A stretch of DNA of 64,000 nt from Cyanidioschyzon merolae (Eukaryota), in the NCBI GenBank assembly GCA_000091205.1, contig AP006486.2; one strand, given 5' to 3'. The translations under genes and the position numbers were made by a program. Numbering within the stretch: position 1 is the stretch's first letter; each line of letters starts with the position of its first letter. This document shows positions 1-64,000 of this stretch, piece by piece. A model generated the notes under the pieces. That model had not been told where the DNA came from and searched no databases. It was given only the letters and a program-made list of their open reading frames with translations.

Positions 1-28
1 CCCCCATTCCCCCCATTCCCCCAATTTC
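1..28. repeat. Telomere-like C-strand repeats: three degenerate CCCCCCATT units (cccccatt cccccccatt cccccaatt) at the very start of the window
   Basis: Direct reading: 5'-cccccattccccccattcccccaatt-3'. The complement is AATGGGGGG-like, the telomere unit I recall for Cyanidioschyzon merolae. An AT-richer region with no genes follows to 3379. Confidence 0.45.
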
Positions 29-3000
29 CACGAGTCCTCGTTGCGCGGTCTTCTCGGGGATTCGTTTAACGGCGCTTAGCCTCGTTTGCGTTGCTGGCCC
101 ATGGCTTTCTCTTTTGGGATTGATTTCGCTAGGCATTGTCCAGTCATTGCTATCCACTTGCTTATTAGCTGGGTTCGATATGCGGCAGTGGGGACTTCGT
201 CTCACCGCAAACGTTTTTTTTGAATGTGTCTTCGACGTTCGTAGCGATCCTGGAAACGAATCTCTTGCTTACTTGCGCCTATTCCGCTTTCTATCCAGCT
301 GGCATATTTTTTGTGCATCTCCGACAGGTTATAGTCTCTTCACGTTCACCATGCTCCATTCTGTCAGCTTTCGTCCTTGTATGTCATTGCCATTTTATTC
401 CTGGGGCTCTCTTCGATGACGTTTGTACTTCAGCCTTTCTTCTTCTGCCGCCCAGGGGGTACAAGCTTCTGCTGATTTTCGCCGAAGACCTACGTTTCCG
501 TAGCCATGTTGTACTGCCCGGCCCTAATTTTACATCGGCAAGGGTGCTGTGAAACCGTTGGTATCGATCTTTTTTTGTATTTCCATATCCTGGTGTGAGC
601 CTTGTCTTTATGTCGTGGCTGCAATGCCCGAAACTGCTTTCTTCGTCTACGCCTTTGTTTATCTGTGGGTTTGCACTCCAGCGCTCGTTGGCGTCTCGGC
701 TGGACTGCCCAGACGCCTCCGAGCACCAACATATCTCACGGTTTGGCTGAGTCTTCCTTCCTCTGAACTAGCTTTTTCCGGTCCTGGCGAGTTCTTAGTA
801 CGGTGCTTCGATTAACTTCCGTCGTTGCACCTTTTTTCGCCCAACTTTTGGTGTTCGCAGCAGTAGATATACATGCATTTTTCTGTTTTGGACCATTTCA
901 AGCAGATATCACGTTGTGCGGCTTTTATGCGATGTAGAACGCCCTTTAATATTCATCATGGATTCCTTCGCCTTGCGCTACCCTTTAATTGTTTTGGTGA
1001 GCAACAGTATACATTTGTGGTTGTCTACGGAACGATACTGCAGTCGCGTGTAGTACTGTATTCTCCATAGACTGCAATTCGATCTTTTACCTCTGTCGCA
1101 CTGGTGCAGGGGTTGTTTCGACTCCTATCGACTCACCTGTGATCCGTATTGCTTGTGTTCCGCTTGCCACAAAATCCCCATTGTTGGGCCTTTAGAATCT
1201 GCGAGCAGAAGAACATGTACCACCAGATACCTTTTGCTTGTCGGGCATCAGATGCCCGCCTCTGGAATAGATATTGACTGCGTCGTGGGCTCCTACTGTG
1301 TTTGAGACTGTATGTACTCTGTAACATGCTCTGTCACCCTTTTTCATGGGCAAGATAACTCACACTATTATACCGCTTAGGAAAATGTGTGGCAGCAAAT
1401 ATGAGCGCCAAGATTCACGAATATACATTCAGTCCAGGCATATACTTTCAAGCGCAAGTCATTCAATTCTGGTTTACCATCGATGGATCCGCCTTCCCGA
1501 CCGCTTATTCGTGTGAAACTGGAATCCTTGGCTTCCGATGCGATATTCTCTTCCAGGGTTATCTCCATCTAAGTTCTCGAACTGGATATTCATCAGGACC
1601 TCATTTTCATCGCAGTACTGCAAGCTGCTATCCAAGGTTTTGCTTTTGTGCTTGGTGCCAGGCAGCTTTCGGTGCACAAGATGCCTGATCAGGCATTTTT
1701 CTCGTGGCGTACCCCTATCGGTCCAAAAACACTATTCCAACCATCATGAAGCAGACAGACAAGCTCTTTTGACCACTTTCAATATGCCAAGTCTATTGAC
1801 TATGACAAGCTACTGCATTAGCGATCCATTCACCTCATCTGCAAGCACCTACTTCATGGCCGCAACGAATGAAGCGTAAATTTGCTGTTCCGCCCGTCCA
1901 CTGCTGGTACTATCATTTGGCAGTCATCATGAAGCCCGTGGTATCCTTTCTGTATAGCTTTGCATCTAACTTCCGTCGCACCGGTGCTCGCAAGCGCGCC
2001 AGAGTCCAACGCACGCCCTCCTTTGCGATGCATACTACCCGAGGAAATCAACTCTGGCACCGTCTACAACGAAGAGCCCCGATCGCGCTGGCTATTCTTG
2101 CCTTCCGTCTACACTCAAGGCGATCCTGGTTGGCACTGCAGGGTCTCGCTAGTTTAGGCTAGCATCCAGGCGGGCGTCGCTTATTAAGATGATGTCCGCG
2201 ACAAGTACCTCAATCGTTTACACTATTAGTCGGTGGCCGCCGTGCTAAAATATTGCTGCGGTAGCCTTCATACAACAAAAGAAGCCGCAACTATATCAAT
2301 CGTGAAGCTTGAGACCTTTTTTAAAGGATACATCATATTCTGCATCTTGGTTGCTCCCTTAGCCGGAGGACAAGCCTCCATTCATCAGCAGTAGATTCAA
2401 TCATAGGGGATCTCGCAACGAACTTGCACATAATCGATAGGTACGGTTACAGAATGAGAGCTCCTAGGTTGCCTTCAATTCTGCTCGCCGTGCTGCGGTA
2501 ACTCTCACTTTGGCTAGATTCGCCCCCTGGATCCCGCTGTGTGCTCTATCTTGCCTCTACGCTTTAGCACGCTTGCGGCATGTCCATGGTCTTACAGCGT
2601 ACTTGCGCCCTCTGCTTGGAGTCATTTTCTCGACAACAAGCCCAAATCGGGGACTGGATCCCAACAGTGCGCTACAGTCGATTTTGTACACATTTTGTCC
2701 AACAGACAGCAGGCAAGAGTCTGAGAACTTCTGAGGCGACCCTTCCGCATTTGGAGCAGGCAACATGCGCTTTCGATGCTAGAGCTGTACGTGCGCTGTG
2801 ATGCTGGTAGCTCTGCGACTTTCTTACTCAGCGGTGCTGCAGCAGATGGAATGGATTCATTGATATATACGCTTACCCTAGGAATACCGTATTCTGGTGA
2901 AATGTTCAGTTGCACGGATCGAATTGCACTTGCTCTGGAACTACTATTCGTGGACAGAATCCATGCTAGTACATCAATCCTACAATGCTTACATCCGTTT

Positions 3001-3379
3001 GCGTCGTCGCAGCAAAACTCACTAGTCGCTACCTGTGCACCGGGTTTCCGGGGCAACGACAGCAAATATTTCCAAATCAACGACCTCGCCGTAAAAGCGA
3101 TATTCATAGGCACGCTCGTGCTCATAGGAAATCATTCCTTTACGTTCCGAGAGAGATTCCCAGTACAGTCGTTCCATGTGTATCGCCTCTGAATCACGCC
3201 CCCTCGGCAGGATTTCAGAGCGCTCTCCGCGCACCACTGTATCCGCATTCATTCATTCGTTCTTTCGTTCATTCATCCGTATTCACCGATCTTGTGTACA
3301 TGTCTGCAACATTGTCATTACAGAGGATCAGCATAGACATGATATAGACCTTAAACGACGTAATCGTCAACGCGCATAC

Positions 3380-6300
3380 TCAAGCAGACACTGAAGCTGA
3401 ACCCGAAACCGATGTTGACGCACTCGCAGACACCGCCGCAGAAGCTGTCGCAGACACCGTCGCAGAGGGTGTCGCTGTCGCAGCCACGGGACTCGGAGTC
3501 GGTGTTGAACTAATCACGACACACTGGTTGTTGATGCACTCCTCGTCAGCGCGGCAGCAACGCATCTTGTTCACAAGGTTATCCGAAGGGATCAGGTACG
3601 TCCCGCATTGCTTCGTAGGGTCCTTGCACACACAAAATGACGGCAGCAGCACCTGTTGTTGTTGCTGCTGTTGTTGCAATTGTTGCTGCTGTTGCAGGTT
3701 ATTGTTGTTGCTGAACGGGATGTACGTGCAGTTCTGCGTCTCGGCGTTGCAGCACTCGGGGCCGCATACAGTATAGCTCGAGTTCGATACGTTGCCCGTC
3801 GTGCCGCTCAGCGAGTTCGACACATACCCGTAGGTCTGGCACACGTACTCGGTTACCGGCTGGAAGCACTCGTTGCCGAGCCCCAGGCAGCAACCAGCCT
3901 CCAGACACTGCTGCGGCGCGTAGCTCGTGCGCTGCGTCCCGTGCTGCTCTCCGTACAGGAGCGTGTTCAGCAGACGCACAAACTGGTTGTTGTTGATGTT
4001 ATTGTTCAGCTGCTGGTTCTGATTCACCGCGTTCGTGCACGGCTGGCGCTCAAACTCGCCCACCGCGCACGTCTTCTCGGGCTGGAAGCAGTACGGGTTC
4101 GACTCAAAGTCGCTCTGCTGCTTGCCGTTCTGCACCCACTGGTTCTGCGCCTGCGAGTCGTAGCAGCAGCCCTGGGCATAGCACGTAAACTGGTTGATAC
4201 CCGCGTTGCCGCACGGCTGGCGCTGCGCTCCCGGTGATGGGCAGACGGGTACTGGTGCCTGCACCTCCTGCAGCGCTACAGAGGCCTGCGGTGCATGGTT
4301 GATGTCGTAGTAGCACCAGGGTGCCAGGATGCCGTTTGCCGTTGGCTGCCAGCAGCATCCCGGTATCGCAGTGCACTCGTCTGGATAGATATAGCTCCAG
4401 CCGCAGGGGACGCGCTGCGTCACTGGAACAGCGCTGCACGCCGCTGAGACGCTCTTCAGGGTGCACGCGTTCGTCTGGGAGTTAAAGCAGCACCCGACTT
4501 GCTCGCAAGCGTCCTGGTTTGTGTACTGGCCCGGAGAACCGCAGATTTCACTCGTGCAAACTGGTGTTGGCGTTGCACTCGGTGTCGGGGTTATAAAAGC
4601 AAGTGTCGCACCAGAGGGTAGAATTGTAGAAACCTGGTCGGTGAAAGTTTGAAGCACACTTTGCAGTTCACTGGCGAGGGATGTGTCTCCTGAGATCGTA
4701 ATCACATAGGTCACAACACTGCCGCCCGCAGTGCGCACCAATGCTCGTTCCAGACGAAGATTGCTCTTGTCTAATGTGGTGGCGAGGCGCCTTGATGTGC
4801 CCGAACCGAAGACCGTGTCGCAGTTATCAGTCACGCTGACATTCACTACCTGGCCCGTGAAGCGAGCCTCGAGATCGTTCTGCAAATCCGTCGCCACGGC
4901 CAAACACAGAGAAAGATTCTGAACGGATATCGCAATCGAGGTGGAAATCGTCGTCGGCACGATTGTTGGTGACGTTGTTGCAGTTGGAGTCATCGTCGGC
5001 GTCATCGTCACTGTCGTTGGAGACGCTGTTACAGTAATCGTTGGCGATGATGTAATTGTCGGAGTTAACGTCGCAGTCAGTGTCGGTGTCGGTGTAGGTG
5101 TCAATGTCGGTGTCGGTGTCGGTGTCGCAGTCGGTGTCGGTGTCGGTGTCGGTGTCGCAGTCGGTGTCGGTGTCGCAGTAGCAGTTGGCGTAATCGTTGG
5201 TGTCAGAGTTGGCGTTGATGTTGGCGTAGGCGTAGAGGTAGGCGTAAAGAACGTTTCACTCAGTGCGAAAACATCATTGAGATAGCCAGGTCCGCTAGTG
5301 ATTGAGTATCCAGATCCGCCAAATAGGATCGGATCGGTCCCACTTGTATTCCAGAAAGCTGGTCCAAAGCGACCACCAGGTACAACACTCGGGTCGGATT
5401 CGTTGAAAACTCCATATACTGAAAGAGCATCCACACTTTGGCTTCCATTGATCCACGCCCACTGACCAAGTGTGATATCAAATACCCACAAATCGTTCAA
5501 ATCACCGGGGCTCTCACGAGTATTCCCATATCCTTCACCACCAAAAAGTAGCAGATTACCCAAAGAATCCACAAAACTTACGCCTGAGTCTCTTGCACCT
5601 GGGTAACTGGTTGGGGAGAAAGCACCGATAGTTCCATAAGATCCTGGATTATTAATAGTGGTATTTCCTGCAATCAAAAGCCATACGGATTGACTTATGT
5701 TGTAGACCCAGAGATCATTCAAGTCCCCTTGCCCTAGTGCTGTGCTGTTTCCGTAGCCATAGCCGCCGAACAACCAGAGATTTCCTTCAAAATCTGTCCA
5801 CGTATGCGAGAAGCCGCGCGCACCTGGAGCATTTGAGTTGCTCGCCACGCCAGGTGCACTATAGTTACCAGGATGGTTAACAAGTTGTGATCCGCCTCTG
5901 TATGCCCATTCGAATGTAACAGGGTTGAATGACCAAAGATCTGACAGCAAATTCCCCGCAATATCCTCACCACCAAACAACCAAAAAAGACCATCCGCAC
6001 CCAGCCAGAATGCCACGCTATCTCGGCCTCCGGGGTTGTAAATTTGACTGTAGATATCCTTCGGTCCATAGACTGGATTGGCGTTAAAAGTATCATTCCC
6101 ACTGAACCACGTCCAGATTCCCGTTTCAGTATCGTACCGCCACATGTCGTTCAGGTCTCCCGCATTACCGTTCACATCAAAGCCGTAGCCACCAAACAAC
6201 CAAAAATGGTGCTCGTCCGTCTGCCAATATGCGCTAGACTGACGGCCGCCGGGTATATTATTTGGGCTGCCTGTGCCGACTGTGCCGTACACTCCTGGTT

Positions 6301-6664
6301 GGTCAAGTTCTGAGGAACCTCCTATCCATGTCCACTCGAGCGAGGTCAGGTTGAATTTCCACAGATCATTAAGGAGGCCCTTTGCTGTGTTTCCGAACCC
6401 GAACCCGCCAAACAAGTACACTACGCTCGAACTTCCGACCCAGGCTGCAGAATAGTAACGGCCTCCTGGAACACTCTCTGGAGACGTCTGGTTCAACGTT
6501 CCATACCTGCCAAAGTTACCAGTACCCGTCTCTCCTCCTATCCAGGTCCAGCTAACCGTACTCACAGGCGACAACGCAGCCACAAGCGACACGGAAAACG
6601 TCGCCGCCAACAATAGACAAACAGCTACTCCCAGGGCACGCGCCAGAGAAAGAGCTCGAAACAT
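3380..6664 (-). CDS. Secreted mosaic protein: N-terminal signal peptide, multi-blade Kelch/galactose-oxidase-type beta-propeller, Thr/Pro-rich mucin-like linker, 3-4 trefoil (P-type)-like Cys-rich modules, poly-Gln and a Ser/Ala/Thr-rich tail
   Basis: 1094-aa uninterrupted ORF. Hydrophobic N-terminus [21 protein letters not shown]. Repeated Kelch-like blades (GGR..S/H, W.FGG.G, LNDLW motifs). A ([12 protein letters not shown])n linker is encoded by a (GTCGGT)n hexamer array. Cys modules such as [34 protein letters not shown] and [20 protein letters not shown] match the trefoil pattern CG..(I/V)...(E/Q)C....GCC(F/W/Y)...PWC. Confidence 0.7.
5075..5180. repeat. Hexanucleotide (GTCGGT)n array inside the Kelch/trefoil CDS, encoding the Thr-Pro linker
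   Basis: Direct reading of ggtgtcggtgtcggtgtcgcagtcggtgtcggtgtcggtgtcggtgtcgcag... Confidence 0.7.
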
Positions 6665-9590
6665 CTCGTTCGACGCTCTCTCAGTCCAATAAATACGGAT
6701 ATTTGTTCTTTCTCGAGTGAATATATCTTCACTATTGTTTTTTCGATATGGTCAACACGAACGTAACCGCCGTGTGTTGTGAAAGCCAAAACAACAACGC
6801 ACAACGTGATAGCGCCAAAAGCGCGGAACGCGCGCGCACTGCAGAGGAATTTGAATTGGGGTCATCATGATGCGATGAAGAATTCACGTTGATGTCGAGA
6901 CTGGAGCGTAACGGACGTAGGGAATTCGGGGTTCATAGTCCGAAATATCCAAGTTGAGAGAGGTACTGAAAGCTATATATAGGCTAGTGGGATTTCATTG
7001 GAATGAGTAACTCCCGAGTACTGCTCCTTCCAGGTGCCAGTCAGCAGGGCTCAGCAGGTCACGGCTCTAGGTAAGAAGGATAGCGAATAACGAACTATCG
7101 GTTGCTGAGGTTCGTCCACCACCCGAAACGCAGAAGTATTCCTAATGCGATTCATCTATCTTAAGTTTTCGCAAGACGATTGTGGTGGAAGTATTCCGTG
7201 TTAGACTTATTGTGTTGCAGTCCTGTTCTCGTGGTGACAGCCAAGCTGAGTAGTTGGGAGGTTTATGTAGGTCTGTACCACTGGTATTTGTCTTAGATAA
7301 GAAACATCGAATAATGAGCTCCTGCGTGTCTATTGCGAGGAAAACTAAGAAATATTTCTCGCGTGGGAAGTGGTCTCTCTTTAGGGACAGGCTGTCGCCG
7401 TTCGAAGTGGAACGCATATACGCGTACCCATGCTTCGACCTTCAACCTACGAAGCGAGAATTCGTAGGTGTTTTCTTCATCTATCCTCGTACGGCCTAAG
7501 CTTGGAGACGTGTGTGTCAACCGCTTCTGGCAAGCCGGACACCAACAAGCATTTTCAAGGCTCGCGCAGACCGGTGGTCCGCGGAGGATGCTAGCCCAAT
7601 CGGAGACTTCATAACGTTTCATCAAGTTTTCCAACAAACGCTCCGTGGCGTCTGTTTTTACATCTGCTACCTGCAATCATTTTTCTGGTGCTACAAATAA
7701 CTCTATCTATTTGAGTGTCAGCCTCACGGTATCGCGCCTACCCCGTGGTTTCTCGGTACAGAACAATACCTAGTCTCGCATCTCGGAGTGGGAACTTATA
7801 TGGACTTCGGAAAGGCATTGGTCTGAATTGGTCTTTTGACAGCAGCCAAGAAAACGCCCGAAAGTCTGCGGATTCGTTAATCGAGATCGGATCATTCGTA
7901 AATGCTTGGTCGGAGTCGCATAATATGTAACAGCTTTTCCATGACGGTGCCTAGTATCATCAAAAATCATATTCCCGGTGGCGTCGTTCCGTGACTATTT
8001 TGGTGAGTAGCGGGCAATTTAGAGGTACCATATATACCTTTGGCGACCCGATAGTTTCCCCAGCAAGATCGAGGAAAGTCTCCTCATAGTTATCGAACCA
8101 ACAGCTAGACAGAGCGACCAAGTCGACAGACCAATTCTATCTCGAATTTCCGCCTCGCTCAGGAATTTATGCCAGCACTTGTCTCGCAGTGTGCTTTTCA
8201 TAAAGCACGTTCCCCGGAACGCATCCTATTTTCTTGAACTCTCTACCCAGATACCTCGCCCTGGATTCCCTGTTCTCTTTTATCGACGTACTCGCGCGAG
8301 ATACGCTCACCGGCTCTGTCAGTGAGCGAAGCCATGATCCATTCCTTGGGCCTCTCACACTGATCTGTGTCCGATAGGCTCGCTGCTACCGCTTCATCAG
8401 AGGTTATTTGGAGCTTCTCGCATGTGAAGGCGCACTCGGGAGTCAAGAGCTTCTTCATGCTACGATTCAGCCTCTGGAATATTATACGCAATCTAACCAG
8501 CAGACTGCTTGAGTGGTTCAGCTGCTTGCCCTGCTGTATTCTGTGTGGAACGAAAACAGAATCTCAGTCCGTTCTTGCACCATGATCTTCGCAAGTTGTC
8601 CCCGGCAGTAGATGATGAATGCCTGAAACATCCTTCTATTTAACAATTTACCTTCTCGGGAGAATCTGCCTCGATCCGTTTTAATCTGTAGAGATGGTGC
8701 ACCCTGCTTCCTCGTCATAATGGCGGTGTTCAAGCACGACCCACGTTGCTCTTCTTCAGCACTGCTTCCACTGTACACACGGGGAAGGCGCCGACGGACT
8801 TCATGCCACCTTCGTAGTCCAGCGCCTTCTCTCTCGACGCTCGGTTGCTGTCGTTCGGCTTTTGCAATCTACTGATATATCCTGAAACAGCATCCGGATG
8901 CTAAGACGCACTGGTGCAAAACAATGGACTACTCCGGAACTCGTAGTACCTGTCAATACTCGGAAGTTGCCGCTCATTTTTTCCATTGTACCCATGCAGC
9001 CATTTCTTTCCCCCGGAGACTCTGGTGCGATACATCCGTCTTACGCCCGGGAAGGATCACCGAATGCATGTCATATTATGCACCAGATCCCAAAATGAGC
9101 TCCAACAATAGATATCCCCAATTCTGAACACTTTATTCTGTATTCCAGGACAAATGCGCTCTCTGCAGTTGCAGCAAATGCGCTCTACTCCGATGACGAC
9201 CGCTTCCAGCATTCTCTGGTGCATTCAGTGCGTAGCAGTTCATAGCTATCACTAGATTAATCACTATTGCATTACGCATTATGACTTACGAAGCATTGTT
9301 CGCTCTTCAAAGCAGGAGGAGCGCCATCTCGCTCGCTCAATATCCGATCGGAACTGCCGCAGGCCACCTCCTTGGTACACCGTTGCTCCCACATCTGTCC
9401 TTGAAGCAGCGGTCTGCGCTCCGAAGGCGCATCTCATTTTCATCACTAATAAACCTTACACAGGGGCCAAGACAGTCGACTTGAGGCCTCGCCTCCGTAA
9501 CGCCTGGTCGATCAGATTAAGACTCAGTTCGTAAAGCTGATCTGCCTTGTCGATTGTGTACGTTGGTTCAATAACCTGCGGTTTCGTCTT

Positions 9591-10515
9591 CTATCCCCCA
9601 TCCGTATATTTGCCACGCCACTGATAATACGAGTCCGAGTCCGGGAACTGTCCCTGGGGCGCCACTTCGGCTACGCGGCGGCCGGCCTCATCATTCGGAA
9701 CGTATTGCCGAGTGATATACTTCTGAAGAATCGGGATGAATACGTAGCGGAACCAGCCAAGCTTTTCGCGGTAGAGGTTGCTATCGGCGACAGATCCCGG
9801 GAAAATCGCCACAGAGGTCACCCCGTCGCGGCCGTATCGATCACTGAGCGCCTTCATTGTCAACACGTTCTCGGCTTTGGCGTCTTTGTAGGCTTTTGTG
9901 GGCTCAAACGGACCACTGCCTACCATGCCAGTCGTCTGCGGATCAAGCCCCGCGCCTAGACCAGACAAATCGCCGAGGCGAGCCCGCGGGGGATCGTTCC
10001 CGGCAGCGAATTCGGCGAGTGGGTCTGAGTCGTCGGAACACAATGTGCCCGCGCGATACTTTCAGCTTCGGCAACAGCTCCCGACATAGAAGCAAATGGC
10101 TCAGATGGCATACCTGCATGGTTTCCTCGATGCCGTCCACCGTGAAACGCGGTTTCTTGTCCCGCGGATGCCAGATTGCGGCATTGCAGATCAGGGCATC
10201 CAGGTGATCGACGCGCGCCACACTTGACAGCTCTCTCACAAACTTTAGTACAGAGGCGAAATCAGCCTGACCACAACGGAGCACGGTATAGGCGTCCTTT
10301 AGAAGGTTCACGCTGTTTGCTGCGCGCTCCGCCCGGTCGACGTCACGACATGCCATGACGATGTGCCAGATGCACTTGTTGATCAGAGCGTGAGCTGCAT
10401 ACAGACCGACTCCAGAGCACGCGCCCGTGATCACGGCGATCTGCGACTGTTTCGGGCCATTACGAAGATGCAGCGCGTGGTGCCGGCGCGCTACAGGCGA
10501 ACGCTGCATTACCAA
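9591..10515 (-). pseudogene. POR: Light-dependent protochlorophyllide oxidoreductase (LPOR, SDR family). The body is split over two overlapping ORFs in different frames (9943..10515 and 9591..10043), i.e. a frameshift. The upstream presequence frame also contains an in-frame TAA.
   Basis: The N-part IAVITGACSGVGLYAA...WHIVMACRD...LICNAAIW matches plant POR (VITGASSGLGL...WHVIMACRD...LVCNAAVY). The C-part PRARLGDLSGLGAGL...AYKDAKAENVLTM...GVTSVAIFPGSVADSNLYREK...FIPILQKYITRQYVPNDEAGRRVAEV matches PKANLGDLRGLAGGL...AYKDSKVCNMLTM...[25 protein letters not shown]. The switch between frames falls within about 2 codons, which leaves no room for an intron. Confidence 0.6.
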
Positions 10516-12189
10516 AGGAAGAGGACGCTGGCGGTGGTGACGATGTCCAGCTGCGAAGCAACCGTCACGAGCGGTACCCAGTGCGAACGGTGCTCTGCGT
10601 ACAGCAGGTGAGCGAACTACTCTTTAGCCCTGGTACAGCGGATCAGAGACAAACATGCCTTGTACTTTCTTGGGTTAGGTCGTCTCCGTGCGAAAGCTGC
10701 CGATCACGTCATGGGCTAGAATCGATCGCGTAAGTGTGCGTATCCAGTCAAAAACCTGTTTTGCGTAGCTGCACGAGTGATCTTCCGTCGAGTGGTGCAG
10801 ATGCCAACCTCAATCTCCGTAGACTGTCTAACTTGGAGCACAACCCGCACAAGCGCTCAACGTCAATCTCAGAAACTAGGTTAAACTCGCAGTTTTCCGA
10901 GCAACAATCTCGTCAGTACTAGTCGCAATGCGTTCCGCAACGTTGAGTTCAAAGATCACAATGATCGTTGAGGAACGTCGCTGCAGCTCACCGATGAATA
11001 ACGTAGCGGAGGTACAAGAGACTAACATCCGGTGGTAGTTTTTTTGGAAGCGCCTGCACGTCAGTTGGACACGTTACGTCTAGGGCGGGTCACTCGCCAC
11101 TACTGTACACGGCCGACGACGATGTTTTTCTTTTCAAGGGCATGTGTAGTTGGTTGTGTCGCTTCCGGGCTCGCTGTACTGGTTAGGCTCTTGAATCTAA
11201 TCTTATAGAGTAGATCAGAATACAGTATGTGCTTTTGTCGGATGCCTCGATCGTTCAAGGCGAGATGCAATGCTCAAACGTCGTGGCAGATATAGATGCA
11301 ATATGTTAGCTACGCCTCTGCCAAGATCACCGGATCAATTGACGTAGCGGGGACCATAAGTTAGACAACGAAGCAGCATGGCAATGACCTGAGCTCTCAT
11401 CAGTACCAGCCCCTGACGCAGGAAAGAAGCACAATTCAGGCCAGTTCTTTATTCCGGTGTCCGTGCAGGATGCATAGCAAGCCTAGGGAATAAACTTATA
11501 TCCGTGTTCGAGAACACTACCGTACCTATTACGGTTACGACCAATACAACTGAAGAAACTCTTATTGAGTAGAGTGTTGCATATCTTATCCACACAAGTG
11601 CAAGCCGCAGAGGAAGATACGCGTGTGATAGAAGCATCGCGGGGTATCGTTCCAGGCCCCTGCATCCCCTTGTCTGGCAGGGCAGTGCTGCGATGGGCAG
11701 CAGCGTCGGCACCAGCGACATAACCTATAGCAAGAGTGCATTCTACGGGAGTTTCCAGTCTACGATACCTTATGTTTTGCGGCAGTGCGATGCGAACACG
11801 CATGTGCCAAGGCGGGGTGTCGGACACGTGTCCTTCATCGATCGGAGTAGCGTTTCGCGCAGTGCACGCATCGCGCTCGGTGAGTGCACCTCGGGGATCA
11901 GACAGACATGAGACACGACGCGCGTGCCGCTGTTCAAGGGAAACGTGATCTCGATCAGAAGCGTGTTGTTCAGCTGTAAAAAGTTGGATTTCCGTTGAGG
12001 ACATAGCAAAGTAGAGTTTTCCTTTCGTTTTTGTTCCGAAATTAAACCAGACTAGTCAAGTGTTTTTTCGCTGTATATAACAGAAGCGTTCAAAGAGCGT
12101 TCTTTTCAAAAAAAGGAAAGCTATCACAGAGCAAGTCCACGATCCTGGAGGCCCAGGTTCGCAGGCTGCCAGAAAAAGAACATAAAACG

Positions 12190-14330
12190 GTGTCGAGTCC
12201 CGAAGAAAAGGAAGAGAAGAAGGACCGAAAGCAGGAGGCCCTACGTCGAAGGCGGCAAGAAAGACGACTGTACGACGAGAATATGGTGAAAACTTTCTTT
12301 CTTGGACATATCAAGGATCCCTGTAGGGAAAAGTTGCGAGACGCCATTGAAAAACGTGTTGACTCGTACTCGAAGAGTATTGTAAAGACGTTTTCAGGAC
12401 TAATGCATTTGGCGAGGGAGATGTATCGCGACGTAACGCAAATGGAAACAGTCGATGTTCCTGACGCGTTCTTCGATAGGACATGTATTCGATACCTGAT
12501 GCTTGGCACAGCGGAAGCGCGGAGGGAAACTCAGCTAGTGTATGCCCTCCACGAAAAGTTCGCGGAATTCCGCTCCGAGGCTACCCGACACAGGGGTGAA
12601 TGTTGTATTTACGAATACATGGCAATGGGGTGCCTCACGAATGTGAGGAGCCTTAAGATCTTAAACGTCGTTTCGTTCATGATACGCGTTCTCTTTGCGC
12701 TCTACCCGTGCCTTTTTCGGGAAGGGATTCGAGGAACCATCGATGGTATCAAGAACGATTCCCAGCATGAACGGGATATGAACTTTGTTGAGAAGAGGAC
12801 ATCACGGTGGAGAAAGAACGAGGCTTCTGTTCTCCGCTCTACCATTTAAAGGCATCGTTCGGTCTTGGAGCTTGGCACCCCAAGAGAAACACTTTCAGAT
12901 ATGAGAAAAGAAGAGAGATGTTCCCCCCCTCATCCTGCCTCACTTCATGTTATTTGACCGAGAACTCCGACGGAAGGCCCAAATAGAGCTAAGTATGGAA
13001 AAAATGACGGGTGGGAGAAACGGCATTGAAGTGGTTTTCCAGAAGCGCTTCAATTTCGTTTTTTATGCGAGTTCAAGTCGCATTTTGTGATTATCGACTG
13101 TAGAGGCCTTTTACGACTTCATGAAGGAGATCTATTTAGAGCTCGATGTAATAAACCGAGAGGTCATCGGCGAAAACAGGGACACCGACTAGAAGATTAT
13201 TTTCGATATCACGTGTCTCGAACCGGCCAAAAAAGGTATTCCAGCGGACAATCGATTTCGATATTGTGTACATAAGTGTACATCAAATGCTGTTGCAGGC
13301 ACTTCATCCTATCCCGTCTTCGTTATCGCCCTTGCCGAAGCACGAAAACAAGAAGACGGGCCGCGAAACGCATAGTCCCCATGAAAACGGCTTTGTCGTC
13401 GGCCCTAGCCCCTGAAACACGAGTATCATGACCTTTGCTGTACCCAAGCGTGAGTGCGATGGCACTGACCGAAACTCACGTCAGAAAGACAGCAGGATTT
13501 TGGGGATCTCACGAGAGAAATACTACCAAGAAGCGGGAATCATGAATGCAAGCAAGAAAATTGAGACATGAAATGCAGGAATGAAGGATCTCCTGGAATC
13601 TTTGAGCGAGGTGACGAGCCGAGAAGCGGATTTTGAAGCTTCTCGGAAATTCATAGAAGGTTCGCGTTGCTCATTAGGAGGTACTGTGGAAAGAATATAC
13701 AATGCCCCGGTGGGCTCGAATGCGAATGAATCTGGACTGTGGTAAGCAGCGGGCATTTGCGAATTGTTTCAGCCAGTTGTGCCCTGGAGGAGGATCAGAG
13801 TCAGATGCTCATTGTAGCGTATGGGGCAGGGCGCTGGAAGACCCAAAAAAGGTTTACGCCAGCTCCATCGACAAGAACATATAAGGAGTGCGCAAGGCGA
13901 TTCGTTACGATATAAGTAGATGAGCTTCGAATGACCTATACACACCATAAAGTGGGGTGCACACTTCAGAGAGTGGAGATGGAAAAGTGCCAGCGGAGCC
14001 CTGGGGAAACAGCAAAGTACGGACAGCTGACGAAAGAGCAAATGGAAAGAAGAGCCAAGTTCGTGGACTAGTTGCATTAGTGAGTACAACCCGCAACGGC
14101 ACGAAACAGATAGAGTTTGGGGATCGAGACTTTAACGCCGCCATCAATGGAAGGAAATGCGCGGTGCTGGAGAAAAGACCTCCAAAGTGGACACGAGGGA
14201 TCTTTATTGGACAACCTCTCAGAGTCGAACTATATGAGAAAAAAATTGGAAGCAGTCGTGGGTGGCCGGTCGAGAAAGACTGAGATGCGTTTGCACGTCA
14301 GCTGGAGACTTCTTGTCTAGGGCGCCGGTC
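12190..14330 (+). mobile_element. Degraded TnpB/Fanzor-like (IS200/IS605 OrfB family) element relic. A KR-rich N-terminal ORF (12190..12849) is followed by broken frames and a C-terminal RuvC-III-like motif at 14119..14182.
   Basis: ORF 13957..14283 encodes ...KQIEFGDRDFNAAINGRKCAVLEKRP, matching the TnpB/Fanzor RuvC-III signature (D.NAA.NI..RG). A second paralogous relic lies at 49959..50960 with nucleotide identity 24/25 over cgagacNttaacgccgccatcaat. The region is an AT-richer island and the usual CxxC...CxxC zinc finger is absent, suggesting decay. Confidence 0.4.
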
Positions 14331-14439
14331 ACCACTACTGTACACCGCTGGCGGCTACAACGTTATTCTTTTCAAAGACGTTTGTTTCCAGGGATGAATA
14401 CTGAGCGTCCACAGCAGCACACCTCTCCTTCGAACGCGT

Positions 14440-17400
14440 CTAGTTCATGAAACCGACACAACCCGGCTCGCCGCATAGACATGGGATTTTCATCGCATTG
14501 TCTACGTCGAACATGTAGTTGTAGGTCAGCTCCTCGCCGCGTTTAATCGCTCGAGCGCTGCGAATAACAATCACATCCTGCTTCGGTTCGTCGCTGATTC
14601 GCAGGATTTCGCTGTAGCAATTCGGACGACAAGAATGGTTAATATAGCGTGCGACGCTCCCAATCATTGTCGCATCAATCACCCAATCAGCATCTATACG
14701 AAACATGTAGCACCCAATGCCACGGCGCTCGTAGTGGCGCTCCCGAACGTCGGCCACTGGTGAGGCAATCCGCTCTCCAGCGTACTCAACGATCATCTGA
14801 TCGGCTTGGAGGTCACAGCGCGCAAACAAACCGAACCCGTGGATTCGAGAGCGCAACGGAACACAGTACTTGCGGTGTTCGAGCTGCATCTGTCGATACA
14901 GCCGACGATCAGTTGCCGTTGCAGAGACTACTCGCCAGGCGTCTCGCCTTGGAGGCACACGATCCTGCTCTGGACGTGATCGCAGTGCGCTGCACGCCCG
15001 CTCTGCAGACCCCGGGATATCGGATGCAGCTGATCGCTGTGCAAGGAGCGGGTCATATGCTGCTCCCGCTAACGCACGCTCAAACACTTCCAGGGATCGA
15101 TGCACAGGTGCAAGCTTACTCCATTTTGACTCGTTACTCGGGCGCAAGTACAGGGAACAACGTGCTGCGCCCGCGGATCGCGCTGTCGGGGATGCACCTC
15201 CGACGTCGTGGTCCGGAGAGGTATCCGCGGGCACCGACGCCAACATGCTCGTGGCTAGGTGCTGCACCAGCACCGGCACAGGGCAAAAGAAGCGCTCCGC
15301 AAGTGCCTGACGTTCTTCTGTCGATCGTTCAGCGATGCACTTGGTGAAAAGATGCGTCAAGCGCGCCGGAAGACGCGCTGCCCACAACCGCAGCACACGG
15401 GATATCATCTGGTGCCATAGCGCAGTGATGCACACGCCACTTAACCGATCGTGCGGTGCATCCAGAGCGCACAGCGAGTACCGCGGCTCGTGCGCTACGT
15501 CCGCTGTGCAACTGATAAAGTAAAGCGTTCGTTCAAAGGGTCGGATCATACTCCAAAAGCGCCGCGCTAGGTAACAATCTGGCGGCAGTCGCCACTGAGC
15601 TTCTGTCGATTCCAGCGATGTGCAGTCCAGCGCACCGTAATCGAGCAGTGTCCAGGCACCGACTCGCAATGCTGGTCTCGCATTTAGCGACAAACCGCGT
15701 ACATCCGACGGCAAAGAGTGACCCATACTCGAAAAGGGAAAACTCCACCCCGAGGGTGCAAGTCCAGCTGTCGCCTCGCGACCAAGCAGCGAGCGATGCT
15801 TCCAACACCAGCACAGGCTGCGATGATCGGAGCATTCCCACATAGCATCAGCACCAGCAGCGTTAGCATGTGTCGCTACACAGCGTACGTGAAAGACTTG
15901 GGTACAGCCCAAAAAAGAGCAGAACACAGAGGCACCCGTACGACGACACACAGAACACTTTCTGGACAAGGCAGCTTGTATCGTGCGAGAAAGGCCGGCT
16001 CCCGTTTGCGTCGACAGCGCCAAACAGCCCATGTGAATCCAGCGCAGGGTGCTTTCGGAGAGTCGCAATGGCACCAGACATCCGAGCTGCGCGCTTTCAC
16101 CTCGCTCGGGGCAAGCACATAGCGCACAACGCCGACAATCGGGAACCGCACAGAGACGCGACCACACTAGGTGCTCTGCTTGTAACGCATCTGGTGTAGC
16201 ATGTGGCGCTTGAACCCCAAACGAGGCGGATACACGCTGGCCCAGCGGCCGGCAGACAGTGACTTCAGGCACTGGGTCACGAGTTCCGTATTGGCTTAGT
16301 GAGGTATCGTTCCCCATCAAACACACCGTGTTCTCCTGCACTCCAGTTTCTGCTTCACAATTCGCAAGCATCATGTGCGCATCGATATACACCGAGTTTT
16401 GCGAATGAAGATGTTCTGCTTCGAAGGAGTTTTCCTGCTTCATCACGAGCGGCGTCCGATCGGTGCCCTCTATCCGCGTACCTGAGGCCAAGTGCGAAGC
16501 GAACGCTCCGTCTTGCACGCTCGTCAAAGCGCACGCGCCCAATGGTAGCTGTGCCTCGCACGATACATCCCGCAACCGCGTTCCCGCGAGGCAGTCTCGT
16601 AAAGGGTCTGCGCACTCAGATTCCATAGCGTCCGCATTGCACGCTAGAAGAGGTGCCTCAGAGACACGCCCCTGGCCTGAGGAGCTGCTCACCTTCGGCG
16701 AACGTGAGCAAGCAGGGCCCGTTGCCGCCAGCGTACCGGGAACATGCTGTCGCTTGACCTGATCGCCAGGAAGCGTACTGGTTGCGTTCGAGGTTGCTGC
16801 TGCTGCTGCTGCTGCTGCTGCTTCACAATCACCGCAAAGCAGCAGTGGCATAGCACCGCCGTGGCCGCTATCCAGCCGCCGACCGCAGACAACGCACGGT
16901 ACGGACGAGAGCGTCAGCAGCCACGGAGGCTCCTGAACGGAACTTGGCTCACCACGCTGCAGAACTTGCATCGAATCCCGTTTCCATGCATTCGATTCTG
17001 AGGCATCCTGTCCCGTGTTCTTTGACGCAACGGCTGCATAGGTGCCCGCCTCCTGTTCGACACCGGCTCTGTACGAATTCCTCGGCAAAGGCAAAGCACG
17101 TCCAGGGGTATCCACCTCCGGATAAGGAACGCGCTCCGAGCCTCCGCCTCCGGTGATGCGTCGAGAAGCGGCAAAAGAAGCAGCGCCGGCAGCAGCGAAC
17201 GACACAGGTGGCCTGCGCTTCACAGCGCCAAACGCGGAGGAGTCAGGTACGGCCTCGTTATCCATACAGGGCGCTTGCATCGAGTGATCGACCTCCAGAG
17301 GCACCTCCGAGTCGTTATGCTCGGTTCCTGTGTTCCATAGAACCTGTTCGGACCGTTCTATACTGGATTCGGTTGGTGTTCCTTGACGATCCGCAGGGTG

Positions 17401-20172
17401 ACAGGATGATTCTGCTTCAGGTACAGATGGCAGTGGTATGGAGACGGCGCAGCTGGTACAATTCGGGATCACGCGAATCGGACCCAAGTCCAGCAGATGC
17501 AGCCGACCTGAAGACGACTCGTACTGCTGCTCTTGATGCTGGCATTCCGCGTGATACGCCTCGCCACAAAGCCAGCAAAAGAGCGCCGATGCGCCTGATT
17601 CGTCCACGGTGCCATGACACAGCGCGCAAACATCCCGCTCGAGCGGAATCAGAATTCGGCAAGGAATCAGCGGATCGACTTGAGGTTGAGGAGGTACTTC
17701 CCAGTCGAGCACACCCATCACCTGGGCGTTAGTCTGGTACTCGAGTTGTGCGCGCTCATCGTGGACAACGGAGCGATCATGGCAGCCTGAGTCGATGCGT
17801 TCGCTTGGCGTTCGACACGGTGCAACGAACAGACTACCCGGCTTGCCCGGGACGTTACTTTCGGAAGCAGTCACCTGAGAGCCTGCAGCTGGCGCCGTCT
17901 CTGTGGCAGCGGCCGCGGACAGCGACATCTGGACAAGACTGGTACCCTCGGATGGAGTAGATACTGTCATCAGAGCGTCTGCAGTGACAGCGGATACTCG
18001 CTTTGCCCTCTTGGTCCCATCCGGGCGTGAATGCAACCGAGAGCGTTCGAGTGCCTCCAGCGTGCGCTCCGCAAACGTTACCCAGGACAATGGCTCACAG
18101 TCACCGAACTGAAGCTCTCGTGTGAGCTCCCACAAGCGGTAATTCTCCTGCTCCGTAGTGGCCTCCGAGTGGTGACGACGCTTCCTTTGCCTGCCGGTCA
18201 CCGAATTGCGCTTACCAAGTGCATCATCACCGCGAAACTGAACCTGGGCAACAACACTGCCTCGAGGTGTCTGCAGTGCAGTATCCTGCGGAACCTGCCG
18301 GGAAGCGCGCTCCCCGTTTGCTGATTCCCCTCTGCCGAAACGTACACCGCCGTGCTGCTGCAGTTTTCTCGAAAAGTTTAGCCGCATCACAGCGCTTACC
18401 TGGGACGCTCCAGTCTCCTGCCCCACTGAGTGGCCGCCTTGTCTAGAGGAGAGCGCGTTTTTGGAGTCCCCGGAAGCGCCGCCACCAGCACCGGAAGGAC
18501 CGGTGTGCGTCGCCACCTCACGATCGTACACCTCGACGGGTACCGAACAACGCGAGACATTCCTCGACTGCCCTGTACGAGCGCCGTAACTCGGTTCAAC
18601 GGTACACTCGGACGCGCATGAGGCTCGAAGCTCCGCAAAATCCTTCACAGCGCTTTCGTTCGATGCAGCGGGACTGCTGGTCAGCGCAGATGCCAAGTGA
18701 GCTCGCTCCGGCGATGTTACAGCATCTTGTTGCTGCAAGCGTCGACGAGAAGCTGTATTGACAAGGTGCGTATCCGGACAAGCGTCCGGACGGCGTTTCC
18801 TGGACTTTGTGGGTCGTCTCGCTCGCACAGGGACCGTTTCAATCGCCAAAAATGGACTGTGGAGCTGGAGATCAGAGCGCTTACCACCATCTCCACCACT
18901 GCGAGGTTGTTTGTCGGGATTGTATGTGGCCAGAGGGCGAAGTCGCTCGCCCTGGTGTTCCATGTTCGCAGGCGAGACTTCCGGGACACGCTGGACAAGA
19001 GCGGCGTCAGTTTGTATTTTCTTCATAATCAAGCGCTTTCTCTTGGTGCTCGCATCGTCACAAGTGTTTTGCTGCATCAGCGGCGTCTGTGAATACCAAC
19101 TAGCAGGCGCAGCTAGCGAGCCAATGATATGAGAAACCTCCCGGCATACGCGAGACTTGCGCTGCGGGTGCCTCTTCCATGCAGGTCCACGGTTTGCTGG
19201 AGACGGCACTGCTGGCGTCGCGGTTGCCAGTCCGGTATGGCGGTGGCGGTATTGCTTCCGCCCGGTTGCTGTTTGAACAGCGTGCCCGGTATCCATGCCG
19301 TGCTCATTGTACACCTGCAAAGCGTCACGGCTATCGTTGTGCTCGATTTGCTTCCAATCGCGGGCACCAGACTGTCGTCCGCGACTTGTCCATGAATGCG
19401 TAGACACTGCTTGAGCATTCTCGACACCTGCTGCTCCGTTGCCGCGCTTCAAGCGCCGCTGCGACGGCGCTCTACGAGCGCTTCGCTCAGAAGACGCTTT
19501 GGTTGATTCTGGGGGTGCACTTGCCGTTTCATCCCGACGTTTTGCAGCCAGATGCTGTCGATCCTTTGCAGTGGACACGCTCGCATCAATGCATCCATTC
19601 GGGGATGCGTCTCTTCGAACAGCACGGCCCTTGACAGCCTCTAACTGAACCAGCAGATTAGCGCTGGCCGGCACATCGAGCGTGGCAAGCTCCGAGCCCC
19701 TAAAAAAGCCACATTCCTCAGCGTCCTTCCGGTGAAGACAACAAAAAACCTGTCGTCGTCGCTTACACACAGCAGCACCAACTTTCAGTGCACAGCGCAG
19801 GTGGTAGTACGTCCAGCAGGTTCTCGGACTGCGGTAAGCGCAGGTGATGGTCCCACCAGGTTGTCCACAAACACTGCAGCGAATCGAGTTGCCCCGACGC
19901 ACGACAGAGCCCACCAGGAGCTCATCGATTTCGTTTCGACCCTGACACTCGGCACTGAAGCGCACACACTCTTCATGTACATAAATAGGTTTCTTTGCTG
20001 GTGGTTTGGGTTTCAGTGGCCCCAGTAACTTACCTTCTATACCGCTTGCGTCCTGGTCTAGGCCGCACAGTGCACAGCGTACGCTATCCGCAACGTGCGC
20101 TCCATCCTTCCGTCGACGAGGATTCGCCGGTAACAACTCAGACTTTGACCTTGGACAGAGGCGTCGTGGCAT
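14440..20172 (-). CDS. Histone-lysine N-methyltransferase of the KMT2 (SET1/MLL/Trithorax-like) type: several PHD and extended-PHD fingers, and a C-terminal SET plus post-SET domain
   Basis: The C-terminus ...GIGCYMFRIDADWVIDATMIGSVARYINHSCRPNCYSEI...RGEELTYNYMFD...IPCLCGEPGCVGFMN carries the SET motifs NHSC and ELTYNY and a post-SET CxCxxxxC. PHD-like fingers include CALCHGTVDESGASALFCWLCGEAYHAEC and CSVCGQPGGTITCAYRSPRTCWTYYHLRCA. The ORF is 1938 aa with the track start at TTG 20256; the first in-frame ATG is at 20172. It contains a (GCT)n/poly-Gln tract near 16794-16822. Confidence 0.8.
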   Translation of the reverse strand: MPRRLCPRSKSELLPANPRRRKDGAHVADSVRCALCGLDQDASGIEGKLLGPLKPKPPAKKPIYVHEECVRFSAECQGRNEIDELLVGSVVRRGNSIRCSVCGQPGGTITCAYRSPRTCWTYYHLRCALKVGAAVCKRRRQVFCCLHRKDAEECGFFRGSELATLDVPASANLLVQLEAVKGRAVRRDASPNGCIDASVSTAKDRQHLAAKRRDETASAPPESTKASSERSARRAPSQRRLKRGNGAAGVENAQAVSTHSWTSRGRQSGARDWKQIEHNDSRDALQVYNEHGMDTGHAVQTATGRKQYRHRHTGLATATPAVPSPANRGPAWKRHPQRKSRVCREVSHIIGSLAAPASWYSQTPLMQQNTCDDASTKRKRLIMKKIQTDAALVQRVPEVSPANMEHQGERLRPLATYNPDKQPRSGGDGGKRSDLQLHSPFLAIETVPVRARRPTKSRKRRPDACPDTHLVNTASRRRLQQQDAVTSPERAHLASALTSSPAASNESAVKDFAELRASCASECTVEPSYGARTGQSRNVSRCSVPVEVYDREVATHTGPSGAGGGASGDSKNALSSRQGGHSVGQETGASQVSAVMRLNFSRKLQQHGGVRFGRGESANGERASRQVPQDTALQTPRGSVVAQVQFRGDDALGKRNSVTGRQRKRRHHSEATTEQENYRLWELTRELQFGDCEPLSWVTFAERTLEALERSRLHSRPDGTKRAKRVSAVTADALMTVSTPSEGTSLVQMSLSAAAATETAPAAGSQVTASESNVPGKPGSLFVAPCRTPSERIDSGCHDRSVVHDERAQLEYQTNAQVMGVLDWEVPPQPQVDPLIPCRILIPLERDVCALCHGTVDESGASALFCWLCGEAYHAECQHQEQQYESSSGRLHLLDLGPIRVIPNCTSCAVSIPLPSVPEAESSCHPADRQGTPTESSIERSEQVLWNTGTEHNDSEVPLEVDHSMQAPCMDNEAVPDSSAFGAVKRRPPVSFAAAGAASFAASRRITGGGGSERVPYPEVDTPGRALPLPRNSYRAGVEQEAGTYAAVASKNTGQDASESNAWKRDSMQVLQRGEPSSVQEPPWLLTLSSVPCVVCGRRLDSGHGGAMPLLLCGDCEAAAAAAAAATSNATSTLPGDQVKRQHVPGTLAATGPACSRSPKVSSSSGQGRVSEAPLLACNADAMESECADPLRDCLAGTRLRDVSCEAQLPLGACALTSVQDGAFASHLASGTRIEGTDRTPLVMKQENSFEAEHLHSQNSVYIDAHMMLANCEAETGVQENTVCLMGNDTSLSQYGTRDPVPEVTVCRPLGQRVSASFGVQAPHATPDALQAEHLVWSRLCAVPDCRRCALCACPERGESAQLGCLVPLRLSESTLRWIHMGCLALSTQTGAGLSRTIQAALSRKCSVCRRTGASVFCSFLGCTQVFHVRCVATHANAAGADAMWECSDHRSLCWCWKHRSLLGREATAGLAPSGWSFPFSSMGHSLPSDVRGLSLNARPALRVGAWTLLDYGALDCTSLESTEAQWRLPPDCYLARRFWSMIRPFERTLYFISCTADVAHEPRYSLCALDAPHDRLSGVCITALWHQMISRVLRLWAARLPARLTHLFTKCIAERSTEERQALAERFFCPVPVLVQHLATSMLASVPADTSPDHDVGGASPTARSAGAARCSLYLRPSNESKWSKLAPVHRSLEVFERALAGAAYDPLLAQRSAASDIPGSAERACSALRSRPEQDRVPPRRDAWRVVSATATDRRLYRQMQLEHRKYCVPLRSRIHGFGLFARCDLQADQMIVEYAGERIASPVADVRERHYERRGIGCYMFRIDADWVIDATMIGSVARYINHSCRPNCYSEILRISDEPKQDVIVIRSARAIKRGEELTYNYMFDVDNAMKIPCLCGEPGCVGFMN

Positions 20173-20699
20173 CGACGCCAGCACAAGTGCTAGCGTCAAT
20201 TGCGGACTTCGCTTCCTCCCGACACGTTTAGGTACAAGTAGCCAACTACCTGACAACAGCGAGACCTAGAGTTTAACGAAAACGCAGCACACGTCAACTC
20301 CAGTGGACTCAACTGCGCTCTAAGTACCGAGCGATACCAACAGACCTGCACTTGATCAGGTCCTCCCTGTATACCACCAAAGTCTGGAGGTTTTCCCCAG
20401 ACCAAACGACACCACGACAACCCGTAGAGGCGAATAGCGCGCGCAAAGCCTTTCTTGCCGCTTCGTACTCGGCAGTGCGGCGCCAAAAGGGTACGCGCTG
20501 AACCTGCAACTGCGTCGCCTTTGCTGGGCAGCGATATATGCGCTTTGCCCAGCTTTTGGCACTGGACAGGTCTCCGGGCACGCTGTTTTGCAGTTCAAGG
20601 GCCAACATCGGCACGGACGCTGTGCAACAGCGGCACTTGGGGCCTAACGCTGTCCTCCCGTGACTGGCACGACCCCGGACTGGTTTGCGCTTTTCGAAG

Positions 20700-22208
20700 A
20701 TGCAATCTACGGGGAATACGCTCCTCGGACGCAGCTGCAGGTTACTGCGACTGCGACTGCAGTTGCATAATCATCATCGTCCACAACAGCAGCAGCAGCA
20801 ACAGTCGATTCGTCTGATTCACCGGACAATACCTTCATGGAACAGACATGGCGGAGCCAAGTCAAGCGAGAGCTACGCGCGCACCCCTGAACGACGAGGT
20901 GCTCGCTACTCATCGGTAACGAGCTGGCAGGCCAAGTGCTTGCCATCACTGCGCGGTGCTCCAGGACGACGCAACAGCCGCTGGGCCTCTGTGCTGAACT
21001 CCGCTCTACTATTTGTGTCTGGTGCACTGGTCGTAACTCTGCCCAGCTGGTGTAGCACCGAGTGGTGGCGGTTGCCACTCGGCTCTTTCTGGAAACGCTT
21101 TCAAGCACAGGCGGCAGCGCTTGGTGACGCGCTGAGCGCTGAGGCGTCCGCGGCACAACCTGAAGCGAGCGCTGGACTTCCGAGTATACGCGATAAGCCG
21201 CTGACGCGCTTCGCAATCGCAGACGCGGCAGCTCGTGTTGCCCCGGCAGTTGTCAACATCACCGTCACGGTATCGACGGGTGATCGCTGGCTCTTTGGAC
21301 CTTTTGCGCCTCCGACAACGCTCGCCCAGTCCACTGGTTCGGGATTCATCTTCGACAGTAACGAGGGACTGGTGCTCACCAATGCACATGTTGTTGCGGA
21401 AATGCGCAACGCACCCCAGACGAGTGCGTTGACGGTTACGCTGCAGGATGGACGCTCTTTCTCGGGTGCCGTCGAGAGCGTCGATGCACTCACGGATCTC
21501 GCCATCGTTCGAATTCTGGACCCGGGAACAGACTTGCCGGCAGCCGAATTGGGTGAGTCGAGCGCGTTACGAACTGGCGAATGGGTGATTGCTGTTGGGA
21601 GTCCATTGATGCTTGCGAACACAGTGACCTGCGGGATTGTGAGTGCGACCAACAGAGAGGGTTTCGAGATTGGCTTTCCAGTGGGAGCGCCGCGGTTGGC
21701 CTTTATTCAGACGGATGCGGCGATCAATATCGGCAACAGTGGTGGCCCTCTGGTGAATCTCGACGGTCACGTGATTGGGATTAACACGCTGAAAGCGCTC
21801 AGTTCGGATGGGATCTCGTTTGCACTGCCCATTGATCTCGCCAAGGAGGTAATCCGGCAGCTACGCCAGCACGGTCGAGTGGTGCGTCCGTTTCTAGGCC
21901 TCAAACTACTCACGCTGACACCGGCGCTTGCCGAGGAATTACGACGACGTTCGAGCAGCGGCTTTCCGCCCGATGTGAACGAGGGCGTATGTGTGCCGCA
22001 GGTTCTCCCGGGTGGACCGGCGGAGCGCGGTGGACTTCGCGCTGGTGACGTGATCGTTGCCATCGATGGACAACCTGTTCGTAGCACCCGCGAGATCTTG
22101 GATCTGCTGGGGAATCGGGTAGGACATGCGATCGAGTTTACAGTGATTCGCGGACGTAGAGGCCAGCGAATCACGCTGCAGATTACGCCAGAGCAAGCCA
22201 AAGGCTGA
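20700..22208 (+). CDS. HtrA/DegP-family trypsin-like serine protease with a C-terminal PDZ domain (HtrA2/Omi-like), an N-terminal poly-Gln stretch and one predicted TM helix
   Basis: Catalytic-triad context GSGFIFDSNEGLVLTNAHVV ... D ... GNSGGPLVNLDGHVIGINT. PDZ-like GVCVPQVLPGGPAERGGLRAGDVIVAIDGQPV. Hydrophobic segment LNSALLFVSGALVVTLPSW. First ATG at 20700 (track start 20685 is TTG). Confidence 0.8.
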   Translation: MQSTGNTLLGRSCRLLRLRLQLHNHHRPQQQQQQQSIRLIHRTIPSWNRHGGAKSSESYARTPERRGARYSSVTSWQAKCLPSLRGAPGRRNSRWASVLNSALLFVSGALVVTLPSWCSTEWWRLPLGSFWKRFQAQAAALGDALSAEASAAQPEASAGLPSIRDKPLTRFAIADAAARVAPAVVNITVTVSTGDRWLFGPFAPPTTLAQSTGSGFIFDSNEGLVLTNAHVVAEMRNAPQTSALTVTLQDGRSFSGAVESVDALTDLAIVRILDPGTDLPAAELGESSALRTGEWVIAVGSPLMLANTVTCGIVSATNREGFEIGFPVGAPRLAFIQTDAAINIGNSGGPLVNLDGHVIGINTLKALSSDGISFALPIDLAKEVIRQLRQHGRVVRPFLGLKLLTLTPALAEELRRRSSSGFPPDVNEGVCVPQVLPGGPAERGGLRAGDVIVAIDGQPVRSTREILDLLGNRVGHAIEFTVIRGRRGQRITLQITPEQAKG

Positions 22209-22285
22209 CTGCGACTGTCCGAGCGAGCCCGTACAGCAGCCTGAAGCAGAACATAGACCTCGAGGCCTGCCGCACAGTCCTCTTG

Positions 22286-22305
22286 CTTTCCGTTGCAGCG
22301 GCGGC

Positions 22306-22331
<26 letters not shown>
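22286..22331. repeat. (GCG)n trinucleotide microsatellite in a GC-rich intergenic region
   Basis: Direct reading gcagcggcggcggtggcggcggcggcggcggcggcggcggcggcag. Confidence 0.8.
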
Positions 22332-22338
<7 letters not shown>

Positions 22339-23158
22339 AGGTTCAGCACCTGATATGAACTGCGGCACACGAGCCGGGTAACCACCACGATCTCATCTGG
22401 TGTATTCATGCCTTGATCCGCAGGCTTTTTTCGACACACCCGAGCGGGCCCACCGGATGGGTTTGTGCGAAAATCCCAGCGGATTCGAACGCAGCCGCGT
22501 TTTTGCAGAACGTGGCACGCTGTCCAGGCAGATGCTTGCAAGGCGGAAAACTTTCAGATCGTTACCGTGCAACTGCCGCTCAGTACCCTGACCCGCTGAG
22601 CAACGACCTCGCAGCCAAGCCACAGCGGCTGGAAGCGCATTTGTGCGTTCCAGCACTGCACCATGAATCGACAGAACGACGTGCACACAAGACATCAGCG
22701 CCAGCTGCTACAGTACCACCTCCGTATCGATGCTGCCATCGTGTATGCAGCGCGCATGCTGCTTTGAACATTGAAGAGCGCGCTGCTGGCGCTGGTGCGT
22801 CTCATGCACCCAGTCCGCCTGGTGCTCTGGAACTCGCCTCTGGCAGGATCCTATCGAACACAGCGCCTGATGCGTACCCTGTGCATATCCCGACACCACC
22901 GATCTTTTCCGCAAACAAAGGTGCGCGCTACACAACGGATGCACGATCGAGGTCGTCATCCGGACACGTGTCCACAACGACACGCATGACGCAGGATGCG
23001 TGCGCGCCGCCTCATCAGCCACCGCGGAGACGCACACACGACCTCCTTCGCTACCACGCTTCGACTGTGTTGAGCATGGTGCGGGATCCCGCTCGACGCT
23101 GGTATGCAGCCGCGTGCCACTGCCCGCATATGTGCACGCGTGCTTCCGTCAGTTCGCA

Positions 23159-24094
23159 TTAAATGGGTAGCAAGTCCGCATCTGCGCCCGCGATCTGCTC
23201 CAAGATCGATGGTGTGTTCGCGGCATCCGGCTCTAAGGCCTGCTCAAAACTGTTCATATCAAAGGCGCGAAGCGCCTGTGCTGCCCGTCGCTCTCGCGCA
23301 CGCAGTTCTTGCGCTTGTGTTCGAGCCAATTCCCTTTTCTTTCTATTTTGGACAAGTTTCAGACGAAAGAATTCCTCTCGCTCCTGCTCATCCAGTTCAC
23401 TGAGGATATAGGCAATCGTGTTCTCTAAACGCGGAATGAGAACGTTCTCCAGCGCGTTCACCCGCCTATTGGTAACTTTGATGGCCTCGTCCAAGATCAG
23501 ATAACTGGTTTGCAGGGATGCGAGCTCCACAAGCGCTAGCAACGCCTCGTTATAAGCTTCCCGGCAGGCTGCGATCTGTTGGCCACCACGCCCCAGGCCC
23601 CGATACTGGGCAACAGAGGCAACACCTGTTTGAACTGGCCCAGCAGCGCGCATGTCCTCGGCGTAACCGTCATTCCGAGCGACAGCGACAGCAGCAGCAG
23701 CAGCAGCAGTAGCGATGGTCGAGGTGGCAACCGGTCCCGTGCTCACCGACCCCGAGACGCAGCGGTAGCAGGGCAACGACACACCTGCGACATTGTCAAA
23801 GCGCACCCGTAGTCGAGTTTCCGCACGCTCGACGCTTTCCTGAACAATGTGCTTGAGCTCGTCGCCGACGACGTACTTAACGGCAACGAATCGAAACGAA
23901 GCGTCGCGCAGAAGCTCCGCAGCACGTTGCTTTTTATCCACGATCTCACGCAAAATGGCTCGAAACCGTGCCGTCAAGGCATCACTCTTTTTCTTTAAGA
24001 GTGCATGACCTCGACGGGCGCCCTGCAAACGCGCTTTGACCTGGGTCAAGGTCATGCGCGAGGGCACGACCGGGAGCACCTGGCGCTGACTCAT
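23159..24094 (-). CDS. ATP6V1D: V-type H+-ATPase subunit D, carrying a ~60-aa low-complexity (poly-Ala) insertion
   Basis: [45 protein letters not shown] and ...[77 protein letters not shown] align along their length to human ATP6V1D (...[34 protein letters not shown] ... [37 protein letters not shown]). ATG at 24094. Confidence 0.85.
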
Positions 24095-25491
24095 CTCGGT
24101 GCGCCCTACAGCAAGTCGCACTCTCGTCTACGAGGCTAGACGACCCGGGTCCCGTAAAGCGCACCGCCTTTCACAACGTGTCAGTTGGTGCGCGAACCCG
24201 GTCACTGCTTCTCTCTCGTTGCCCAGCGAGCGCTATACTGGACTTCTCGCAGCAGCCGGCGCTGGGCGGAGGCGCAACGTCACCGGAGCCCGCGGCTTGG
24301 CGGCAGCGTCTCGAGTGCAGCGCTCTGCTTGGCTCAGTGCCGGACGCGTTTTGTATATCATTATTCATAGGGTGGAAGGTATGAGGTCCATGAATCTAGA
24401 TGGATACTCGCGGGACGTGTGAACGCTGCCGACAGCTCGAGTACATAGACAGGCGCAGCACGATTGCAGACCTGATATCCAGAGTGCATGCTGGAGAACG
24501 CTCGAGTTCGGCGTAACGATGATGCGATGCAGTACATATCCCTGGGGCCGAATATCTCTAAAACCATGCCAACATAGCGCTGATGTACTAATGGTATGAT
24601 CCTTCATACCGTCTTTTGCCAGCGGAGCGACGATACCTGTAGAGTCGCTCTAACTCGTGCCGCTATTTGTCGGCAGAACGCAGTACGCTACGTACTTTCG
24701 CCTCAAACCACTGCCATAAGCGGTCTGAGAACGCCTGTTTATCGCCGCGCAGCGTCCGCGCCAGCGCTCTGGACCGAATAGAAGGCGTTCTATGCTGACA
24801 CAGCGCCCAGAGGATCTTACACGAGAACCAGTACCTCCGAAGGAATGCACGAGCTATGGTGGCCGATAGAACTTGCAGGTCTGTCGCGGCATGATGGACG
24901 CTCTTCTGATCGCCGATATCCATCGTGCAATCTCGGGTCCCTGGTTCACGGAAACGACGCTACTCCCATATAAAAGAAAAGTCGACTGCGATGACTGGCA
25001 TCGCTTTACTTTGAATGCGAGAGCGCGTTGAACCCAGGCTCTATGCGGCATAGAGGCGAAAGAATGAGATACGCGCCCATGAGGTTTACTCAATCAGATT
25101 CGAAGGCAGGTCACGACTTGTGCTGGGGTGCGCCATGCCCATAATTCTTTTCTCTGCAGCCAGGTCCAGTCGGTTTCACGCTTTGCGGTATCCCTGCAAT
25201 ACCGGCCAACGGGCTCGAACCGGCCCTCAAACCGTGCCTGGACACAGACCGCATCGCAATGTACACACATCGTGGAGCTCGACCTGCCGAGCGGCAAGCA
25301 TCCCAGCGCCGCTGTTCGCAAGAACAGCTCCTCCAAGAGCAGTTACGTATGTTGAGCACCGCGTACTCGTACAAGCGACGCTTCTCTCCTACGGATGCGG
25401 ATAGCAGGAGCTACATTTTTGTTTCCTGTGTGCTGAGAAACGCCAGACAACGCAGGCAACGCACCCCAACGGCATAATGCAAGCGCTTGTA

Positions 25492-26148
25492 CTAGTCACC
25501 TTCTTTGAGAATGAACCCGGTGCCGCCGCACTGACTACAGCGCGTCTTCCCGAATCCAAAACATACCTCGCAACGTACACCGCCCATGTGTCCAGAGCCG
25601 GCGCAACGATCGCAGCGTAGCTTACCGCGAGCAAGACAGCCTGGACACCGCTCACTGCGTCGTGGTCGTCCGCGCCGGTGAAACGTCGACGAATCTGCAG
25701 CAGTGCTTTCCTGGGGCGGCGGCTCAGCCTCACTGCTCGAGGCCGCTGCTCCCGCCATAGCAGGCTCGTCTGGGTTTGGGTTACTGTCGTCGTCGTCGGT
25801 GTCGTCGTCGGTGGCGGCGTTCGCTCGCAACGTGTTCACCTGCCATATGCCAGACCGAGCGTCCGTTTCCGGAAGACGTGGCGCCCGTGTTCGTGGACTC
25901 GCCACCCGTTTCAGCAAGGGACTGCGGCTAGGTTTCAACAACCGTGGCTGCTGCACATATCTACTCGTTGAAACGGCAGTAGCAGTAGCAGTAGCAGTAG
26001 CAGCTGGTACCCCACGGTACCAACACACCCCAAAACCGAGCGCAAACGCTCTCTGACGACAACAACAAGACCCTAAAGGCGTGCTGTTCATGGATAAAGT
26101 TGAGAAAACCCCATTGCTACCATAAACCAAATGATCCGTCTCGTTCAT
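25492..26148 (-). CDS. Protein with a C-terminal DnaJ-type zinc-finger (CxxCxGxG repeats) domain; the N-terminal region is acidic and low-complexity
   Basis: C-terminus RCPGCLARGKLRCDRCAGSGHMGGVRCEVCFGFGKTRCSQCGGTGFILKEGD has four CxxC(x)G(x)G units, as in DnaJ central domains and BSD2-like plastid proteins. The rest is unrecognised. The start is uncertain (first ATG about 26148). Confidence 0.4.
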   Translation of the reverse strand: MNETDHLVYGSNGVFSTLSMNSTPLGSCCCRQRAFALGFGVCWYRGVPAATATATATAVSTSRYVQQPRLLKPSRSPLLKRVASPRTRAPRLPETDARSGIWQVNTLRANAATDDDTDDDDSNPNPDEPAMAGAAASSSEAEPPPQESTAADSSTFHRRGRPRRSERCPGCLARGKLRCDRCAGSGHMGGVRCEVCFGFGKTRCSQCGGTGFILKEGD

Positions 26149-29100
26149 GTTAGAGGCCCAAGCTACGCACAAGTCTCAGGCGCAGCGCAAAACTGTTCAG
26201 TCAAGGCCATGCGCTCCAAGCGCGCTCCATCGTGCCGCAAGGGCGTGCGGCTCGTGCGCCTGCGAGATAGGGAGGTGCTCTACGCGCTGGCGCTCCGCAG
26301 CGCGTCGAAGCATCGAACGTAGGAGAAGCGGCATGCGCTAAAGTTCACCGCTTGTAGTCGTTGATCATGCGGGGACGGGGTGCGAGTTCGCTGGTATTTG
26401 CTGAAGCTTGCCAATGAAACCTGAACAGTGATGGCTGCTCGTTGCTGCACGGGAACCTGCGGGGTAATTTCTGGGCCTAGTCATGAAGGATCAGGATATG
26501 GGTGTGAAAAATTGATCTTGATGGGAGCTCTTCAACCGGGCACTCCAACGACACGAACGTACTATCAGATGCATCCATACTCTGGAATCGGCAGGGTGAC
26601 GCCTCTGTGAGCGACATTTGCGGTCGCGGCGACTGCGAGTGCGTGTGCCATGCACTTGTCGGCAATGCCTGGACTGGACGCACGCTCGCGTATGTAGACC
26701 TGCACGCCTGCTCCGTGAACGAGCAGCGATGCATGGAACCTCATAGCGCTGCATGCGGGGACGATGCCAGTTTCCAGAGCTGGGTCCTCATGATCGACGC
26801 TGCAGGTGCTGTTCTTTTCATCGATCTGCAACACGCATGTGCGACGGAGTGAGGATGCATGTATACGTCTGTACAGACGTATACATGCTCGTACAATCAT
26901 AGCATAGTTTATCCACGCCTACGTGCACACACCTATGGACGCGCACGAAAACAACATGAGTAGATGCTCGAGCCCGTCGTGCTGCAGACGCTGCGCATCG
27001 AATGAAGCATTTTGAGCAAGTTATGGCAACTCCTGGACAGGTGCGTGTTACTGTGCAGCGCGAGAGAACACATGCCATGGATGCTTCGAGAACAATATAC
27101 GCACGGGGTAAACTGTGGATCGTGGTATGCGCTCGCCCAGGCGTTCTTTGCTGGGAGCGCGCGTCAGTCGAGTGCGGGTGCCGTATGCCAGGGTAGATCG
27201 CGCGAGCTCTCCTAGCTCGCACTGAAGCTAGTGGCGTCAAGCATTCTCGCTTCATCAGCGTATACCAATAAACGTCCGGCATCTGTCGTTTCTAAAGTGC
27301 CCGCGACGTGCACACTGTCACCATTTAAGAGGCAAGATGCGCCGCCGCAGGCGCCGCTGAGCATGGCAACCGACCACAAGCGTTGCGCTCGCTGCAGCCA
27401 GCCTTGCGAGCGGGTTTGCGGGTGTCGCAACGCAGGAGCCAGTTGCACACGAGTCCCGTGAGTCGAATGCACTGTCCTGGTTTCATGGAGACTGGCATGA
27501 GCCCCGCATCCACAGCCGTACATAAGCGATCCACGCGGACATATTTTACGACGGAAATATGTTATTTTTGAAACGTTCGATGACAGAACATCATTCTGGT
27601 TCAAGAATAAGCTAGGGGAATCGTTCGCAATGTGTACATACCGCGCTCCAGGCTTGCTGTATTCCTGAACCGCACCATACCAGTGCTCGCGCTCTTGGCA
27701 TGTGATTTTTTCATCCCAAGTCTGTAGCATTCCAGCATCATGTCAACACTTAGGTCTTAACGAGTTCCTCAAACGGTCGCTGGACACGAATCCATTGGAC
27801 GCTCTGGAAGCTCAAGATATTTGCAAATGCTGATTGCGAATTCCTATGTTCGGTGGACATAGCGCTTCCGCAAACGATTGCTTGGTTTGGACGCACCGTG
27901 GCAAACCGCTTACCAGCGCCTGCCTGGTTATCTGATGTAAAGTCCGCTTCCCGTACACAATCGAGTGCCTCTATCTCGGTTTCATTCTCTTCTTCACAAC
28001 CTGTTTTGCGGCACATTCGTGCTTCGCTTCGTTACTTGTCGTTCTGAGTTCATCCATGGAAATCGTACAGAATCGATTCCCGCACTCGCCGTTCGCTCTC
28101 GACAAAGAAGCAGGAGTCAAGCTGGTGCGTGCCAAGGTATGTCCAGTGCCATAGATGACCACTGAACGACGCGACTTTTCGGTCATTTCGATTGTAGCCT
28201 ATGAGAACGTTGGTGAACGCACGTTCTCCTGCCTTCGCAAAACCGAAAAGGTTGGCGTCCTCGGGCGTGATGAAAAAGAACTCCTCCGGAAATCATTGCG
28301 ATGGTTCATATGGATTGTAACATACTCCCTGGAACGCAATATCCCCTTTCATTCGTCCTCATTTTCACGCGCGGGAGAGTTGAAACTACTACACACTCAT
28401 CGTACGCGTCTTGAAGCACTCGACATTGATCAGAACACAGTTTTTGTTTGTGAGATCGGCTTGAGGCCTTTCGGCACCTGCGCTGCCCATGTGCCGGTCA
28501 ACAACGTATTACCATACTCTTGGAGGCGTATGTGCAAGTCGCTGATCCTACGATCAGGCCGTGTTTTATCTTCTGTGCGGGAGATTTTTCTGCGTTGCCT
28601 CACGAAGGATCGATCAAAAACTCGCAAAGGTCACTGAAGCGTTGACCGGGTGGTTTTCGCGGCTCCTACGAGCAGTTGCTTGACGAGGCGCGTCATGACA
28701 AGGGAAACTAGCCGAGCTTTCCGCGTGTGAGAAGCTACGCACTGCGGAACGAAGCCACAGATCTTACTGTGTCGAACATTCTCCCGGTTCGTACGTTGAA
28801 ATCAGAAGGCCTTTGAAACTGTGCTTGACAATGGTTTTTTCATCGGACCTCCTCGACCTGGTTCCGAAAAGTTCGTTCCCTTGTTTCTCCTGTGGTTTCC
28901 TTGCCTTCTAGTTCACCAAGCGCGGTGGTATACATGTGGTTGCAATGTTCCGTAACCGTTCGTACTTTTTACAGGGAACAAGTACTGGGTTCGTGGTAGC
29001 ACTGAAGCTTGCCTATTCTGCCCACGTATATATGTTGTGTCCCTCGAGGATCTTTTCGTCAGCTTCGGCACGATTGCCGCTCCCAATCGCGGAGGAGCAC

Positions 29101-30056
29101 AAGTGCAATACCGCAGTTCCGGGCTGGCAGACGTAAACTACGACATGTCGAAGAACGGCGTCTAGGATACGAACGAACCTTCCATAGGTCCATGACCGTA
29201 GAGTTGGCGTTCGGCATCAGAGAAGACGCCATCGACTGGATTCAACGAGGAGATATGTGCCGGCACCAAGAGCAGTGCAACGCGAAGCGCAGCAGTGTGC
29301 TCCACGACTTCTGTTGCATGATGATAAGCGACGTTGTCATCGACCAGAACAGAGGAATGTGAGATGGAGAATCTCCAACGTGCTTCACTAAAAATATGCG
29401 ATATTGGATGACCCTGTACGAATGGACATTTCGAGGCGACCACAGCACTGCATCGTCGCAGAGTCTGACGTTCACTTCAGGCTCACCTGTCCCCTATTTG
29501 CGAACAGCGGTTTGCCGCTCTTCGGGTACCCATATATTACAGATGTGCCAATTGCTCCTGAATGAAGTCTCACTGGGTGATAGGACCACCCGTCTTTTCT
29601 ACGATAAGCGTTCGCGTTTTGGTTCGAACTTCATTGTGTATTGCCCAATGCAAGACGATCTCCGACACCTGCGCACTTTTTGCGTAGTCCAGTGATGTCT
29701 CTTCATCACTGTTCGTATTAACAGCATGGAAGCATCGCGTCTGGACATTCCTTTGATATTTTTCAATGACCATTCCGACTGAAGTGGATTGACGGGGTCA
29801 TCGCGCAGATAGACGATGATAAGCGCTGTTCTGGGTACACGACGAGCGCCACTTGGACTAGGTGAAGCGTGGTTCACCCACCTGCTGACCACAGAATAAC
29901 TGAGTTGTTGTGAGATGCAGATCCTGCATCGCAACCCAGCACAAGGTGCCGATGTCTTACCGCGGGCATTCACCAACCCACAGGATACATGCCTTTTATT
30001 GAATACCTGAGAAAAATCAACCGAAACGAAAAGCGCGTGCTGGTACAGATGGCCCA

Positions 30057-30226
30057 GAATTCACTGCTCTTCATATTACACGGTCACTAGAATGCGACCA
30101 GGTTGCACGTACCACAGAAAATGCAGCAACGTACGCTGCCAGAATTCACTGCTCTTCATATTACACGGTCACTAGAATGCGACCAGGTTGCACGTACCAC
30201 AGAAAATGCAGCAACGTATGCTGCCT
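30057..30226. repeat. Two tandem copies of an 85-bp unit (98% identical) just 3' of the WD40 gene
   Basis: gaattcactgctcttcatattacacggtcactagaatgcgaccaggttgcacgtaccacagaaaatgcagcaacgta(c/t)gctgcc occurs at 30057-30141 and 30142-30226. Confidence 0.85.
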
Positions 30227-30492
30227 CGGATACGCGTAAACGGCAGCAGCTCGACGACAAAGCGAGAGCTCCGTACGCAGTAGGCACGCTGTTTCAGTTG
30301 ACTCGGAAAGCAGCGCAGAGCGAGCCAGCGAAACCAGAGACGTTAACGCGACTCTCTGGGGATTTTGCGAGCGCGTACATGCCTGCAGGAGAGGCGGTTT
30401 CCACTCTGGAACGCGCCGTTCCGGAGCAGCCCGACAGCGCACTGGACGTCGTCCAGTGCAGTGGCAGTGCGAGCGCTTCATCAGCGCACCAC

Positions 30493-33400
30493 CTACCAGT
30501 GCTTCTCTCGAATGCTCAACAGGTACTCGATGCGCTGCGTTGGCGATCCCGGTGAACCCGCCGCATTCCCGTTCTTCTCCGACCAGGACAAACAACGCTC
30601 ACCCGCATCGAGAGAAGACTTGGGTGATGCCGTCGCAGCTGCAGCTGCCGTCGCCACCATCTCCCACAGACGCACCGCACCGCTCTCGTCCGCAGTCACC
30701 AGTACCATTCGATTCGACAGGGACGCAAGCCGAACGCAGGTGAGCCCATCGTGATGGATGGTCTGCCGAACCGCAGGCTCGATCTCCGGTACTACGAGTC
30801 CACGTCGCGTCTTCCGCGGCGACGGCAGTGCATTCAAGTCTAGTTCCCAAATGCACAGACGCGCATCTTGTCCGACGGTGGCCAAGCGATAAAACGCAGC
30901 AGGTGCAGCATCTTCCGATGACCATCCCTGTCCAGACAAGGAACTGGAAGCGTAACCGTCCAATTCGAGTTCCAAAGCGGGTAACCAGCACACTGAGGTT
31001 ACAAAGCTGGAATGACCTCGACCACGCACCAGGCATCGCATCTCTTCGCAGGGTGATCGCGGCGCTCGCCATATGGTGAACGTATCGTCCTCACCGCCCG
31101 CAGCGATGAACTGACCGTCGGGTGACCAGGCCATACAGAGAAAGGCCCCGTAGTGGGATCGAGCTTGCGCGATCCAGGTCGCGCTCGGGAGATTCGCTGA
31201 CGTTTCGGCGAGCACCGGCCAATCTAACGACGGCAGCGCGAGCACGTGCAACATGCCGTCTCGACTGGTACAGGCCAGCAGATTCTCGTGTACAGAGATA
31301 CTCGTGATACCAGCATGGGATGGAATCTGGGCAAGCAACGAGGTATGATACTTGTCGGGCCCAAGACCTTGTGGTAGCGAATGAACGAGGATGCTTCCAT
31401 TGCCGCGCGCTGTTATGAGCCGATCGCGGCTGCTGGTCACCGCTAGCGCCATGACCATGACCTGCTTTGTTTGCTCTGCAACTGATGCTAGGGAGCTCGG
31501 CAATGCGATACAGTCGTAGCCTCCATCCAGCGTCCGTAGCGGATCGCGATGTACTAAAACCTCACCGTTTGCAAAGCCAATGATCGCCAGAACGGTGTCC
31601 TCTGCGGCAGACAAACTAAGCGTATGGCAAGTCGGCAGCACACGGAAGCGGAACTTTTGGAGCACCCGCCCACTCGTATCGCCCTGAATGATGAAGACCT
31701 GATCACGAAAGTTGAGCAGCAGCAGTGGCACGAGATCGCCTGGTAGTCGCTTGTCGACAGCGGCGCAGTCTCCGGTGCTCGGTAAGCTTGATGTACGTCC
31801 ACCAGCGCTAGTGGTTACCGTCCTGCGATCAGGACAGATATCCGCTCGCACCTCGCAAGCTTCACTCGGTGCGGCCGCATAGGCGTCGCCACCCTCTGAG
31901 AGCGCAGGACTGGATGGATGTGTTTGCGCCTTGTCGCGGCTGGTACCGGTCCAGCGATTCAGCCAGCTCATCATCGAGCGACTCGGCACTGCGTTTGGTG
32001 CGGCGAGGTGCTCGAGCTGCCCCGCTCGCATATCCGCCGTCTCGCAGGATACACGCTCTAGATCCAAGGTCATGAGCTCAGGTGCGATGAGCGATCGCGA
32101 TTGCGCTTTGCCCTCCGTGGAAGCCTCGGGTGCCGTGGCGTCACCTATGCGGGCGAGAGGGCCATTTCCCGCAGAGCTGCCACCATCGGATAGCCGCACC
32201 GAGGACGCGCGTCGACGGCTGAAGAGGCCTCGACGCTCGCGCCCGTTGCCCCCTACTGCCGACGGCGGTGGCGTCAGCGAACGGAGAGCGTCGGCAGACG
32301 TCGCGGCAACCTGCGATGCGACCGTTGCGCGACGTCCATTCACGTCACTCCCGCTGCCTGCGAGTGCAGTCGACGCCAGCAACTCACTGTCTGCGGAGAA
32401 TGTTCGGCGGTACGCAGCCATGACTGAGGCGTTCTCGACGTAAGCATTCATCAGCATCATGCTCAGAATCGCATGCGGAATCAAAATCATAGAGACCTGG
32501 GTACCACGAGCGCCCCAGCCATAATTGACGCGCCGGCTTATGACCGAGCTGCCGATGCTGAGAAATCCGCCCAAGGGCGAAGTACTTTGCAGCTCGCCGG
32601 CAGCGGCAGGCGACGAACCAGTGCTCCCGCCTCCCACCAGCTGTGTCGACTGCGGACTCGATGCCGCTGCCGAGTTCTGCGACTGATGACCGCCCAAACC
32701 CATGATGCTCGCGCCGCTCGCAGCAAACGAGGTCAGTCGGCTCAGCATGCTTCTGGTTTCTGAGCCGGCGCTGCCCGCCGCACTGCCTGCGCTCGCCGTT
32801 CGCTTCCCGTTCACAACGACGGGTGCACGCTCTGCAGTCAAGTCCGCCCTCTCCCGTGGCTCAGTGGCATAGAGACGCTCACCATACCACTCGGTCCGCA
32901 GCTCAAACGCCTCAAGTCCGGGCACATGGATGCTTTTGCGTAGCACCTTCCGAGGGCTTGTCAGAGCAGCGGCGGGAGATCCCGGGTAGTACTCAGAAAG
33001 CCCCGAAACGCTTGGCACTGAGGATGCGTTCTCCTGAACGTCAGGACTTGCACTACCCTCCAGTTTCTTCCCCGCGTTCATCGTAGCACTGGTGCGTTTC
33101 GGAGGTGCAGACCTCGTGTCGTCGGGCACACTCGTAAAACTGGACTCCCGTGAGTCGGCCGGGACACTAGACCTCGCACGGACCGGGCGCGACCCAGTAC
33201 CGGGACGCCAACTACTCAGGCAGCTGTTCAGACCTTGGCCTGTTGTCGTTGACGATCCAGGTGGCGAACCTTGGTGTGCAGCACCGGCAGCAGCACCAAC
33301 GGGCACTTCTCGTACCGTCGAACGTGAACTTGCTGCTGCAGTGCGGTGCGCATTTGCGCCCCCCGGAGCGCGAACGGGATGCGTGCGTGACGCAATGCAC

Positions 33401-33654
33401 GCATCGTTCGCCGGCGCACGCATGACGCGATGCGTGCACTCCTTTGCAGTCGGCGATGATGATGATAACAACGATGATGATGATAACAATGACGATAACA
33501 ACGATGATGATGATAACAATGACGATAACGATGATGATGATAACAATGACGATAACGATGGTGATGATAACGATGGTGATGATAACGATGATGATGATAA
33601 CGATGGTGATGATAACGATGGTGATGGTAACGATGATGCTACAAGGACATCCAT
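30493..33654 (-). CDS. WD40 beta-propeller protein with a long Ser/Ala/Gly-rich low-complexity N-terminal half. Motif resemblance to WDR20/DMR-N9 family, unverified.
   Basis: WD-repeat signatures WSPDGQFIAAGGEDDTFTIWR, GHSSFVTSVCW and LATVGQDARLCIWELD; the last resembles WDR20 ...VGQDTQLCLWDL. The N-terminal ~100 codons overlap a minisatellite, so the true start is uncertain. Confidence 0.6.
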   Translation of the reverse strand: MDVLVASSLPSPSLSSPSLSSSSLSSPSLSSPSLSSLLSSSSLSSLLSSSSLLSSLLSSSSLLSSSSPTAKECTHRVMRAPANDACIASRTHPVRAPGGANAHRTAAASSRSTVREVPVGAAAGAAHQGSPPGSSTTTGQGLNSCLSSWRPGTGSRPVRARSSVPADSRESSFTSVPDDTRSAPPKRTSATMNAGKKLEGSASPDVQENASSVPSVSGLSEYYPGSPAAALTSPRKVLRKSIHVPGLEAFELRTEWYGERLYATEPRERADLTAERAPVVVNGKRTASAGSAAGSAGSETRSMLSRLTSFAASGASIMGLGGHQSQNSAAASSPQSTQLVGGGSTGSSPAAAGELQSTSPLGGFLSIGSSVISRRVNYGWGARGTQVSMILIPHAILSMMLMNAYVENASVMAAYRRTFSADSELLASTALAGSGSDVNGRRATVASQVAATSADALRSLTPPPSAVGGNGRERRGLFSRRRASSVRLSDGGSSAGNGPLARIGDATAPEASTEGKAQSRSLIAPELMTLDLERVSCETADMRAGQLEHLAAPNAVPSRSMMSWLNRWTGTSRDKAQTHPSSPALSEGGDAYAAAPSEACEVRADICPDRRTVTTSAGGRTSSLPSTGDCAAVDKRLPGDLVPLLLLNFRDQVFIIQGDTSGRVLQKFRFRVLPTCHTLSLSAAEDTVLAIIGFANGEVLVHRDPLRTLDGGYDCIALPSSLASVAEQTKQVMVMALAVTSSRDRLITARGNGSILVHSLPQGLGPDKYHTSLLAQIPSHAGITSISVHENLLACTSRDGMLHVLALPSLDWPVLAETSANLPSATWIAQARSHYGAFLCMAWSPDGQFIAAGGEDDTFTIWRAPRSPCEEMRCLVRGRGHSSFVTSVCWLPALELELDGYASSSLSGQGWSSEDAAPAAFYRLATVGQDARLCIWELDLNALPSPRKTRRGLVVPEIEPAVRQTIHHDGLTCVRLASLSNRMVLVTADESGAVRLWEMVATAAAAATASPKSSLDAGERCLSWSEKNGNAAGSPGSPTQRIEYLLSIREKHW
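33450..33650. repeat. Minisatellite of 15/30-bp units (gatgatgataacaatgacgataac...), open in three frames at the WD40 gene 5' end
   Basis: Direct reading. It encodes (DDDNN)n on the plus strand, (SLSSP)n in the WD40 frame and (IVIIT)n in a second minus-strand frame. Confidence 0.7.
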
Positions 33655-36286
33655 CGATCACGAGGCACGCCATACAGCAGCAATGCTGTAAATACTGGAG
33701 TGCGCCGGGCGCTCCGTACCGCACAAGTGTATGGGCCGGCTGTCGAGGCTTGTTGTGAGCGATCAAAGACACAGTTCATGTCAGTGGTGTTTGTACGAGT
33801 CGGTGATGTAGGCGTTCTCGGGAGCGTTGACGGGAGGCCTGTTACATTGTCGGAGGTGGGTATTGAAGAGTGTTTTCGGAGCGGACGTGCGGGTCATGGA
33901 ACTTGACGGGTTTTTGGAATGCTTGACGAATATTTCTGATCACTGATGGCAAGTGCGGAGTCGCCGGGGAACCCGATCATTGCATGCGTTTTGTCCGGAT
34001 AAGGCGTACCCGGCAGGACGCAGGGTGCCTTGATGTGACTCGTGTGCGTTGTTAGGGAGGGCGTTTCGTCGATGGACAGCGACTACAGCAGCGGTGCAGC
34101 CCGTGTTGCGCTAGGCGTCGACGTGAGGCTCAGTAGCCGGAAAATGATCGCTGGATCAAGAGTCGATACTCAGCGAAACGGTCGGTCTGGAGCTAGCGGA
34201 TCTTTTTGGGGTATCCAGAGCGATTCAGTGGTCTTTTGCATTGATTGCCGATTACCATCTGCTATCCTGGGGATTCTGGGTAAGTTCAACGGGCGTGCAT
34301 CGACAATACAGTCCTGGAGTGTGCTTCGGGTGTCGCTGCGCGCCGCTGCCTGCGATGCACGTGTCGCTGCGACGCAAGACAGCGAACACGAGCACTCGGA
34401 AGCGCGACGTCAACAGGCATCGAAGCGAGCACCTCGTTGCAGTCATAGAGCCATGAGTTGCGACCATGCTGGTGCAGATGCAGCGTACAAAAAAAGGCAC
34501 CAGGTCAGCTTCATTGACTTGGCAGAAGCGCATGAGCAAGCGAGCCCGCACCAATGCCCATGCCCGAATGCGCTCTCGCTATACTCGGGTTCGGTGGACA
34601 TGGAATGCGGCATCGCTTGCGCTGTTCCTGCCTTTTGATTTCTTTGAAACGCTCGTCGATGTGCAGCATCGGTATCCAAGGTGTGGCAATAAGAGCTTAC
34701 GTATTTATAGATATTGCTTGAGGCTCCGGTTCCTGTTTTCGGAATCGATGGTACGAATCTTCGCAGCTAGACTAGGCTACTTCCCCAGAATCTATGTATT
34801 TGGCGACGCTGTCGAACAAGTGTTCCTAAAATGGCCGAAATCTGCATCCTGTTCATCATTAAAATCTCCCATTCCTCTCATATGCACACGTGTAGCACCC
34901 TCAAATGATGCCGTCTTCAAGAAGTATATCCGAAATCTTCATCCAATTCATCATGAAAAGCTTTCGCGCTTCTCGTTTCTTTACGAGTATCATCCCCAAA
35001 TCATGCATTTTTCAAGTTTCCGATCTTTTTCCGGTCCGAGGAAGCTCATATGCTCAACGATTGAATGCAGCTGGATTCATGAGGAAACATATTCGACGGC
35101 TCCCGCTGACCACTTTAGGCGTTCATGGAGGAAACCTAGCAATCGCTTCCAATGGACACTAGGTCGACGTTGTGCATGAAGGCGACGTAGACGGACCAGC
35201 ATGTATAGACTCATTTGCTCGCCTGGATTTTTCTTGCAGAACTTGTTTCATCATGGACAAAATCTCGTTCCGCACATCCTCTTCCGGATCGAACAGCATG
35301 GGCTCGCGCACGCACCAGACAGAGTACCCGCCGAGGGTATCGCGCGGAAGAAGCCCCTGATCGTCAGGACCGGCAGCGGGTGCGAAAACCGAAGAGGTCG
35401 GCATCGAACGTAGCCTCTTATACCCGTCCAGGGCATGTCAAGAGAAATGAAGCAAGCGTCCGCGCGCCATAGCGCGGCGCTTGGAGAATCATGCCTCTTG
35501 GACATGCGGGCTTTCCTGATCACAATCAAGCATCACTGCTGCGAAAGGCGCAGCGCGGCGGTGCACAAAGGGCATGGAAACGGAAAGCAGGACATAGATC
35601 GCAGCTTTCGACTGTCGATGAAATTCGGTGATAACTGCTGGATACTACTTCTTCGGGACTTGAACGGAACCATCGGCATCCTCCAACTGTTAAGAACAGA
35701 GCTCTATGGAAAGAAGAACCCGTCGTATTTACACCTGGAGATAAAAGAGAGGAGAGCGCCTGCCGAGACTGGTGTTAGTGACTCTCTGGGAAGCATCGCG
35801 AGCTCTCGTGCGAACGCGCTAATGCGCTGCATCGACCTGCTCCATCAGATGCCGACATACGTGTAGCACAAACACCACGCAGCTCAGTACCAGCACGACA
35901 TACCCAAAGCTCGGTACGTACCTTCACCTGTTGGTGCTCAATGCAGCTCGAGTCGTCGCCAACGCCTTCCGAATACGCCTTGTGCCAAGGCAGATGCACC
36001 TGCCTCCACCAGCAGCTCCGGAAACGATGCGGCGCGCGCTGATCGCCGTGCGTGTGTGCGTGCGAGCATGCGAGCGTGCGTGCGTGATTGCATGCGTGCA
36101 CGGCGGTAATCGCGCCTCCGTGAACCAGCCACAGCGTCGGATTCGATCGCCGCGCGGCTGCATTCACGGAAATCGCCTGATCAACAGCATTGTTCTGCGC
36201 TGGGCGTGCTACCCGATCGGTGCGACGGTGAATACGCTGGTGCTCCAGTCGCTCGCTTTCGTTTCACTCGTAACCAATCAGTATCC

Positions 36287-37357
36287 ATGCCAAGTGACGG
36301 ATTTTGTTTCGTCAGTACTTGGTCGGGCGTGCATGCTGTGCGGACGCCGCAGCGACCGGTGTGCGGGTCCGTCGGACACGCGATACCACGTCACCGACTC
36401 TGGAGACGACGTGCAGGCGTACTTGGCACGCAAGCGAGTACAGTGCGCTCAGAGGGCACAGTCTCCGTGACAGCACCGCGTCGTCAGCAGGGTCTCATTC
36501 AGCACAAACGAGAAGCCTTCTGGTTCTATCGTTTTCTCTCCCTCGTCTATGATACGGTCGTGAATCCCTTTCACTGGACGACTGAGATGCGCGACGCATC
36601 CCTGCGTCAAGCAGGTTTGGAAGAGGGGCGCGGGCGTCCTGACTTTAAAGTGCTTGATGTTGGTGGAGGAACAGGTTTCTGTACGGAGGGTATCGTGCAG
36701 TACGTTTCGCCGAGTCAAGTAACGCTGCTGGACCAGTCGCCACACCAGATGCAAGTTGCAAAGCGCAAGCCGAGTCTCCAGGGCGTAACGTTCGTCCAGG
36801 GCGACGCTGAAGCACTCGCTTTCCCAACTGACTCGTTTGACCGCGTCGTCTCGGCGGGCTCGATCGAGTATTGGCCAGAGCCGCAGCGCGGCATCGCTGA
36901 AGCGTACCGCGTGCTAAAACCTGGCGGCTTGGCGACGATCATTGGGCCGGTACGCGCAACCAACCCAGTTAGTCGCTTTTTTTGTGACTTGTGGATGCTT
37001 TTCCCCATGGAAGAGGAGTATCGTGTATGGTTCACTCGTGCCGGCTTTACCGATCTCAAGGTTTCCTACATAGGCCCGCCAGCATACAAAGGTATTCGGC
37101 AGCATGGGTTGATCATGGGGCTAACCATCACTGGTCGCAAACCAGCGCCAGGGGAGGCGAAAATCCAGCTGGGTCCCATGCGGGAGCGGTTGGATCAGTC
37201 GAAACCGATGTCACTGGGAGAGCGCTTGATATTCTTGGCGCGATGGATCCTTGGATGTATCGCTGGATTTTACTACTTTGTGCTTCCATTTGCGATCATG
37301 TTGTATGCCGCCATCTTCATTCGAGACTCAAAACGCGCCAACAAGGAAGCTGCTTAG
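36287..37357 (+). CDS. VTE3: MPBQ/MSBQ methyltransferase (VTE3/APG1; chloroplast inner-envelope 37-kDa protein E37 family): SAM-dependent methyltransferase of plastoquinone/tocopherol synthesis with a ~65-aa N-terminal presequence
   Basis: LIQHKREAFWFYRFLSLVYDTVVNPFHWTTEMRD...VLDVGGGTGFCTEGIV...VTLLDQSPHQMQVAKRK...GDAEALAFPTDSFDRVVSAGSIEYWPEPQRGIAEAYRVLKPGGLATIIGPV...FFCDLWMLFPMEEEY..WF..AGF.D...YIGP.AYKGIRQHGLIMG...TG.KPA.GE...QLGP is near-colinear with plant VTE3 from the mature N-terminus to the C-terminal TM helix. First ATG at 36287 (track start 36206 is GTG). Confidence 0.85.
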   Translation: MPSDGFCFVSTWSGVHAVRTPQRPVCGSVGHAIPRHRLWRRRAGVLGTQASTVRSEGTVSVTAPRRQQGLIQHKREAFWFYRFLSLVYDTVVNPFHWTTEMRDASLRQAGLEEGRGRPDFKVLDVGGGTGFCTEGIVQYVSPSQVTLLDQSPHQMQVAKRKPSLQGVTFVQGDAEALAFPTDSFDRVVSAGSIEYWPEPQRGIAEAYRVLKPGGLATIIGPVRATNPVSRFFCDLWMLFPMEEEYRVWFTRAGFTDLKVSYIGPPAYKGIRQHGLIMGLTITGRKPAPGEAKIQLGPMRERLDQSKPMSLGERLIFLARWILGCIAGFYYFVLPFAIMLYAAIFIRDSKRANKEAA

Positions 37358-38292
37358 GACGCTGGCCGTGCAACGACACGATGCCTCTGGCCCTGGTTGC
37401 GCCGTCTGCGCCATGTGCATGATCCGGTTGGTGTGTGTGACGGACGCGATGCGGTTGCATCAGCACAGGGCGGATGTGATTCACGCGGCACCGTACGCAT
37501 GGTCAATCCTCGGTGCTGCGCTTGCGCGTGGCCGGCTCAGCGTTGGAACTTTCTACACGGCCGCGACGGGTACGAAATGCTCGCAGTGCATAATTTGAGC
37601 GACGAGTGAGTCTTGCGGTGCAGCTCACGAAGCTTCTGTGAATGGTATGCGACCCAGAAAACAGCGCCAGCGACCATGGCCTGCCTCTTGGCCAGGCGCA
37701 CATACGCGATTTGCTTTGCTGCAGACGCGCTCGTCGAAGAACTCGCGAATTGACTGACGATGGGCATCGCGTATAGTCGTACGCGCTTGTATTTTTGACT
37801 TTGAGACGACAAGCGAATCGTACCCCGAGTCCGGGGCGCACTGGATACGCACCATACCTGCCGCTGCTTCCGATGACATTGACGGCTGCGGTCGGCGAAC
37901 TTAACCTGAGTTCTCGGAGCGCGCCACCAGCCAATAGGTCCCCTGATTTTCGTGGTGTAAACGCACCGTTGACCATATTGCAATACTAAGATGTGTTTGA
38001 TTGACCGAACAACTGCGGAGAGCGTGCGCAGCATTGGCCTCAGACAGCGGATTGATCGCAGGAAACCCATCTGCAGCCTCTGCGGAAATCCGAGTCGTTC
38101 GAGACACCCCAAACAACGGTAACGATAACGTATTCAGGACAAGGAAACGACGGTTGGTATGTTCGACGATGACGCTAGTGAAATTTACGACTCTGTCTTT
38201 ACGAGCACGCGCTCGAAACTAGTGCGTCTTGCGCTTCAGCGGTGAGCGCTCGGAGACGGATCCCGCGAGCCGCCGTTGTGCCCAGCGTCCGC

Positions 38293-38733
38293 TCACTGTG
38301 CCAACTGGTTACGCAAATCTTCGAGCGCGTCCCGCAGCTCTCCCATATGCTGTTGCTGCTCCTCGATCCGCTGTAACAAGTAGTCCAGGTAACGCACAAC
38401 TGGCTCTCCAGATGCGGGCGGATTCCAGGACTCCAGCGGCTTCCTTCTGCCGTCTGTTGCTGGTGCACGTCCTCCGACACCATTTTTCGTCGGTGTCACC
38501 ACTTCGTAGCGCCCCGCTGCGTGAAACTGGGCGTCGAAGTGAGGCTTGCAGAACAATGTCCCACTGATCTGGGCATAAGTGCCGAGCGCGAGCTTCTTGT
38601 TGCAGGTGTGACAACGGAAACAGTTCGCGTGGTAAATACGACCATCTGTAGCTATCCTCTCAGCAGCGTAGACGGTCTTGTTACAAAGACAACAAACTTC
38701 GGACGAACCTCCGTAGATCATGGCGCTCGTCAT
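38293..38733 (-). CDS. Small LIM-domain protein with a C-terminal coiled-coil
   Basis: CCLCNKTVYAAERIATDGRIYHANCFRCHTCNKKLALGTYAQISGTLFCKPHF fits the LIM pattern C-x2-C-x17-H-x2-C-x2-C-x2-C-x17-C-x2-H; ...YLDYLLQRIEEQQQHMGELRDALEDLRNQLAQ is coiled-coil-like. First ATG at 38733. Confidence 0.55.
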   Translation of the reverse strand: MTSAMIYGGSSEVCCLCNKTVYAAERIATDGRIYHANCFRCHTCNKKLALGTYAQISGTLFCKPHFDAQFHAAGRYEVVTPTKNGVGGRAPATDGRRKPLESWNPPASGEPVVRYLDYLLQRIEEQQQHMGELRDALEDLRNQLAQ

Positions 38734-40658
38734 AGCGGGAGTCGGTGAAGCGTTCAGGTTGAAGACAGCGGGGATTTCAAATTGAAGGAGAAAGGCCAAA
38801 CGGCTAGCAACATCGCGAACATCGATCACGAAAATGGACACGTGTCCGCGCGCATTGCACAGGATGCGCGTGATGTTTTTTCATGGACAAAACGATTCCA
38901 TAGGCCAGCGTTCTCCGATGATGCGCATTTTTCTTTTCTTACTTTTTTTGTGTATTTTTTTTCAGTGTGCGATGAGATATCCATCAAACCCCTACACTCA
39001 AGTTACATTACCCAGACTTTTTCTCGGATATTCTGGTCGTTTCATACGTCCTATCGTGTGTGCTTAGAGCCTGCAGTTCCGTATTCGCCTTTGCACCTTA
39101 ACCGCTGGAGCTGATAGTTCATAGAGCTAGAACGGCTTTTCTATACCACAGAGGGCGTCGGCTCGAGGCGTGCTTCACCCGACGTAGAATCGGGTCTCGT
39201 CGTCAGTTTGTGCTCGGACAGTCTGCAGGCGCAAACTTGCCTTCGCTGCACGACACGCTGGAGAAACTTCGCTGTTAGAATGAATCCTGGGAGCCGCCTC
39301 TCTCCTTCGTGATCATGCATGGAATGCGTTGTTGTCGGTTGGCAATGCGGGTTTGTGCTTGACGCTCACCACAGTGGATAGGCGCAGAAAGCGCACTGGG
39401 CCCGTGTGCGTATCCGATTCGCTGGACCTTTTGCATAGAAGGTAGCATGCGCGTGATGGGCGCTCCCTCGACTGCCGCCACCGTCGTCGCGTGTGCGATC
39501 TGGAATCAGCGCTGTGGACTGGCGCTCTAGGGTCGATGCAGTATGTCTGCCTGCTTGCCTGGCTGCCTGCCTGTTGAAGCACGGGTACGCATGCGATAAC
39601 GCTGCCACTAGGGCCGTGATACTCGTGCTCGTGCACAGCCTGTCTTTTTTTGCTATTCTTATGTACTGGAGTAGCGCCGAGGAGAACGCTTCGTGCCGCC
39701 GATCTCGGTGACAAGGTGCACTATAGGTGCTCGCGTGAAGCTGGGCAGGTTCGCGCACCGCAGCGGCGCCTCGCAGCAGGCACGAATAGAGACGATCACC
39801 AGCAGCTGATGACGTGATGGAACTCGAGTGCGTATGAGTTCCTTCGGCTGTCTTCGATAGGTTTTGCCGTCATCGGCAGCTATGTGGTCCGCGATGAAAG
39901 CAACTGTGCCGAGGAGTGCTGAGAACCCTGCGAGCGACAAAGCGCCCGCCAGCTCTTCACAAGCGGCGAACGAGCGGTCGAGCGAGCACGCCACAGACGA
40001 GGTTAGCTGGGTACGACGCCGCCAAGCCGACGTGGTCGAGGACGTTATGTACCGCGAGCGTATGACGCTTCGCGTGTGCGCGTTGGGTTTTGGTGCGTTC
40101 AGTAGAGTTCGTGGCGCACTGGTGATCCGCGATTGCCAGTATCAGAATAGACTGATAATTGGAACTTGTCAATCCGTTCCAGCCGCTTGATGTTTTATCG
40201 GAAATAGTTTACATGGACGGAACCGAGACTCGAAGCACAGCGATCGCGATAAGCGCCGAACGGTTCATTCATGTACACGGGATACTTTGTCGTTAGTCGG
40301 AATGGCTTGGTTGACACGTTGCCACCGGAGTAGTTTAGATCATCAGAACCAGATGATTCGGAACGCGCCCAAACAAAACTTCACAAAAGACCAATAATAT
40401 CCCTCGTATTTGTAGGCACGAGACTCCGCTGTCTTCCGTTGCTTACCCGTAGCATCTACACATCACGCATTCTTCAAGTTCTTGATCTTTCTATTTCAAG
40501 CCAACTCGTGAATGCAGTGACTCGCGCCGTTTTGGTGGACAAGGCATCAAACTCGACGTCGTCCATTGGTGAATGCTTCACGAGCTCATCCCGACTGTTC
40601 ACTGGACTAATATCGTCAAGTAAGTGATTGAGTTTGAAAGACCAATCCTCCTTTCGTT

Positions 40659-41006
40659 GTGGCTATCGACGAAGCTGCATTCCACAGTAGCATGATCCAT
40701 CGCCCGCAATATGCTACCAGGGGTTCCCGTCTCTTCTGCTCCGAAAGAAAACGGTCTTGGTTTTGGACTTTAGTCACCGCAGCGATCGCTTCTAGTCGAG
40801 CACTGGCTATCGTTGTGCGCGAAGGCAGCGTGGACGGATCACGATTCCTGGCCATGATCTCCAGCCTGGATATTCCTTCTGGTACGTGTTTCATCATGAA
40901 CAACATCGCGTTCCATGAACCCGCTGTCGGATGGATCAGCATAAGCTTTCACGCGCTGCAGACAGCGTTCTTGACGAGCGGATCGCACAGAATAAAAAGT
41001 CCATGA
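40659..41006 (+). repeat. Copy 1 of a dispersed ~0.3-kb element family with conserved coding potential (boxes AIDEAAFHSSM ... ISSL..SGTCFIMNN)
   Basis: Homologous over ~100 aa (same frame) and ~70-80% nt identity with 51524..51958(-). Box 1 is also present at 59385..59465(-) and 63772..63852(-). Confidence 0.45.
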
Positions 41007-43389
41007 TTATGGGGTACGGCACCGAGCGCTGATACGAGCGAGTGCATCTAGCGAAGCGTTCTGTACACAACAGGGGCGTGTTCCGAGCGTTGGTGCAAAC
41101 GTTCACGTGCCACTGGACCGAAATCGGACCGCAAGGTGTTGTCGCCAGATGGGAACACATGGCTCGAGTCGAGTGTCACCGCTGCGACCGGCGCGCCAGT
41201 GCTGGGCGCAAACGCGAAGCTGAGGAAGGCAAGCCACTCGTAGACCGCAACCACTGCACGGGCAGGAGAGGCGTCGAGCGCAGCAGCCGGTGGCTGTGAA
41301 ATCGGGACTTCATGTTGCCGTCAATGTCCTTTGACCTCTGACAAAGGAGCTGGAAAGGCAAGCGAGATCCGCGTATTTAAAGCCGGATACAAGCAAGAGA
41401 AGAAAGCCTACAACGCCTAGTGTTGATGTAAATATGGGAAGAACCCAAAAATTTAGCGTTCACACCCCTCTTGAGTAAGTGGACTTGTCCCTTTTTCTTC
41501 TGACACCGGTGCCATGTCCCCGAATCGATGCATCGAAAAGGATGCGCTCGGGTGCGAAAACGCTGCCCGGTACCCGATTTGAAGCCTTTTCCTGGACATC
41601 ATATCGGTATCCTCGGTGACTTGGAATGATGGAACAAAATAATCGTTTCCGGTGATTTTATATACGGCGCTTCAGCATAGTCCGTGGAAATGTCGCTCGA
41701 CGTTAGGCGACTGTATGCTGCGGAAGCATGCAACATTCCCGAATGATGCGCTTTGCATTGCAGACTTGATGTAAAACGCTTTGTCTCTGCGCACATTGTT
41801 ACTGATGGATTCACGTGAGAGGACGCCCCTCATGCTCGAGTTCCTCGCCATCGGACGCTCGACCCGCTTTTTCGTACACCATATGGGGCATGAGGCTCTG
41901 GTCCAAACCCGATATCTCTTCCGCTATCAGCATGAACCCGGGATCTTGAAGCGCATATGTTGTCCTGAATATGTATTGAAGGGATCCGTGCACCGTTGAT
42001 TCCTGCACTCGTTGGGCGCTCTCTTCGAAGGCACAGCCGTGCCGCCTTTTGCGTACGACAGCGTCACGGGACGTCACCGACCGATGAGACTTTTCGGTGA
42101 CGTTTTTATCCAGCTGAGCGAACAAATCATGGAATGCGCACTTGTCGCCTTCGTAGAACGGTAATTGTTGGCGAACCCAGTGCACCCTAATTTTTCCTAT
42201 GGAGACGTTGGGACACATACAGTCCGCCTGAATAAAGCGTACAAGGCATGGCCCTGTTCCCGGTACGATGCTCAGAGCGAGTCAAGATCAGACATCAAGC
42301 CGCCATTCCGCTTGTCGGTATGCGACCCGTTGTCCATTGTGCCCGAATCCCAACGACTCCAGTCCATGGGAAACTTATCCCGTATTGTTTCTCCTGGCTT
42401 GCGCATTGCTCGTGTTGTTGCACGCAGCATTCGGTCGATGCATTCCAAAACAATGTAGACAGCTACCAACCCTGCGTCTGGAACGACTACGAACGGTCCA
42501 GGGACATGCTGCGCCAAGGCCCGCGAAATCAGACGAGCCTTTATTGTGTTGGATGCAATGCAACGCTCCAGGATGCCCTGCATCTCACTGTTTGGTAGCT
42601 TCTCCCCGTCACGATGCTGATGTAGCCAGGCATGGAAAACGGCTGCTCGCTGGTATTGCCGCGCTCACAGGTTCTCGTTGCTCTCTCTTTGCGTCACGTT
42701 TTGGGTGCATCTGCTTCCGGTTTGCACGTTGGTTTTTCTCCTTCCCATATGCTCGGTGTGGGGGCATAGATGTAATCACTGTACTCTACAACCGTTTTCA
42801 TTCTCTGGTAGCAGTCGGACAGAGAGGACCACGGCATAAAAAACTATCTTTTCTGTGTACATACGTATCTGCTGGCTCTTAGGTGCCTTTTCATCGTCAT
42901 CTGCATAGCGACCGTACCCGCAAACCGAAGCAACGCTTCCGTTCAGCGTATGCGGAGGCTGAGAACCACGTGCTTACAGGAGCACTTGCGATACCTGCTC
43001 ATGCAACATCTATGAGATGGGACTCTCCGGAAACGGCAAAGCCGTTGCTCGTTATACCTCACGAGGCAAACAAGAGACCTCGCCCCGGGAGGTACGCTCT
43101 TGGTGCACGAGCGATACCCTGAGAGCAAAGCGCGTTGCTCCTGGTTGTGCCTGTGCTGGATGCGCGCTCACCCAGCTGCAGCTAGGCACGTCTCCCGTTG
43201 ACCTTTATCACTGTATCTCGTGTATCCGGTGCCTACCTCAAAGTCTTCCAAACTATTCAGGCAACTTCATTCCTGAAAGGCTATCTACCTACCAGTATGT
43301 CTACGTTTGCGCGAACATCACGTGCGCTGCTCGCTATCGCTCATCGATATCCGACGTCTTCCCGTTCCACACGTACCTAGAGACGATTC

Positions 43390-44340
43390 ATGGAAGCAGC
43401 AGTGGACTGGTATGACTTTTGGAACTATTATTACTTGGGCAAATACCAGGCTGCCAATGACGTGTGCACGACCCTACTAGAACCGAACCAGTGGCCTCGG
43501 TCGGTTCTCCTGGCAGTGATCCGTTTACGACTTGCGTTGCGCGACCTGGAAGGGATTCGCGCTCTCCGGAACCTAGTGAACGACACGTGGACCTCCTCGG
43601 TTATCCACGAGCTCATCGAGACACTCCAAAAAAACGTGCCTCCCATAGACGACGGGGAACGCTTGCGTTCGGTCGTGTTCGGAGACGGGTCAGCGCTCGA
43701 CGCGGTCGATGAAGCGGGACGGCTGCTAGCAGCGCTGGCGCTCCAACGAGCAGGCCTGTACCTGGACGCTCTCGAGACGCTGCCACTGTCTCGTTGCGAA
43801 AACGATGCGGAATCAAGAGCGTGTCGTATCTGTTTATGGTTGCACCTCAACCGGCTGGACCGGGCACAGCTCGAGCAACAGGCGCTTGAGCACTGGTTCG
43901 AGCGACAGCTCGCCGACGGCGATCAGCGTGCCGTCGGAACACTGGTACAGCTGAGCAGGGCAACGCTTGCGGTAGCTAGCAACGACGCTGAAGACGTCGC
44001 AATCGAAGCTGCGTTGCGTTCGTGCAGGGATCTCGCAGAGCGCTACGGGCCCTCGACGAAGCTACTGAACCTCACCTACTTGTGCCTGGTACGTCTGGGT
44101 CGTACCGAGGCATCCGAGAGCACACTGCAGCAGGCGATGAACCTGGATGCACAAGACCCGGATACCATGGCGAATACTGCTGCCAGTGCCGCGAAGACAT
44201 CGATGATGATGATGGCGTTTCCGGAAGCCGCAACAGCGACCCAGCGCCCTATCGAATATCTGCGCAAGTATGCCCCGTGGCATCCGTGGATTCGTGCTCA
44301 GGATGACTTTGAACGCAAGCTCCGGGGCTTGGCAACCTGA
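43390..44340 (+). CDS. COPE: Coatomer (COPI) subunit epsilon
   Basis: N-terminus WYDFWNYYYLGKYQAANDV vs human COPE LFDVKNAFYIGSYQQCINE. C-terminus HPWIRAQDDFERKL vs HPFIKEYRAKENDFDRL. TPR-like helical body, 316 aa. ATG verified at 43390. Confidence 0.7.
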   Translation: MEAAVDWYDFWNYYYLGKYQAANDVCTTLLEPNQWPRSVLLAVIRLRLALRDLEGIRALRNLVNDTWTSSVIHELIETLQKNVPPIDDGERLRSVVFGDGSALDAVDEAGRLLAALALQRAGLYLDALETLPLSRCENDAESRACRICLWLHLNRLDRAQLEQQALEHWFERQLADGDQRAVGTLVQLSRATLAVASNDAEDVAIEAALRSCRDLAERYGPSTKLLNLTYLCLVRLGRTEASESTLQQAMNLDAQDPDTMANTAASAAKTSMMMMAFPEAATATQRPIEYLRKYAPWHPWIRAQDDFERKLRGLAT

Positions 44341-44400
44341 GCATCCACTTTGCACGATTTCTTTGTGAGTGTTTGTGTGTTTAGCGGTGAGACGCAAGCC

Positions 44401-47400
44401 TCACGCCCGCGATGGTGGACCCCGTCGCGCCGCTCGCTTCTGGGTACGGTATCGCTCCACGATGGTCGACAAGTGCGGTGTGGGTAGCGCGGCATTTCTT
44501 GTTCGCTCTCGCTCCCTCAAGACTCGTTGAAACGCTTGCCAGAACGCCACTATCTCATCGAAAGTGGGTCGTTGCTGTCGTCGCTGACGGAAACAGCCAT
44601 CTAGAAGCGATTTCAGGCCTTCGTCGGTGTCCGGTGGCGCTCTGAGACGTTCACCGCGCTGCGCTACTCGATAAATGACCTGAATGGGGTGTTCATCGGA
44701 CCAGGGCTTGTCACTGGTGATCAGCTCCCACACAATAACGCCGTAGGACCAGACGTCGCTCTTCTCATCGACGGTTTCTTGACGCATGACCTCGGGCGCC
44801 ATCCACTCGGGCGTACCCGCAGCACCCGTTGCCAACATGGTGTGCACACGAGAGCGGCTCAGACCAAAGTCGGTGACAATGGGCGTGCCTGTTTCGGCGT
44901 CGATGAGCACATTCGGGGACTTGAGGTCCCGATGGATCACCGGTGGCTGCTGCGCATGCAAGTACTGAACGCCTTGGGCGATCCCGAGAGCCAGTTGGGC
45001 AATTTCGGCGAGGCTGAAGGCAGGGCCGTCCGCAGCGGCCTTGCGCGCATGAATGAGACGATAGAGTGAGCCGCCGCTCACAAAACCCAGCACAATGCAG
45101 AGATGCGGTGACTTGGTTACCGCACCGATAAAAGGCACGATGTTCGGATGTTTCAATCGGCTGAGGAGAACCATCTCTTTCTGGAAATCCTCCACGGTTT
45201 CCAGACTGTAACCGTCGTCGTCGCGGGTCAGTTGTTTGACGGCGACGATGACACCGCGCCATTCGGCCATGAACACTTCACCAAAGGCACCGGCTCCGAG
45301 TTTGCTTCCAAAGCGAAGCTCTTCGTACGGAATATCCCATTTTTCACGCCATTCTCGGTCAAAAAGCAGTGGGGCATTCCCGTAATATTCCATCTCCGAG
45401 GCAGTAGATCCGTCGATGGGCCCGTCTTCCGCCTGTTGCTGCTGTTGTTGTTGTTGCTGCTGAGACGCTTCGCCAGCGGCGTTCAAGTCGCGCGTTCGAG
45501 CCGCCTGTAATGCTCGCTGTGCCTCTGTGTGCAGGTCGCGATCCGGCCTGGTCGATTTGTCTGCGAGCCATCCAGAAGACAGCGCGGATGCGGCATCAGC
45601 AGGGCCCTGCATGGTGCGTCGCTCCTCGAGGGCGCGTCCTCGAGCATCCGATGCCAACGCTGACTGCTGCTGCTGCCACATCTGCTGAGCGAGCGCACTC
45701 CTGCTCTGCTGCTGACGCAGGTGATCCACGCGTTCAAGACGACGATGAATTTGGGCGAGTTCTCCGATCGAACGCGTCAGCGCCTCGTGGTTGCTCTCGC
45801 GGCAGTCCAGAATGCTGCTTTTCGGGATGCAGTGAACGAGGGCCGGCAGGTCTGTACTCCGCCAGTAGATCATAAAGACGGTTTCAGGTCCACGCTCTAG
45901 CGCTCGGCACAGGGCCAAGGAGAACAGCGTCGCACATTGAGGTGAACGAAAGAAACCGTCGGAAACCAGAGCGACAAACCTCTTCGAATGCAGCATCGAA
46001 CTGTACCATTCATCCATAAAGAAAGCGGAGCGAATATCGGCCTCTTGGTCGGGAGAAACCGGCCCGTCAGCTCGACCTTGCTCCGATTGTTGCGCGTAAT
46101 GCGAATGTTCTGCTGCTCCGAGCGCAACCGTTGTGCCTTCCACGAATCCAATTCGCTCAGCGCTAGCGACGGGTTCGCTTCTGTCGCTGGACGACCTGTG
46201 CTGACCCTGGCCAGGATTTGATGCTGTCCAGTGTGTCGTGGGTGCAGCTCCACGATGATCATTCCGTGCCGCCGCCGCCGCCGCCAAAGACGCACCAGTC
46301 AGATCCGCAGTGGCGGGCGCTTGTTCCGCACCATCCATCGCTGGCGTTTCAGCGCTGACGCCAGGTTCGTCGTCGGCGACACTATGTTCAGGCCCGCTTT
46401 CCAAGGGCTCAGTGACCGCGTCGGCTGCATGACGCTGGAGCGCACGCTCCCTGAGGCTCCCTCTTGTGACGCCCTGTGCGTCTCCTTTGGACGTCAATGT
46501 CGTCGTATCGACGGTCTGTGGCTCAGCAGTTGCAGGCGTCGCAGATGCACCCGAAAGATTCGGGAAACCCCAGTGCGCAGTGCGCAATCCCCCGTCGTTC
46601 GACGGGGCCGCAATGTCCCACTCTTGGCGTTCGACCAGTTCTGTCGCAGCAACGTCCAGTGCACGACTGTGCACATCAAACACCTTAAAGCCAAAACGCA
46701 CGCGCAGTACGTGAATAATTTCCCATGCAACTTTGGTATCGTCCCGGTGGTACAATACGAAAAAATCCCGTTCTAGGCGACGCTTCGACGATGCCATCGC
46801 TTGCGAGGTAGCAATGGTGTCCGCGACCGGAGATACCAACTCGGGTGCGAGTTCGCTGCGCGTCTCGCCAGGAGCGCCCGAAAGCGGAGGTGCATCTCCG
46901 ACGCCATCTCCGGTCTGCACCGAAGCGACATGCTCGGACTTGGAACGCTTCGGGTCATAGCGCCCCTCTTCATCCATGCACTCACGGAACGACGAGAGCA
47001 GCCGCTGAACGCTCGGCGTGCAGAAGCCTCGCGGCACCAAGATGCGAATGAGGGGCAAGCTCAACCCGGCGCTACACCATCGCAGGGCCGCATCCAGCAG
47101 GTATGTCAAGACGTCGACTGCATCGGCCGCATACTCGAGACACAGCGGAAACATGACACTGCGGATACCCGTTCTGCCAGAGCAGAGCAGTGTTAAAAAT
47201 CCAAAAGCATGTTGGATGACTCGCTTGTACGATTGGGCCCGGTCGCCGTCGATCACCAGAATTCGGCGGAATTCGATGCCTCGCGGACGCGGGCGATGCA
47301 AAACGTTCGTCAACCAGGCAGCGTAGTGTCGTCGATAGGCGCGCTGCGGTTTTGCCTCGGCAGCTAGATCTGAGAGTTCGAGGCCGACTGAGCGCAGCTC

Positions 47401-48741
47401 GTCGAGCACGCTAGGGAGCTCGCACGGTCTTTCGGACGCGAAGTTGCCGGCGTCGGGGTTTCGTGCGCTTTCTAGACGCTCCGCTGTCTGGGCGGAGCGG
47501 GCGCCCTCGGATGCCGCCTCAAGCAATGTTGAGTTCTGGGACGCATCCGCGTGATTCCCGTTTCGCTCATCACTCAACGCGTCGTTGGTGCTCGAAAGCA
47601 CCCCGTGTCGGGCGTAAATCGAAGACGGGCGCGCAGCGGCTCTGGCTTCTGCGGGCGCCTGTGTCCTGGATTTCGCACAGATGGCGAGCAGGTCGACGGC
47701 GTCACCAGGTTGCATGGACACCGGCGATCCCTCGCTTATTTCTACAATGGATCGGCCAGAACCTCGAAGGATCGTGAAATATTGAACGCAGTTGAACGAC
47801 TGCCGAGGCAGCGGCACGGGCGGCAACGATACCTGCGCACGCGCCTCCTCCTGGAGAGTCTGGGGGCGCGCCCCATCGCTATCGCCGGTGTTGTCCGCGG
47901 GAACGCTGTCGCCATTGCTATCAGCGGCAGCATCGGGGTAGGGCGTTGCCACTCGTGCGTTGGTATCCACAGCACTACCGTGGTCCCCTGAGGACACGGA
48001 TAGAGAGCCCTGTTCTTGCACCTGGTCATGTGCTGACCACTGAGTGTCGTCAGTCGCAACGTTATCCTCGCTTGTCGACCGTACAACATCGGCAACACCA
48101 CGCTGAGTTGACGACTCTGGAGCCGTCTCTGCCCCATTCTGGATTTGCATAGTAGATGCAGTTGCGCCTGTGGGTGCTGCATCAGGAGCCTCAGGCTGCG
48201 CGCTGACCCCTGAACCTGTCGATCGGTCGGATCCGCTCGCAGTGGGCAACCGACTCGATACATTCCTGGATTCCGCCAAGATCGGGCTTTCTGCCAACGA
48301 CCCGCAAGTTCCATCCGTAGATTGGAACTCCTTCGCGCGCACCTGCTGAGCAGCACTCGCCGAGTTTTGCGCACGAATCGAGCCTGATGTCGAAGGTGCC
48401 CCTTTGCGATGCCGTGGTCGTGCAGCTTTACCAGTTTTTGATGCACTTGCACTCTGGGGCCGGTCACGCGCTGCGATGCTCGTAGCGGATGCCGAAGTTT
48501 TGATGCGCTCGGGCGTCGTACTTCCCTGGGCCCAGAGAGCCGTACTGGCGCCGAGCTCTGACGGCCCCAGTGTCGCGCCCATATTTCCCAGACCACTCAG
48601 ATAGGATTTTGCGAGCCACGTCAATATTCGGATGGGGAATGGACGCTTATCTGTTGGATTTGGCGTACGAAGCAGGCGCTTTCGTTGTTGGACGCCTCTG
48701 TCGTCGAGAGGCGTCGTAGTATGTCCCGAAGAGGGCGCCAT
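44401..48741 (-). CDS. Large TIR-like domain + TKL-group Ser/Thr protein kinase fusion: low-complexity N-terminal region, unknown middle domain, TIR-like domain (nt about 45880-46780, split by a ~190-aa low-complexity insertion), poly-Gln, C-terminal kinase
   Basis: Kinase: GSKLGAGAFGEVFMAEWRGVIVAVKQL...VIHRDLKSPNVLID...VTDFGLSRS...GTPEWMAPEV...DVWSYGVIVWEL (Raf/IRAK-like TKL features). TIR-like: DFFVLYHRDDTKVAWEIIHVLRVRFGFKVFDVHSRALD vs plant TIR [34 protein letters not shown], and SKRFVALVSDGFFRSPQCATLFSLAL vs [22 protein letters not shown]. ATG verified at 48741. Confidence 0.75.
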   Translation of the reverse strand: MAPSSGHTTTPLDDRGVQQRKRLLRTPNPTDKRPFPIRILTWLAKSYLSGLGNMGATLGPSELGASTALWAQGSTTPERIKTSASATSIAARDRPQSASASKTGKAARPRHRKGAPSTSGSIRAQNSASAAQQVRAKEFQSTDGTCGSLAESPILAESRNVSSRLPTASGSDRSTGSGVSAQPEAPDAAPTGATASTMQIQNGAETAPESSTQRGVADVVRSTSEDNVATDDTQWSAHDQVQEQGSLSVSSGDHGSAVDTNARVATPYPDAAADSNGDSVPADNTGDSDGARPQTLQEEARAQVSLPPVPLPRQSFNCVQYFTILRGSGRSIVEISEGSPVSMQPGDAVDLLAICAKSRTQAPAEARAAARPSSIYARHGVLSSTNDALSDERNGNHADASQNSTLLEAASEGARSAQTAERLESARNPDAGNFASERPCELPSVLDELRSVGLELSDLAAEAKPQRAYRRHYAAWLTNVLHRPRPRGIEFRRILVIDGDRAQSYKRVIQHAFGFLTLLCSGRTGIRSVMFPLCLEYAADAVDVLTYLLDAALRWCSAGLSLPLIRILVPRGFCTPSVQRLLSSFRECMDEEGRYDPKRSKSEHVASVQTGDGVGDAPPLSGAPGETRSELAPELVSPVADTIATSQAMASSKRRLERDFFVLYHRDDTKVAWEIIHVLRVRFGFKVFDVHSRALDVAATELVERQEWDIAAPSNDGGLRTAHWGFPNLSGASATPATAEPQTVDTTTLTSKGDAQGVTRGSLRERALQRHAADAVTEPLESGPEHSVADDEPGVSAETPAMDGAEQAPATADLTGASLAAAAAARNDHRGAAPTTHWTASNPGQGQHRSSSDRSEPVASAERIGFVEGTTVALGAAEHSHYAQQSEQGRADGPVSPDQEADIRSAFFMDEWYSSMLHSKRFVALVSDGFFRSPQCATLFSLALCRALERGPETVFMIYWRSTDLPALVHCIPKSSILDCRESNHEALTRSIGELAQIHRRLERVDHLRQQQSRSALAQQMWQQQQSALASDARGRALEERRTMQGPADAASALSSGWLADKSTRPDRDLHTEAQRALQAARTRDLNAAGEASQQQQQQQQQQAEDGPIDGSTASEMEYYGNAPLLFDREWREKWDIPYEELRFGSKLGAGAFGEVFMAEWRGVIVAVKQLTRDDDGYSLETVEDFQKEMVLLSRLKHPNIVPFIGAVTKSPHLCIVLGFVSGGSLYRLIHARKAAADGPAFSLAEIAQLALGIAQGVQYLHAQQPPVIHRDLKSPNVLIDAETGTPIVTDFGLSRSRVHTMLATGAAGTPEWMAPEVMRQETVDEKSDVWSYGVIVWELITSDKPWSDEHPIQVIYRVAQRGERLRAPPDTDEGLKSLLDGCFRQRRQQRPTFDEIVAFWQAFQRVLRERERTRNAALPTPHLSTIVERYRTQKRAARRGPPSRA

Positions 48742-49958
48742 TCCAGTTCTGGTTACTGTTGCGTCCCGAGCATACAGCTGCGGTAGGCCTTGGTCTTATC
48801 ACAGAATAATGGCAGCGGTTCGCTTGAGCAAGGCCCACCGTTTCCCGCTCCGTAAACAACGCGCCGGTAAACACTCAGGTATATAAACTGACGCAAGATG
48901 CGGCTTCCGCAACCCGAACTGGAAGCGCAGCACCTGCCCCAGCACTTTCTGCCCTTAAAAAGGTTTGCGTGGCCGTCTGGTGCGCTGCTGGGCAACCGCC
49001 AGTCCAAGGTAAGGGACAGTACAACAAAAACTCGCCCTTTGGACGACTCCACGAAGGTTCCCTGTACCTCCGTGTACTTGTGAATAACGTTCACTTCGAG
49101 CTGCAGCGCGAGCAACAGCTGCACCAGACCCCGCTATACCTTCAGCTGCCACTCTCAACAAAGAACACTCTCCCCAAAGCGTGTAGAAGCAAGCGAGCCT
49201 CAGCCTCTAACCCCAGAGAAGTAGTCAGCGCACTTGCAAACGTCGCCAGCACCACCACAGTAACTTTCAGAGCTTAACGACCAGCTTAGCGCGCGTACAA
49301 GTCTCTGTAGTCTCTGAAAGCACGGGCACCTGAAAGACCCTCGACAACCTCAAGGTATGCAGCTGGAATCGACGTGCTCCGGCCGCCGTTGCGACGCGCG
49401 CGCAGAACATGGACACGGATGCGCCATGTGCACGCATGTGCGCATTCCGGGACACGTCACCAGGCGCTCCGCTGCGTGCAGCACCTCAGCGGCATCGCTC
49501 AGGCGCACTGCATCGATGCGTGGATCCGAAGGCGCGTACACCGCGCACCGCCCGATGTTTTTTCCATTTGTGTATATATATTGACCGTCTCGAAAGCAGG
49601 GAGGACACATTCCACTTTTAGTCCCTCTACTCGTTTGTTTTCCACCTCAATCATGTGGTATCGAATGCTGTTTTGTAGTGTATAGAAGGCGATCGACAAC
49701 ACGATGCAATGTAGTGTATAGATCGAAGATGAATAACCTGTTGGATATGTATTCTTAACTGAAGAATGCAAGGAGCACTGCATTCCTCTTTTAGGTCAGT
49801 CATATCAAAGTACTCAGATGGTTGAGGTACACTGAGAGAAACAATCGTAGGCGCGACGCACCAGTAACCGATATTCTCGAAGACTGCTTGCGATGCATGG
49901 CAGAAAACGAACCGTGGATCACCTAGCGCAAAGCAAACGTTACGATAGTAGCAACTAG

Positions 49959-50960
49959 GTGTGTCTCTTTTTTCCAATAGCTAGTTCACTTGGTCCTGAG
50001 GACACTGGGATACAGTCGCAAAAAAATATTCTAGTTCACGCACAGCCATCTTCCACTGTAATCGAAATCCCCACAGCTTTCCGGGAACGTCGAGATCGAT
50101 ATGAAGCACAGGAGCGTCGACTTGTTTTCTATGCCGATGGGCCCTTTTTCCGGAAGAAACCGTCGGAGCGTATATGGGTATGCGCATAGAAGACGTCCGT
50201 GGTGTGTATGATCGAACTCAAAGAGAACGAGGATATCAACACCAGTTCTAGCTGCATTGGAGTCATTCTGCGGCCTCAGTTTCGCTCGCAGAGAAGGATC
50301 ATACGAAAGCAACCACTTTGCCGAATCATTGAAGACTTTTTTTCAAGACGTCTGGTGACTTTCTTCTTTTACGCAACGTGGTATTCCACCATTCTTCTCG
50401 CGTTCCTGCTTTTGAAGATTCTATCAGGATAGAGATGCTTTTCATTCCAGCGTTCTCTTCGTGGTCCAACATCATTGAAGGAGCATTTTCTATCCTGAGA
50501 AGTAATGATCGCTTCTCTAGGCGAGTCGCTGAATCTTTAAGCCCATTCGTATACCGGGACACGTTTGGTCTTTCTTGCGCAAGCACTTCTCCATCTGGGA
50601 AGCGCCTCACCTAAGGCCATAAAAAAGTGCGTTCATTTGCAGATATAAAAAATTTAAGCAATGAGCTGGGGTCTACACTTCAGAGCGTCAAGATGGAGAG
50701 AAGGCAGCGGATCATTGCGGCAACAGAAAAGCTCAGAGAGCTGACAGAGCCGGATTTGGCAATGAGGGCACGCATCCTAGCAGTCCCCACTATGCTGCGT
50801 TCAACCAGAGGCGATAAACGCATGAAATTCGTGAACCGAGACGTTAACGCCGCCATCAATTTCAGGAGATCTGCAGTGCTGAAGACGAGACCTGCGGAAA
50901 TTACGTGAATCAACTTTTTGGGACACCCTCTCAGATCCGAGGTGTGCAGGGAGAAACTGA
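49959..50960 (+). mobile_element. Second degraded TnpB/Fanzor-like relic: four consecutive plus-strand ORFs in shifting frames ending with the RuvC-III-like motif (50825..50890) and a conserved tail
   Basis: ORF 50627..50908 ends ...TMLRSTRGDKRMKFVNRDVNAAINFRRSAVLKTRPAEIT, paralogous to 13957..14283. Similarity continues past the stop into the next frame (INFLGHPLRSEV vs GIFIGQPLRVEL). The region is an AT-richer island. Confidence 0.45.
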
Positions 50961-51523
50961 AACCGATAGCAGGGGGCCTGTCGAAACAGACGGGGAGGCA
51001 TCTGTGATTGCATACTCATTTACCGTCCATAGATGTGAACCGTTGTTCGCTTCACTGGAACATAGTCCAGAACGCGGGCGAACACGTGAAAGTGCGCTGC
51101 CTCATCTAGTTGTCATGAACATGAGCGTCTGTGAGATTTCTCTGGACTGCTTCCTTCCCAGCTGGGTCATTTCCGGGACTGGATACGCTGGTGCTTCGTG
51201 TCCCGCCAGCTACGATGTCAGCGCTAGCGTGACGATTACGCAGTTCCCCGCAATTGCAGACGCATTTCGTTACCAGGCAGAGGTTGTGATCTATGCTTCG
51301 CTTCTCACTTTCGTCTACTTTGTAAAAAGCCTCAATGCGCCTTTCGCAACGATGCCACCTGACTCAGGTCGATTGTTCCCAAACGTTCACGCCAACTCCA
51401 CTGCCAGGCGGTGCACTGTGGCGAGTGACGGCTTGCTTCAGGACCCAGAACATCTCAGAGGCGGATACAAAAGGCTTCTCTCGATAGTCTCCCCGGCTCC
51501 GGGTCCAATGCCTTACTCCATGA

Positions 51524-51958
51524 TCACGGACGTGTTCTGTGTGATACCCTCGGCGAGTATTCTTCCCGTTGCATACGCATATACACGCTCTTTCTTTCAA
51601 TAGAGGCGTTTCGGAACTCGGTATTATTCATGATAATACAAGTACCGGAAAGAGAATACAGGCTCGAGATCTTGTCCAAAAGATGCGCTCCATCTACGCG
51701 CACTCGGTGCAAAACGCTGCCACATGCTGCAATGGGAGTGGTCAATGCGATGACTGGAGTCCGAATCGGAGAACCTTTCCCATGCAAGCAGCAGAGACGG
51801 ATGCTTCTGACAGCATATCCGGCGAATGGTCTCATGCTGCTAGTGAATCCCGTATCATCGATAGACAAAAGAGAAGAGAATTCGTTTTTCGACCGGAATC
51901 GAGTAGTAGTCGTGGACGTGAAAAGTTCAGTGAACCTACCGCATGAGCTTGTGAGCAA
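51524..51958 (-). repeat. Copy 2 of the dispersed ~0.3-kb element family (SIDDTGFTSSMRP ... ISSLYSLSGTCIIMNN), convergent with and ~600 bp from the second TnpB/Fanzor-like relic
   Basis: Protein-level and nucleotide-level homology to 40659..41006 and to the box-1 segment inside the LepA-flanking repeats. Confidence 0.45.
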
Positions 51959-52626
51959 GTCGACTAGGGACCATGTCGAGTTTTTTCACCTCATGAATGC
52001 AGCGGCGCGTGATGCTGTCCCCGCGACTTGCATTGTAACAAAAAGACGAGATACTTGAAACATGCGTGATGGATACATTCTATACATCAGGATCGAAGAA
52101 GTCTGGCGTCCTCTGCGCATGCTCTGGGCGATGATACAGGTTTTACCACAGAGTTCAGTTCGACGGTGTCGCAAATTATCTCGATTCCGGTGACGGAACA
52201 AATTCGAGCGGCAACGCGTCGGAGTTGCTTCTCCGAAACGACACCCTAGATTCCCGAACCTATATATGCGTCCGTGAACCCTTATTGATGCAATTGGAAT
52301 GTCAAAGCTTTAAATCTAAAACGAGAGTTTGCAAAAAATCGAAACGCAGGAACAGACTGAGCATCTCCGTATCTGCTTTTCCTCTGACACGGGTTTAGAT
52401 CGCCGCTGCGTACATCGTTTCCCAGAAGAAATTTCGCATGATATAGTTCCTGCCCTAGACGCTGAAGACGCTTGCCGACTCTGTGATACCTGATCGCGTC
52501 TTCAACCCTAAGCCAAAGAAAAACCGTGTCCTGACCTCGTGAGCGACACGTCCACAGACAGGTTTCCTGCGGCTTGTAGTCGCTAGCGCGCGTGCTTACC
52601 GGAGGTCAAACGCATAGGTGCCAGTT

Positions 52627-53295
52627 ATGGAGCCGGAGCAACCTGAAGCAGTGCTGTCTGGCGAAGAGCAAAAAGCATCAGGTGATTGTGATCAGATCCG
52701 CCTGTACATGTACGACTTTGGCCAGTGCGATGTCCACCGCTGTACCGGACGAAAACTGCTTCGTTGCGGTCTCCTGCGCACACAGCGGCTGAATGTTCCG
52801 TGTCATGGTGTCTTGCTCTCACCGGACGCAACCAGAGTGCTTTCGGCGGCCGATCTTCCACTAGTCGCCAAAGGTGGACTCGCTGTCATCGACTGCTCTT
52901 GGAACCAGGTTGAAGCACCGTTGTTGCGCCGCGTGCGTTGCCGAGGTCCCGGTCAAAGGAGGCTCCTTCCGTCGTTACAGGCTACGAACCCAGTCAACTA
53001 CGGGCGTGGTGCGCGCCTGACCTGTGCTGAGGCACTTGCAGCAGCGCTTTACATCCTCGGACAGAAGACAGCAGCAATTAGGGTCCTAGCTCCGTTTCGC
53101 TGGGGTGATGCGTTCTGGTCGGTGAACCAGACCGCCCTCGACATGTACGCCTCGTGTGCAGATGCGGAGTCCCTGGTGGCTGCGGAAGCTTCATGGCTTG
53201 CGCAGCTCGCTCAGGAGCATGAGCAGAACAAGACCCAATGGGATCCGTTTGCCGGTCTGGACTCGAGTGACTCGGACGAAGCGGAAGCATGCTGA
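52627..53295 (+). CDS. TSR3: TSR3-family ribosome-biogenesis protein (18S rRNA aminocarboxypropyltransferase)
   Basis: YMYDFGQCDVHRCTGRKLLRCGLL...GVLLSPDA...AADLPLVAKGGLAVIDCSWNQVE...RLLPSLQATNPVNYGRGARLTCAEALAAALYILG...FRWGDAFWSVNQ..LD.YA.C matches the TSR3 consensus (DFGQCD..RCTG.KL.R.G, V.DCSW, L.AANPVNYG....L...EA.AA). First ATG at 52627. Confidence 0.75.
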   Translation: MEPEQPEAVLSGEEQKASGDCDQIRLYMYDFGQCDVHRCTGRKLLRCGLLRTQRLNVPCHGVLLSPDATRVLSAADLPLVAKGGLAVIDCSWNQVEAPLLRRVRCRGPGQRRLLPSLQATNPVNYGRGARLTCAEALAAALYILGQKTAAIRVLAPFRWGDAFWSVNQTALDMYASCADAESLVAAEASWLAQLAQEHEQNKTQWDPFAGLDSSDSDEAEAC

Positions 53296-54284
53296 TTCTG
53301 CGGTGTTCGATTCGCCCCGCTGCCTGCAATGGTGTGAATACGTGAGATAATGAGGCTGTGTGCACGCCTTGCTGAAAAATTGTGGATGCTTGGATAAGCA
53401 TGCATACGAGACGTGCATTTGGTACACATGCCCCGGTCACTCAGCGCCACGTTCACAGTCGACTGGCTGGTAGATGACGAAGCTGCACAGACAGCGAAGC
53501 GTGTTCCTGCACGAAAAGCACGTCGAGACGATTTCACAATGGACCCGTCTTTGTGCTCGAGTCGCTGATCCACAAAGCAATGCAGAAAGGCAGTTTATTT
53601 CGGTAGGAATCTCGTTGAGATCGCGACAGTGCGAACCGCCAAGAACGGCGTCACGGTACATACCAAACTCGAGGTCAGTTGCAAGTCGTACCTGAGATCG
53701 TGGTAAGAATTCAGAATTTTAGATACATGAAGATGTGCTGTCTTGAAAGACAAGCGCACACGGCCCAGCACACGAGCACGTCGAATGCTTGAACACTGCA
53801 TTCGCGCGGATTCTAGGTCTGAAATCCCTATAAGCAATTGGCCTGAACAGAGTCGCTCGTGGAGCGCTCTCCATTACGCGGGCATTGTCCAGCACGCAGA
53901 TGCGGACACAGCGTCCAGGCACCGTGCACAGTACCCCCAATACCGGATGGGGCTTATTTACAGATGAAAAGTTCGGTGCAACGTCGAGTCATGGAGCAGA
54001 GTATCATCTGTGCCAGACGGCGCTTATGAAACGAGTGAAAAAATTCGATACGGACGTTTGTGGAGCCATGGATTGTATCTGCCTTCTGTTCTGCGTTGGA
54101 CGTCACGATCCACCAGCTCCCGGCTCGTGAAGGTGTCCGCTTGCGATGCATAGTATGCAACTGCAAGCTGGTGTCCCATCATGTGAGTACAAGCCATGGG
54201 CGAGCCCCAGACGCGCCGCCCACAGGTGACCGTGCGTCTCCCGTATCGTCAATAGTCGGCAGCGATAAACAAGGATCCCACGCC

Positions 54285-55103
54285 CTAATTGTCGCTGCTT
54301 GCTTGGATACGTGTTAAAATCTGCAGCAGATTCAAAAACAGGTTCAACACATCAAGATAGAGAGAGACGCAGGCAATCGACCAATCGTCCGGGCCAAGGT
54401 GATGAATGATCAGACTGGTGTCGAAGAGAATATAGCCACAGAAAACGAGTGCGGACACCACGCTCAGGACGAAGGAGAACGTTGTCGAAAAATGCCCCAT
54501 CCATCCCAGTACCGCATTCAGGACTGCTGCCCCCAACACGACGAGCAGTGCTGCGCCTAGGAACCCTCCGAGGAAGCTGAAGTCGCGCTGCGAGCGCCAA
54601 CAGTAAATCGTCAGTCCGCCAAAAACAAGCGCTGTCAAGAAACAAGCCTCAAAGACGATGAAACCAAACCCTGAAGCGGCGTATATAGCGCAGATCATCG
54701 CAACTGACAGAGCCTCGAAGAACGTGAAGACGCTCAGCGCTGGGAGACTCCACTTTGGCCGCGAGCGAGCCCAGAACAGACCCACCAGCGCCCCCAGTGT
54801 GCCCAAGAAGCACACCCAAATCAGCCAGGAAGATGCAGAAATTACCCATTGATTGAGGCTCCCACTGATCATGAACGCGCCCGAGAGCACCGCAGTAAAC
54901 CCGAGCTGGGCTGCGAGCACTGTATACACCTTTCGCAGAAAGTCCAAGCGGATGCGCTCCATGCAAGCTGCAACGGTCACCCCGACGTCATATTCCTCGA
55001 GGTCAGCGTGTCCGAGCGCCCGTGAAGCACTGCGCTTCACACTGTACTCGTACGTGTTGTAGTTGCCGCTCTCGATATCAACTGAAGCGCTTTTGGACCC
55101 CAT
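54285..55103 (-). CDS. TMBIM / Bax-inhibitor-1-like (Lifeguard/GAAP family) seven-TM protein
   Basis: RLDFLRKVYTVLAAQL...FEALSVAMICAIY...TALVFGGLTIYCWRSQRDFSFLGG...LVFCGYILFDTSLIIHHLGPDDWSIACVSLYLDVLNLFLNLLQIL parallels TMBIM4/GAAP (R.AFIRKVY..L..Q...FT.LEALTVAV...T.VFFGLT.Y.LQSK.DFS..G...F.G.IIYDT..L.H.L.PE......ISLYLD.INLFL.LLR.L). ATG at 55103; an N-terminal extension is possible. Confidence 0.75.
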   Translation of the reverse strand: MGSKSASVDIESGNYNTYEYSVKRSASRALGHADLEEYDVGVTVAACMERIRLDFLRKVYTVLAAQLGFTAVLSGAFMISGSLNQWVISASSWLIWVCFLGTLGALVGLFWARSRPKWSLPALSVFTFFEALSVAMICAIYAASGFGFIVFEACFLTALVFGGLTIYCWRSQRDFSFLGGFLGAALLVVLGAAVLNAVLGWMGHFSTTFSFVLSVVSALVFCGYILFDTSLIIHHLGPDDWSIACVSLYLDVLNLFLNLLQILTRIQASSDN

Positions 55104-56373
55104 CACGACAGCGTGTGCCCTGGAACGAGATTGTCGGAGAGGGCGCGTCAGTCGCTCGAAGAGCGACACGCAGGCGTCCGCGTCGTTCGCGTGCGTTCCA
55201 GCGAACGGGACTTTAATGTATATTGCTATACAAATAATGACACTCGTGGTGCCGACAGCCTTGCGCACCCGCGCGCCCCCTCAAGCAGCACATCCGGCGC
55301 CTGATGTGCGATCCAGCGAGGCCTGCACCGTTGAACACAATTCGCAGTCAACTGGGTCATACCTGCATAATCATAGACAACGATTCACAGCGCGACGCAT
55401 ACTGGTCGTCTCGGGGGATGCAGCGCCCGATCAGCACGCGATGTGCGTAGCGTGTGTATGCGAGCTTTTTCGCACCATATCTGCGTTCACTTGCTAGCTC
55501 GAAAGAGCGCGTTCAGAAACCGCAGAGCCGCGCATGTGAACGCGATCACGCGCTCGGCACAGCATCCTGCAATCATGGACAATGGCGCTCGAGCCGTAGA
55601 CAGGTAAGCAGCGTCTACGGCCTGTTGCCGCGCGGTCTGTGACCTCCAGCGCGGCACCAACCGTGGTACGCAAGGCTGAGATCTGCGCCTTTACCCTCTG
55701 AGGCTGCAAACCAGAGTCCCAGTCGAGAAGACACCCGCTCTAACGCCCTATGCTGTTCCACCTGAGCTCCAGATGTTATCGATAAAGAATCCCTGTGAAC
55801 GGCATCGCGCTTCCTCCGGTACGCCAAGACGCAGCTGCCTTCACAGTCTCTCATGGCGAACAGAGCGTCGAGTGCGCGATTCGTGCCAACATCACGAGTC
55901 TCTTGTGCACGAGAAGCGTGGAATGCGTCGAGCACAAAGGTCGACCCCATGCCAGCGCCCTCCCCGAGCCTGCATCCGTACCAGGCGACGATGGCATGTA
56001 GCTAGCCCACCATGCACCCAAGCGGTAACGCGTCAGCGACAGTGCCGCCGCCGCCGCCGCTGGCGCTGGCGCTGGCGCCTGCAGTCGCTGTGAACGCGCC
56101 ACAAGGGCCAGTCTGCAGGATGCTGTGTAAATGCGACAATCCGGTCCCAACGGCTGAACGTGCTGGCGACGCTCGTTGGCATCCGCTTCTGACTCTAGGT
56201 GCTATGCCTCCGGAGACCTACGTGCGGCAGGGACAGTGCCAACTCGGTGCATAGCGGCGTTTCCGAAGAGGTTGTCACGGCGGAAACGGGTCACTGGTTA
56301 GCGCTGAGATCATCAGTGAAGTCGAGAGTAGCCTGGGTGACACGGGTTTGCGGCAAAGATAGAAATCAAGGAG

Positions 56374-58083
56374 ATGGAGGGTGAACCACCGCGCACCACG
56401 AGCGAGAACGAGATGACGACTAGCAACGAGGCTGAAGAGTCAGCGTTCGAGCTTCATTTCAAAAGCAGTACGGGTAGCAAGTTTACGCTGCCTGTCCAAG
56501 ACCTTGAAGAAAAGATCGAGGCACTGAAGCAACGTTTAGCGGAACCGAGTGGCTTCGCGCCCGAGACAATGCGCGTCATCTACAAGGGTCGAGTCCTGAA
56601 GGACGCTGAAACTTTACGGGAGCTTCAGGAAAAATATGGACTCGAGTCTGGACATACCATGCACTTGGTACGTGGCGTTCGTCCAGCTGCGGCGCCTGCC
56701 GGAGCACCGACGGGGAGCGCGCTCCCCGGCGTCGGTGGCCCGGTACCAGCGACTCCCGCTAGTGCGGCCTCATCCGCGCCTTCACTTGGGTCTTCTGCCG
56801 GAAGTGCGGGAAATCTCGCAGGTTCAACGCCAACGCCGTCGAGTGCCGGCTTTGATATGTTTGGGCAAGCACGCGCAGCTACTTGGAACGGAACAGCGGC
56901 GAACGCGAGCGCAGCCACTGGTGCTCCCCTGGGCTACGCACCAGATGCTGCCTCAACCGGGGCAAACGTCGGTAGTGCTGGTGCTGGTGGTGGATCCTCT
57001 TCTATGCAACGACTCCAACAGCAAATGCAGCAGGCGCTGCTTGCGAATCCGAACGCGATGCAGGAGATCCTCAGTAGCCCCTTGATGGAATCCATGGCGG
57101 AGAATCCCGAACTCATGCGGGCGTTGATGATGGCGAACCCGCAGATTCGGGAAATGATCAACCAGAATCCCGAGATCGGTCATGTTTTGAATGACCCAGG
57201 AGTCCTGCGCCAGACATTACAGCTGATGCGTAATCCTCACCTCATGCAGGAAATGATGCGCACAAGTGACCGAGCAATGGCTAATATCGAGTCGATGCCA
57301 GGAGGTTTCGACGCGCTGCGGCGTCTCTACACGGACATCCAAGGACCTCTGGAATCCAGCGGGCCCATGGCACCAGGTGCCGGTGCCAGCACTTTCACGA
57401 GAGCCACTCCGTCGAATCCGACTAGTAGTGACACTGGAAATGGGCGTTCCTCGACGACGCTACCGTTGCCGCCGTCATGGGCGGCAGGCGCCACTCCAGC
57501 AACCACTGGCAACAATGGCAGCCAGATGCCTTGGTCTAGTCCAGACCTGTCGGAAGAGGCGGCAGTTCGGGCAACGCGAGCTATTTTGGATAACCCGGAG
57601 CTGTTCCGCCTCACCCAGGAGCAGTTCATCGCCTCTGACACGTTCCTGCTCGCGAATCCAATGGTGTCGGCGATGGCGGCCATGAACCCGCAGATGATGC
57701 AAGCGCTCCAGGACGTCCAGTTTCGACGAAATCTCTTTACGAGAGAATTTTTCGAGTCCACGCTTGCGATGCAGGAGGCACAACTGCGCTTTCGACGGGC
57801 GATTCACCAGGCGTTGCTCCAGAGCGGGTACGACCCGGCGATTGCAACGACACCGCAACCCATGGCTTCGGCAACAGCTGGTGGACCACGGCAAACCCGT
57901 GGTGCGACATTTACAGATCCGACGGCTCAGATGACGCGTGAACAATTGGAGCAACATTTTGCGACCCAGTTGCAACAGATGCGGGAAATGGGTTTCTTCG
58001 ATACAGATGCCTGTATCGCGGCGTTGCGTGCGACCGGGGGAAACGTAGCGGCCGCTTTGGATCGGCTCCTGAACGGTTCCTAA
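56374..58083 (+). CDS. DSK2: Ubiquilin / Dsk2-type UBL-UBA shuttle protein (N-terminal ubiquitin-like domain, STI1 repeats, C-terminal UBA)
   Basis: UBL: LHFKSSTGSKFTLPVQDLEEKIEALKQRLAEPSGFAPETMRVIYKGRVLKDAETLRELQEKYGLESGHTMHLV. STI1: NPELMRALMMANPQIREMINQNPEIGHVLNDPGVLRQTLQLMRNP.LMQEMMRT.DRAM.NIES.PGGF..L.R.Y. UBA: LQQMREMGFFDTDACIAALRATGGNVAAALDRLL. ATG verified at 56374. Confidence 0.85.
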   Translation: MEGEPPRTTSENEMTTSNEAEESAFELHFKSSTGSKFTLPVQDLEEKIEALKQRLAEPSGFAPETMRVIYKGRVLKDAETLRELQEKYGLESGHTMHLVRGVRPAAAPAGAPTGSALPGVGGPVPATPASAASSAPSLGSSAGSAGNLAGSTPTPSSAGFDMFGQARAATWNGTAANASAATGAPLGYAPDAASTGANVGSAGAGGGSSSMQRLQQQMQQALLANPNAMQEILSSPLMESMAENPELMRALMMANPQIREMINQNPEIGHVLNDPGVLRQTLQLMRNPHLMQEMMRTSDRAMANIESMPGGFDALRRLYTDIQGPLESSGPMAPGAGASTFTRATPSNPTSSDTGNGRSSTTLPLPPSWAAGATPATTGNNGSQMPWSSPDLSEEAAVRATRAILDNPELFRLTQEQFIASDTFLLANPMVSAMAAMNPQMMQALQDVQFRRNLFTREFFESTLAMQEAQLRFRRAIHQALLQSGYDPAIATTPQPMASATAGGPRQTRGATFTDPTAQMTREQLEQHFATQLQQMREMGFFDTDACIAALRATGGNVAAALDRLLNGS

Positions 58084-58588
58084 ACCGTGATCATTCATGG
58101 ATTGAATCTACAGGTTCGTGAACGGGCTTGGACTGCTATGCGCAAAAGAAGACGCCCTGGGCGTGCGTGCTGTGTCCCCGGTTTCTGACACGGCCTGTGC
58201 GACCCTCGCACTGCTGTTGCTGGTACGCACAGACCTGTTCGCGGGATTCGCGTACCACCAGCACTGAGGATGTAGGAGGTGCTGCGCATCAGTGCTCAGA
58301 GGCTGGCGAGAGGCCGCTTGCGAGCTTTCCGTGAGCCAATGCTCTTCGTCACTGCATCGTTGATAGATGGAGGGGCATCCCGTAAATGTCATGTGGGATT
58401 GCGTACTTCGTGACTGTGCTGCAACGGCGGGGCCTGGTCGATTGTTCCGCCGGAAGCTGCACATTGGTTGCGGCAATGCCCTGAGGACTATCCTGCTCTC
58501 CGCGCACCAGATCGAGGTTTCTTCACGCGGTGCACGCCTCGGGAAGTGGTGTCCAGTGTACGCAGGTCGTATCATGCAGTAAACTCAG

Positions 58589-59613
58589 GTCAACGTGAAA
58601 AAGTATGGATCCACTTTGCTGACTCTTGCGTACGCTGTAATATCTGGGTATCTTGTCGTTGTTGTTACACCAACACCACTCATTTCACGATACGCCCCCT
58701 GGCTGCTCTTTTTTGCAGTCTTGGACAATCCGCTTCACATACGGGCGTATCTAGTGTCCATCCGGCGCCGTCGCAAGCAGTCGCAGAATGCTCCGATACA
58801 AACAAACGTCCCGATATGGGTGCTTCCTGCGTTAGCCAGCGCACCGGGTACGGACTGGCAGGAGTCGCAGTCTACGCTTCGCTTGCCGTGCTCATTCTCG
58901 TTGTATACAATATCAATGCGCTCGTCGCAGCGCAGACTGCGTGGGCTCTATCAGGTGTTTCTGTTTGCGTACTAGCGCGCTCCCTGAGACGATTGCCCTC
59001 TCGCGCTGCACAGCTTGCGTTATCGCTCGGTAGACGCACTGTGGGCAGGTACAGGAGACTCTTGGGGATACCGTTGACCGTCTCCTCGCCCGGGTACTCT
59101 GGCCTAGGGTCACGAGCGTCCGCTGTGCCATTCACTAGGCGAGGGCGTTGTACGCTGTCCGGTGCATGCGCAAGTGCACACTGTTGCATTCGAGAGTGGA
59201 TTTGCATCACGTGATGTTCCCCATGAGCACGAGACAAGTGCCGCAGGGACTAGTCAGTGTCGTGAACAATTCGAGAGGTGTCGATCCGTCGACGCTCGCT
59301 CTGTGCACCGCACGATCACACGCTCAGCTGGAAGTGATCGCTGCGATGCCTGCATTCCTGGTCCCTGGATCGTTCACGATACTTGAAGCAAAGACGGCAG
59401 ACGCGGGGCACGTATCGCACCCGAGGACGCATGCTGGTATGGAATGCCGTCTCGTCGATGGCCGCAGCCAAAGGCAGCATCGTGTCTCGAACGGCACTGA
59501 ATGCCTGGCGAAGCAAGATCAGCGAATGTGTCGCATGACCATGAGTGCACAAGTCGCCAACGGAAGACGTCGAGTACGGTTCGTGGTCCATCCAGAGACG
59601 CGATTTACCGCAC
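58589..59613. repeat. Direct repeat R, copy A (at least 1025 bp), 3' of LepA; it contains a box-1 copy of the dispersed element family
   Basis: Colinear with 62976..64000 at a constant offset of 4387 bp with only scattered substitutions (about 97% identity) and no indels noticed. It may extend beyond 59613, but copy B is cut by the window end. Confidence 0.9.
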
Positions 59614-59991
59614 CTGCGAGGCGCCACAGACCAGGAAGATCGAGGACTTGAAATATGAGCGATTTGGGCATGCCCTATGGATCGAGAGGAAAAACGCAGA
59701 TACTCGTGTGTATGCATTGGGTAAGGATCTCGGATACTTTACGAACCAGTGTCCGACGGCGTCGTGTATCATCTCGATTCCGTTCACGCACCGAATGCCA
59801 GCACCACAAGACTCGAAAGCGTCACGCTAACACAGACTACGACCGAGGATCCCGGAACCAGGTCTGAACCTGTGAGCACATCTCGGTGCACTTGGAATGT
59901 CCGTACAGTACGTCTTGACCTGGGTTCTGAATAGAATCGCAAGGCGCAAAAACACCCATCCGTCCAGTGTTCTGGTCTCATTTATGAGGCA

Positions 59992-62313
59992 TTAGGAAGC
60001 GGCGTCACGTTTCGCCGTCAGAATCGCTCGAAACGCCTCCTTCGGCACGCGAATGCCGCTTGCGAGGGCTCGTTCCGCGGCGATTTTCTTTCCTCGTTTT
60101 TGTTTTTCGAGCAGTTTCTTCTTGCGTGTGACGTCGCCACCGTACAACTTGGCGGTCACGTCCTTCCGCAGCGCGTTCAGATGCTCGGAGGCAATGACCT
60201 TGGACCCAATACGCGCTTGGATGGCGACTTTGAACTGTTGACGCGGGACGATCTCCAAGAGTCGCTGACACAGACTCCGTCCAATCGCTTGTGCCGCTGA
60301 TTGATGACAGATGACGCTCATGGCGTCCACAACTTCACCGTGAATGGAGATGTCGAGCTTCACCAGGTCACTCGCTCGATACCCAACCAGGCGATAGTCG
60401 AGGCCAGCGAAGCCCTTGCTCCGCGACTTGAGCTGGTCGAAAAAGTCACTCACCATCTCCCCCAGGGCCATCTCGTAAATGAGCACCACCCGGGATTCGG
60501 TGAGGAAGCGCATGTCGAGGAACTCGCCACGACGGCTCTGGGCGAGCTCCATGAGCGATCCCACGTACTCTGCTGGTGTGATCATTTCGATACGCACATA
60601 GGGTTCCTCGATTCGTTCAATATTCGTCGGTGGCGGCAACTTGCACGGATTGTCGATCTCGAGGACCTCGCCGCTGGTCGTATGAACGCGGTAGACAACC
60701 GAAGGTGCCGTCGTCACAAGATCGAGGTCGTATTCTGTCTCGAGGCGCTCGATGACCACATCGAGATGGAGCAGGCCCAGAAAACCGCAACGGAAGCCAA
60801 AGCCCAGTGCCGGCGAGTTTTCGTTTTCATAGTAGAGCGCAGCGTCGTTGAGTTTCAGTTTTTCGAGAGCATCTCGTAACTGGTTATACATGCTTGCATC
60901 GGCGGGGAAGATACCGCTGAACACCATCGGCTTGACCTCTTTGTAGCCCGGAAGCGGTTCAGATGCAGGATGGCGTGCTAGGGTAATCGTGTCGCCAACG
61001 CGAGCGTGCGCTACGGTTTTGATGCCAGCCACCAGGTAGCCGACCTCGCCAACGGACAGCTCTTCGACAGGAAGCGGTTTCGGTGTGAAAACGCCAATTT
61101 CATCGACGTCGTATTCGCGGCCATTCGCCATAAAGCGAATACGATCCGACTTGCGTAAGGTACCGTCAACGATACGAAAGTAGACCACGACTCCGCGATA
61201 ATCGTCATAGGCGCTATCGAATATGAGCGCGCGGAGCGGGGCATTCTCGTCGCGGACTCGGGGTGGCGGAATCCGTTTCACGATTGCCTCCAGTGTCTCT
61301 TCGATGCCAATACCCAGTTTCGCCGAGGTCCGAACTGCATCGCGCATATCAATACCGATGACCTGCTCGACCTCCTGGGATGCCTGCTCTGGCTGCGCTG
61401 CCGGCAGATCTATTTTGTTCAGAATTGGGACGATCTCCAAATTGTTCTCCATCGCCAGGTACGCATTCGCGAGTGTCTGCGCCTCGACACCCTTGGTCGC
61501 ATCCACCAGCAGAAGTGCACCCTCGCACGCTTGCAGTGAACGAGAGACCTCATAGGAAAAATCCACATGGCCCGGTGTGTCGATCAGGTTCAGCACATAA
61601 GTCTGGCCGTCGTGTGCGGTATAGTTCATTCGCGCTGCCTGCAGCTTCACCGTAATCCCTCGCTCACGCTCCAGTTCCAGCGAGTCAAGGTATTGCTCTC
61701 GCATCTCACGCGCACTTACTGCGCCTGTTCGTTCGAGTAGCCGGTCCGCCAGGGTAGATTTGCCCGCGTCCACGTGAGCAGTAATAGAAAAGTTTCGAAT
61801 GCGCGACGGTGGTACCCGGATCAGGCGTCCCTGTGGCTGCGCGTGTTGTTCACCATCTGTTTGGAAGGGCGGCGTTGGTGCCACTGGCTTCGACGGTGTC
61901 TCACGTGTTGTGTTCTGTGGCAGCGACTGCTGAGCTCTCAGACTGAGAGCGCGTCCCGAGTCTCGCGCACACCTCTTCAAGTCTAGCGGGAGTCGAGCTC
62001 TATCTGCAAATGCTGCTGGTAACAGAGCGCACTGCCGCCAGTTCATATGGCGTCGAAACACGTTGTATAGCGTCGGACTCATGACGGCAAAGGCAAGTGC
62101 TGGTGCCTGCCAACGCCCCGAAAGCCGATCCCGCTCCGAGTTCGTAGGGAGCACGCCCGACCTACTGGTGCCAGTTCCGCTGCGCAGGCACTGCACACGC
62201 CCGGCACACGCCAAGGCGCGTGCCTCTGAAGGAAGCTGGCGCTCGGGGACTATACGCTGCGGTTCGTACGCACACTGGCCTCTACTTGGAACGCGTTCAG
62301 CATTGGTATGCAT
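59992..62313 (-). CDS. GUF1: Translation factor LepA/EF4 (GUF1-type organellar GTPase) with a ~170-aa N-terminal extension (presequence)
   Basis: [22 protein letters not shown]...[22 protein letters not shown]...[43 protein letters not shown]...[12 protein letters not shown] and a C-terminal ...[15 protein letters not shown] match LepA throughout. ATG verified at 62313, though a later Met could be the true start. Confidence 0.85.
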
Positions 62314-62975
62314 GACACTAAGCGTGTCCGAGTCTACGAGTACCGTTCACCGGAACGACAGGCAATTAGAGACGCACTGCTCGTGTTCTCTACGAGAGCA
62401 CGTCAACGACCACTCCCTGCCCTGAGACCCAACGAAGCCAACGAAGTTCTGTGTCAGTGAGCGGTCGTGGTAGATACCCCTGCTGCAAAGCAACGCAAAG
62501 CAACAGCACCGTAATAAAGTGGCAACAGAAACGTTTCCCTGAGGCCGAACACCAGCACAACGCCTGCGCCTGTAGTCCGGCGATACAGCGCACGGCCGGC
62601 GCCAGTACCGCAACAGGCCGTACAGGCTGGCAAGTGCGTCGCCGTGCCCGGGTTCAGTGGACGGATCCGGTGCTGTGCTTGCAGCGTGATGCTCACGTTG
62701 GATGGACACGAATGGATAGCACTGGAAGAAAAGAGTGAGAGACGAGACTTCGACGCCTCTGCAAGGCCAATGCGTGCGCACAGTGGAGCACTCGCTCTGG
62801 GTAAACGGTAACAAGTCGAAATCGCACCCTAGGGGTACGGCACGGGTAGCTGCGATATCTTCGTTCGGCATCGCGAACGAGCTACGAACGTGCAATGCGA
62901 GTGTCTGTATGACGACAGGAGAGATACGTGGGATATCACGCTGGAGCGCTGCTGACTGCGTTGCGTTGTACGCGT

Positions 62976-64000
62976 GTCAACGTGAAAAAGTATGGATCCA
63001 CTTTGCTGTCTCTGGCGTACGCTGTAATATCTGGGTATCTTGTCGTTGTTGTTTCACCAACACCACTCATTTCACGATACGCCCCCTGGCTGCTCTTTTT
63101 TGCAGTCTTGGACAATCCGCTTCACATACGGGCATATCTAGTGTCTATCCGGCGCCGTCGCAAGCAGTCGCAGAATGCTCCGATACAAATAAACGTCCCG
63201 ATATGGGTGCTTCCTGCGTTAGCCAGCGCACCGGGTACGGACTGGCAGGAGTCGCAGTCTACGCTTCGCTTGCCGTGCTCATTCTCGTTGTATACAATAT
63301 CAATGCGCTCGTCGCAGCGCGGACTGCGTGGGCTCTATCAGGTGTTTCTGTTTGCGTACTAGCGCGCTCCCTGAGACGATTGCCCTCTCGCGCTGCACAG
63401 CTTGCGTTATCGCTCGGTAGACGCACTGTGGGCAGGTACAGGAGACTCTTGGGGATACCGTTGACCGTCTCTTCGCCCGGGTGCTCTGGCCTAGGGTCAC
63501 GAGCGTCCGCTGTGCCATTCACTAGGCGAGGACGCTGTACGCTGTCCGGTGCATGCGCAAGTGCACACTGTTGCATTCGAGAGTGGATTTGCATCACGTG
63601 ATGTTCCCCATGAGCACGAGACAAGTGCCGCAGGGACTAGTCAGTGTCGTGAACAATTCGAGAGGTGTCGATCCGTCGACGCTCGCTCTGTGCACCGCAC
63701 GATCACACGCTCAGCTGGAAGTGATCGCTGCGCTGCCTGCATTCCTGGTCCCTGGATCGTTCTCGATGCTTGAAGCAAAGACGGCAGACGCGGGACACGT
63801 ATCGCACCCGAGAACGCATGCTGGTATGGAATGTCGTCTCGTCGATGGCCGCAGACCAAGGCAGCATCGTGTCTCGAACGGCACTGAATGCCTGGCGAAG
63901 CATGATCAGCGAATGTGTCGCATGACCATGAGTGCACAAGTCGCCAACGGAAGACGTCGAGTACGGTTCGTGGTCCATCCAGAGACGCGATTTACCGCAC
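62976..64000. repeat. Direct repeat R, copy B, 5' of LepA; runs to the window end
   Basis: See copy A. Confidence 0.9.

What the first reader, a model, noticed from the sequence alone, without database searches (positions are those of the whole stretch)
40659..41006. Dispersed ~0.3-kb element family with conserved coding potential (4 copies in the window)
ORF 40659..41006(+) and ORF 51524..51958(-) are homologous over ~100 aa. Box 1 (AIDEAAFHSSM vs SIDDTGFTSSMRP), a middle stretch (R.VDG...L..ISSL) and box 2 (SGTCFIMNN vs SGTCIIMNN) keep identical spacing, at about 70-80% nt identity. Box 1 plus its following ~15 codons recur at 59385-59465 and 63772-63852, inside the two LepA-flanking repeats (AAIDETAFHTSMRPRVRYV...RLCF). 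All copies lie in AT-richer, gene-poor islands. One is 600 bp from, and convergent with, TnpB-like relic 2. This looks like a non-autonomous or fragmentary mobile element (possibly the partner gene of the Fanzor-bearing transposon) or a fast-evolving small-protein family.
Basis: seen in the sequence. Interest (0 to 1): 0.6.

Follow-up and report, generated by a model that had tools for sequence, protein, structure and literature searches.

The report
Decayed mariner-type transposase gene relics

Summary
It is under-described. The window is C. merolae 10D chromosome 4 and holds seven relic copies, not four. They cover 0.6-1.1 kb of a ~0.93-kb gene, not 0.3 kb. ORF 40659-41006 passes Pfam DDE_3 (29.3 bits, cut-off 28.6). 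A profile of 24 intact ~310-aa relatives hits all copies (best E=2e-25). All copies carry stops, frameshifts or lost catalytic residues. A-B differences are equal at the three codon positions (0.39/0.40/0.40) and dN/dS is 0.75-1.09 among A, B and C, so decay is neutral. D and E are one insertion copied by a 1.4-kb segmental duplication around LepA. Two newly found copies, F and G, sit directly upstream of Fanzor (CMe-1A) relics on the same strand. The 1.4-kb G unit recurs at four or more other loci and shares both end regions with CMe-1A. An intact transposase-then-Fanzor element exists in a metagenome contig. The family is homologous end to end (E=1.6e-47) with the "Mariner" transposase of the published Fanzor1 element PUl-1. 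Verdict: ordinary transposon fossils, with a modest new point, namely a likely classification for CMe-1A.

The parts
40416..41240 (+). Relic A (A-type transposase pseudogene). It contains the flagged ORF 40659-41006.
   Evidence: Pfam DDE_3 E=9e-7, 29.3 bits against a cut-off of 28.6. Family HMM positions 102-228, E=2e-25. tblastx extent against B. First D is kept (AIDEAAF); the second D is now N (IMNN). The ORF ends at the TGA shared by the family.
51282..52370 (-). Relic B (A-type), the most complete copy. It covers aa 4-255 of intact relative P0040 and contains ORF 51524-51958.
   Evidence: tblastn with P0040 gives 52309-51527. HMM positions 130-250, E=3e-14. The outer limits of homology with other copies are 52370 and 51282. 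There are a stop and a frameshift upstream and a frameshift downstream.
34966..35552 (+). It has an internal deletion after box 1 and is the only A-type copy here that keeps the second catalytic D (IMDK).
   Evidence: tblastx against A, E=6e-16. HMM positions 179-246, E=3e-6. Translation.
58902..59665 (-). Relic D (A-type), inside the 1.4-kb repeat 58589-59987 next to LepA.
   Evidence: tblastx E=1e-13. tblastn and HMM pieces. Three frames are needed to follow it.
63290..64000 (-). Relic E, the 98%-identical copy of D in the second LepA-flanking repeat (62976 onward). It runs off the window end.
   Evidence: the repeat finder family D3, 98% identity, spacing 4387. tblastx. L075 and L076 are 99% identical to this region.
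29207..29907 (-).
   Evidence: HMM positions 28-262 in three pieces, best E=1.4e-7. tblastn with intact relatives.
27881..28825 (-). Fanzor1 (CMe-1-like) relic Fz3, downstream of F on the same strand and internally deleted.
   Evidence: Fanzor HMM positions 80-178 at 28825-28511 (E=2e-6) and 587-687 at 28183-27881 (E=6e-18). tblastn.
49660..51050 (+). G unit, a ~1.4-kb composite repeat.
   Evidence: HMM E=1.7e-14 and 1.9e-9. Pfam DDE_3 26.7 bits on 50351-50611. The unit is collinear at ~69% identity with L002, L056/57, L058/59/60/66 and L100. It matches CMe-1A 2737-3083 at 70.6%.
11872..14380 (+). Context: a nearly full-length CMe-1A Fanzor1 element relic (Fz1, 'TnpB-like relic 1'). It lacks the 5' 647 bp and has no transposase relic beside it.
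   Evidence: blastn against the published CMe-1A consensus, positions 648-3169, 77% identity. Fanzor HMM E=2e-93.
41646..42182 (-). Weak Fanzor C-terminal relic, convergent with relic A.
   Evidence: Fanzor HMM positions 559-739, E=2.7e-4. This is weak and is treated as tentative.
38860..39448 (+). Repeat containing a fragment like the CMe-1A 5' region (the region that Bao and Jurka equate with TE-N2_CMe), upstream of relic A.
   Evidence: CMe-1A positions 84-282 match 38991-39194 at 76%. The stretch is 86% identical to L005:1367-1946.

Best explanation
The dispersed units are fossil copies of the transposase gene of a cut-and-paste DNA transposon of the Tc1/mariner-IS630 kind (Pfam DDE_3, DD34E spacing, ~300-aa protein with N-terminal helix-turn-helix domains). 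They lie in the nuclear genome of Cyanidioschyzon merolae 10D, chromosome 4. The window holds seven relics from six insertions. There are two subfamilies: A-type (A, B, C, D/E) and G-type (F, G). None can encode an active enzyme and they now drift neutrally. The 115-aa and 144-aa ORFs are chance survivals, bounded by a TGA inherited from the A-type founder copy. Inferred: the G-type element was the autonomous partner of the Fanzor1 repeat family CMe-1A. The ancestral element read TIR, transposase, Fanzor1, TIR, like L042 and Pythium PUl-1. Deletion derivatives then spread: Fanzor-only CMe-1A, and the transposase-plus-Fanzor-tail G unit. The A-type subfamily, founded by a copy with a nonsense codon before the catalytic E, was probably moved in trans. 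D and E arose by a later segmental duplication around LepA. The confidence given (0.85) is for the transposase-fossil reading; I put the Fanzor-partner inference at about 0.5-0.6.
For: Shown: Pfam DDE_3 above threshold for ORF A. A profile search found 282 relatives, including intact 300-340-aa proteins with DE.GF ... LMDNVAFHK ... PPYSP..NPIE. An HMM of 24 intact relatives hits seven places in the window. DD34E spacing is readable in G. Stops and frameshifts occur in every copy. Codon positions differ equally and dN/dS is about 0.75-1.09 for A, B and C. A and B are 75-78% identical to the A-type consensus, close to the 77% of the local CMe-1A copy. The organism is identified by exact protein matches BAM79109.1 and BAM79114.1. 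Fanzor link: F then Fz3 and G then Fz2 lie on the same strand. The G unit recurs whole at four or more other loci. Its right end is an inverted copy of the CMe-1A 5' end (20 of 23 bases; 1 of 5000 shuffles reach the score). Its left part matches CMe-1A 1-96 (1 of 3000 shuffles). L042 carries an intact 301-aa transposase followed by an intact 702-aa Fanzor. The PUl-1 Mariner transposase matches the family HMM at E=1.6e-47 over positions 7-301. From the literature: Fanzor1 occurs in Mariner elements, and CMe-1A is unclassified (PMC3627910).
Against: No TIRs or TA target duplications could be found around A-F. Mobility of these particular copies is therefore inferred from family membership and dispersal, not shown. 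Fz1 and relics C and D/E have no partner beside them. Roughly two thirds of the A-type loci in metagenome contigs show no Fanzor within reach. TE relics cluster anyway, so adjacency alone is weak evidence. A-type copies lie next to Fanzor relics in several orientations (convergent at A, B and L062; collinear in L002 and L056), which no single element architecture explains. Inter-copy homology of the G unit extends about 85 nt left of the TIR-like motif, so the true left terminus is unresolved. The 5' 900 nt of CMe-1A encode no recognisable transposase.
Confidence: 0.85

Rival explanations
1. The ORFs are a fast-evolving family of small (~115-145 aa) functional proteins, possibly domesticated from a transposase.
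For: Two stop-free ORFs of 115 and 144 aa align without gaps. ORF A is identical in at least two other assemblies (Logan SRR29605734 and a JGI metagenome).
Against: A-B differences are equal at codon positions 1, 2 and 3 (0.39/0.40/0.40), and dN/dS is 0.75-1.09. Homology continues outside the ORFs through stops and frameshifts. Catalytic residues are mutated differently in each copy. The ORF end is an inherited TGA. The other assemblies are 99.5% identical in DNA, so ORF preservation there says nothing. No gene is annotated here in the NCBI record: the cluster holds no NCBI member.
Confidence: 0.03
2. The A-type copies are a non-autonomous subfamily. A founder with a premature TGA before the catalytic glutamate, plus a ~16-codon insertion, was amplified in trans by another transposase such as G-type. 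On this reading the copies never encoded their own active enzyme.
For: The same in-frame TGA follows '..YSPxxSPRRSP' in 16 sequence-distinct copies (fewer independent loci), including A, B and C. Conserved in-frame sequence (S.G.A.G.E.E..GIERSLLY) follows it. None of the 24 intact relatives used for the HMM has the insertion (consensus PPYSPDFNPIEN). Near-neutral divergence between copies fits a single burst.
Against: This is compatible with, and nested inside, the best explanation, so it is not a true alternative. The TGA could also have been read through or edited in the active ancestor. Pairs involving D give dN/dS 0.35-0.54 on only 36-38 codons, which hints at some divergence under selection.
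Confidence: 0.45
3. The copies are dispersed only by segmental duplication of host DNA, not by transposition.
For: D and E lie in 98-99% identical 1.4-kb direct repeats flanking LepA.
Against: A, B, C, D, F and G share nothing beyond the transposase-homologous stretch, and their flanks are unrelated. They are 60-70% identical, against 98% for D/E. Dozens of further copies sit in unrelated contexts in metagenome contigs.
Confidence: 0.03
4. The transposase relics and the Fanzor relics are unrelated families that merely pile up in the same gene-poor islands, through nested insertion or a target preference.
For: Orientations vary between loci, and several relics of each kind stand alone. In L002 and L056 the G unit abuts an A-type copy truncated at about HMM position 100-140, which looks like nesting.
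Against: The G unit, with the same transposase-Fanzor-tail junction, recurs collinearly at four or more loci. It shares both end regions with CMe-1A. The intact tandem in L042 and the published PUl-1 precedent also argue against it.
Confidence: 0.25

Closest known systems
Mariner-type (Pfam DDE_3, IS630/Tc1-mariner-like) transposase of Fanzor1-bearing elements such as PUl-1 of Pythium ultimum (Bao & Jurka 2013, PMC3627910)
   Same: The protein family is the same. The PUl-1 transposase matches the HMM built from this family's intact relatives at E=1.6e-47 over positions 7-301. Pfam architecture is the same, HTH plus DDE_3. The gene order, transposase then Fanzor1 on one strand, is seen in relic form at F/Fz3 and G/Fz2 and intact in L042.
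   Different: The C. merolae copies are all dead. TA target duplications and clean TIRs could not be shown here. The A-type subfamily has a ~16-codon insertion with an in-frame TGA between PPYSP and the catalytic E, which PUl-1 and the intact relatives lack.
CMe-1A, the Fanzor1 repeat family of C. merolae (3169 bp, ~150 copies, reported without TIRs and of unknown class; Bao & Jurka 2013). By my inference it is the same as the 253-copy 3.2-kb 'WSV486-like' repeat of Nozaki et al. 2007.
   Same: The Fanzor relics in the window belong to it (77% identity over positions 648-3169). The G unit shares CMe-1A positions 2737-3083 and about 1-96. Its right terminus is an inverted copy of the CMe-1A 5' end. 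Divergence from the consensus is similar.
   Different: CMe-1A encodes no transposase. Relics A-E share no DNA with the CMe-1A consensus.
The eight 'class II transposase-related elements' reported for the complete C. merolae genome (Nozaki et al. 2007, PMC1955436)
   Same: They were described as weakly similar (E = 0.071 to 6e-7) to bacterial transposases. That is what a decayed IS630-like DDE_3 relic would give. They are probably members of this family (inference).
   Different: This single 64-kb window already holds seven relics, so the published count is likely a large underestimate.
Bacterial IS630 family insertion sequences
   Same: DDE_3 catalytic domain, DD34E spacing, a ~1.1-kb element that is little more than the transposase gene (the A-type extent is ~1.09 kb).
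   Different: The host is eukaryotic and nuclear. The closest intact relatives are from metagenome contigs of unknown organisms, one of them linked to a Fanzor1 gene (L042).

Membership tests
Tc1/mariner-IS630 superfamily transposase (Pfam DDE_3) | Significant match to the DDE_3 catalytic-domain profile | tested here: met
   ORF A scores 29.3 bits against the gathering cut-off of 28.6, E=9e-7. The G fragment scores 26.7 bits, just below the cut-off. The family-specific HMM hits all seven copies, best E=2e-25.
Tc1/mariner-IS630 superfamily transposase (Pfam DDE_3) | Catalytic D, D, E triad with about 34 residues between the second D and the E | tested here: not met
   As a working enzyme, no copy keeps all three. 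The first D is present in A, B, D and E. The second D is present only in C (N in A and B, G in D and E, R in G). The E is kept in G (NIIEGAF) and in B and C (IERS), but there it lies out of frame or behind a TGA. The ancestral 34-residue spacing is still readable in G. The copies are members by descent, not by function.
Tc1/mariner-IS630 superfamily transposase (Pfam DDE_3) | N-terminal helix-turn-helix DNA-binding region upstream of the catalytic domain | tested here: inconclusive
   B aligns to P0040 from aa 4, and G and F to HMM positions 11 and 28 onward, so the region is present as sequence. Pfam HTH hits are sub-threshold even in the intact relatives.
Tc1/mariner-IS630 superfamily transposon | Terminal inverted repeats | tested here: inconclusive
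   None were found around A-F. The G-unit right end is an inverted copy of the CMe-1A 5' end (20 of 23 bases; 1 of 5000 shuffles). L042 has a 28-nt, 79% complementary pair at 62-89 and 3488-3515.
Tc1/mariner-IS630 superfamily transposon | TA target-site duplication | not testable with these tools
   The element ends are too decayed, and no empty-site alleles or whole genome were available.
Fanzor1-bearing Mariner element (PUl-1 type) | Transposase and Fanzor1 genes within one element on the same strand | tested here: met
   Relic form: F (29907-29207) then Fz3 (28825-27881), and G (49741-50521) then Fz2 (50660-51004). Intact form: L042, 112-1017 and 1205-3313. This is not met for A, B, C and D/E, which are alone or convergent with a Fanzor relic.
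CMe-1A (Repbase family of C. merolae) | DNA similarity to the published 3169-bp consensus | tested here: not met
   For relics A-F there is no blastn match. Only the tail of the G unit (positions 2737-3083) and its first ~100 nt match. The transposase relics are therefore not CMe-1A copies.
   The repeated sequence is itself transposase coding sequence covering up to HMM positions 4-268 of 310. No TIRs were found.

The most novel reading that the evidence does not exclude
The DDE_3 element found here is the missing autonomous partner of CMe-1A, the Fanzor1 repeat that by my inference is the ~5% repeat of the 'transposon-poor' C. merolae genome and has stood unclassified since 2013. On this reading that repeat is a Tc1/mariner-IS630-type non-autonomous derivative. 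A more speculative addition is that the A-type transposase gene carried a conserved in-frame TGA just before its catalytic glutamate, and that this codon was read through as a way of limiting transposase dosage rather than being a founder defect.
Probability: 0.45. Interest if true: 0.4.

Novelty: new member of a known kind. Interest (0 to 1): 0.27.

Why it matters
For the window itself, these ORFs should be masked as transposon pseudogenes and not annotated as genes. For C. merolae, a model alga described as having only eight class II elements, one 64-kb window holds seven transposase relics, so the DNA-transposon content is underestimated. The transposase relics and the Fanzor relics share gene order, a recurrent composite unit and end sequences. 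This gives a testable classification of the CMe-1A Fanzor1 family as Tc1/mariner-IS630-borne. It also provides an intact transposase-Fanzor exemplar (L042) for studying how Fanzor nucleases travel with DDE transposons. None of this changes what is known about how such elements work.

Tried and rejected
1. A word-indexed protein search with ORF A alone found only itself. The exhaustive profile search was needed.
A hand-made consensus peptide worked.
3. Inverted-repeat searches around A, B and C, a fuzzy scan of the window for the TIR-like motif (4 hits against 1.75 expected) and an end-to-end comparison of B (727 of 2000 shuffles as good) gave no TIRs.
4. I tested whether the 5' 900 nt of CMe-1A are a decayed transposase gene. 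They are not.
5. Intron explanation for the shared TGA and ~16-codon insertion: the insertion is only about 45-50 nt, in frame in copy C, with no conserved GT...AG. I judged it unlikely.
6. RIP-like or deamination-driven decay: GC-to-AT and AT-to-GC changes per site are nearly equal (0.179 against 0.169), so this is rejected.
7. Pfam gave nothing for ORF B alone or for the L042 Fanzor.
8. A PDB search with the L012 Fanzor failed because of its internal stop and was not repeated.
9. I could not work out one architecture that explains every A-type/Fanzor/G-unit arrangement. This remains unresolved.

Full report
**Source and setting.** The window carries long intron-less genes (SET/PHD, TKL kinase, LepA, coatomer epsilon and others) at GC of about 0.57-0.60. 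These are separated by islands of GC 0.48-0.53. Two encoded proteins are exact matches to BAM79109.1 and BAM79114.1 of Cyanidioschyzon merolae strain 10D, on a 513,455-bp record. That is the length of chromosome 4 in the complete-genome paper (PMC1955436).

- ORF 40659-41006(+) and ORF 51524-51958(-) align over 113 residues without gaps (35% identity, E=1e-16).
- tblastx of 40301-41400 against the window gives E=1e-24 for the 51.3-52.1 kb copy and E=1e-13 for each of the two LepA-flanking copies.
- Three details need correction. DNA identity between A and B is 66%, not 70-80%. Homology runs far beyond the ORFs (A 40416-41240; B about 52370-51282). Outside the two ORFs the homologous frames are broken by stops and frameshifts.

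**What the copies are.**
- ORF A passes the Pfam gathering threshold for DDE_3 (PF13358; 29.3 bits against 28.6).
- A profile of the window copies, searched against 1.84 billion representative proteins, found 282 relatives at E<=1e-3. Most are short decayed ORFs. Several are intact 300-340-aa proteins with DE.GF ... LMDNVAFHK ... IPPYSP..NPIEN, which is DD34E spacing.
- An HMM built from 24 intact relatives was run on the six-frame translation of the window. It hits seven places:

| Relic | Coordinates | Strand | HMM positions | E-value |
|---|---|---|---|---|
| A | 40536-40928 | + | 102-228 | 2e-25 |
| B | 51533-51895 | - | 130-250 | 3e-14 |
| C | 35136-35339 | + | 179-246 | 3e-6 |
| D | 59150-59465 | - | 139-242, two pieces | 1e-3 to 3e-3 |
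| E | 63537-63849 | - | 140-242, two pieces | 0.02 to 0.07 |
| F (new) | 29207-29907 | - | 28-262, three pieces | best 1.4e-7 |
| G (new) | 49741-50521 | + | 11-268, two pieces | 1.7e-14, 1.9e-9 |

- For B, tblastn with P0040 covers aa 4-255 at 52309-51527.
- In G the DD34E spacing is still readable (LLLRN ... 34 residues ... NIIEGAF).
- No copy retains an intact frame together with all three catalytic residues.

**Are they under selection?** No.
- In codon alignments, A and B differ at 39%, 40% and 40% of first, second and third positions. dN/dS is 0.75 (A-B), 1.09 (A-C) and 0.79 (B-C).
- Pairs involving D give 0.35-0.54, but on only 36-38 codons.
- A and B are 78% and 75% identical to a consensus of 19 A-type copies. 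GC-to-AT and AT-to-GC changes are balanced, so there is no RIP-like bias.
- The 'conserved coding potential' is shared ancestry of neutrally decaying pseudogenes.

**How they were dispersed.**
- D and E lie in 98-99% identical 1.4-kb direct repeats (58589-59987 and 62976 onward) that end at the LepA stop codon. They are one insertion copied by segmental duplication.
- The other copies share nothing beyond the transposase-homologous stretch and are 60-70% identical to each other.
- A scan of JGI metagenome contigs with a family consensus peptide returned 80 loci. Several are 99% identical to this window, so the same or a very close strain is in those samples. Dozens of other decayed copies sit in unrelated gene contexts.
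- All copies from contigs with this lineage's composition are decayed (at most 69 bits). Intact genes (260-365 bits) occur only in more distant, mostly lower-GC contigs.

**Link to Fanzor.**
- The published CMe-1 Fanzor1 protein and the 3169-bp CMe-1A consensus of C. merolae (Bao & Jurka 2013, PMC3627910) match the window's 'TnpB-like relics'.
  - CMe-1A 648-3169 matches 11872-14380 at 77% identity.
  - CMe-1A 2737-3083 matches 50661-51004.
  - Smaller fragments lie at 11046-11141, 24866-24956 and 38991-39194.
- A Fanzor HMM built from CMe-1, L012 and L042 adds 28825-28511 and 28183-27881 on the minus strand. It also gives a weak hit at 42182-41646 on the minus strand.
- So F is followed by a Fanzor relic on the same strand, and so is G.
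- The G unit (49660 to about 51050) consists of a ~100-nt leader, the transposase relic and the last ~350 bp of CMe-1A. It is collinear at about 69% identity with L002, L056/57, L058/59/60/66 and L100. These are different gene contexts, so it is a discrete repeated element.
- Its right end has the consensus ...CCATGGTCGTGAAACGTTTTC, where inter-copy homology stops. This is an inverted copy of the CMe-1A 5' end (20 of 23 bases; 1 of 5000 shuffles reach the score).
- Its left part aligns with CMe-1A 1-96 (1 of 3000 shuffles).
- Contig L042, from a different lower-GC organism, carries an intact 301-aa transposase (DDE_3 E=1e-27). It is followed on the same strand by an intact 702-aa Fanzor homologous to CMe-1, with a possible 28-nt inverted repeat at the ends.
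- The 'Mariner' transposase of Pythium element PUl-1, published as a Fanzor1-carrying Mariner with TA duplications, matches this family's HMM over nearly its full length (E=1.6e-47).
- Bao & Jurka wrote that CMe-1A lacks TIRs and that its class is unknown. The data here suggest it is a Fanzor-only derivative of a Tc1/mariner-IS630-type element whose transposase survives only as the G-type relics.
- This step is inference. TIRs and TA duplications were not demonstrable for the window copies. Fz1, C and D/E have no partner beside them. A-type copies lie next to Fanzor relics in several orientations.

**A subfamily peculiarity.**
- In A, B and C the ORF, or the homologous frame, ends at the same TGA (CC[A/G/C] TGA T..). 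The same TGA, right after '..YSPxxSPRRSP', is present in 16 sequence-distinct A-type copies across the window and the metagenome loci.
- Conserved in-frame sequence follows it (S.G.A.G.E.E..GIERSLLY) and contains the probable catalytic Glu.
- Relative to intact relatives this is a ~16-codon insertion between PPYSP and NPIE. The consensus of the 24 intact relatives does not have it.
- The simplest reading is that the A-type founder already carried a nonsense codon and was amplified in trans. Read-through or a tiny intron cannot be excluded but have no support.
- This also explains why so many database 'proteins' of this family end at the same residue.

**Comparison with the literature.** Nozaki et al. 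2007 counted only eight class II 'transposase-related elements' in the whole genome, with weak similarity to bacterial transposases. They also counted 253 copies of a 3.2-kb repeat with a WSV486-like ORF. By my inference the latter is the Fanzor family, because Bao & Jurka list a Fanzor1 in white spot syndrome virus. Seven transposase relics in one 64-kb window imply that the count of eight is a large underestimate.

**Verdict.** The finding is real but ordinary. These are fossil Tc1/mariner-IS630-type (DDE_3) transposase pseudogenes, not a 0.3-kb element and not a small-protein family. Novelty is limited to placing a decayed family in C. merolae and proposing a class for CMe-1A.

Noticed in passing
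window 40985-41030, 51500-51545(-), 35339-35384; also L024, L026, L029, L030, L037, L046, L057, L088, L103: All A-type relics share an in-frame TGA at the same codon, just before the catalytic-Glu motif and inside a ~16-codon insertion that intact relatives lack. Conserved in-frame sequence follows it. This is either a founder defect or recoding.
   Followed up: partly
window 49660-51050; L002:5012-6410; L056:3408-4873; L058:4461-3133; L100:7057-5591: A discrete ~1.4-kb composite repeat made of a transposase relic plus the last ~350 bp of the CMe-1A Fanzor element. Its right end is an inverted copy of the published CMe-1A 5' end, and its left part resembles CMe-1A 1-96.
   Followed up: partly
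window 58589-59987 and 62976-64000 (continues beyond the window): 1.4-kb direct repeats, 98-99% identical, bracket the LepA/GUF1 gene and end exactly at its stop codon. Metagenome contig L076 (4520 nt) aligns as a circular permutation of repeat plus LepA. That suggests an assembly collapse, a tandem duplication or an excised circle.
   Followed up: partly
window 11872-14380 and 11046-11141: An almost full-length CMe-1A Fanzor1 pseudogene that lacks the 5' 647 bp. A separate 96-bp copy of the CMe-1A 3' terminus lies 730 bp upstream. No transposase relic is adjacent.
   Followed up: partly
L012:994-3528 (also L005-L014): Related metagenome contigs carry a CMe-1-like Fanzor reading frame of 845 codons interrupted by a single stop. 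Near-intact Fanzor genes therefore persist in relatives, while every transposase copy seen in this lineage is dead.
   Followed up: partly
window 38860-39448: A repeat 86% identical to L005:1367-1946. It contains a fragment like CMe-1A positions 84-282, within the 5' 635 bp that Bao & Jurka report as 95% identical to TE-N2_CMe. It lies about 1 kb upstream of relic A.
   Followed up: no
window 30054-30223: A perfect-looking tandem duplication of an 85-nt unit (two copies, 99% identical) in the intergenic region just downstream of the stop codon (3' end) of the minus-strand WD40 gene 30493-33654.
   Followed up: no
window 33425-33667 and 4964-5242: Coding triplet-repeat arrays inside long ORFs: a GAT/AAC-rich repeat (period 9-18 nt) near the 5' end of the minus-strand WD40 ORF 30493-33654 (read on that strand it is ATC/GTT-rich), and a GTCGGT-type repeat inside the Kelch/Trefoil ORF.
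   Followed up: no
L002:6001-7029 (P0020): A 342-aa 'protein' in the database is a read-through of a Fanzor C-terminal relic fused in frame to an A-type transposase relic. It shows how gene callers turn these fossils into chimeric hypothetical proteins.
   Followed up: yes
whole window against PMC1955436: The complete-genome paper reports eight class II elements genome-wide, yet this 64-kb window alone holds seven DDE_3 relics and four to five Fanzor relics. This part of chromosome 4 is unusually relic-rich, or the published count is far too low.
   Followed up: no

What the first reader, a model, noticed from the sequence alone, without database searches (positions are those of the whole stretch)
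45880..46780. TIR-like domain fused to a TKL (IRAK/Raf-like) kinase in a single 1446-aa protein
The ORF 44401..48741 encodes a region matching TIR box 1 (DFFVLYHRDDTKVAW...GFKVFD) and, after a ~190-aa low-complexity insertion, the TIR alphaC-betaD segment (SKRFVALVSDGFFRSPQCATLFSLAL). A poly-Gln tract and a complete TKL Ser/Thr kinase follow. In animals the TIR adaptor and the IRAK/Pelle TKL kinase are separate proteins, bridged by death domains. A direct TIR-kinase fusion in a unicellular alga would suggest an innate-immunity-like or NAD-signalling sensor wired straight to a kinase.
Basis: partly seen in the sequence, partly recalled or inferred. Interest (0 to 1): 0.7.

Follow-up and report, generated by a model that had tools for sequence, protein, structure and literature searches.

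The report
Macro–TIR–kinase fusion protein of red algae
This Cyanidioschyzon merolae gene does join a TIR domain to a Raf/CTR1-like kinase, but the TIR is split by a disordered insert, lacks the NAD-cleaving glutamate, follows an unnoticed Macro-like domain, and belongs to a bacterial-type module found across red algae.

Summary
ORF 44401..48741(-) is the annotated C. merolae protein BAM79110.1, "Raf-related MAPKKK, theta-type", 1446 aa.

- The halves are aa 656-692 and aa 897-1004. About 205 aa of fast-evolving, mostly disordered sequence (aa 693-896) sits in the BB-loop region.
- Native Pfam TIR_2 scores 16.9 bits, below the cut-off of 28. It scores 31.2 bits once the insert is cut out by hand.
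- Uninterrupted orthologues in other red algae score 41-42 bits.

- Macro-like + TIR is one module, collinear with ~340-aa bacterial proteins.
- The Macro-TIR-kinase architecture occurs in Cyanidiophyceae, Bangiophyceae, Florideophyceae and Rhodosorus.

The NADase glutamate is present in 39/39 aligned bacterial relatives. It is Leu (L939) in the four Cyanidiales sequences and Ala in the other red algae. The kinase is CTR1/Raf/MLK-like, not IRAK-like.

Best reading: a non-catalytic Macro-TIR regulatory or oligomerisation module that controls a MAPKKK. This is a new variant of TIR-kinase fusions; choanoflagellate "Kinase TIRs" are the published precedent. The mechanism is inferred, not shown.

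The parts
44401..48741 (-). Whole gene: 1446-aa protein (BAM79110.1 / XP_005535396.1 / UniProt M1V432, 'Raf-related MAP kinase kinase kinase, theta-type', Cyanidioschyzon merolae 10D).
   Evidence: ORF list. Exact-sequence look-up.
47800..48741 (-). aa 1-314: Ser/Ala/Thr/Gly-rich N-terminal region with no detectable domain, presumed disordered.
   Evidence: Composition scan. No Pfam family (protein 4). Metagenome gene calls start at Met54.
47656..47799 (-). aa 315-362: N-terminal strands of the Macro-like domain (IVEISEGSPVSMQPGDAVDLLAICAK against the bacterial consensus IELxxGDLxxxPxxxxVDxLVVSAF).
   Evidence: Bacterial profile positions 4-47 align here. The match is weak alone in C. merolae (E 0.07) but E 3.7e-5 in Cyanidiococcus. 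AF2 pLDDT is 95-97. Macro-domain structural matches span this piece and the core.
47413..47655 (-). aa 363-443: insert 1, a low-complexity loop inside the Macro-like domain. Absent from florideophyte and bacterial relatives.
   Evidence: Gap between profile positions 47 and 52. pLDDT below 50. Only 18% identity to Cyanidiococcus, against 77% in the domain core.
46942..47412 (-). aa 444-600: core of the Macro-like domain, including the red-alga-specific YRRHY motif (aa 469-473) and W476, P532, W555 and G559, which are conserved with bacteria.
46777..46941 (-). aa 601-655: poorly conserved linker between the Macro-like and TIR domains.
   Evidence: pLDDT about 47-57. 28-30% identity to other Cyanidiales.
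46666..46776 (-). aa 656-692: TIR N-terminal half (betaA DFFVLY, alphaA, betaB FKVFD).
   Evidence: Bacterial profile positions ~205-240. Pfam TIR_2 profile positions 1-40 once the insert is removed. AF2 strands and helix with pLDDT 90-97.
46054..46665 (-). aa 693-896: insert 2, in place of the BB loop. It has one Cyanidiales-specific helix (aa 693-711) followed by about 175 disordered residues. It is in frame and coding-like.
   Evidence: Absent in florideophyte, Rhodosorus and bacterial relatives. About 105 aa in P0017 and about 200 aa in Cyanidiococcus. pLDDT below 50. 0 stops in frame, against 2 and 9 in the other frames.
45730..46053 (-). aa 897-1004: TIR C-terminal half (alphaB, betaC SKRFVALV, alphaC SPQCATLFSLAL, betaD, alphaD, betaE with the conserved DCRE motif at 979-982, alphaE).
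45925..45927 (-). Codon of Leu939, the position of the catalytic Glu of NADase TIR domains.
   Evidence: This alignment column is E in 39/39 bacterial relatives, L in 4 Cyanidiales and A in 3 florideophytes. The family-profile alignment to TLR2 places it on the conserved E of WCKYEL. Other red algae carry S[VK]ECTEAFSLA.
45316..45729 (-). aa 1005-1142: Gln/Arg/Ala-rich linker with two Gln runs (aa 1023-1026 and 1094-1103).
   Evidence: Sequence. Run length differs between strains.
44545..45315 (-). aa 1143-1399: complete protein kinase domain of the TKL (Raf/CTR1/MLK-like MAPKKK) type, with all catalytic motifs.
   Evidence: Pfam PK_Tyr_Ser-Thr E 3e-58 and Pkinase E 1.3e-54. Best solved relative is CTR1 3ppz, E 3e-69. 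45-48% identity to the kinase domains of the Macro-TIR-kinase proteins of other red algae.

Best explanation
The gene encodes a cytosolic MAPKKK with this layout:
- a disordered N-terminus;
- a Macro-like domain (aa 315-600, with an 81-aa loop insert);
- a TIR domain (aa 656-1004, with a ~205-aa insert in place of the BB loop);
- a Gln-rich linker;
- a CTR1/Raf-like kinase (aa 1143-1399).

Shown here:
- Macro-like + TIR is a single module homologous end to end to stand-alone ~340-aa bacterial proteins.
- The Macro-TIR-kinase architecture is shared by all sampled red-algal classes, and the red-algal modules form one clade.
- The residues invariant in the bacterial relatives, including the TIR catalytic Glu, have been replaced in red algae. 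The structural core stays conserved.

Inferred mechanism:
- The Macro-TIR module is no longer an NAD-cleaving enzyme. It serves as the regulatory input domain of the kinase.
- It occupies the place that the Ras-binding or receptor-binding N-terminal regions hold in Raf and CTR1.
- TIR-TIR self-association, or binding to a partner, would bring kinase domains together and switch them on by dimerisation and trans-phosphorylation.
- The disordered inserts could tune this association, for example as phosphorylation targets.

The acquisition of the module from bacteria before red algae diversified is likely but not proven.
For: Architecture.
- Pfam finds the kinase at E 3e-58 and TIR_2 on aa 908-981. 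TIR_2 scores 31.2 bits, above the cut-off of 28, over profile positions 1-109 after the insert is cut out.
- Uninterrupted TIR_2 (40.8-42.2 bits) plus kinase occur in Agarophyton P0020 and in the red-algal relatives P0019 and P0021, whose species were not identified.
- The bacterial profile matches these compact red-algal proteins over positions 2-339 (E 1e-51 to 7e-58). It matches the C. merolae protein collinearly in three pieces.
- The family profile hits solved TIR domains: TLR15/TLR2 at E 1.6e-15, MyD88 at 1e-13.
- In the AF2 model, pLDDT exceeds 90 in all domain pieces and falls below 50 in the inserts.
- JGI names a bacterial member 'O-acetyl-ADP-ribose deacetylase'.

Loss of catalysis.
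- The Glu column is E in 39/39 bacteria, L in Cyanidiales and A in other red algae.
- Other bacterial invariants are also replaced: GDL Asp (aa 339), D468, G535 and the BB-loop D/G/W.

Purifying selection on both TIR halves.
- Identity to Cyanidiococcus is 58-77% in the domain pieces and 18-31% in the inserts and inter-domain linker.

Single origin.
- The red-algal modules are monophyletic in 100/100 rough NJ bootstraps.
- Their kinase domains are 45-48% identical across classes.

One gene.
- The ORF is identical to the annotated protein.
- The insert is in frame and coding-like.

Nuclear context.
- The neighbours are coatomer epsilon and Bax inhibitor-1.
Against: - No experiment or computation here addresses oligomerisation, ligand binding or kinase regulation. 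The mechanism is an inference from what TIR domains and Raf-family kinases are known to do.
- The BB loop normally mediates TIR-TIR contacts. In Cyanidiales a long insert replaces it, which could abolish canonical TIR assembly rather than tune it.
- Non-cyanidialean red algae keep a strictly conserved ECTEAF motif with a Glu one residue before the catalytic position. Residual or altered chemistry there cannot be excluded.
- The AF2 model was built with an alignment dominated by bacterial Macro-TIR proteins. The fold assignment is therefore not independent of the sequence homology.
- The direction of transfer (bacteria to red alga) was not tested with a rooted phylogeny.
Confidence: 0.55

Rival explanations
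1. Ligand-gated kinase. The Macro-like domain still binds an ADP-ribose-derived nucleotide (ADPR, cADPR isomers, O-acetyl-ADPR or poly-ADPR) made elsewhere in the cell. Binding drives TIR-mediated assembly and kinase activation. The protein would then be a one-chain second-messenger receptor feeding a MAPK cascade.
For: - The Macro fold is well supported.
- Macro domains of type II Thoeris ThsA bind TIR-made ADPR conjugates (PMC11204291 and bioRxiv 10.1101/2024.01.03.573942, listed).
- The domain is strongly conserved in red algae, with a basic YRRHY motif specific to them.
- A bacterial relative lies in a defence-island-like context.
Against: - The residues invariant in the bacterial relatives near the expected pocket are replaced in red algae: GDL Asp to Ser, D468 to Ala/Ser, G535 to Leu/Gln/Arg.
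- No Pfam Macro profile matches.
- The canonical Gly-rich loops of ADPR-binding Macro domains are not visible even in the bacterial consensus.
- No producer of such a signal is known in C. merolae, and none was searched for.
Confidence: 0.25
2. Active NADase. The TIR domain is an enzyme that consumes NAD+ or makes a nucleotide signal, as the first reader's 'NAD-signalling' option implies. The kinase then acts as regulator or output.
For: - The closest relatives outside red algae are bacterial TIR proteins that keep the catalytic Glu in 39/39 sequences.
- These relatives resemble ThsB-like and other defence TIRs weakly.
Against: - The catalytic position is Leu939 and the neighbouring residue is Thr, so there is no acidic residue at either position.
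- By established knowledge, this Glu is required for NADase activity in SARM1, plant TIRs, AbTir and ThsB.
- The BB loop, which completes the active site in assembled TIRs, is replaced by an insert.
- The betaA Ser of the SYS motif is also lost in Cyanidiales.
Confidence: 0.07
3. Decaying relic. The Macro-TIR region is a degenerating remnant with no function, and the protein works simply as a MAPKKK with a long disordered N-terminus.
For: - Catalytic and pocket residues are lost.
- Two large disordered inserts interrupt both domains.
- The native Pfam score is below threshold.
Against: - Both halves of both domains are 58-77% identical between Cyanidioschyzon and Cyanidiococcus, while the inserts and inter-domain linker are 18-31%.
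- The module is retained with the kinase in four red-algal classes, with near-invariant motifs (ECTEAFSLA, DCRE, YRRHY).
- AF2 is highly confident in the packed domains.
Confidence: 0.06
4. Artefact. The TIR resemblance is chance, or the ORF merges two genes or hides an intron.
For: - The native Pfam hit is sub-threshold and covers only half a domain.
- The score after hand-splicing depends on where the cut is made: 24.5 against 31.2 bits.
Against: - Library-wide significant hits to bona fide TIR proteins.
- Collinear profile match.
- PDB profile hits at E 1e-15.
- Identical to the annotated protein.
- The fusion is present in transcriptome-derived proteins of other red algae.
- The insert keeps the frame with 0 stops.
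Confidence: 0.02

Closest known systems
Choanoflagellate 'Kinase TIRs' (Richter et al. 2018, eLife, PMC6040629)
   Same: Cytosolic proteins that join a protein kinase domain and a TIR domain in one chain with no transmembrane segment. The authors proposed that this bypasses adaptor-mediated kinase recruitment.
   Different: - The published order is Pkinase then TIR. Here it is Macro-like, TIR, kinase.
- The authors reported that architecture as unique to choanoflagellates in their data set.
- The red-algal TIR belongs to a bacterial-type Macro-TIR module, which suggests an independent fusion.
- No Macro domain is reported in the choanoflagellate proteins.
- Homology between the two sets was not tested here.
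Bacterial ~340-aa Macro-like + TIR proteins (e.g. HEU0076118.1 of a Longimicrobiaceae bacterium; P0028, P0029, P0108)
   Same: Homologous over the whole module: profile positions 2-339 in compact red-algal members. They share the core motifs W476, P532, W555, G559, D659, F661, Y664, S933, C936 and DCRE.
   Different: - The bacterial proteins have no kinase and no inserts.
- They keep the TIR catalytic Glu and the other invariant polar residues.
- One lies in a defence-island-like context.
- They appear uncharacterised. Pfam recognises only their TIR, and PADLOC and NCBIfam give only generic TIR matches.
Plant CTR1 / Raf-like MAPKKKs (TKL group)
   Same: The kinase domain is most similar to CTR1 among solved structures (E 3e-69). 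The general layout also matches: a long N-terminal regulatory region followed by a C-terminal kinase.
   Different: By established knowledge, the CTR1, EDR1 and Raf N-terminal regions carry other modules (receptor-binding region, Ras-binding domain, C1). None has a Macro-TIR module.
Animal TLR/IL-1R - MyD88 - IRAK pathway
   Same: It uses non-catalytic TIR domains as assembly scaffolds that end in activation of a TKL kinase. The top structural neighbours of the TIR are IL-1RAcPb, TIRAP and MyD88.
   Different: - In animals the TIR and the kinase are on separate proteins bridged by death domains. No death domain is present here.
- The kinase here is not IRAK-like.
- By sequence the TIR's nearest relatives are bacterial.
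Macro-domain-containing (type II) Thoeris anti-phage systems (PMC11204291)
   Same: They pair a TIR domain with a Macro domain in one functional unit. There the TIR makes an ADPR-derived signal and the Macro domain binds it.
   Different: - In Thoeris the two domains are on separate proteins (ThsB, ThsA) and the TIR is catalytic.
- The C. merolae region matches no PADLOC model, and the bacterial relatives match ThsB models only weakly through the TIR.

Membership tests
TIR domain (Pfam TIR_2 PF13676 / TIR PF01582) | Match to the family profile at or above the curated gathering score | tested here: inconclusive
   Native protein: 16.9 bits against a cut-off of 28, and only profile positions 40-109 match. 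After hand-deletion of the insert: 31.2 bits over positions 1-109, but 24.5 bits with a different cut. Uninterrupted orthologues pass at 40.8-42.2 bits. The family profile hits solved TIR domains at E 1.6e-15.
TIR domain (Pfam TIR_2 PF13676 / TIR PF01582) | Flavodoxin-like three-layer fold with five parallel strands betaA-betaE alternating with helices alphaA-alphaE | tested here: met
NADase-type TIR domains (SARM1, plant TIRs, AbTir, ThsB) | Catalytic glutamate in helix alphaC (SxWCxxEL-type motif) | tested here: not met
   Leu939 occupies the column that is Glu in 39/39 bacterial relatives. It is Ala in other red algae. The column corresponds to the conserved E of TLR2 WCKYEL.
NADase-type and scaffold TIR domains | Short BB loop between betaB and alphaB, used in TIR-TIR contacts and active-site assembly | tested here: not met
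   An insert of about 205 aa (aa 693-896) replaces it. The D/G/W residues invariant in the bacterial BB loop are lost. Florideophytes have a short loop, also without those residues.
Macro domain (ADP-ribose-binding / hydrolysing) | Macro fold (mixed beta-sheet sandwiched by helices) | tested here: met
Macro domain (ADP-ribose-binding / hydrolysing) | Match to a Macro sequence profile and presence of the Gly-rich ADP-ribose-binding loops | tested here: not met
   No Pfam Macro hit in the C. merolae protein or in the bacterial relatives. The only traces are a weak NCBIfam hit in P0024 (E 0.0023) and a JGI name for P0108. The bacterial consensus has VSAF/SLIGAL and AxGDQ instead of NAAN/GGGV and GxYG. 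The red-algal version has lost even those. Ligand binding itself cannot be tested with these tools.
TKL-group Raf/CTR1/MLK-like MAPKKK | Complete kinase domain with catalytic motifs, most similar to Raf/CTR1/MLK kinases | tested here: met
   PK_Tyr_Ser-Thr E 3e-58. VAVK, HRDLKSPN, DFG and APE are all present. The best solved relatives are CTR1 (E 3e-69), MLK1, DLK, TAK1, ZAK and B-Raf. No formal kinome phylogeny was made.
IRAK/Pelle kinases | N-terminal death domain plus an IRAK-type kinase domain | tested here: not met
   No death-domain hit in Pfam. No IRAK among the best 60 solved kinase relatives.
Choanoflagellate Kinase TIRs | Pkinase followed by TIR, no transmembrane domain, choanoflagellate lineage | tested here: not met
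   The domain order here is Macro-like, TIR, kinase, and the lineage is Rhodophyta.
Thoeris (ThsB / Macro-ThsA) | Match to ThsA/ThsB models and a two-gene operon | tested here: not met
   No PADLOC model matches aa 470-1010 of the C. merolae protein. The bacterial relatives match ThsB models only weakly (E 1e-3 to 3e-7) through the TIR. The three bacterial gene contexts examined differ from one another.

The most novel reading that the evidence does not exclude
Red algae inherited a bacterial anti-phage-type Macro-TIR module and wired it directly to a MAPKKK. The result would be a one-protein pathway in which an ADP-ribose-derived nucleotide, or a pathogen- or stress-triggered TIR assembly, is sensed by the Macro-TIR part and converted straight into MAPK-cascade activation. 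That would make it an independent, adaptor-free counterpart of TLR-MyD88-IRAK signalling that predates the split of the red-algal classes.
Probability: 0.15. Interest if true: 0.8.

Novelty: new variant of a known kind. Interest (0 to 1): 0.55.

Why it matters
- TIR domains link bacterial anti-phage defence, plant immunity and animal innate immunity. How they became coupled to kinase cascades is known only for animals, through death-domain adaptors.
- This family shows a second route, probably independent: direct fusion of a bacterial-type Macro-TIR module to a Raf/CTR1-like MAPKKK. The fusion is kept across four red-algal classes even though the NADase glutamate is lost.
- It is a natural example of an enzymatic TIR turning into a non-catalytic signalling domain outside animals.
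- It qualifies the published statement that kinase-TIR architectures are unique to choanoflagellates.
- By my own knowledge, not checked here, C. merolae has a very small genome and supports targeted gene replacement, which would make the function directly testable.
- The uncharacterised bacterial Macro-TIR family is also a candidate defence gene in its own right.

Tried and rejected
1. The word-index homologue search failed twice. A hand-spliced query of aa 470-1010 found nothing, not even the protein's own cluster. The alignment A3 found only 2 hits. Low-complexity words probably swamped the candidate list. The exhaustive HMMER search and a compact florideophyte query worked.
I modelled the native aa 305-1005 with an alignment instead.
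3. phmmer of the spliced TIR against PDB gave only non-significant hits (E 0.36). Both were nevertheless the Hydra TRR-2 TIR.
4. Neither scan of bacterial genomes for relatives worked. The alignment A4 was not conserved enough. A scan with P0029 alone confirmed no locus. The taxonomic range of the bacterial family is therefore known only from one named MAG and from metagenomes.
5. The AlphaFold-database fold library was unavailable.
6. Literature searches for TIR with Cyanidioschyzon, red algae plus kinase, 'TIR-kinase', 'Macro-TIR' and 'Raf-related' with C. merolae found no description of this family.
7. Toshchakov & Neuwald 2020 say in their discussion that plant group-16 TIRs belong to protein kinases. 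Their results section describes these as P-loop NTPase fusions, so they are not a precedent.
8. I rejected the idea that the insert is an intron. It is in frame with 0 stops, is coding-like, is retained with variable length in all four Cyanidiales sequences examined, and is included in the annotated protein. No RNA evidence was available.
9. The first tree attempt timed out. The rerun used rough Kimura distances, and some bootstrap replicates had saturated pairs.
Full report
**What is in the window**

An exact-sequence look-up identifies it as Cyanidioschyzon merolae 10D protein BAM79110.1 / XP_005535396.1 / UniProt M1V432, annotated "Raf-related MAP kinase kinase kinase, theta-type". Near-identical copies (97-99% in those aligned) of 1398-1451 aa occur in hot-spring metagenomes.

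The neighbours are ordinary eukaryotic genes: coatomer epsilon lies convergent, 60 nt away, and a Bax-inhibitor-1 gene and a methyltransferase lie further off. This is an integrated nuclear gene.

**Is the TIR real?**

- **Native sequence.** Pfam finds the kinase strongly (aa 1143-1399, E 3e-58). It finds only half a TIR_2 domain (aa 908-981, profile positions 40-109, 16.9 bits against a gathering score of 28).
- **Insert removed by hand.** TIR_2 then covers profile positions 1-109 at 31.2 bits. The score depends on the cut, and a more conservative cut gives 24.5 bits. On this evidence alone the case would stay open.
- **Exhaustive search.** phmmer of aa 300-1010 against 1.84 billion representative proteins returned 80 hits at library-wide E<=1e-3.
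  - Full-length orthologues come from other Cyanidiales: Cyanidiococcus yangmingshanensis KAK4533178.1 (1575 aa) and metagenomic proteins of 1559 and 1236 aa.
  - Shorter relatives come from other red algae.
  - There are also many bacterial proteins of about 340 aa.
- **Compact red-algal proteins.** Agarophyton chilense and Gracilaria domingensis proteins (860-870 aa) and two relatives of unidentified species carry an uninterrupted TIR_2 above threshold (40.8-42.2 bits). A kinase follows where the sequence is complete.
- **Bacterial proteins.** These carry a strong TIR_2 (75-88 bits).
- **Collinear profile match.** A profile of 25 bacterial proteins (342 positions) matches the compact red-algal proteins end to end (positions 2-339, E 1e-51 to 7e-58). 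It matches the C. merolae protein in three collinear pieces: aa 319-362 (positions 4-47), aa 444-688 (positions 52-240, E 4.5e-19) and aa 909-997 (positions 253-338, E 3.5e-15).
- **Solved structures.** A profile of the whole family hits solved TIR domains at E 1.6e-15 (TLR15/TLR2), 1e-13 (MyD88) and 1e-12 (TIRAP), and also hits plant and bacterial TIRs.

**Structure**

I modelled aa 305-1005 with AlphaFold2 using a 46-sequence alignment.

- pLDDT is 90-97 in every domain piece and below 50 in the inserts. pTM is 0.66.
- The TIR elements run betaA (aa 658-664), alphaA, betaB (687-689), a Cyanidiales-specific helix (693-711), about 175 disordered residues, alphaB (897-918), betaC (919-926), alphaC (934-950), betaD, alphaD, betaE, alphaE.
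- Caveat: the alignment that informed the model is dominated by bacterial Macro-TIR proteins. The model is consistent with the homology but is not independent of it.

Nearly every distant hit matches two regions of the query, aa ~443-590 as well as the TIR. In the bacterial proteins this is the N-terminal ~190 aa.

- Foldseek's best PDB matches to the model are Macro domains: Af1521, PARP15 macro 2, macroH2A, PARP9 macro 2, MacroD2 and YmdB (E from 2.8e-4; target TM up to 0.64).
- JGI names one bacterial member "O-acetyl-ADP-ribose deacetylase".
- NCBIfam gives a weak ADP-ribosylglutamate-hydrolase hit in another member.
- No Pfam Macro profile matches. The usual Gly-rich ADP-ribose loops are not evident even in the bacterial consensus. 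I therefore call the domain "Macro-like".
- In C. merolae this domain is also split. Its first strands (aa 315-362) are separated from the core (aa 444-600) by an 81-aa low-complexity insert.

**Distribution and origin**

- The Macro-like-TIR-kinase family occurs in Cyanidiophyceae (Cyanidioschyzon, Cyanidiococcus), Bangiophyceae (Porphyra purpurea, P. umbilicalis, Pyropia yezoensis), Florideophyceae (Gracilaria, Agarophyton) and Rhodosorus marinus. Several of these sequences are partial. The full three-domain chain is seen in the Cyanidiales, Agarophyton/Gracilaria and Rhodosorus proteins.
- The linker between the conserved DCRE motif and the kinase Gly-loop is 99-185 aa long.
- Kinase domains are 45-48% identical between C. 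merolae and the other classes.
- In a rough NJ analysis the red-algal modules form one clade in 100/100 bootstraps.
- All other relatives found appear to be prokaryotic. They are mutually diverse and retain the catalytic residues.
- A single ancient acquisition from bacteria followed by fusion to a MAPKKK is therefore the most economical reading. I did not root a tree, so the direction is inferred.

**Catalytic status**

- The column of the NADase glutamate is Glu in 39/39 aligned bacterial relatives. It is Leu in all four Cyanidiales sequences (L939 here, preceded by Thr) and Ala in florideophytes. This column aligns with the E of TLR2 WCKYEL.
- Every other red alga examined has S[VK]ECTEAFSLA, that is Ala at this position with a Glu one residue earlier.
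- Other residues invariant in the bacterial proteins are also replaced in red algae:
  - the Asp of GDL (aa 339);
  - D468;
  - G535 of the AxGDQ loop;
  - the BB-loop D/G/W;
  - in Cyanidiales, the betaA Ser.
- Core residues are kept, among them W476, P532, W555, G559, D659, F661, Y664, S933, C936 and DCRE.
- Between Cyanidioschyzon and Cyanidiococcus the domain pieces are 58-77% identical, and the inserts and inter-domain linker are 18-31%. The folds are under constraint while the ancestral active-site residues are gone.
- By established knowledge, the Glu is required for NAD+ cleavage in SARM1, plant TIRs, AbTir and ThsB. An NADase function here is therefore unlikely.

**One gene?**

- The ORF equals the annotated protein.
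- The TIR insert has no stop in frame, against 2 and 9 in the other frames, and a coding-like codon-position composition.
- Comparable inserts of about 105-200 aa are present in all the Cyanidiales orthologues.
- The fusion is seen in transcript-derived proteins of Agarophyton and Rhodosorus.
- No RNA data for C. merolae were available to me.

**The kinase**

The best solved relative is Arabidopsis CTR1 (E 3e-69), followed by MLK1, DLK, MLK4, TAK1, ZAK and B-Raf. No IRAK is among the best 60. All catalytic motifs are intact. It is a Raf/CTR1/MLK-like MAPKKK, as annotated, not an IRAK/Pelle kinase, and there is no death domain.

**How it most likely works**

Shown: the domain order, the homology, the conservation pattern and the loss of the catalytic residues.

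Inferred: the Macro-TIR module acts as the regulatory input of the MAPKKK. It would self-associate or bind a partner through the TIR, bring kinase domains together and activate them. This parallels activation of Raf-family kinases by dimerisation and the use of scaffold TIRs in animals. I give this reading 0.55.

Rivals:

- **Ligand sensor (0.25).** The Macro-like domain still senses an ADP-ribose-type nucleotide.
- **Active NADase (0.07).**
- **Functionless relic (0.06).**
- **Artefact (0.02).**

In Cyanidiales the BB loop, usually a TIR-TIR contact, is replaced by a ~205-aa insert that is mostly disordered. This may modify canonical assembly or prevent it, and it is the main internal objection to the preferred mechanism.

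**Comparison with what is known**

- Richter et al. 2018 described choanoflagellate "Kinase TIRs" (Pkinase then TIR, no transmembrane segment) and called the architecture unique to choanoflagellates. The red-algal family has the opposite domain order and an added Macro-like domain, and its nearest TIR relatives are bacterial, so it is probably an independent fusion.
- Type II Thoeris pairs a catalytic TIR with a Macro-domain effector on separate proteins. The C. merolae region matches no PADLOC model.
- Literature searches found no description of this red-algal family or of single-chain bacterial Macro-TIR proteins. The absence from the searchable library is not proof that none exists.
- Automatic annotation already marks TIR_2 plus kinase on some red-algal entries, for example Rhodosorus.

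**Verdict**

This is a new variant of a known kind (TIR-kinase fusion) with an unexpected bacterial-type Macro-TIR ancestry and loss of catalysis. It is moderately interesting, and C. merolae should allow a direct genetic test.

Noticed in passing
P0022 (952 aa; locus L004 8001-10859) and P0034 (1415 aa), bacterial metagenome proteins: A complete type VI secretion sheath pair (TssB/VipA + TssC/VipB) is fused in one polypeptide to the Macro-like + TIR module. In L004 the gene is not in a T6SS operon. Its neighbours are a DnaA_N protein, ParA/ParB, an HsdM methylase, a transposase and a beta-lactamase. This could be a polymerising sheath used to assemble TIR domains.
   Followed up: partly
L001 6001-7014 (P0028, 337-aa bacterial Macro-like + TIR protein): It lies in a defence-island-like neighbourhood: PLDc_2, GIY-YIG, DUF6884, DUF6979, type III restriction ResIII helicase + N6_N4 methylase, AAA_14/DUF4143. 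The bacterial family keeps the catalytic Glu and appears uncharacterised, which makes it a candidate stand-alone anti-phage gene. Another member (P0108) sits next to an 869-aa Pkinase-TPR gene and an FHA-GAF-HD gene.
   Followed up: partly
window 45664-45675 (aa 1023-1026) and 45433-45462 (aa 1094-1103): The first Gln run varies in length between C. merolae strains and metagenome variants: 4 Gln in strain 10D, 9-10 in others. This is a polymorphic coding repeat in the TIR-kinase linker. The second run (10 Gln) is invariant in the aligned sequences.
   Followed up: no
window 48583-48741 (aa 1-53): Several metagenome gene calls for the same protein start at Met54 (1398-1399 aa) rather than Met1. 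The true start codon is therefore uncertain. The region is part of the disordered N-terminus.
   Followed up: no
window 47323-47337 (aa 469-473, YRRHY) and 45796-45807 (aa 979-982, DCRE): YRRHY is a basic motif in the Macro-like domain that is shared by all the red-algal members aligned and absent from the bacterial relatives, which have DLRxxxSCW. DCRE, at TIR strand betaE, is shared by bacteria and red algae. Neither motif has an assigned role.
   Followed up: no
window 43390-44340 (+), 36206-37357 (+), 54285-55268 (-): The neighbouring ORFs are a coatomer epsilon subunit (its stop is 60 nt from the stop of the kinase gene, convergent), a class I SAM methyltransferase and a Bax-inhibitor-1 family protein. 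The many 100-280-aa ORFs that overlap the kinase gene in other frames are most likely by-products of the roughly 60% G+C content here.
   Followed up: partly

What the first reader, a model, noticed from the sequence alone, without database searches (positions are those of the whole stretch)
49959..50960. Second TnpB/Fanzor-like relic, paralogous to the first
Four successive plus-strand ORFs in rotating frames (49959-50908) end in ...KFVNRDVNAAINFRRSAVLKTRP. The core cgagacNttaacgccgccatcaat is 24/25 identical to copy 1, with about 75% identity over ~110 nt around it. Two decayed paralogs 36 kb apart imply a once-active element family in this genome.
Basis: partly seen in the sequence, partly recalled or inferred. 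Interest (0 to 1): 0.7.

Follow-up and report, generated by a model that had tools for sequence, protein, structure and literature searches.

The report
Decayed mariner-type transposon with Fanzor tail

Summary
The window is Cyanidioschyzon merolae 10D nuclear DNA. In detail: the four ORFs exist, the 24-nt core occurs exactly twice (0 expected), and the flanks are about 74% identical to copy 1.

Only 50660-51004 is Fanzor-derived. It matches residues 611-726 of the published CMe-1 Fanzor1 consensus (Bao & Jurka 2013; about 150 copies in this genome) at 50% identity, E 4e-26, with one in-frame stop. It keeps RuvC-III (NRDVNAAINF) but lacks the RuvC-I Asp and the catalytic Glu.

The three upstream ORFs are not TnpB. 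Corrected for frameshifts, they form a Tc1/mariner/IS630-type DDE_3 transposase pseudogene (Pfam E 2.7e-10, above the curated cut-off).

The two parts belong to one roughly 1.49-kb element, about 49611-51097. At least 10 paralogous loci in C. merolae-like metagenome contigs share the same junction, where the Fanzor 5'UTR is fused to codon ~611. Intact relatives elsewhere have TIRs, TA flanks, a 300-aa transposase and a 650-700-aa Fanzor1.

A structure model of an intact family member matches only Fanzor1 structures in the PDB (E 9e-12).

Verdict: an inert relic of a known kind. The DDE_3 link to the CMe-1 lineage is a small addition. Interest is low.

The parts
49611..51097 (+). The whole relic element, about 1.49 kb: a 'type A' member of a repeated DDE_3-transposase + Fanzor-tail family. 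The ends are approximate.
   Evidence: Window 49586-51057 aligns at 79.9% to a consensus built from 10 paralogous copies. At least 10 paralogous loci align to 49656/49700-50972/51006 at 68-71%, with unrelated flanks. The termini are inferred from where the paralog alignments stop: 5' ..CACTTTT at 49613-49619 and 3' GAAAGTGCG at 51089-51097. This placement is tentative.
49703..50614 (+). DDE_3 (Tc1/mariner/IS630-type) transposase pseudogene. It is frameshifted and carries stops. The second catalytic Asp is lost (LLLRNVVFHH against family LLLDNVAFHH).
   Evidence: The frameshift-corrected translation hits Pfam PF13358 DDE_3 at E 2.7e-10 and 40.7 bits, above the 28.6-bit cut-off. ORF 3 alone gives E 1.1e-4. 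tblastn with the intact 301-aa transposase of L016 gives 47% over 49 aa. The family consensus encodes MYRIDRRRIA...FSVDETCF...LLLDNVAFHH...PWFNRIEGVFS.
50624..50652 (+). Remnant of the Fanzor 5'UTR, just upstream of the lost start codon. It is directly followed by the deletion junction at about 50653-50660.
   Evidence: Matches CMe-1A consensus 868-897 at 83%. The family consensus matches 869-897 at 93%, E 2e-6. The junction is shared by window, L017, L032, L041 and L058.
50660..51004 (+). Fanzor1 C-terminal remnant, residues 611-726 of the 734-aa CMe-1 protein. It includes RuvC-III NRDVNAAINF (50834-50863, Asp codon 50840-50842) and an in-frame stop at 50906-50908. RuvC-I Asp431 and the catalytic Glu603 are absent.
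   Evidence: tblastn with the CMe-1 protein: 50% identity over 116 aa, E 4e-26. blastn with the CMe-1A consensus 2737-3083: 70.6%, E 3e-42. Motif positions read.
51005..51097 (+). 3' subterminal and terminal region of the element. It corresponds in position to the 3' non-coding end where Fanzor guide RNAs map in active elements.
   Evidence: Similarity among paralogs continues to about 51057. A GAAAG(G)CG-like terminal motif recurs in window, copy 1, the CMe-1A consensus, L007, L032 and L037, after which the flanks diverge. The RNA fold of 50830-51095 is no better than shuffles, z +0.29.
11872..14380 (+). 'Copy 1': a near-full-length CMe-1A element (consensus 648-3169) with a frameshifted Fanzor1 pseudogene. 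This is the paralog the finding refers to.
   Evidence: blastn: 77.2% over 2533 nt. tblastn pieces cover aa 4-734. RuvC-I is decayed (VVGPSP* against VVGADPGN), while VDELRM and DRDFNAAING are retained.
27884..29907 (-). Third, more diverged composite relic: a DDE_3 transposase pseudogene followed on the same strand by Fanzor1 fragments.
   Evidence: tblastn with the L016 transposase: aa 29-298 at 29907-29114, E 7e-22. With the L016 Fanzor1: aa 91-164 at 28738-28514 and aa 552-650 at 28174-27884, E 4e-11. Pfam DDE_3 at E 1e-6.

Best explanation
The locus is an inert, roughly 1.49-kb relic of a Tc1/mariner-superfamily (DDE_3, IS630-like) cut-and-paste transposon. In its complete form the element carried two genes on one strand between terminal inverted repeats: a ~300-aa DDE transposase, then a ~650-750-aa Fanzor1 RNA-guided nuclease of the CMe-1 lineage.

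Before this subfamily amplified in the Cyanidioschyzon genome, an internal deletion removed Fanzor codons 1 to about 610. It fused the Fanzor 5'UTR directly to codon ~611. The surviving copies consist of the transposase gene, the last ~120 Fanzor codons and the 3' end.

The window copy has since drifted to about 80% identity with the family consensus. Its transposase is frameshifted and has lost a catalytic Asp. Its Fanzor remnant has only RuvC-III plus a premature stop. It can therefore neither transpose nor cut DNA.

What is shown and what is inferred:
- Shown: the anatomy, the family membership, the shared junction, the existence of intact composites elsewhere, and the Fanzor1-like fold of an intact family protein.
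- Inferred from established knowledge of Tc1/mariner elements and of Fanzor/TnpB: the ancestor moved by DDE-catalysed excision and insertion at TA. Its Fanzor, guided by an RNA from the element's 3' end, cut DNA to favour retention or spread of the element.
For: **Organism.** Two window ORFs are identical to C. merolae 10D proteins BAM79110.1 and BAM79102.1.

**Published family.** CMe-1A has a 3169-bp consensus, about 150 copies roughly 80% identical to it, and a 734-aa Fanzor1.

**The Fanzor tail.**
- Consensus 2737-3083 matches window 50661-51004 at 70.6%, E 3e-42.
- The protein matches over aa 611-726 at 50%, E 4e-26.

**The upstream part.** It scores as DDE_3 at E 2.7e-10, above Pfam's cut-off.

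**One unit, not two neighbours.**
- In a metagenome scan seeded only with the DDE part, 45 of 80 loci carried a Fanzor match. In nearly all of them it follows the DDE match on the same strand within ~150-400 bp.
- At least 10 distinct paralogous loci align contiguously with window ~49660-51004.
- The junction of 5'UTR to codon ~611 is shared by 5 loci. A second subtype (codon ~45 joined to ~633-643) is shared by at least 5 others and by L003.
- The family consensus maps to CMe-1A 869-897 and then 2737-3083.

**Intact composites elsewhere.**
- L016: TIRs of 28 nt, a 301-aa transposase and a 702-aa Fanzor1.
- L028: TIRs of 30 nt, a 300-aa transposase and a 646-aa Fanzor1.
- L019: a 302-aa transposase and a 699-aa Fanzor1.
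- TA flanks are present.

**Fanzor membership of the family.**
- Foldseek of an AF2 model of P0155 returns Fanzor1 structures as its top 7 PDB hits (SpuFz, GtFz, PpFz; E 9e-12 to 1.5e-7). The next hit has E 0.6.
- DPG...EFR[TS][TS]...RD.N.A.NI is invariant across the clade.
- A clade member hits Pfam PF07282 above the cut-off.

**Decay of this copy.**
- In-frame stop, with the RuvC-I Asp and the catalytic Glu missing.
- The 3' RNA fold is no better than shuffles, z +0.29. The CMe-1A consensus 3' end gives z -2.9 and L016 gives z -2.3.
Against: - The element's exact termini, TIRs and target-site duplication could not be established in the window copy. Only a 6-nt CACTTT/AAAGTG inverted match and a recurring GAAAGGCG-like 3' motif were seen, without statistical support.
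- No full-length DDE_3 + CMe-1-type Fanzor copy was recovered from C. merolae-like contigs. The full-length ancestor in this lineage is inferred from two different deletion derivatives, a more diverged composite relic (window 29907-27884) and intact relatives in unidentified organisms.
- The AF2 model has low overall confidence (pLDDT 59.9, pTM 0.43).
- Sequence-only searches against PDB chains and Pfam find no Fanzor/TnpB hit for the CMe-1 proteins themselves.
- The paralogs come from metagenome contigs that are 99% identical to the window at the orthologous locus, not from the 10D assembly itself.
- No expression or activity data exist for any part.
Confidence: 0.86

Rival explanations
1. 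A plain 5'-truncated fragment of the published CMe-1A element that happens by chance to lie next to an unrelated DDE transposase relic. On this reading there are two independent pieces of junk.
For: The region 48.9-52.5 kb is a graveyard of several repeat families. The tail aligns directly to the CMe-1A consensus. Solo CMe-1A fragments exist elsewhere in the window, e.g. 11046-11141.
Against: The same DDE-to-tail arrangement, with the same junction sequence, recurs at at least 5 other genomic loci whose flanks are unrelated. A second junction type recurs at at least 5 more. The piece just before the junction matches the Fanzor 5'UTR. Intact elements with the same gene order and TIRs exist.
Confidence: 0.04
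2. One reading: the four rotating-frame ORFs 49959-50908 are one frameshifted full-length TnpB/Fanzor pseudogene.
For: The ORFs are collinear on one strand, and the last one carries the RuvC-III motif.
Against: The CMe-1 protein has no tblastn match in 49959-50626 even at E 10. The same stretch scores as DDE_3 above Pfam's cut-off and aligns to intact DDE transposases. The span of about 950 nt is far too short for a 734-aa protein.
Confidence: 0.02
3. The relic still has a function. It might supply a guide (omega/fRNA-like) RNA from the retained Fanzor tail for Fanzor1 proteins made by other CMe-1A copies. Alternatively, the ORFs at 50627-50908 or 50905-51603 might be exapted.
For: All deletion derivatives keep exactly the 3' portion where Fanzor guide RNAs are encoded in active systems (PMC10530073). 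The consensus CMe-1A 3' end folds better than shuffles, z -2.9. Bao & Jurka report that some CMe-1A copies still encode intact Fanzor1.
Against: The tail is no better conserved among paralogs than the dead transposase part: per-column agreement is 0.75-0.84 against 0.70-0.86. The window copy's 3' RNA folds no better than shuffles. There is no Rfam hit. The tail must in any case be kept for the 3' transposon end, which explains its retention without invoking RNA function. The ORFs have no family hits.
Confidence: 0.05

Closest known systems
CMe-1A, the Fanzor1 repeat family of Cyanidioschyzon merolae (Bao & Jurka 2013, Mob DNA 4:12, PMC3627910)
   Same: Same genome and same Fanzor1 lineage. The tail matches consensus 2737-3083 (70.6% nt, 50% aa), and the family consensus tail is 77.8% identical to it. 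The age is similar, at about 80% identity to consensus. A similar GAAAGGCG-like 3' terminal motif is present.
   Different: CMe-1A has no transposase. Its 5' 635 bp is the TE-N2_CMe repeat, and it was described as lacking TIRs and unclassified. The element here has a DDE_3 transposase gene in place of that 5' part and lacks Fanzor codons 1-610. It is therefore a sister family, not a CMe-1A copy.
Mariner/Tc1 elements carrying Fanzor1 (PUl-1, PUl-2, PGv-1 of Bao & Jurka 2013; Mariner/Tc1-Fanzor1c associations of Jiang et al. 2023, PMC10530073)
   Same: The gene order is transposase then Fanzor1 on one strand. Intact relatives have TIRs and TA flanks and are about 3.3-3.6 kb long.
   Different: The window copy is an internal-deletion derivative with both genes dead. 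Its own TIR and TSD are not demonstrable.
Fanzor1 nucleases with solved structures (SpuFz 8GKH/9CEZ, GtFz 9CER, PpFz 9CF1)
   Same: The model of an intact family member aligns over its full length with these structures only (E 9e-12 to 1.5e-7, TM 0.31-0.50). RuvC-I Asp, an alternative Glu in DEFR[TS][TS] and RuvC-III RDxNAAxNI are conserved.
   Different: Sequence identity is 12-15%. The CxxC...CxxC zinc ribbon is degenerate in the CMe-1 clade (HHELGC...VRGLLALVSTT). No RNA partner or activity is known. The window copy retains only about 16% of the protein.
Bacterial TnpB of IS200/IS605 and IS607
   Same: Distant homology of the RuvC nuclease. A clade member hits Pfam PF07282 Cas12f1-like_TNB. 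The guide RNA is expected from the element's 3' end.
   Different: The host is eukaryotic. The partner is a DDE transposase, not a TnpA HUH or serine recombinase. The N-terminal region is much larger, and the catalytic Glu is rearranged, as in Fanzors (PMC10530073).

Membership tests
CMe-1 Fanzor1 lineage of C. merolae (Bao & Jurka 2013) | Significant nucleotide and protein similarity to the published CMe-1A consensus / CMe-1 protein | tested here: met
   blastn 70.6% over 347 nt, E 3e-42. tblastn 50% over 116 aa, E 4e-26.
CMe-1A element proper | Element structure: a TE-N2_CMe-like 5' 635 bp, then a full Fanzor1 ORF, with no transposase | tested here: not met
   Upstream of the tail lies a DDE_3 pseudogene, not consensus 1-867. 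Consensus ~898-2736 is absent.
Fanzor1 / TnpB-like RuvC nucleases | RuvC-I catalytic Asp (DPG motif) | tested here: not met
   Absent from the window copy because it lies in the deleted region. It is present and invariant in intact family members (D431 of CMe-1).
Fanzor1 / TnpB-like RuvC nucleases | Catalytic Glu. In Fanzors the canonical RuvC-II Glu is replaced by Gly/Pro and an alternative Glu lies downstream (PMC10530073). | tested here: not met
   Absent from the window copy. In the family, the canonical position reads VVAYGAG and E603 in VDEFRTS is invariant.
Fanzor1 / TnpB-like RuvC nucleases | RuvC-III motif RDxNAAxNI | tested here: met
   NRDVNAAINF at 50834-50863. The column is invariant in the family.
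Fanzor1 / TnpB-like RuvC nucleases | C4 zinc ribbon (OrfB_Zn_ribbon / TNB) between the Glu and RuvC-III | tested here: not met
   The cysteines are missing in the CMe-1 consensus and in the window copy (ELGSTLQ...ILAVPTMLRST). Pfam PF07282 scores only E 0.51 on the consensus. A more distant clade member scores 30.3 bits, above the 26.3-bit cut-off.
Fanzor1 / TnpB-like RuvC nucleases | Overall fold like solved Fanzor1 | tested here: met
   Tested on the intact relative P0155, not the relic. The top 7 Foldseek PDB hits are all Fanzor1, E 9e-12 to 1.5e-7. Model pLDDT is only 59.9.
Fanzor1 / TnpB-like RuvC nucleases | Associated structured guide RNA (omega/fRNA) from the 3' end; RNA-guided DNA cleavage | not testable with these tools
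   Only fold-energy hints are available: consensus 3' end z -2.9, L016 z -2.3, window copy z +0.29. There is no Rfam hit. Small-RNA data and biochemistry are needed.
Tc1/mariner/IS630 superfamily (DDE_3 transposase) | DDE_3 transposase domain | tested here: met
   PF13358 at E 2.7e-10 and 40.7 bits, above the 28.6-bit cut-off, on the frameshift-corrected translation.
Tc1/mariner/IS630 superfamily (DDE_3 transposase) | Intact D-D-E/D catalytic triad and open reading frame | tested here: not met
   The reading frame is broken across three frames with stops. The second Asp is replaced by Arg (LLLRNVVFHH). The family consensus and P0151 keep DET...LDN...IEG.
Tc1/mariner/IS630 superfamily (DDE_3 transposase) | Terminal inverted repeats flanked by a TA target-site duplication | tested here: inconclusive
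   Clear in the intact relatives L016 (28 nt, 79%) and L028 (30 nt, 77%), with TA flanks. In the window copy there are only a 6-nt CACTTT/AAAGTG pair and no TA flanks.

The most novel reading that the evidence does not exclude
The DDE_3 + Fanzor-tail family may reveal the missing vehicle of the CMe-1 Fanzor1 lineage. Bao & Jurka left the abundant CMe-1A repeat unclassified, with no TIRs and no transposase. On this reading CMe-1A would be a chimeric derivative of a Tc1/mariner-type element that kept its 3' end (shared GAAAGGCG-like terminus) but swapped its transposase half for TE-N2_CMe. The repeated survival of just the Fanzor 3' tail in two independent deletion subfamilies might then reflect retention of the guide-RNA/3'-end module. 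Such a module would be usable in trans by Fanzor1 and by the transposase from other copies.
Probability: 0.3. Interest if true: 0.35.

Novelty: new member of a known kind. Interest (0 to 1): 0.2.

Why it matters
The main value is as a correction. The Fanzor signal is real, but it was published in 2013 and is dead at this locus. Most of the flagged span belongs to a different gene, a DDE transposase.

The modest new point is that the C. merolae Fanzor1 lineage was physically linked to a Tc1/mariner-type transposase, and that two deletion subfamilies amplified afterwards. This gives a plausible classification for a repeat family previously left unclassified.

The work also points to intact transposase+Fanzor1 composites in other, unidentified organisms (loci L016, L019, L028). 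Those would be better material for anyone studying how Fanzor nucleases serve cut-and-paste transposons.

Tried and rejected
- **Single-sequence and profile HMMER searches of PDB chains.** Queries were the copy-1 reconstruction, the CMe-1 consensus and a 7-sequence profile. No Fanzor/TnpB hit was found, only noise.
- **Pfam on the individual ORFs, the CMe-1 consensus and six metagenome homologs.** No TnpB-type domain passed threshold: PF07282 scored E 0.51 on the consensus, and PF26935/DUF8286 appeared only in precomputed annotations.
- **Rfam over the whole window.** No hit. tRNA scan: none.
- **Inverted-repeat search across 49540-51140.** No convincing TIR pair at the element ends. The proposed termini rest only on where the paralog alignments stop.
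- **Direct repeat of the CMe-1A 3' end just upstream of the element (about 49536-49575).** I considered this possibility, but sensitive blastn did not support it.
- **The first homolog search with the two decayed DDE relics.** It found only 2 proteins. The metagenome DNA scan was what recovered the family.
- **Exact look-up of the neighbouring kinase gene to obtain the NCBI gene calls around the locus.** Not on record, so I could not confirm from the annotation that the region is intergenic.
- **Covariation analysis of a putative guide RNA.** Not attempted, because only about 3 intact 3' ends were available.

Full report
**Source of the window**

Two long ORFs of the window are residue-for-residue identical to Cyanidioschyzon merolae 10D proteins. 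These are BAM79110.1 (Raf-related MAPKKK, 44401-48741 minus) and BAM79102.1 (Trithorax-like, 14440-20172 minus), on a 513,455-bp chromosome. The flagged region lies downstream of the kinase gene's 5' end. It sits in a stretch with no long ORF of recognisable function.

**Checking the observation**

- The four plus-strand ORFs exist as described.
- The 24-nt core occurs exactly twice in 64 kb, at 14125 and 50837. No match appeared in 100 shuffles.
- DNA identity between the two copies is 74% over two blocks, 50667-50745 and 50837-50935.
- At protein level the two copies align at 37% over 78 aa, E 4e-12.

**What the Fanzor-like part is**

A frameshift-corrected translation of copy 1 retrieved more than 150 metagenome proteins at 65-73% identity. 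They carry intact VVGADPGNTN, VDEFRTSYTHH and VNRDFNAAINIR motifs.

The literature search then showed that the family is already published. Bao & Jurka 2013 (PMC3627910) describe the Fanzor1 family CMe-1A in C. merolae:
- a 3169-bp consensus;
- about 150 copies, roughly 80% identical to the consensus;
- a 734-aa Fanzor1 protein;
- no TIRs;
- unknown class;
- a 5' 635 bp shared with the repeat TE-N2_CMe.

I took the consensus from their Additional file 2 and aligned it to the window.
- Copy 1 is a near-full-length element: 11872-14380 matches consensus 648-3169 at 77%.
- The finding's copy matches only consensus 2737-3083: 50661-51004, 70.6%, E 3e-42.
- At protein level this is residues 611-726 in a single frame, 50% identical, E 4e-26, with one in-frame stop at 50906-50908.
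- It retains RuvC-III (NRDVNAAINF). The RuvC-I Asp (D431) and the conserved Glu (E603 in VDEFRTS) lie in the missing part.

**What the three upstream ORFs are**

The CMe-1 protein has no match in 49959-50626, even at E 10. Instead:
- ORF 3 hits Pfam DDE_3.
- After frameshift correction the region scores E 2.7e-10 and 40.7 bits, above the 28.6-bit curated cut-off.
- Against an intact 301-aa transposase found later (L016), it aligns at 47% over the LLLDNVAFHH...PWFNPIEGVFS core.
- The family consensus shows that the pseudogene starts near 49703 (MYRIDRRRIA...).
- In the window copy the second catalytic Asp is Arg (LLLRNVVFHH).

**One element, not two neighbours**

Several results show that the DDE part and the Fanzor tail form a single unit.
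- The 29 nt before the Fanzor tail (50624-50652) match the CMe-1A 5'UTR just upstream of the Fanzor ATG, consensus 868-897.
- The paralog L003 has a DDE_3 ORF, then the Fanzor 5'UTR and the first ~38 codons, then a jump to codon ~643.
- A metagenome scan seeded only with DDE sequences returned 80 loci. In 45 of them a Fanzor match is also present, and in nearly all of those it follows the DDE match on the same strand within ~150-400 bp.
- Loci L038-L043 are 99% identical to the window over 3.8 kb. The metagenomes therefore contain a C. merolae-like strain, and the other loci are effectively paralogs from the same kind of genome.
- At least 10 distinct loci with unrelated flanks align to window ~49660-51004 at 68-71%.
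- A consensus of 10 copies is 79.9% identical to window 49586-51057. It maps to CMe-1A 869-897 and then directly to 2737-3083, at 93% and 77.8%.

The junction alignment separates two subtypes.
- Type A (window, L017, L032, L041, L058) joins the 5'UTR to codon ~611.
- Type B (L003, L007, L011, L022, L050, L044) keeps codons 1 to ~45 and resumes at ~633-643.

Each junction is shared by several loci, so both deletions predate amplification. Two different deletions imply a full-length DDE_3 + Fanzor1 parent.

**Intact relatives**

Loci from other metagenomes carry complete composites. The organisms are unknown; some contig names suggest brine samples.

| Locus | Span | TIRs | Transposase | Fanzor1 |
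|---|---|---|---|---|
| L016 | 62-3515 | 28 nt | 301 aa | 702 aa, 43% identical to CMe-1 |
| L028 | 537-3828 | 30 nt | 300 aa | 646 aa |
| L019 | not determined | not determined | 302 aa | 699 aa |

The TIRs begin YACTCT and are flanked by TA. This is the architecture Bao & Jurka described for Mariner-type Fanzor1 elements such as PUl-1. Jiang et al. 2023 report the same Mariner/Tc1 association for Fanzor1c.

**Is the family really Fanzor1?**

Sequence-only searches against PDB and Pfam were negative for the CMe-1 proteins. Four other lines of evidence support membership.
- An AlphaFold2 model of the intact 752-aa relative P0155 has only moderate confidence (pLDDT 59.9, pTM 0.43). Its top seven Foldseek hits in the PDB are nonetheless all Fanzor1 structures: SpuFz, GtFz and PpFz, with E from 9e-12 to 1.5e-7. 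The eighth hit has E 0.6.
- Across five lineages 30-57% identical to one another, DPG, EFR and RD.N.A.NI are invariant.
- The canonical RuvC-II position reads VVAYGAG, with a conserved Glu about 33 residues downstream. This is the 'rearranged' catalytic site reported for Fanzors.
- A profile of the clade finds 3,710 cluster representatives at E<=1e-3. One of them reaches Pfam's cut-off for Cas12f1-like_TNB.

The C4 zinc ribbon of the classical motif is degenerate in the CMe-1 clade.

**Mechanism**

These steps are shown:
- the anatomy and decay of this copy;
- its membership of a repeated family;
- the shared deletion junctions;
- the existence of intact composites.

These steps are inferred from established knowledge of Tc1/mariner elements and of TnpB/Fanzor (PMC10530073):
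- The parent element moved by DDE-catalysed cut-and-paste into TA.
- Its Fanzor1, with a guide RNA from the element's 3' end, cleaved DNA in a way that favours retention of the element.
- Internal-deletion derivatives kept both ends and therefore could still be mobilised.

The 3' ends of the CMe-1A consensus and of L016 fold better than shuffles (z -2.9 and -2.3). The window copy does not (z +0.29). This is weak evidence. It is consistent with a structured RNA in active elements that has decayed here.

Among paralogs the tail is no better conserved than the dead transposase, so I see no sign of selection on it.

**Limits**

- The exact ends of the window element are tentative.
- No full-length CMe-1-type composite was recovered from C. 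merolae-like DNA.
- Repbase and Dfam could not be consulted, so the DDE-linked family may already be catalogued. The papers I could search mention no mariner-type family in C. merolae.

**Verdict**

The Fanzor relic is real, but it belongs to a lineage published in 2013 and is non-functional. The locus is a decayed, internally deleted mariner-type transposon with a Fanzor tail. That makes it a new member of a known kind, of low general interest.

Noticed in passing
window 27884-29907 (minus strand): A third, more diverged composite relic. A DDE_3 transposase pseudogene (aa 29-298 of the L016-type transposase) is followed on the same strand by Fanzor1 fragments (aa 91-164 and 552-650). It is closer to the L016-type Fanzor (39%) than to CMe-1 (34%), which suggests a second, older transposase+Fanzor lineage in this genome.
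   Followed up: partly
window 40450-40995 (+), 51613-52082 (-), 35138-35352: Another repeat family, 66-69% identical between copies. The copy at 40659-40919 translates to a DDE_3-like transposase fragment (VAIDEAAF...MNNIAFHE; tblastn E 2e-7 to the L016 transposase). One copy lies tail-to-tail just downstream of the finding. Pieces of it recur next to several paralogous loci.
   Followed up: partly
window 24701-24956 (-), 38991-39444 (+), 11046-11141 (+): Fragments of the CMe-1A 5' part (the TE-N2_CMe repeat, consensus 12-534). There is also a solo CMe-1A 3' end (consensus 3073-3168, 80%) lying about 730 bp upstream of copy 1.
   Followed up: no
window 58589-59613 and 62976-64000: A 1,025-bp direct duplication at 98% identity, reaching the end of the window. 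It is much younger than any of the transposon relics.
   Followed up: no
window 30054-30225 and 33454-33638: Two short tandem or near-tandem duplications: 87 nt x2 at 98.9%, and 83 nt x2 at 81%. The second lies inside or near a long ORF on the minus strand.
   Followed up: no
L016 62-3515, L019 484-3738, L028 537-3828 (metagenome contigs): Apparently intact Tc1/mariner-type elements carrying both an uninterrupted ~300-aa DDE_3 transposase and a 646-702-aa Fanzor1 with a complete D/E/D. L016 and L028 also have 28-30-nt TIRs and TA flanks. The hosts are unidentified. In L016 a second transposase copy starts about 190 bp after the first element.
   Followed up: partly
CMe-1 clade proteins: The C4 zinc ribbon that defines the classical TnpB/Fanzor motif is lost in the C. 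merolae CMe-1 proteins (no cysteines between DEFRTS and RDFNAA). It is only vestigial (WCDST) in their closest relatives, yet these ORFs remain intact in many copies.
   Followed up: no
window 50905-51603 (+): A 232-aa ORF starts at the stop codon of the Fanzor remnant and runs out of the element into flanking DNA. I did not search it against any family, and it is probably fortuitous.
   Followed up: no
L032/L036 7966-10282: In one paralogous locus, a type A DDE+tail element with a CMe-1A-type 3' terminus is followed about 1 kb downstream by a nearly full-length CMe-1A Fanzor (aa 12-733, up to 79% identity). This may be a nested or adjacent insertion, or a hint of recombination between the two families.
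   Followed up: no

Follow-up and report, generated by a model that had tools for sequence, protein, structure and literature searches.

The window, a 64,000-nucleotide stretch of the genome of the red alga Cyanidioschyzon merolae (GenBank assembly GCA_000091205.1, contig AP006486.2), carries at its right end a single intact LepA/EF4 gene flanked by two direct copies of a repeat, R_A and R_B (Table 1). The encoded protein features GTP_EFTU, GTP_EFTU_D2, EFG_C and LepA_C domains (Pfam analysis) and belongs to the cyanobacterial (plastid) type. It is extended by ~170 aa at the N terminus and shares 66–68% identity with cyanobacterial EF4 and 81% with its Cyanidiococcus counterpart. No exact database match to this protein was found; the metagenome protein P0001 is identical at 771 of 773 residues and thus differs by 2. 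The gene is present in single copy per locus (tblastn), and 9 of 11 polymorphisms between strains fall at third codon positions. Just 4 bp separate the LepA stop codon from the start of R_A, and the 3' untranslated region must lie entirely within transposon-derived DNA. On the other side of the gene, the spacer is polymorphic at 3.8%, resembling non-coding DNA, and probably contains the LepA promoter.

Table 1. Features of the repeat-flanked LepA locus and older copies of the same repeat family in the window.
Feature	Position	Strand	Basis
R_A, complete 1399-bp transposon copy	58589..59987	- (transposase sense)	L001 self-match
R_B, second copy, cut by window end	62976..64000, predicted end ~64374 (~374 bp past window)	-	L001 length
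LepA/EF4, 773 aa, intact	59992..62313	-	Pfam
Spacer from LepA start codon to R_B, 662 bp, unique	62314..62975	no strand	No similarity to R_A flank
Ubiquilin-like gene, convergent with LepA, on outer flank of R_A	56374..58083	+	Pfam ubiquitin, UBQLN1, UBA
C1, old diverged family copy with internal deletions	34577..35868	+	nhmmer E 2e-25, R match 34631-35778
C2, old diverged family copy	40124..41510	+	nhmmer E 2e-64, R match 40210-41490
C3, old diverged family copy	51046..52404	-	nhmmer E 4e-64 (R match 51224-52357) and family HMM

A comparison of the window with itself at an offset of 4387 bp gave ~25% identity, the random level, up to position 58588, followed by 94–100% in each 50-bp interval from 58589 through to the window end. 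Positions 58589-59613 and 62976-64000 differ by 20 mismatches in 1025 bp (98.05% identity) with zero indels, and the pair is the sole long repeat detected by BLAST in the window (E-value 0). A preliminary description of this DNA had correctly reported colinear direct repeats lacking indels around an intact LepA, although its identity estimate of ~97% was slightly low. The full length of R, 1399 bp, was read from L001, a 176-kb metagenome contig that matches the window at 99.0% identity along 14 kb. Positions 12327-13725 of this contig correspond to R_A (window 59987-58589) and positions 7940-9338 to R_B. The two copies lie in direct orientation with starts 4387 bp apart and ~3 kb between them, and unique syntenic DNA follows R_B. 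All four junctions (left flank/R_B, R_B/spacer, LepA/R_A and R_A/ubiquilin side) were found again in independent metagenome contigs (L001, L002, L003, L015 and L016). Therefore, the R-LepA-R arrangement is not an assembly artefact, and the mis-join that the preliminary description had considered can be set aside.

That description had also suggested that the whole [R+LepA] unit might be tandemly duplicated from here on, with a second LepA following beyond position 64000. The window itself ends there, but R_B stops after 1399 bp in four related contigs (L001, L002, L015 and L016), each with one LepA, and gives way to unique DNA with the conserved upstream neighbours of LepA, a syntenic gene of 181 aa and a pseudouridine synthase. 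No second LepA occurs within ~13 kb past R_B in these 99%-identical relatives, which argues against a tandem duplication; the other arrangement proposed, two solo direct repeats around one LepA, agrees with the 1399-bp length of R, its sharp boundaries, its unique flanks and the single gene. The gene order pseudouridine synthase/181-aa gene/LepA/ubiquilin/Bax-inhibitor/TSR3 is kept in Cyanidiococcus (L011) and Cyanidium (L012), where R was not detected at the orthologous loci by blastn, tblastx or the family HMM. As LepA occupies the same slot in both genera and R is absent there, the gene was not imported: LepA is ancestral at this locus and the elements arrived later. A gene bracketed by direct repeats, the second of them cut at the window end, is what either a tandem duplication or a composite transposon that brought LepA here would present, but we regard both as very improbable given these conserved neighbours. 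In addition, had the whole unit been duplicated in tandem and then partly deleted, the deletion would have had to stop exactly at the element end, and the elements that would have formed a composite transposon are dead.

R_A and R_B are copies of a dead, non-coding DNA transposon of the Tc1/mariner/IS630 type. At least five copies of this family (R_A, R_B, C1, C2 and C3) lie in a 30-kb part of the window, and further copies were found in other genomic contexts (L018 and L019). The old copies are 50–57% identical to one another and to R (54% between C3 and R), as against 98% between R_A and R_B; they were invisible to plain BLAST with word sizes of 9 and 11 and were recovered only by tblastx and nhmmer. 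Homology between R and the other copies spans R positions ~8-1399, and the boundaries of the family are those of R. The preliminary description was right that R lacks a functional gene and that a dispersed family is present in the window. It took R to hold only a fragment of that family, whereas R in its full length is a single copy of the element.

The reading frames of C1, C2 and C3 retain transposase remnants, the best being a frame of C2 (AIDEAAF...DG...FIMNNIAFH), which matches Pfam DDE_3 with an E-value of 4.9e-6 (26.9 bits), while P0122, the database version of the C2 ORF, scores 29.3 bits against a Pfam cut-off of 28.6. The family consensus also matches DDE_3 (E 1.3e-4), and a match to an NCBIfam IS630 model was obtained (E 5.5e-4). 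Searched against 5.8 billion proteins, a profile of the family pseudo-protein retrieved P0124 (E 8.9e-16), a bona fide protein with DDE_3 (E 4.9e-27) and HTH_Tnp_Tc3_2 domains; a PDB profile search with the pseudo-protein alignment returned noise only (E ~1). What ties R to these remnants is the homology of its DNA with that of C2 and C3 (E ~1e-64); R itself carries frameshifts and stops, with the second catalytic motif (second D) lost. No intact transposase ORF was found in the family: every copy has multiple stops and frameshifts, and ORFs of the consensus do not exceed 145 aa.

The element ends are similarly decayed. Terminal inverted repeats did not rise above shuffled controls for the ends of any single copy. 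When termini are aligned, TGTC(A/G)G recurs at both ends in several copies, and the two ends of L018c agree by eye over their first ~12 bases. No TA dinucleotide was seen beside either end of R_A or R_B; at this level of decay the position of a terminus is uncertain by a few bp, which makes the absence tentative. C1 has TA at its right flank, and L017, a more intact relative, has TA directly before TGTCAGG; the dinucleotide at the remaining flanks is TG, CG or CC, as decay could have produced.

Other identities for R were considered and rejected. Against a protein-coding gene, its ORFs have no Pfam matches, its 46 polymorphic sites favour no codon position in any frame, and family alignments lack 3-periodicity and contain indels that are not multiples of 3. 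Against a structured RNA or a tRNA, nothing in Rfam matched R at E<=1, and a tRNA search was negative. In the orientation of LepA, R starts with TCAT and ends with TTGAC, unlike the TG...CA of an LTR, and by eye neither Helitron nor LTR termini fit its boundaries. The preliminary description had considered an LTR retrotransposon unlikely, and this judgement holds: the interior consists of the syntenic LepA and the spacer, there is no duplication of the flanks, and R derives from a DDE transposase gene.

The best explanation for the pair, with a probability of about 0.55, is that R_A and R_B inserted long ago as neighbours and that gene conversion has maintained their 98% identity. Both copies would stem from one ancient burst that also gave rise to the other family members and, lying 3 kb apart in one orientation, would repeatedly have copy-corrected each other (intrachromosomal gene conversion, a form of concerted evolution). 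Such proximity and shared orientation would permit the repeated correction that could account for 98% identity here against ~52% for other pairs. Conversion would be confined to the homologous element and would leave the flanks uncorrected, which could explain why identity ends within ~10 bp of the element termini and why any target-site duplications have eroded. Alignments of old copies with one another and with R stop within ~10 bp of the ends of R_A/R_B identity on both sides, termini being decayed and placed to a few bp. Between strains, R positions 375-1399 contain eight strain-specific sites common to both copies and none that is position-specific in the short-read contigs, and R_A alleles of one strain occur in R_B of another. 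In L001, R_A and R_B differ at 4 sites, all <100 bp from the repeat ends, compared with 23 differences between its R_A and that of the window. This sharing of alleles may be an assembly effect of an unphased short-read interior. A rough gap calculation revealed no significant clustering of the 20 R_A/R_B mismatches as a sign of conversion tracts. This reading also demands much, as homogenisation would have had to continue throughout a period in which the other copies diverged by ~0.7 substitutions per site.

Alternatively, one R could be parental and the other made ~1–2% divergence ago by transposition of a defective element with transposase supplied in trans. A single event of this kind would give 98% identity with no need for long-term homogenisation, and the duplicated unit is the whole element, as expected of transposition. 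The family is also clustered, with five copies in 30 kb, and a distance of 3 kb is typical of the 'local hopping' of Tc1/mariner elements; the identical junctions in all contigs place the duplication before strain divergence. We nevertheless consider a recent copy unlikely, since by the time of such an event R was already ~47% diverged from all relatives and its inverted repeats were unrecognisable, leaving little for a transposase to recognise. Moreover, no flanking TA was seen for either copy, R_A and R_B disagree in the outermost bases of their inferred termini, and the Cyanidioschyzon data yielded neither an intact transposase nor an intact or young relative. A metagenome scan with a 32-nt R motif returned four stretches, all at the R_A and R_B positions, and no other young copy.

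Whichever way the likeness arose, the R pair would be a substrate for unequal exchange or for loop-out of the 4387-bp [spacer+LepA+R] unit and would make LepA prone to copy-number change, with loss of LepA by loop-out presumably selected against. Self-closure at the 4387-bp period (4386 bp in one) was seen in six independent contigs, which come from different assemblies. In five of these (L004, L005, L006, L007 and L008) the ends overlap by 141, 123, 123, 123 and 30 bp, respectively, with units of 4387, 4387, 4387, 4386 and 4387 bp once the overlap is removed, while L013 is cyclically permuted. These closed contigs could represent an assembly loop, partly derived from RNA, or a real circle or array.

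If real, the 4387-bp [R+spacer+LepA] unit would exist in at least some wild populations of Cyanidioschyzon as a variable tandem array or an extrachromosomal circle generated by recombination between R_A and R_B, with the two-repeat form of the window as the one-unit state. Six independent assemblies returning the unit as a closed loop are consistent with this; isolated loops normally require that flanking branches be weak relative to the loop. However, a de Bruijn graph gives such a cycle for any R-LepA-R structure, and the contigs that resolve the locus, L001 (176 kb) and L015 (31 kb), have one unit only. Some of the loop assemblies also probably derive from RNA: the first bases of L010 are an Illumina adapter joined directly to window position ~62544, 231 nt upstream of the LepA ATG, and transcripts that start in R_B and end in R_A would yield an isolated loop with no amplification of DNA. 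The 123-bp overlaps equal the largest k-mer of the JGI metatranscriptome MEGAHIT recipe. Many poly-A and RiboMinus metatranscriptomes were produced by a Yellowstone project in which a C. merolae 10D-like alga was sampled (PMC11662350). We therefore consider an array or circle improbable; if true, it would explain the six closed loops and would constitute a natural repeat-mediated gene-dosage polymorphism of a plastid translation factor, in a host genome that is among the most compact and repeat-poor of eukaryotes.

Dead copies of DNA transposons in intergenic DNA are in themselves routine. The C. merolae genome, however, is usually described as almost transposon-free, and five Tc1/mariner-like fossils of one family in 30 kb, along with other old repeats, sit uneasily with this description; intergenic DNA of this alga may be largely decayed transposon. 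C. merolae is also prized for its efficient homologous recombination, and the R pair around LepA offers a clean natural case for measuring conversion between 1.4-kb repeats that lie 3 kb apart.

Old fossil repeats are already known in C. merolae: its Repbase entries include the Fanzor1 element CMe-1A, with ~150 copies, and TE-N2_CMe, with ~70 copies (Bao & Jurka 2013, PMC3627910). These two families, which lack terminal inverted repeats, are like the R family old, diverged interspersed repeats in a compact genome, but they are ~3 kb and 635 bp long, respectively, and encode Fanzor1 rather than a DDE_3 transposase. The R family instead resembles the Tc1/mariner/IS630 (ITm) superfamily in its length of ~1.3–1.4 kb, a transposase read in one direction only, surviving traces of both the first and the second catalytic motif (AIDET.F and F[I]MDNIAFH), a YSP motif, and termini that start with TGTCRG in several copies. 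It departs from that superfamily in that the copies of this alga are all dead, with inverted repeats that are not statistically detectable and TA duplications that are mostly eroded. The arrangement of direct mobile-element copies around a host gene recalls composite transposons and pairs of solo LTRs, where deletion, duplication or excision of a circle is likewise possible; R differs in carrying a DDE transposase relic and no gag-pol interior, in being inactive, and in flanking a LepA that was already in place. Concerted evolution through non-allelic gene conversion is familiar from nearby segmental duplications, palindrome arms and duplicated genes. The R copies are unlike these in being non-functional fossils around a single-copy host gene, for which conversion is read from short-read metagenome assemblies, but share with them that the pair is the closest in its family, that identity is limited to the homologous unit, and that alleles appear, in these assemblies, to be common to both positions between strains.

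Comparison of the window with itself at an offset of 4387 bp gave identity at random level up to position 58588, and then 94–100% per 50-bp window to the window end. Positions 58589-59613 and 62976-64000 differ by 20 mismatches over 1025 bp, with no indels (98.05% identity). This bears out the colinear, indel-free direct repeats of the preliminary description and its intact LepA gene between them, while its high repeat identity was real but, at ~97%, slightly underestimated. The pair is the sole long repeat in the 64-kb window. Its extent (see table) was obtained from L001, a 176-kb hot-spring metagenome contig that encodes the metagenome protein P0001, is collinear with window positions 49980-63997 at 99.0% identity and extends 7.9 kb past the window end. 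In L001 the full repeat, R, is 1399 bp long, with copies at 7940-9338 and 12327-13725. The boundaries are sharp on both copies, and all four repeat junctions were found again in independent assemblies; the arrangement is therefore real, and the mis-join that had been put forward as a possible artefact does not account for it.

Coordinates of R, its diverged relatives and LepA in the window
Feature	Position	Strand	Remarks
R_A	58589-59987	minus (transposase sense)	extent from L001; begins 4 bp past LepA stop codon
R_B	62976 to ~64374	minus (transposase sense)	end projected from L001
Unique spacer			662 bp, between R_B and LepA start
LepA ORF	59992-62313	minus	773 aa, intact, full LepA/EF4 domain set
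C1	34577-35868		nhmmer with R, E 2e-25
C2	40124-41510		nhmmer with R, E 2e-64
C3	51046-52404		nhmmer with R, E 4e-64

Plain BLAST found no other copies of R in the window, whereas tblastx and then nhmmer showed nearly all of R to be homologous to three further stretches, C1, C2 and C3, all of them intergenic and lying between unrelated host genes. Family copies were also found in other genomic contexts, between SRP54 and Yip1 (L018) and near ribosomal protein L6 (L019). The old copies share 50–57% identity with each other and with R in a star-like pattern, compared with 98% between R_A and R_B. Element boundaries were assessed from pairwise alignments with 300-bp flanks, using old-versus-old pairs, in which R plays no part, as well as old-versus-R pairs. 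In both sets the homology ends within ~10 bp of the R_A/R_B identity limits on both sides, so each R is exactly one element and nothing outside it is duplicated. The earlier link of R to a dispersed family holds, but R is a whole element and does not just include part of one. Repeat limits that coincide with the element limits would be a very improbable outcome of a generic segmental duplication.

R contains ORFs with no Pfam-recognisable domain, in agreement with the earlier report of no recognisable gene, and it gave no Rfam match and no tRNA. Across at least 10 haplotypes, 46 of its 1399 bp are variable and these sites are spread evenly over codon positions in all frames, unlike LepA, in which 0.47% of sites vary and nine of the 11 variable sites are third codon positions. 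Judging by this pattern, R evolves as non-coding DNA; the variability of the spacer (3.8%) is similar to that of R. The family alignment has no 3-periodicity, nor do its indels come in multiples of three, and a majority consensus restored no long ORF. One frame nevertheless matched Pfam DDE_3 (consensus, E 1.3e-4; C2, E 4.9e-6), and the NCBIfam IS630 transposase model was matched at E 5.5e-4. A profile of pseudo-protein segments (A2), searched against ~5.8 billion proteins, recovered the decayed C2 and C3 ORFs, three more fossils and P0124 (E 8.9e-16). P0124 is part of a true transposase, matching DDE_3 at E 4.9e-27 and, less strongly, HTH_28, HTH_Tnp_Tc3_2 and HTH_33. The motifs that align with P0124 are AIDETAF (first catalytic D), VDG..F, F(I)MDNIAFH (second catalytic D) and YSP. 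On the strength of these profile matches and shared motifs, the R family is identified by sequence as fossils of a ~1.4-kb Tc1/mariner/IS630-type DNA transposon. R itself is dead: its reading frame shifts between motifs one and two and is broken by several stops, and MDNIAF is replaced by LMGNIT. Its transposase sense is the same as that of LepA. The aligned termini suggest element ends that read TGTC(A/G)G..., and in L017, a more intact relative, TA directly precedes TGTCAGG.

The LepA protein is identical to P0001 at 771 of 773 positions, and its identity to Cyanidiococcus yangmingshanensis (81%), Cyanidium caldarium (80%) and cyanobacterial EF4 (66–68%) marks it as the plastid-type paralogue and places the window in the nuclear genome of a Cyanidioschyzon merolae-like red alga. 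The DNA past R_B is unique and carries a pseudouridine synthase gene as well as the conserved 181-aa gene. In L001, L002, L015 and L016, which jointly cover ~13 kb upstream, no second LepA was found. With R_B ending and unique DNA following, the tandem duplication of R plus LepA that had been proposed is unsupported, and the other suggestion, two solo repeats able to loop out a single LepA, was essentially right. The gene order pseudouridine synthase, 181-aa gene, LepA, ubiquilin, Bax-inhibitor and TSR3 is common to the Cyanidiococcus (L011) and Cyanidium (L012) loci, where no R-like sequence was detectable by blastn, tblastx or the family HMM; in Cyanidium only 84 bp separate LepA and ubiquilin. 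By this comparison LepA is ancestral at the locus and R is not. Import of LepA by a composite element is excluded, since LepA is syntenic in both relatives and R is undetectable there.

The start of R_A so close to the LepA stop (window 59988-59994) means that the LepA 3' UTR and polyadenylation signals must fall in transposon-derived sequence; two contigs, L009 and L010, continue from LepA 1.2–1.3 kb into R_A. Elsewhere at the locus, ~5 kb without a convincing gene lies between the pseudouridine synthase and 181-aa genes past the window end (L001 542-5797), a gap of ~1.4 kb in Cyanidiococcus and 63 bp in Cyanidium, and may consist of more decayed insertions. In Cyanidium caldarium a 1087-aa gene with a Cas12f1-like_TNB (TnpB/Fanzor-type) domain (L012 15784-19047) lies between Bax-inhibitor and TSR3, where neither the window nor Cyanidiococcus has it.

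The likeness of R_A and R_B would be explained by two ancient neighbouring insertions followed by continual homogenisation by gene conversion, which would be able to act only inside the element; we give this reading, in which the conversion step is inferred, a probability of about 0.55. At R positions 375-1399, eight sites set the window apart from L001 in both copies together and none is position-specific across strains, and R_A alleles of one strain occur in the R_B of another. Position-specific markers occur near the ends only, with positions 42-43 reading CG in all A copies and TT in B copies. The L001 copies differ at only four sites, none of them more than 100 bp from an end, a pattern that an unphased short-read assembly would also give. 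The main rival, a recent trans-mobilisation of R, seems unlikely: it should have left both copies with the same termini and a new TA duplication, but R_A and R_B disagree in the last one or two bases of their inferred termini and no TA flanks either copy. It would also need a transposase recognising ends already ~47% diverged, and no intact or young family relative was found. The differing termini, missing TA and lack of such a relative favour ancient insertions with gene conversion.

Five of the 10 contigs found for P0001 start and finish with the same sequence (L004, L005, L006, L007 and L008, with overlaps of 141, 123, 123, 123 and 30 bp and remainders of 4387, 4387, 4387, 4386 and 4387 bp, respectively), and a sixth, L013, shows this period in cyclically permuted form. 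Each of these independent metagenome or Logan contigs is one unit of R, spacer and LepA. Any R-LepA-R structure yields such a cycle in the assembly graph, but an isolated loop usually implies weak flanking branches. A real 4387-bp circle or tandem array, which we consider improbable, could account for this, as could an origin of the loop contigs from RNA data. L010 opens with the Illumina adapter TCAGACGTGTGCTCTTCCGATCT (L010 1-23) fused at ~window 62544, 231 nt upstream of the LepA ATG, which is typical of fragment-end pile-up at a transcript start; this suggests an RNA-seq origin for the L010 sample and a candidate LepA transcription start at that position. The 123-bp overlaps, which also count for an RNA origin, equal the largest k-mer used in JGI metatranscriptome assemblies. 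The Lemonade Creek project, sampling a 'C. merolae 10D-like isolate', generated many poly-A and RiboMinus metatranscriptomes (PMC11662350). In L009, positions 1-95 span the LepA start codon (L001 9938-10032) and are joined back ~250 nt upstream (L001 ~9782), for which a small local duplication, a template-switch artefact and an assembly chimera are candidate explanations.

Other old repeats occur in the window: a direct, dispersed ~1.3-kb pair at 27763-29137 and 41679-42962 (nhmmer E 5e-14), the latter copy directly adjoining C2 and the pair enclosing ORFs (28155-28637 and 42268-42882) with no Pfam matches; a pair at 13943-14311 and 50657-51017 (E 2e-29), the latter abutting C3; and a pair at 11045-11147 and 14282-14385 (E 5e-10). 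Taken together, these pairs point to decayed mobile-element sequence as a large part of the window's intergenic DNA. A perfect-looking 85-bp tandem duplication (30054-30223, two copies, 99% identical) sits in the 3' flank of a minus-strand WD40-repeat gene ORF (30493-33654). Long imperfect trinucleotide-based repeats lie inside large minus-strand ORFs at 33425-33667 (GAT/GAC/AAC) and 4964-5242 (GTC/GGT), with low-complexity products rich in serine/isoleucine and aspartate/threonine, respectively. A 1446-aa protein kinase (44401-48741, minus strand) has a weak TIR_2 match (E 0.0095) upstream of its kinase domain.

Nearby repeats are known to evolve in concert, and Tc1/mariner fossils are commonplace in eukaryotes. 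Together with the old TIR-less interspersed repeats already catalogued in C. merolae (CMe-1A, ~150 copies, and TE-N2_CMe, ~70; PMC3627910), this gives the R pair, real as it is, an ordinary explanation.
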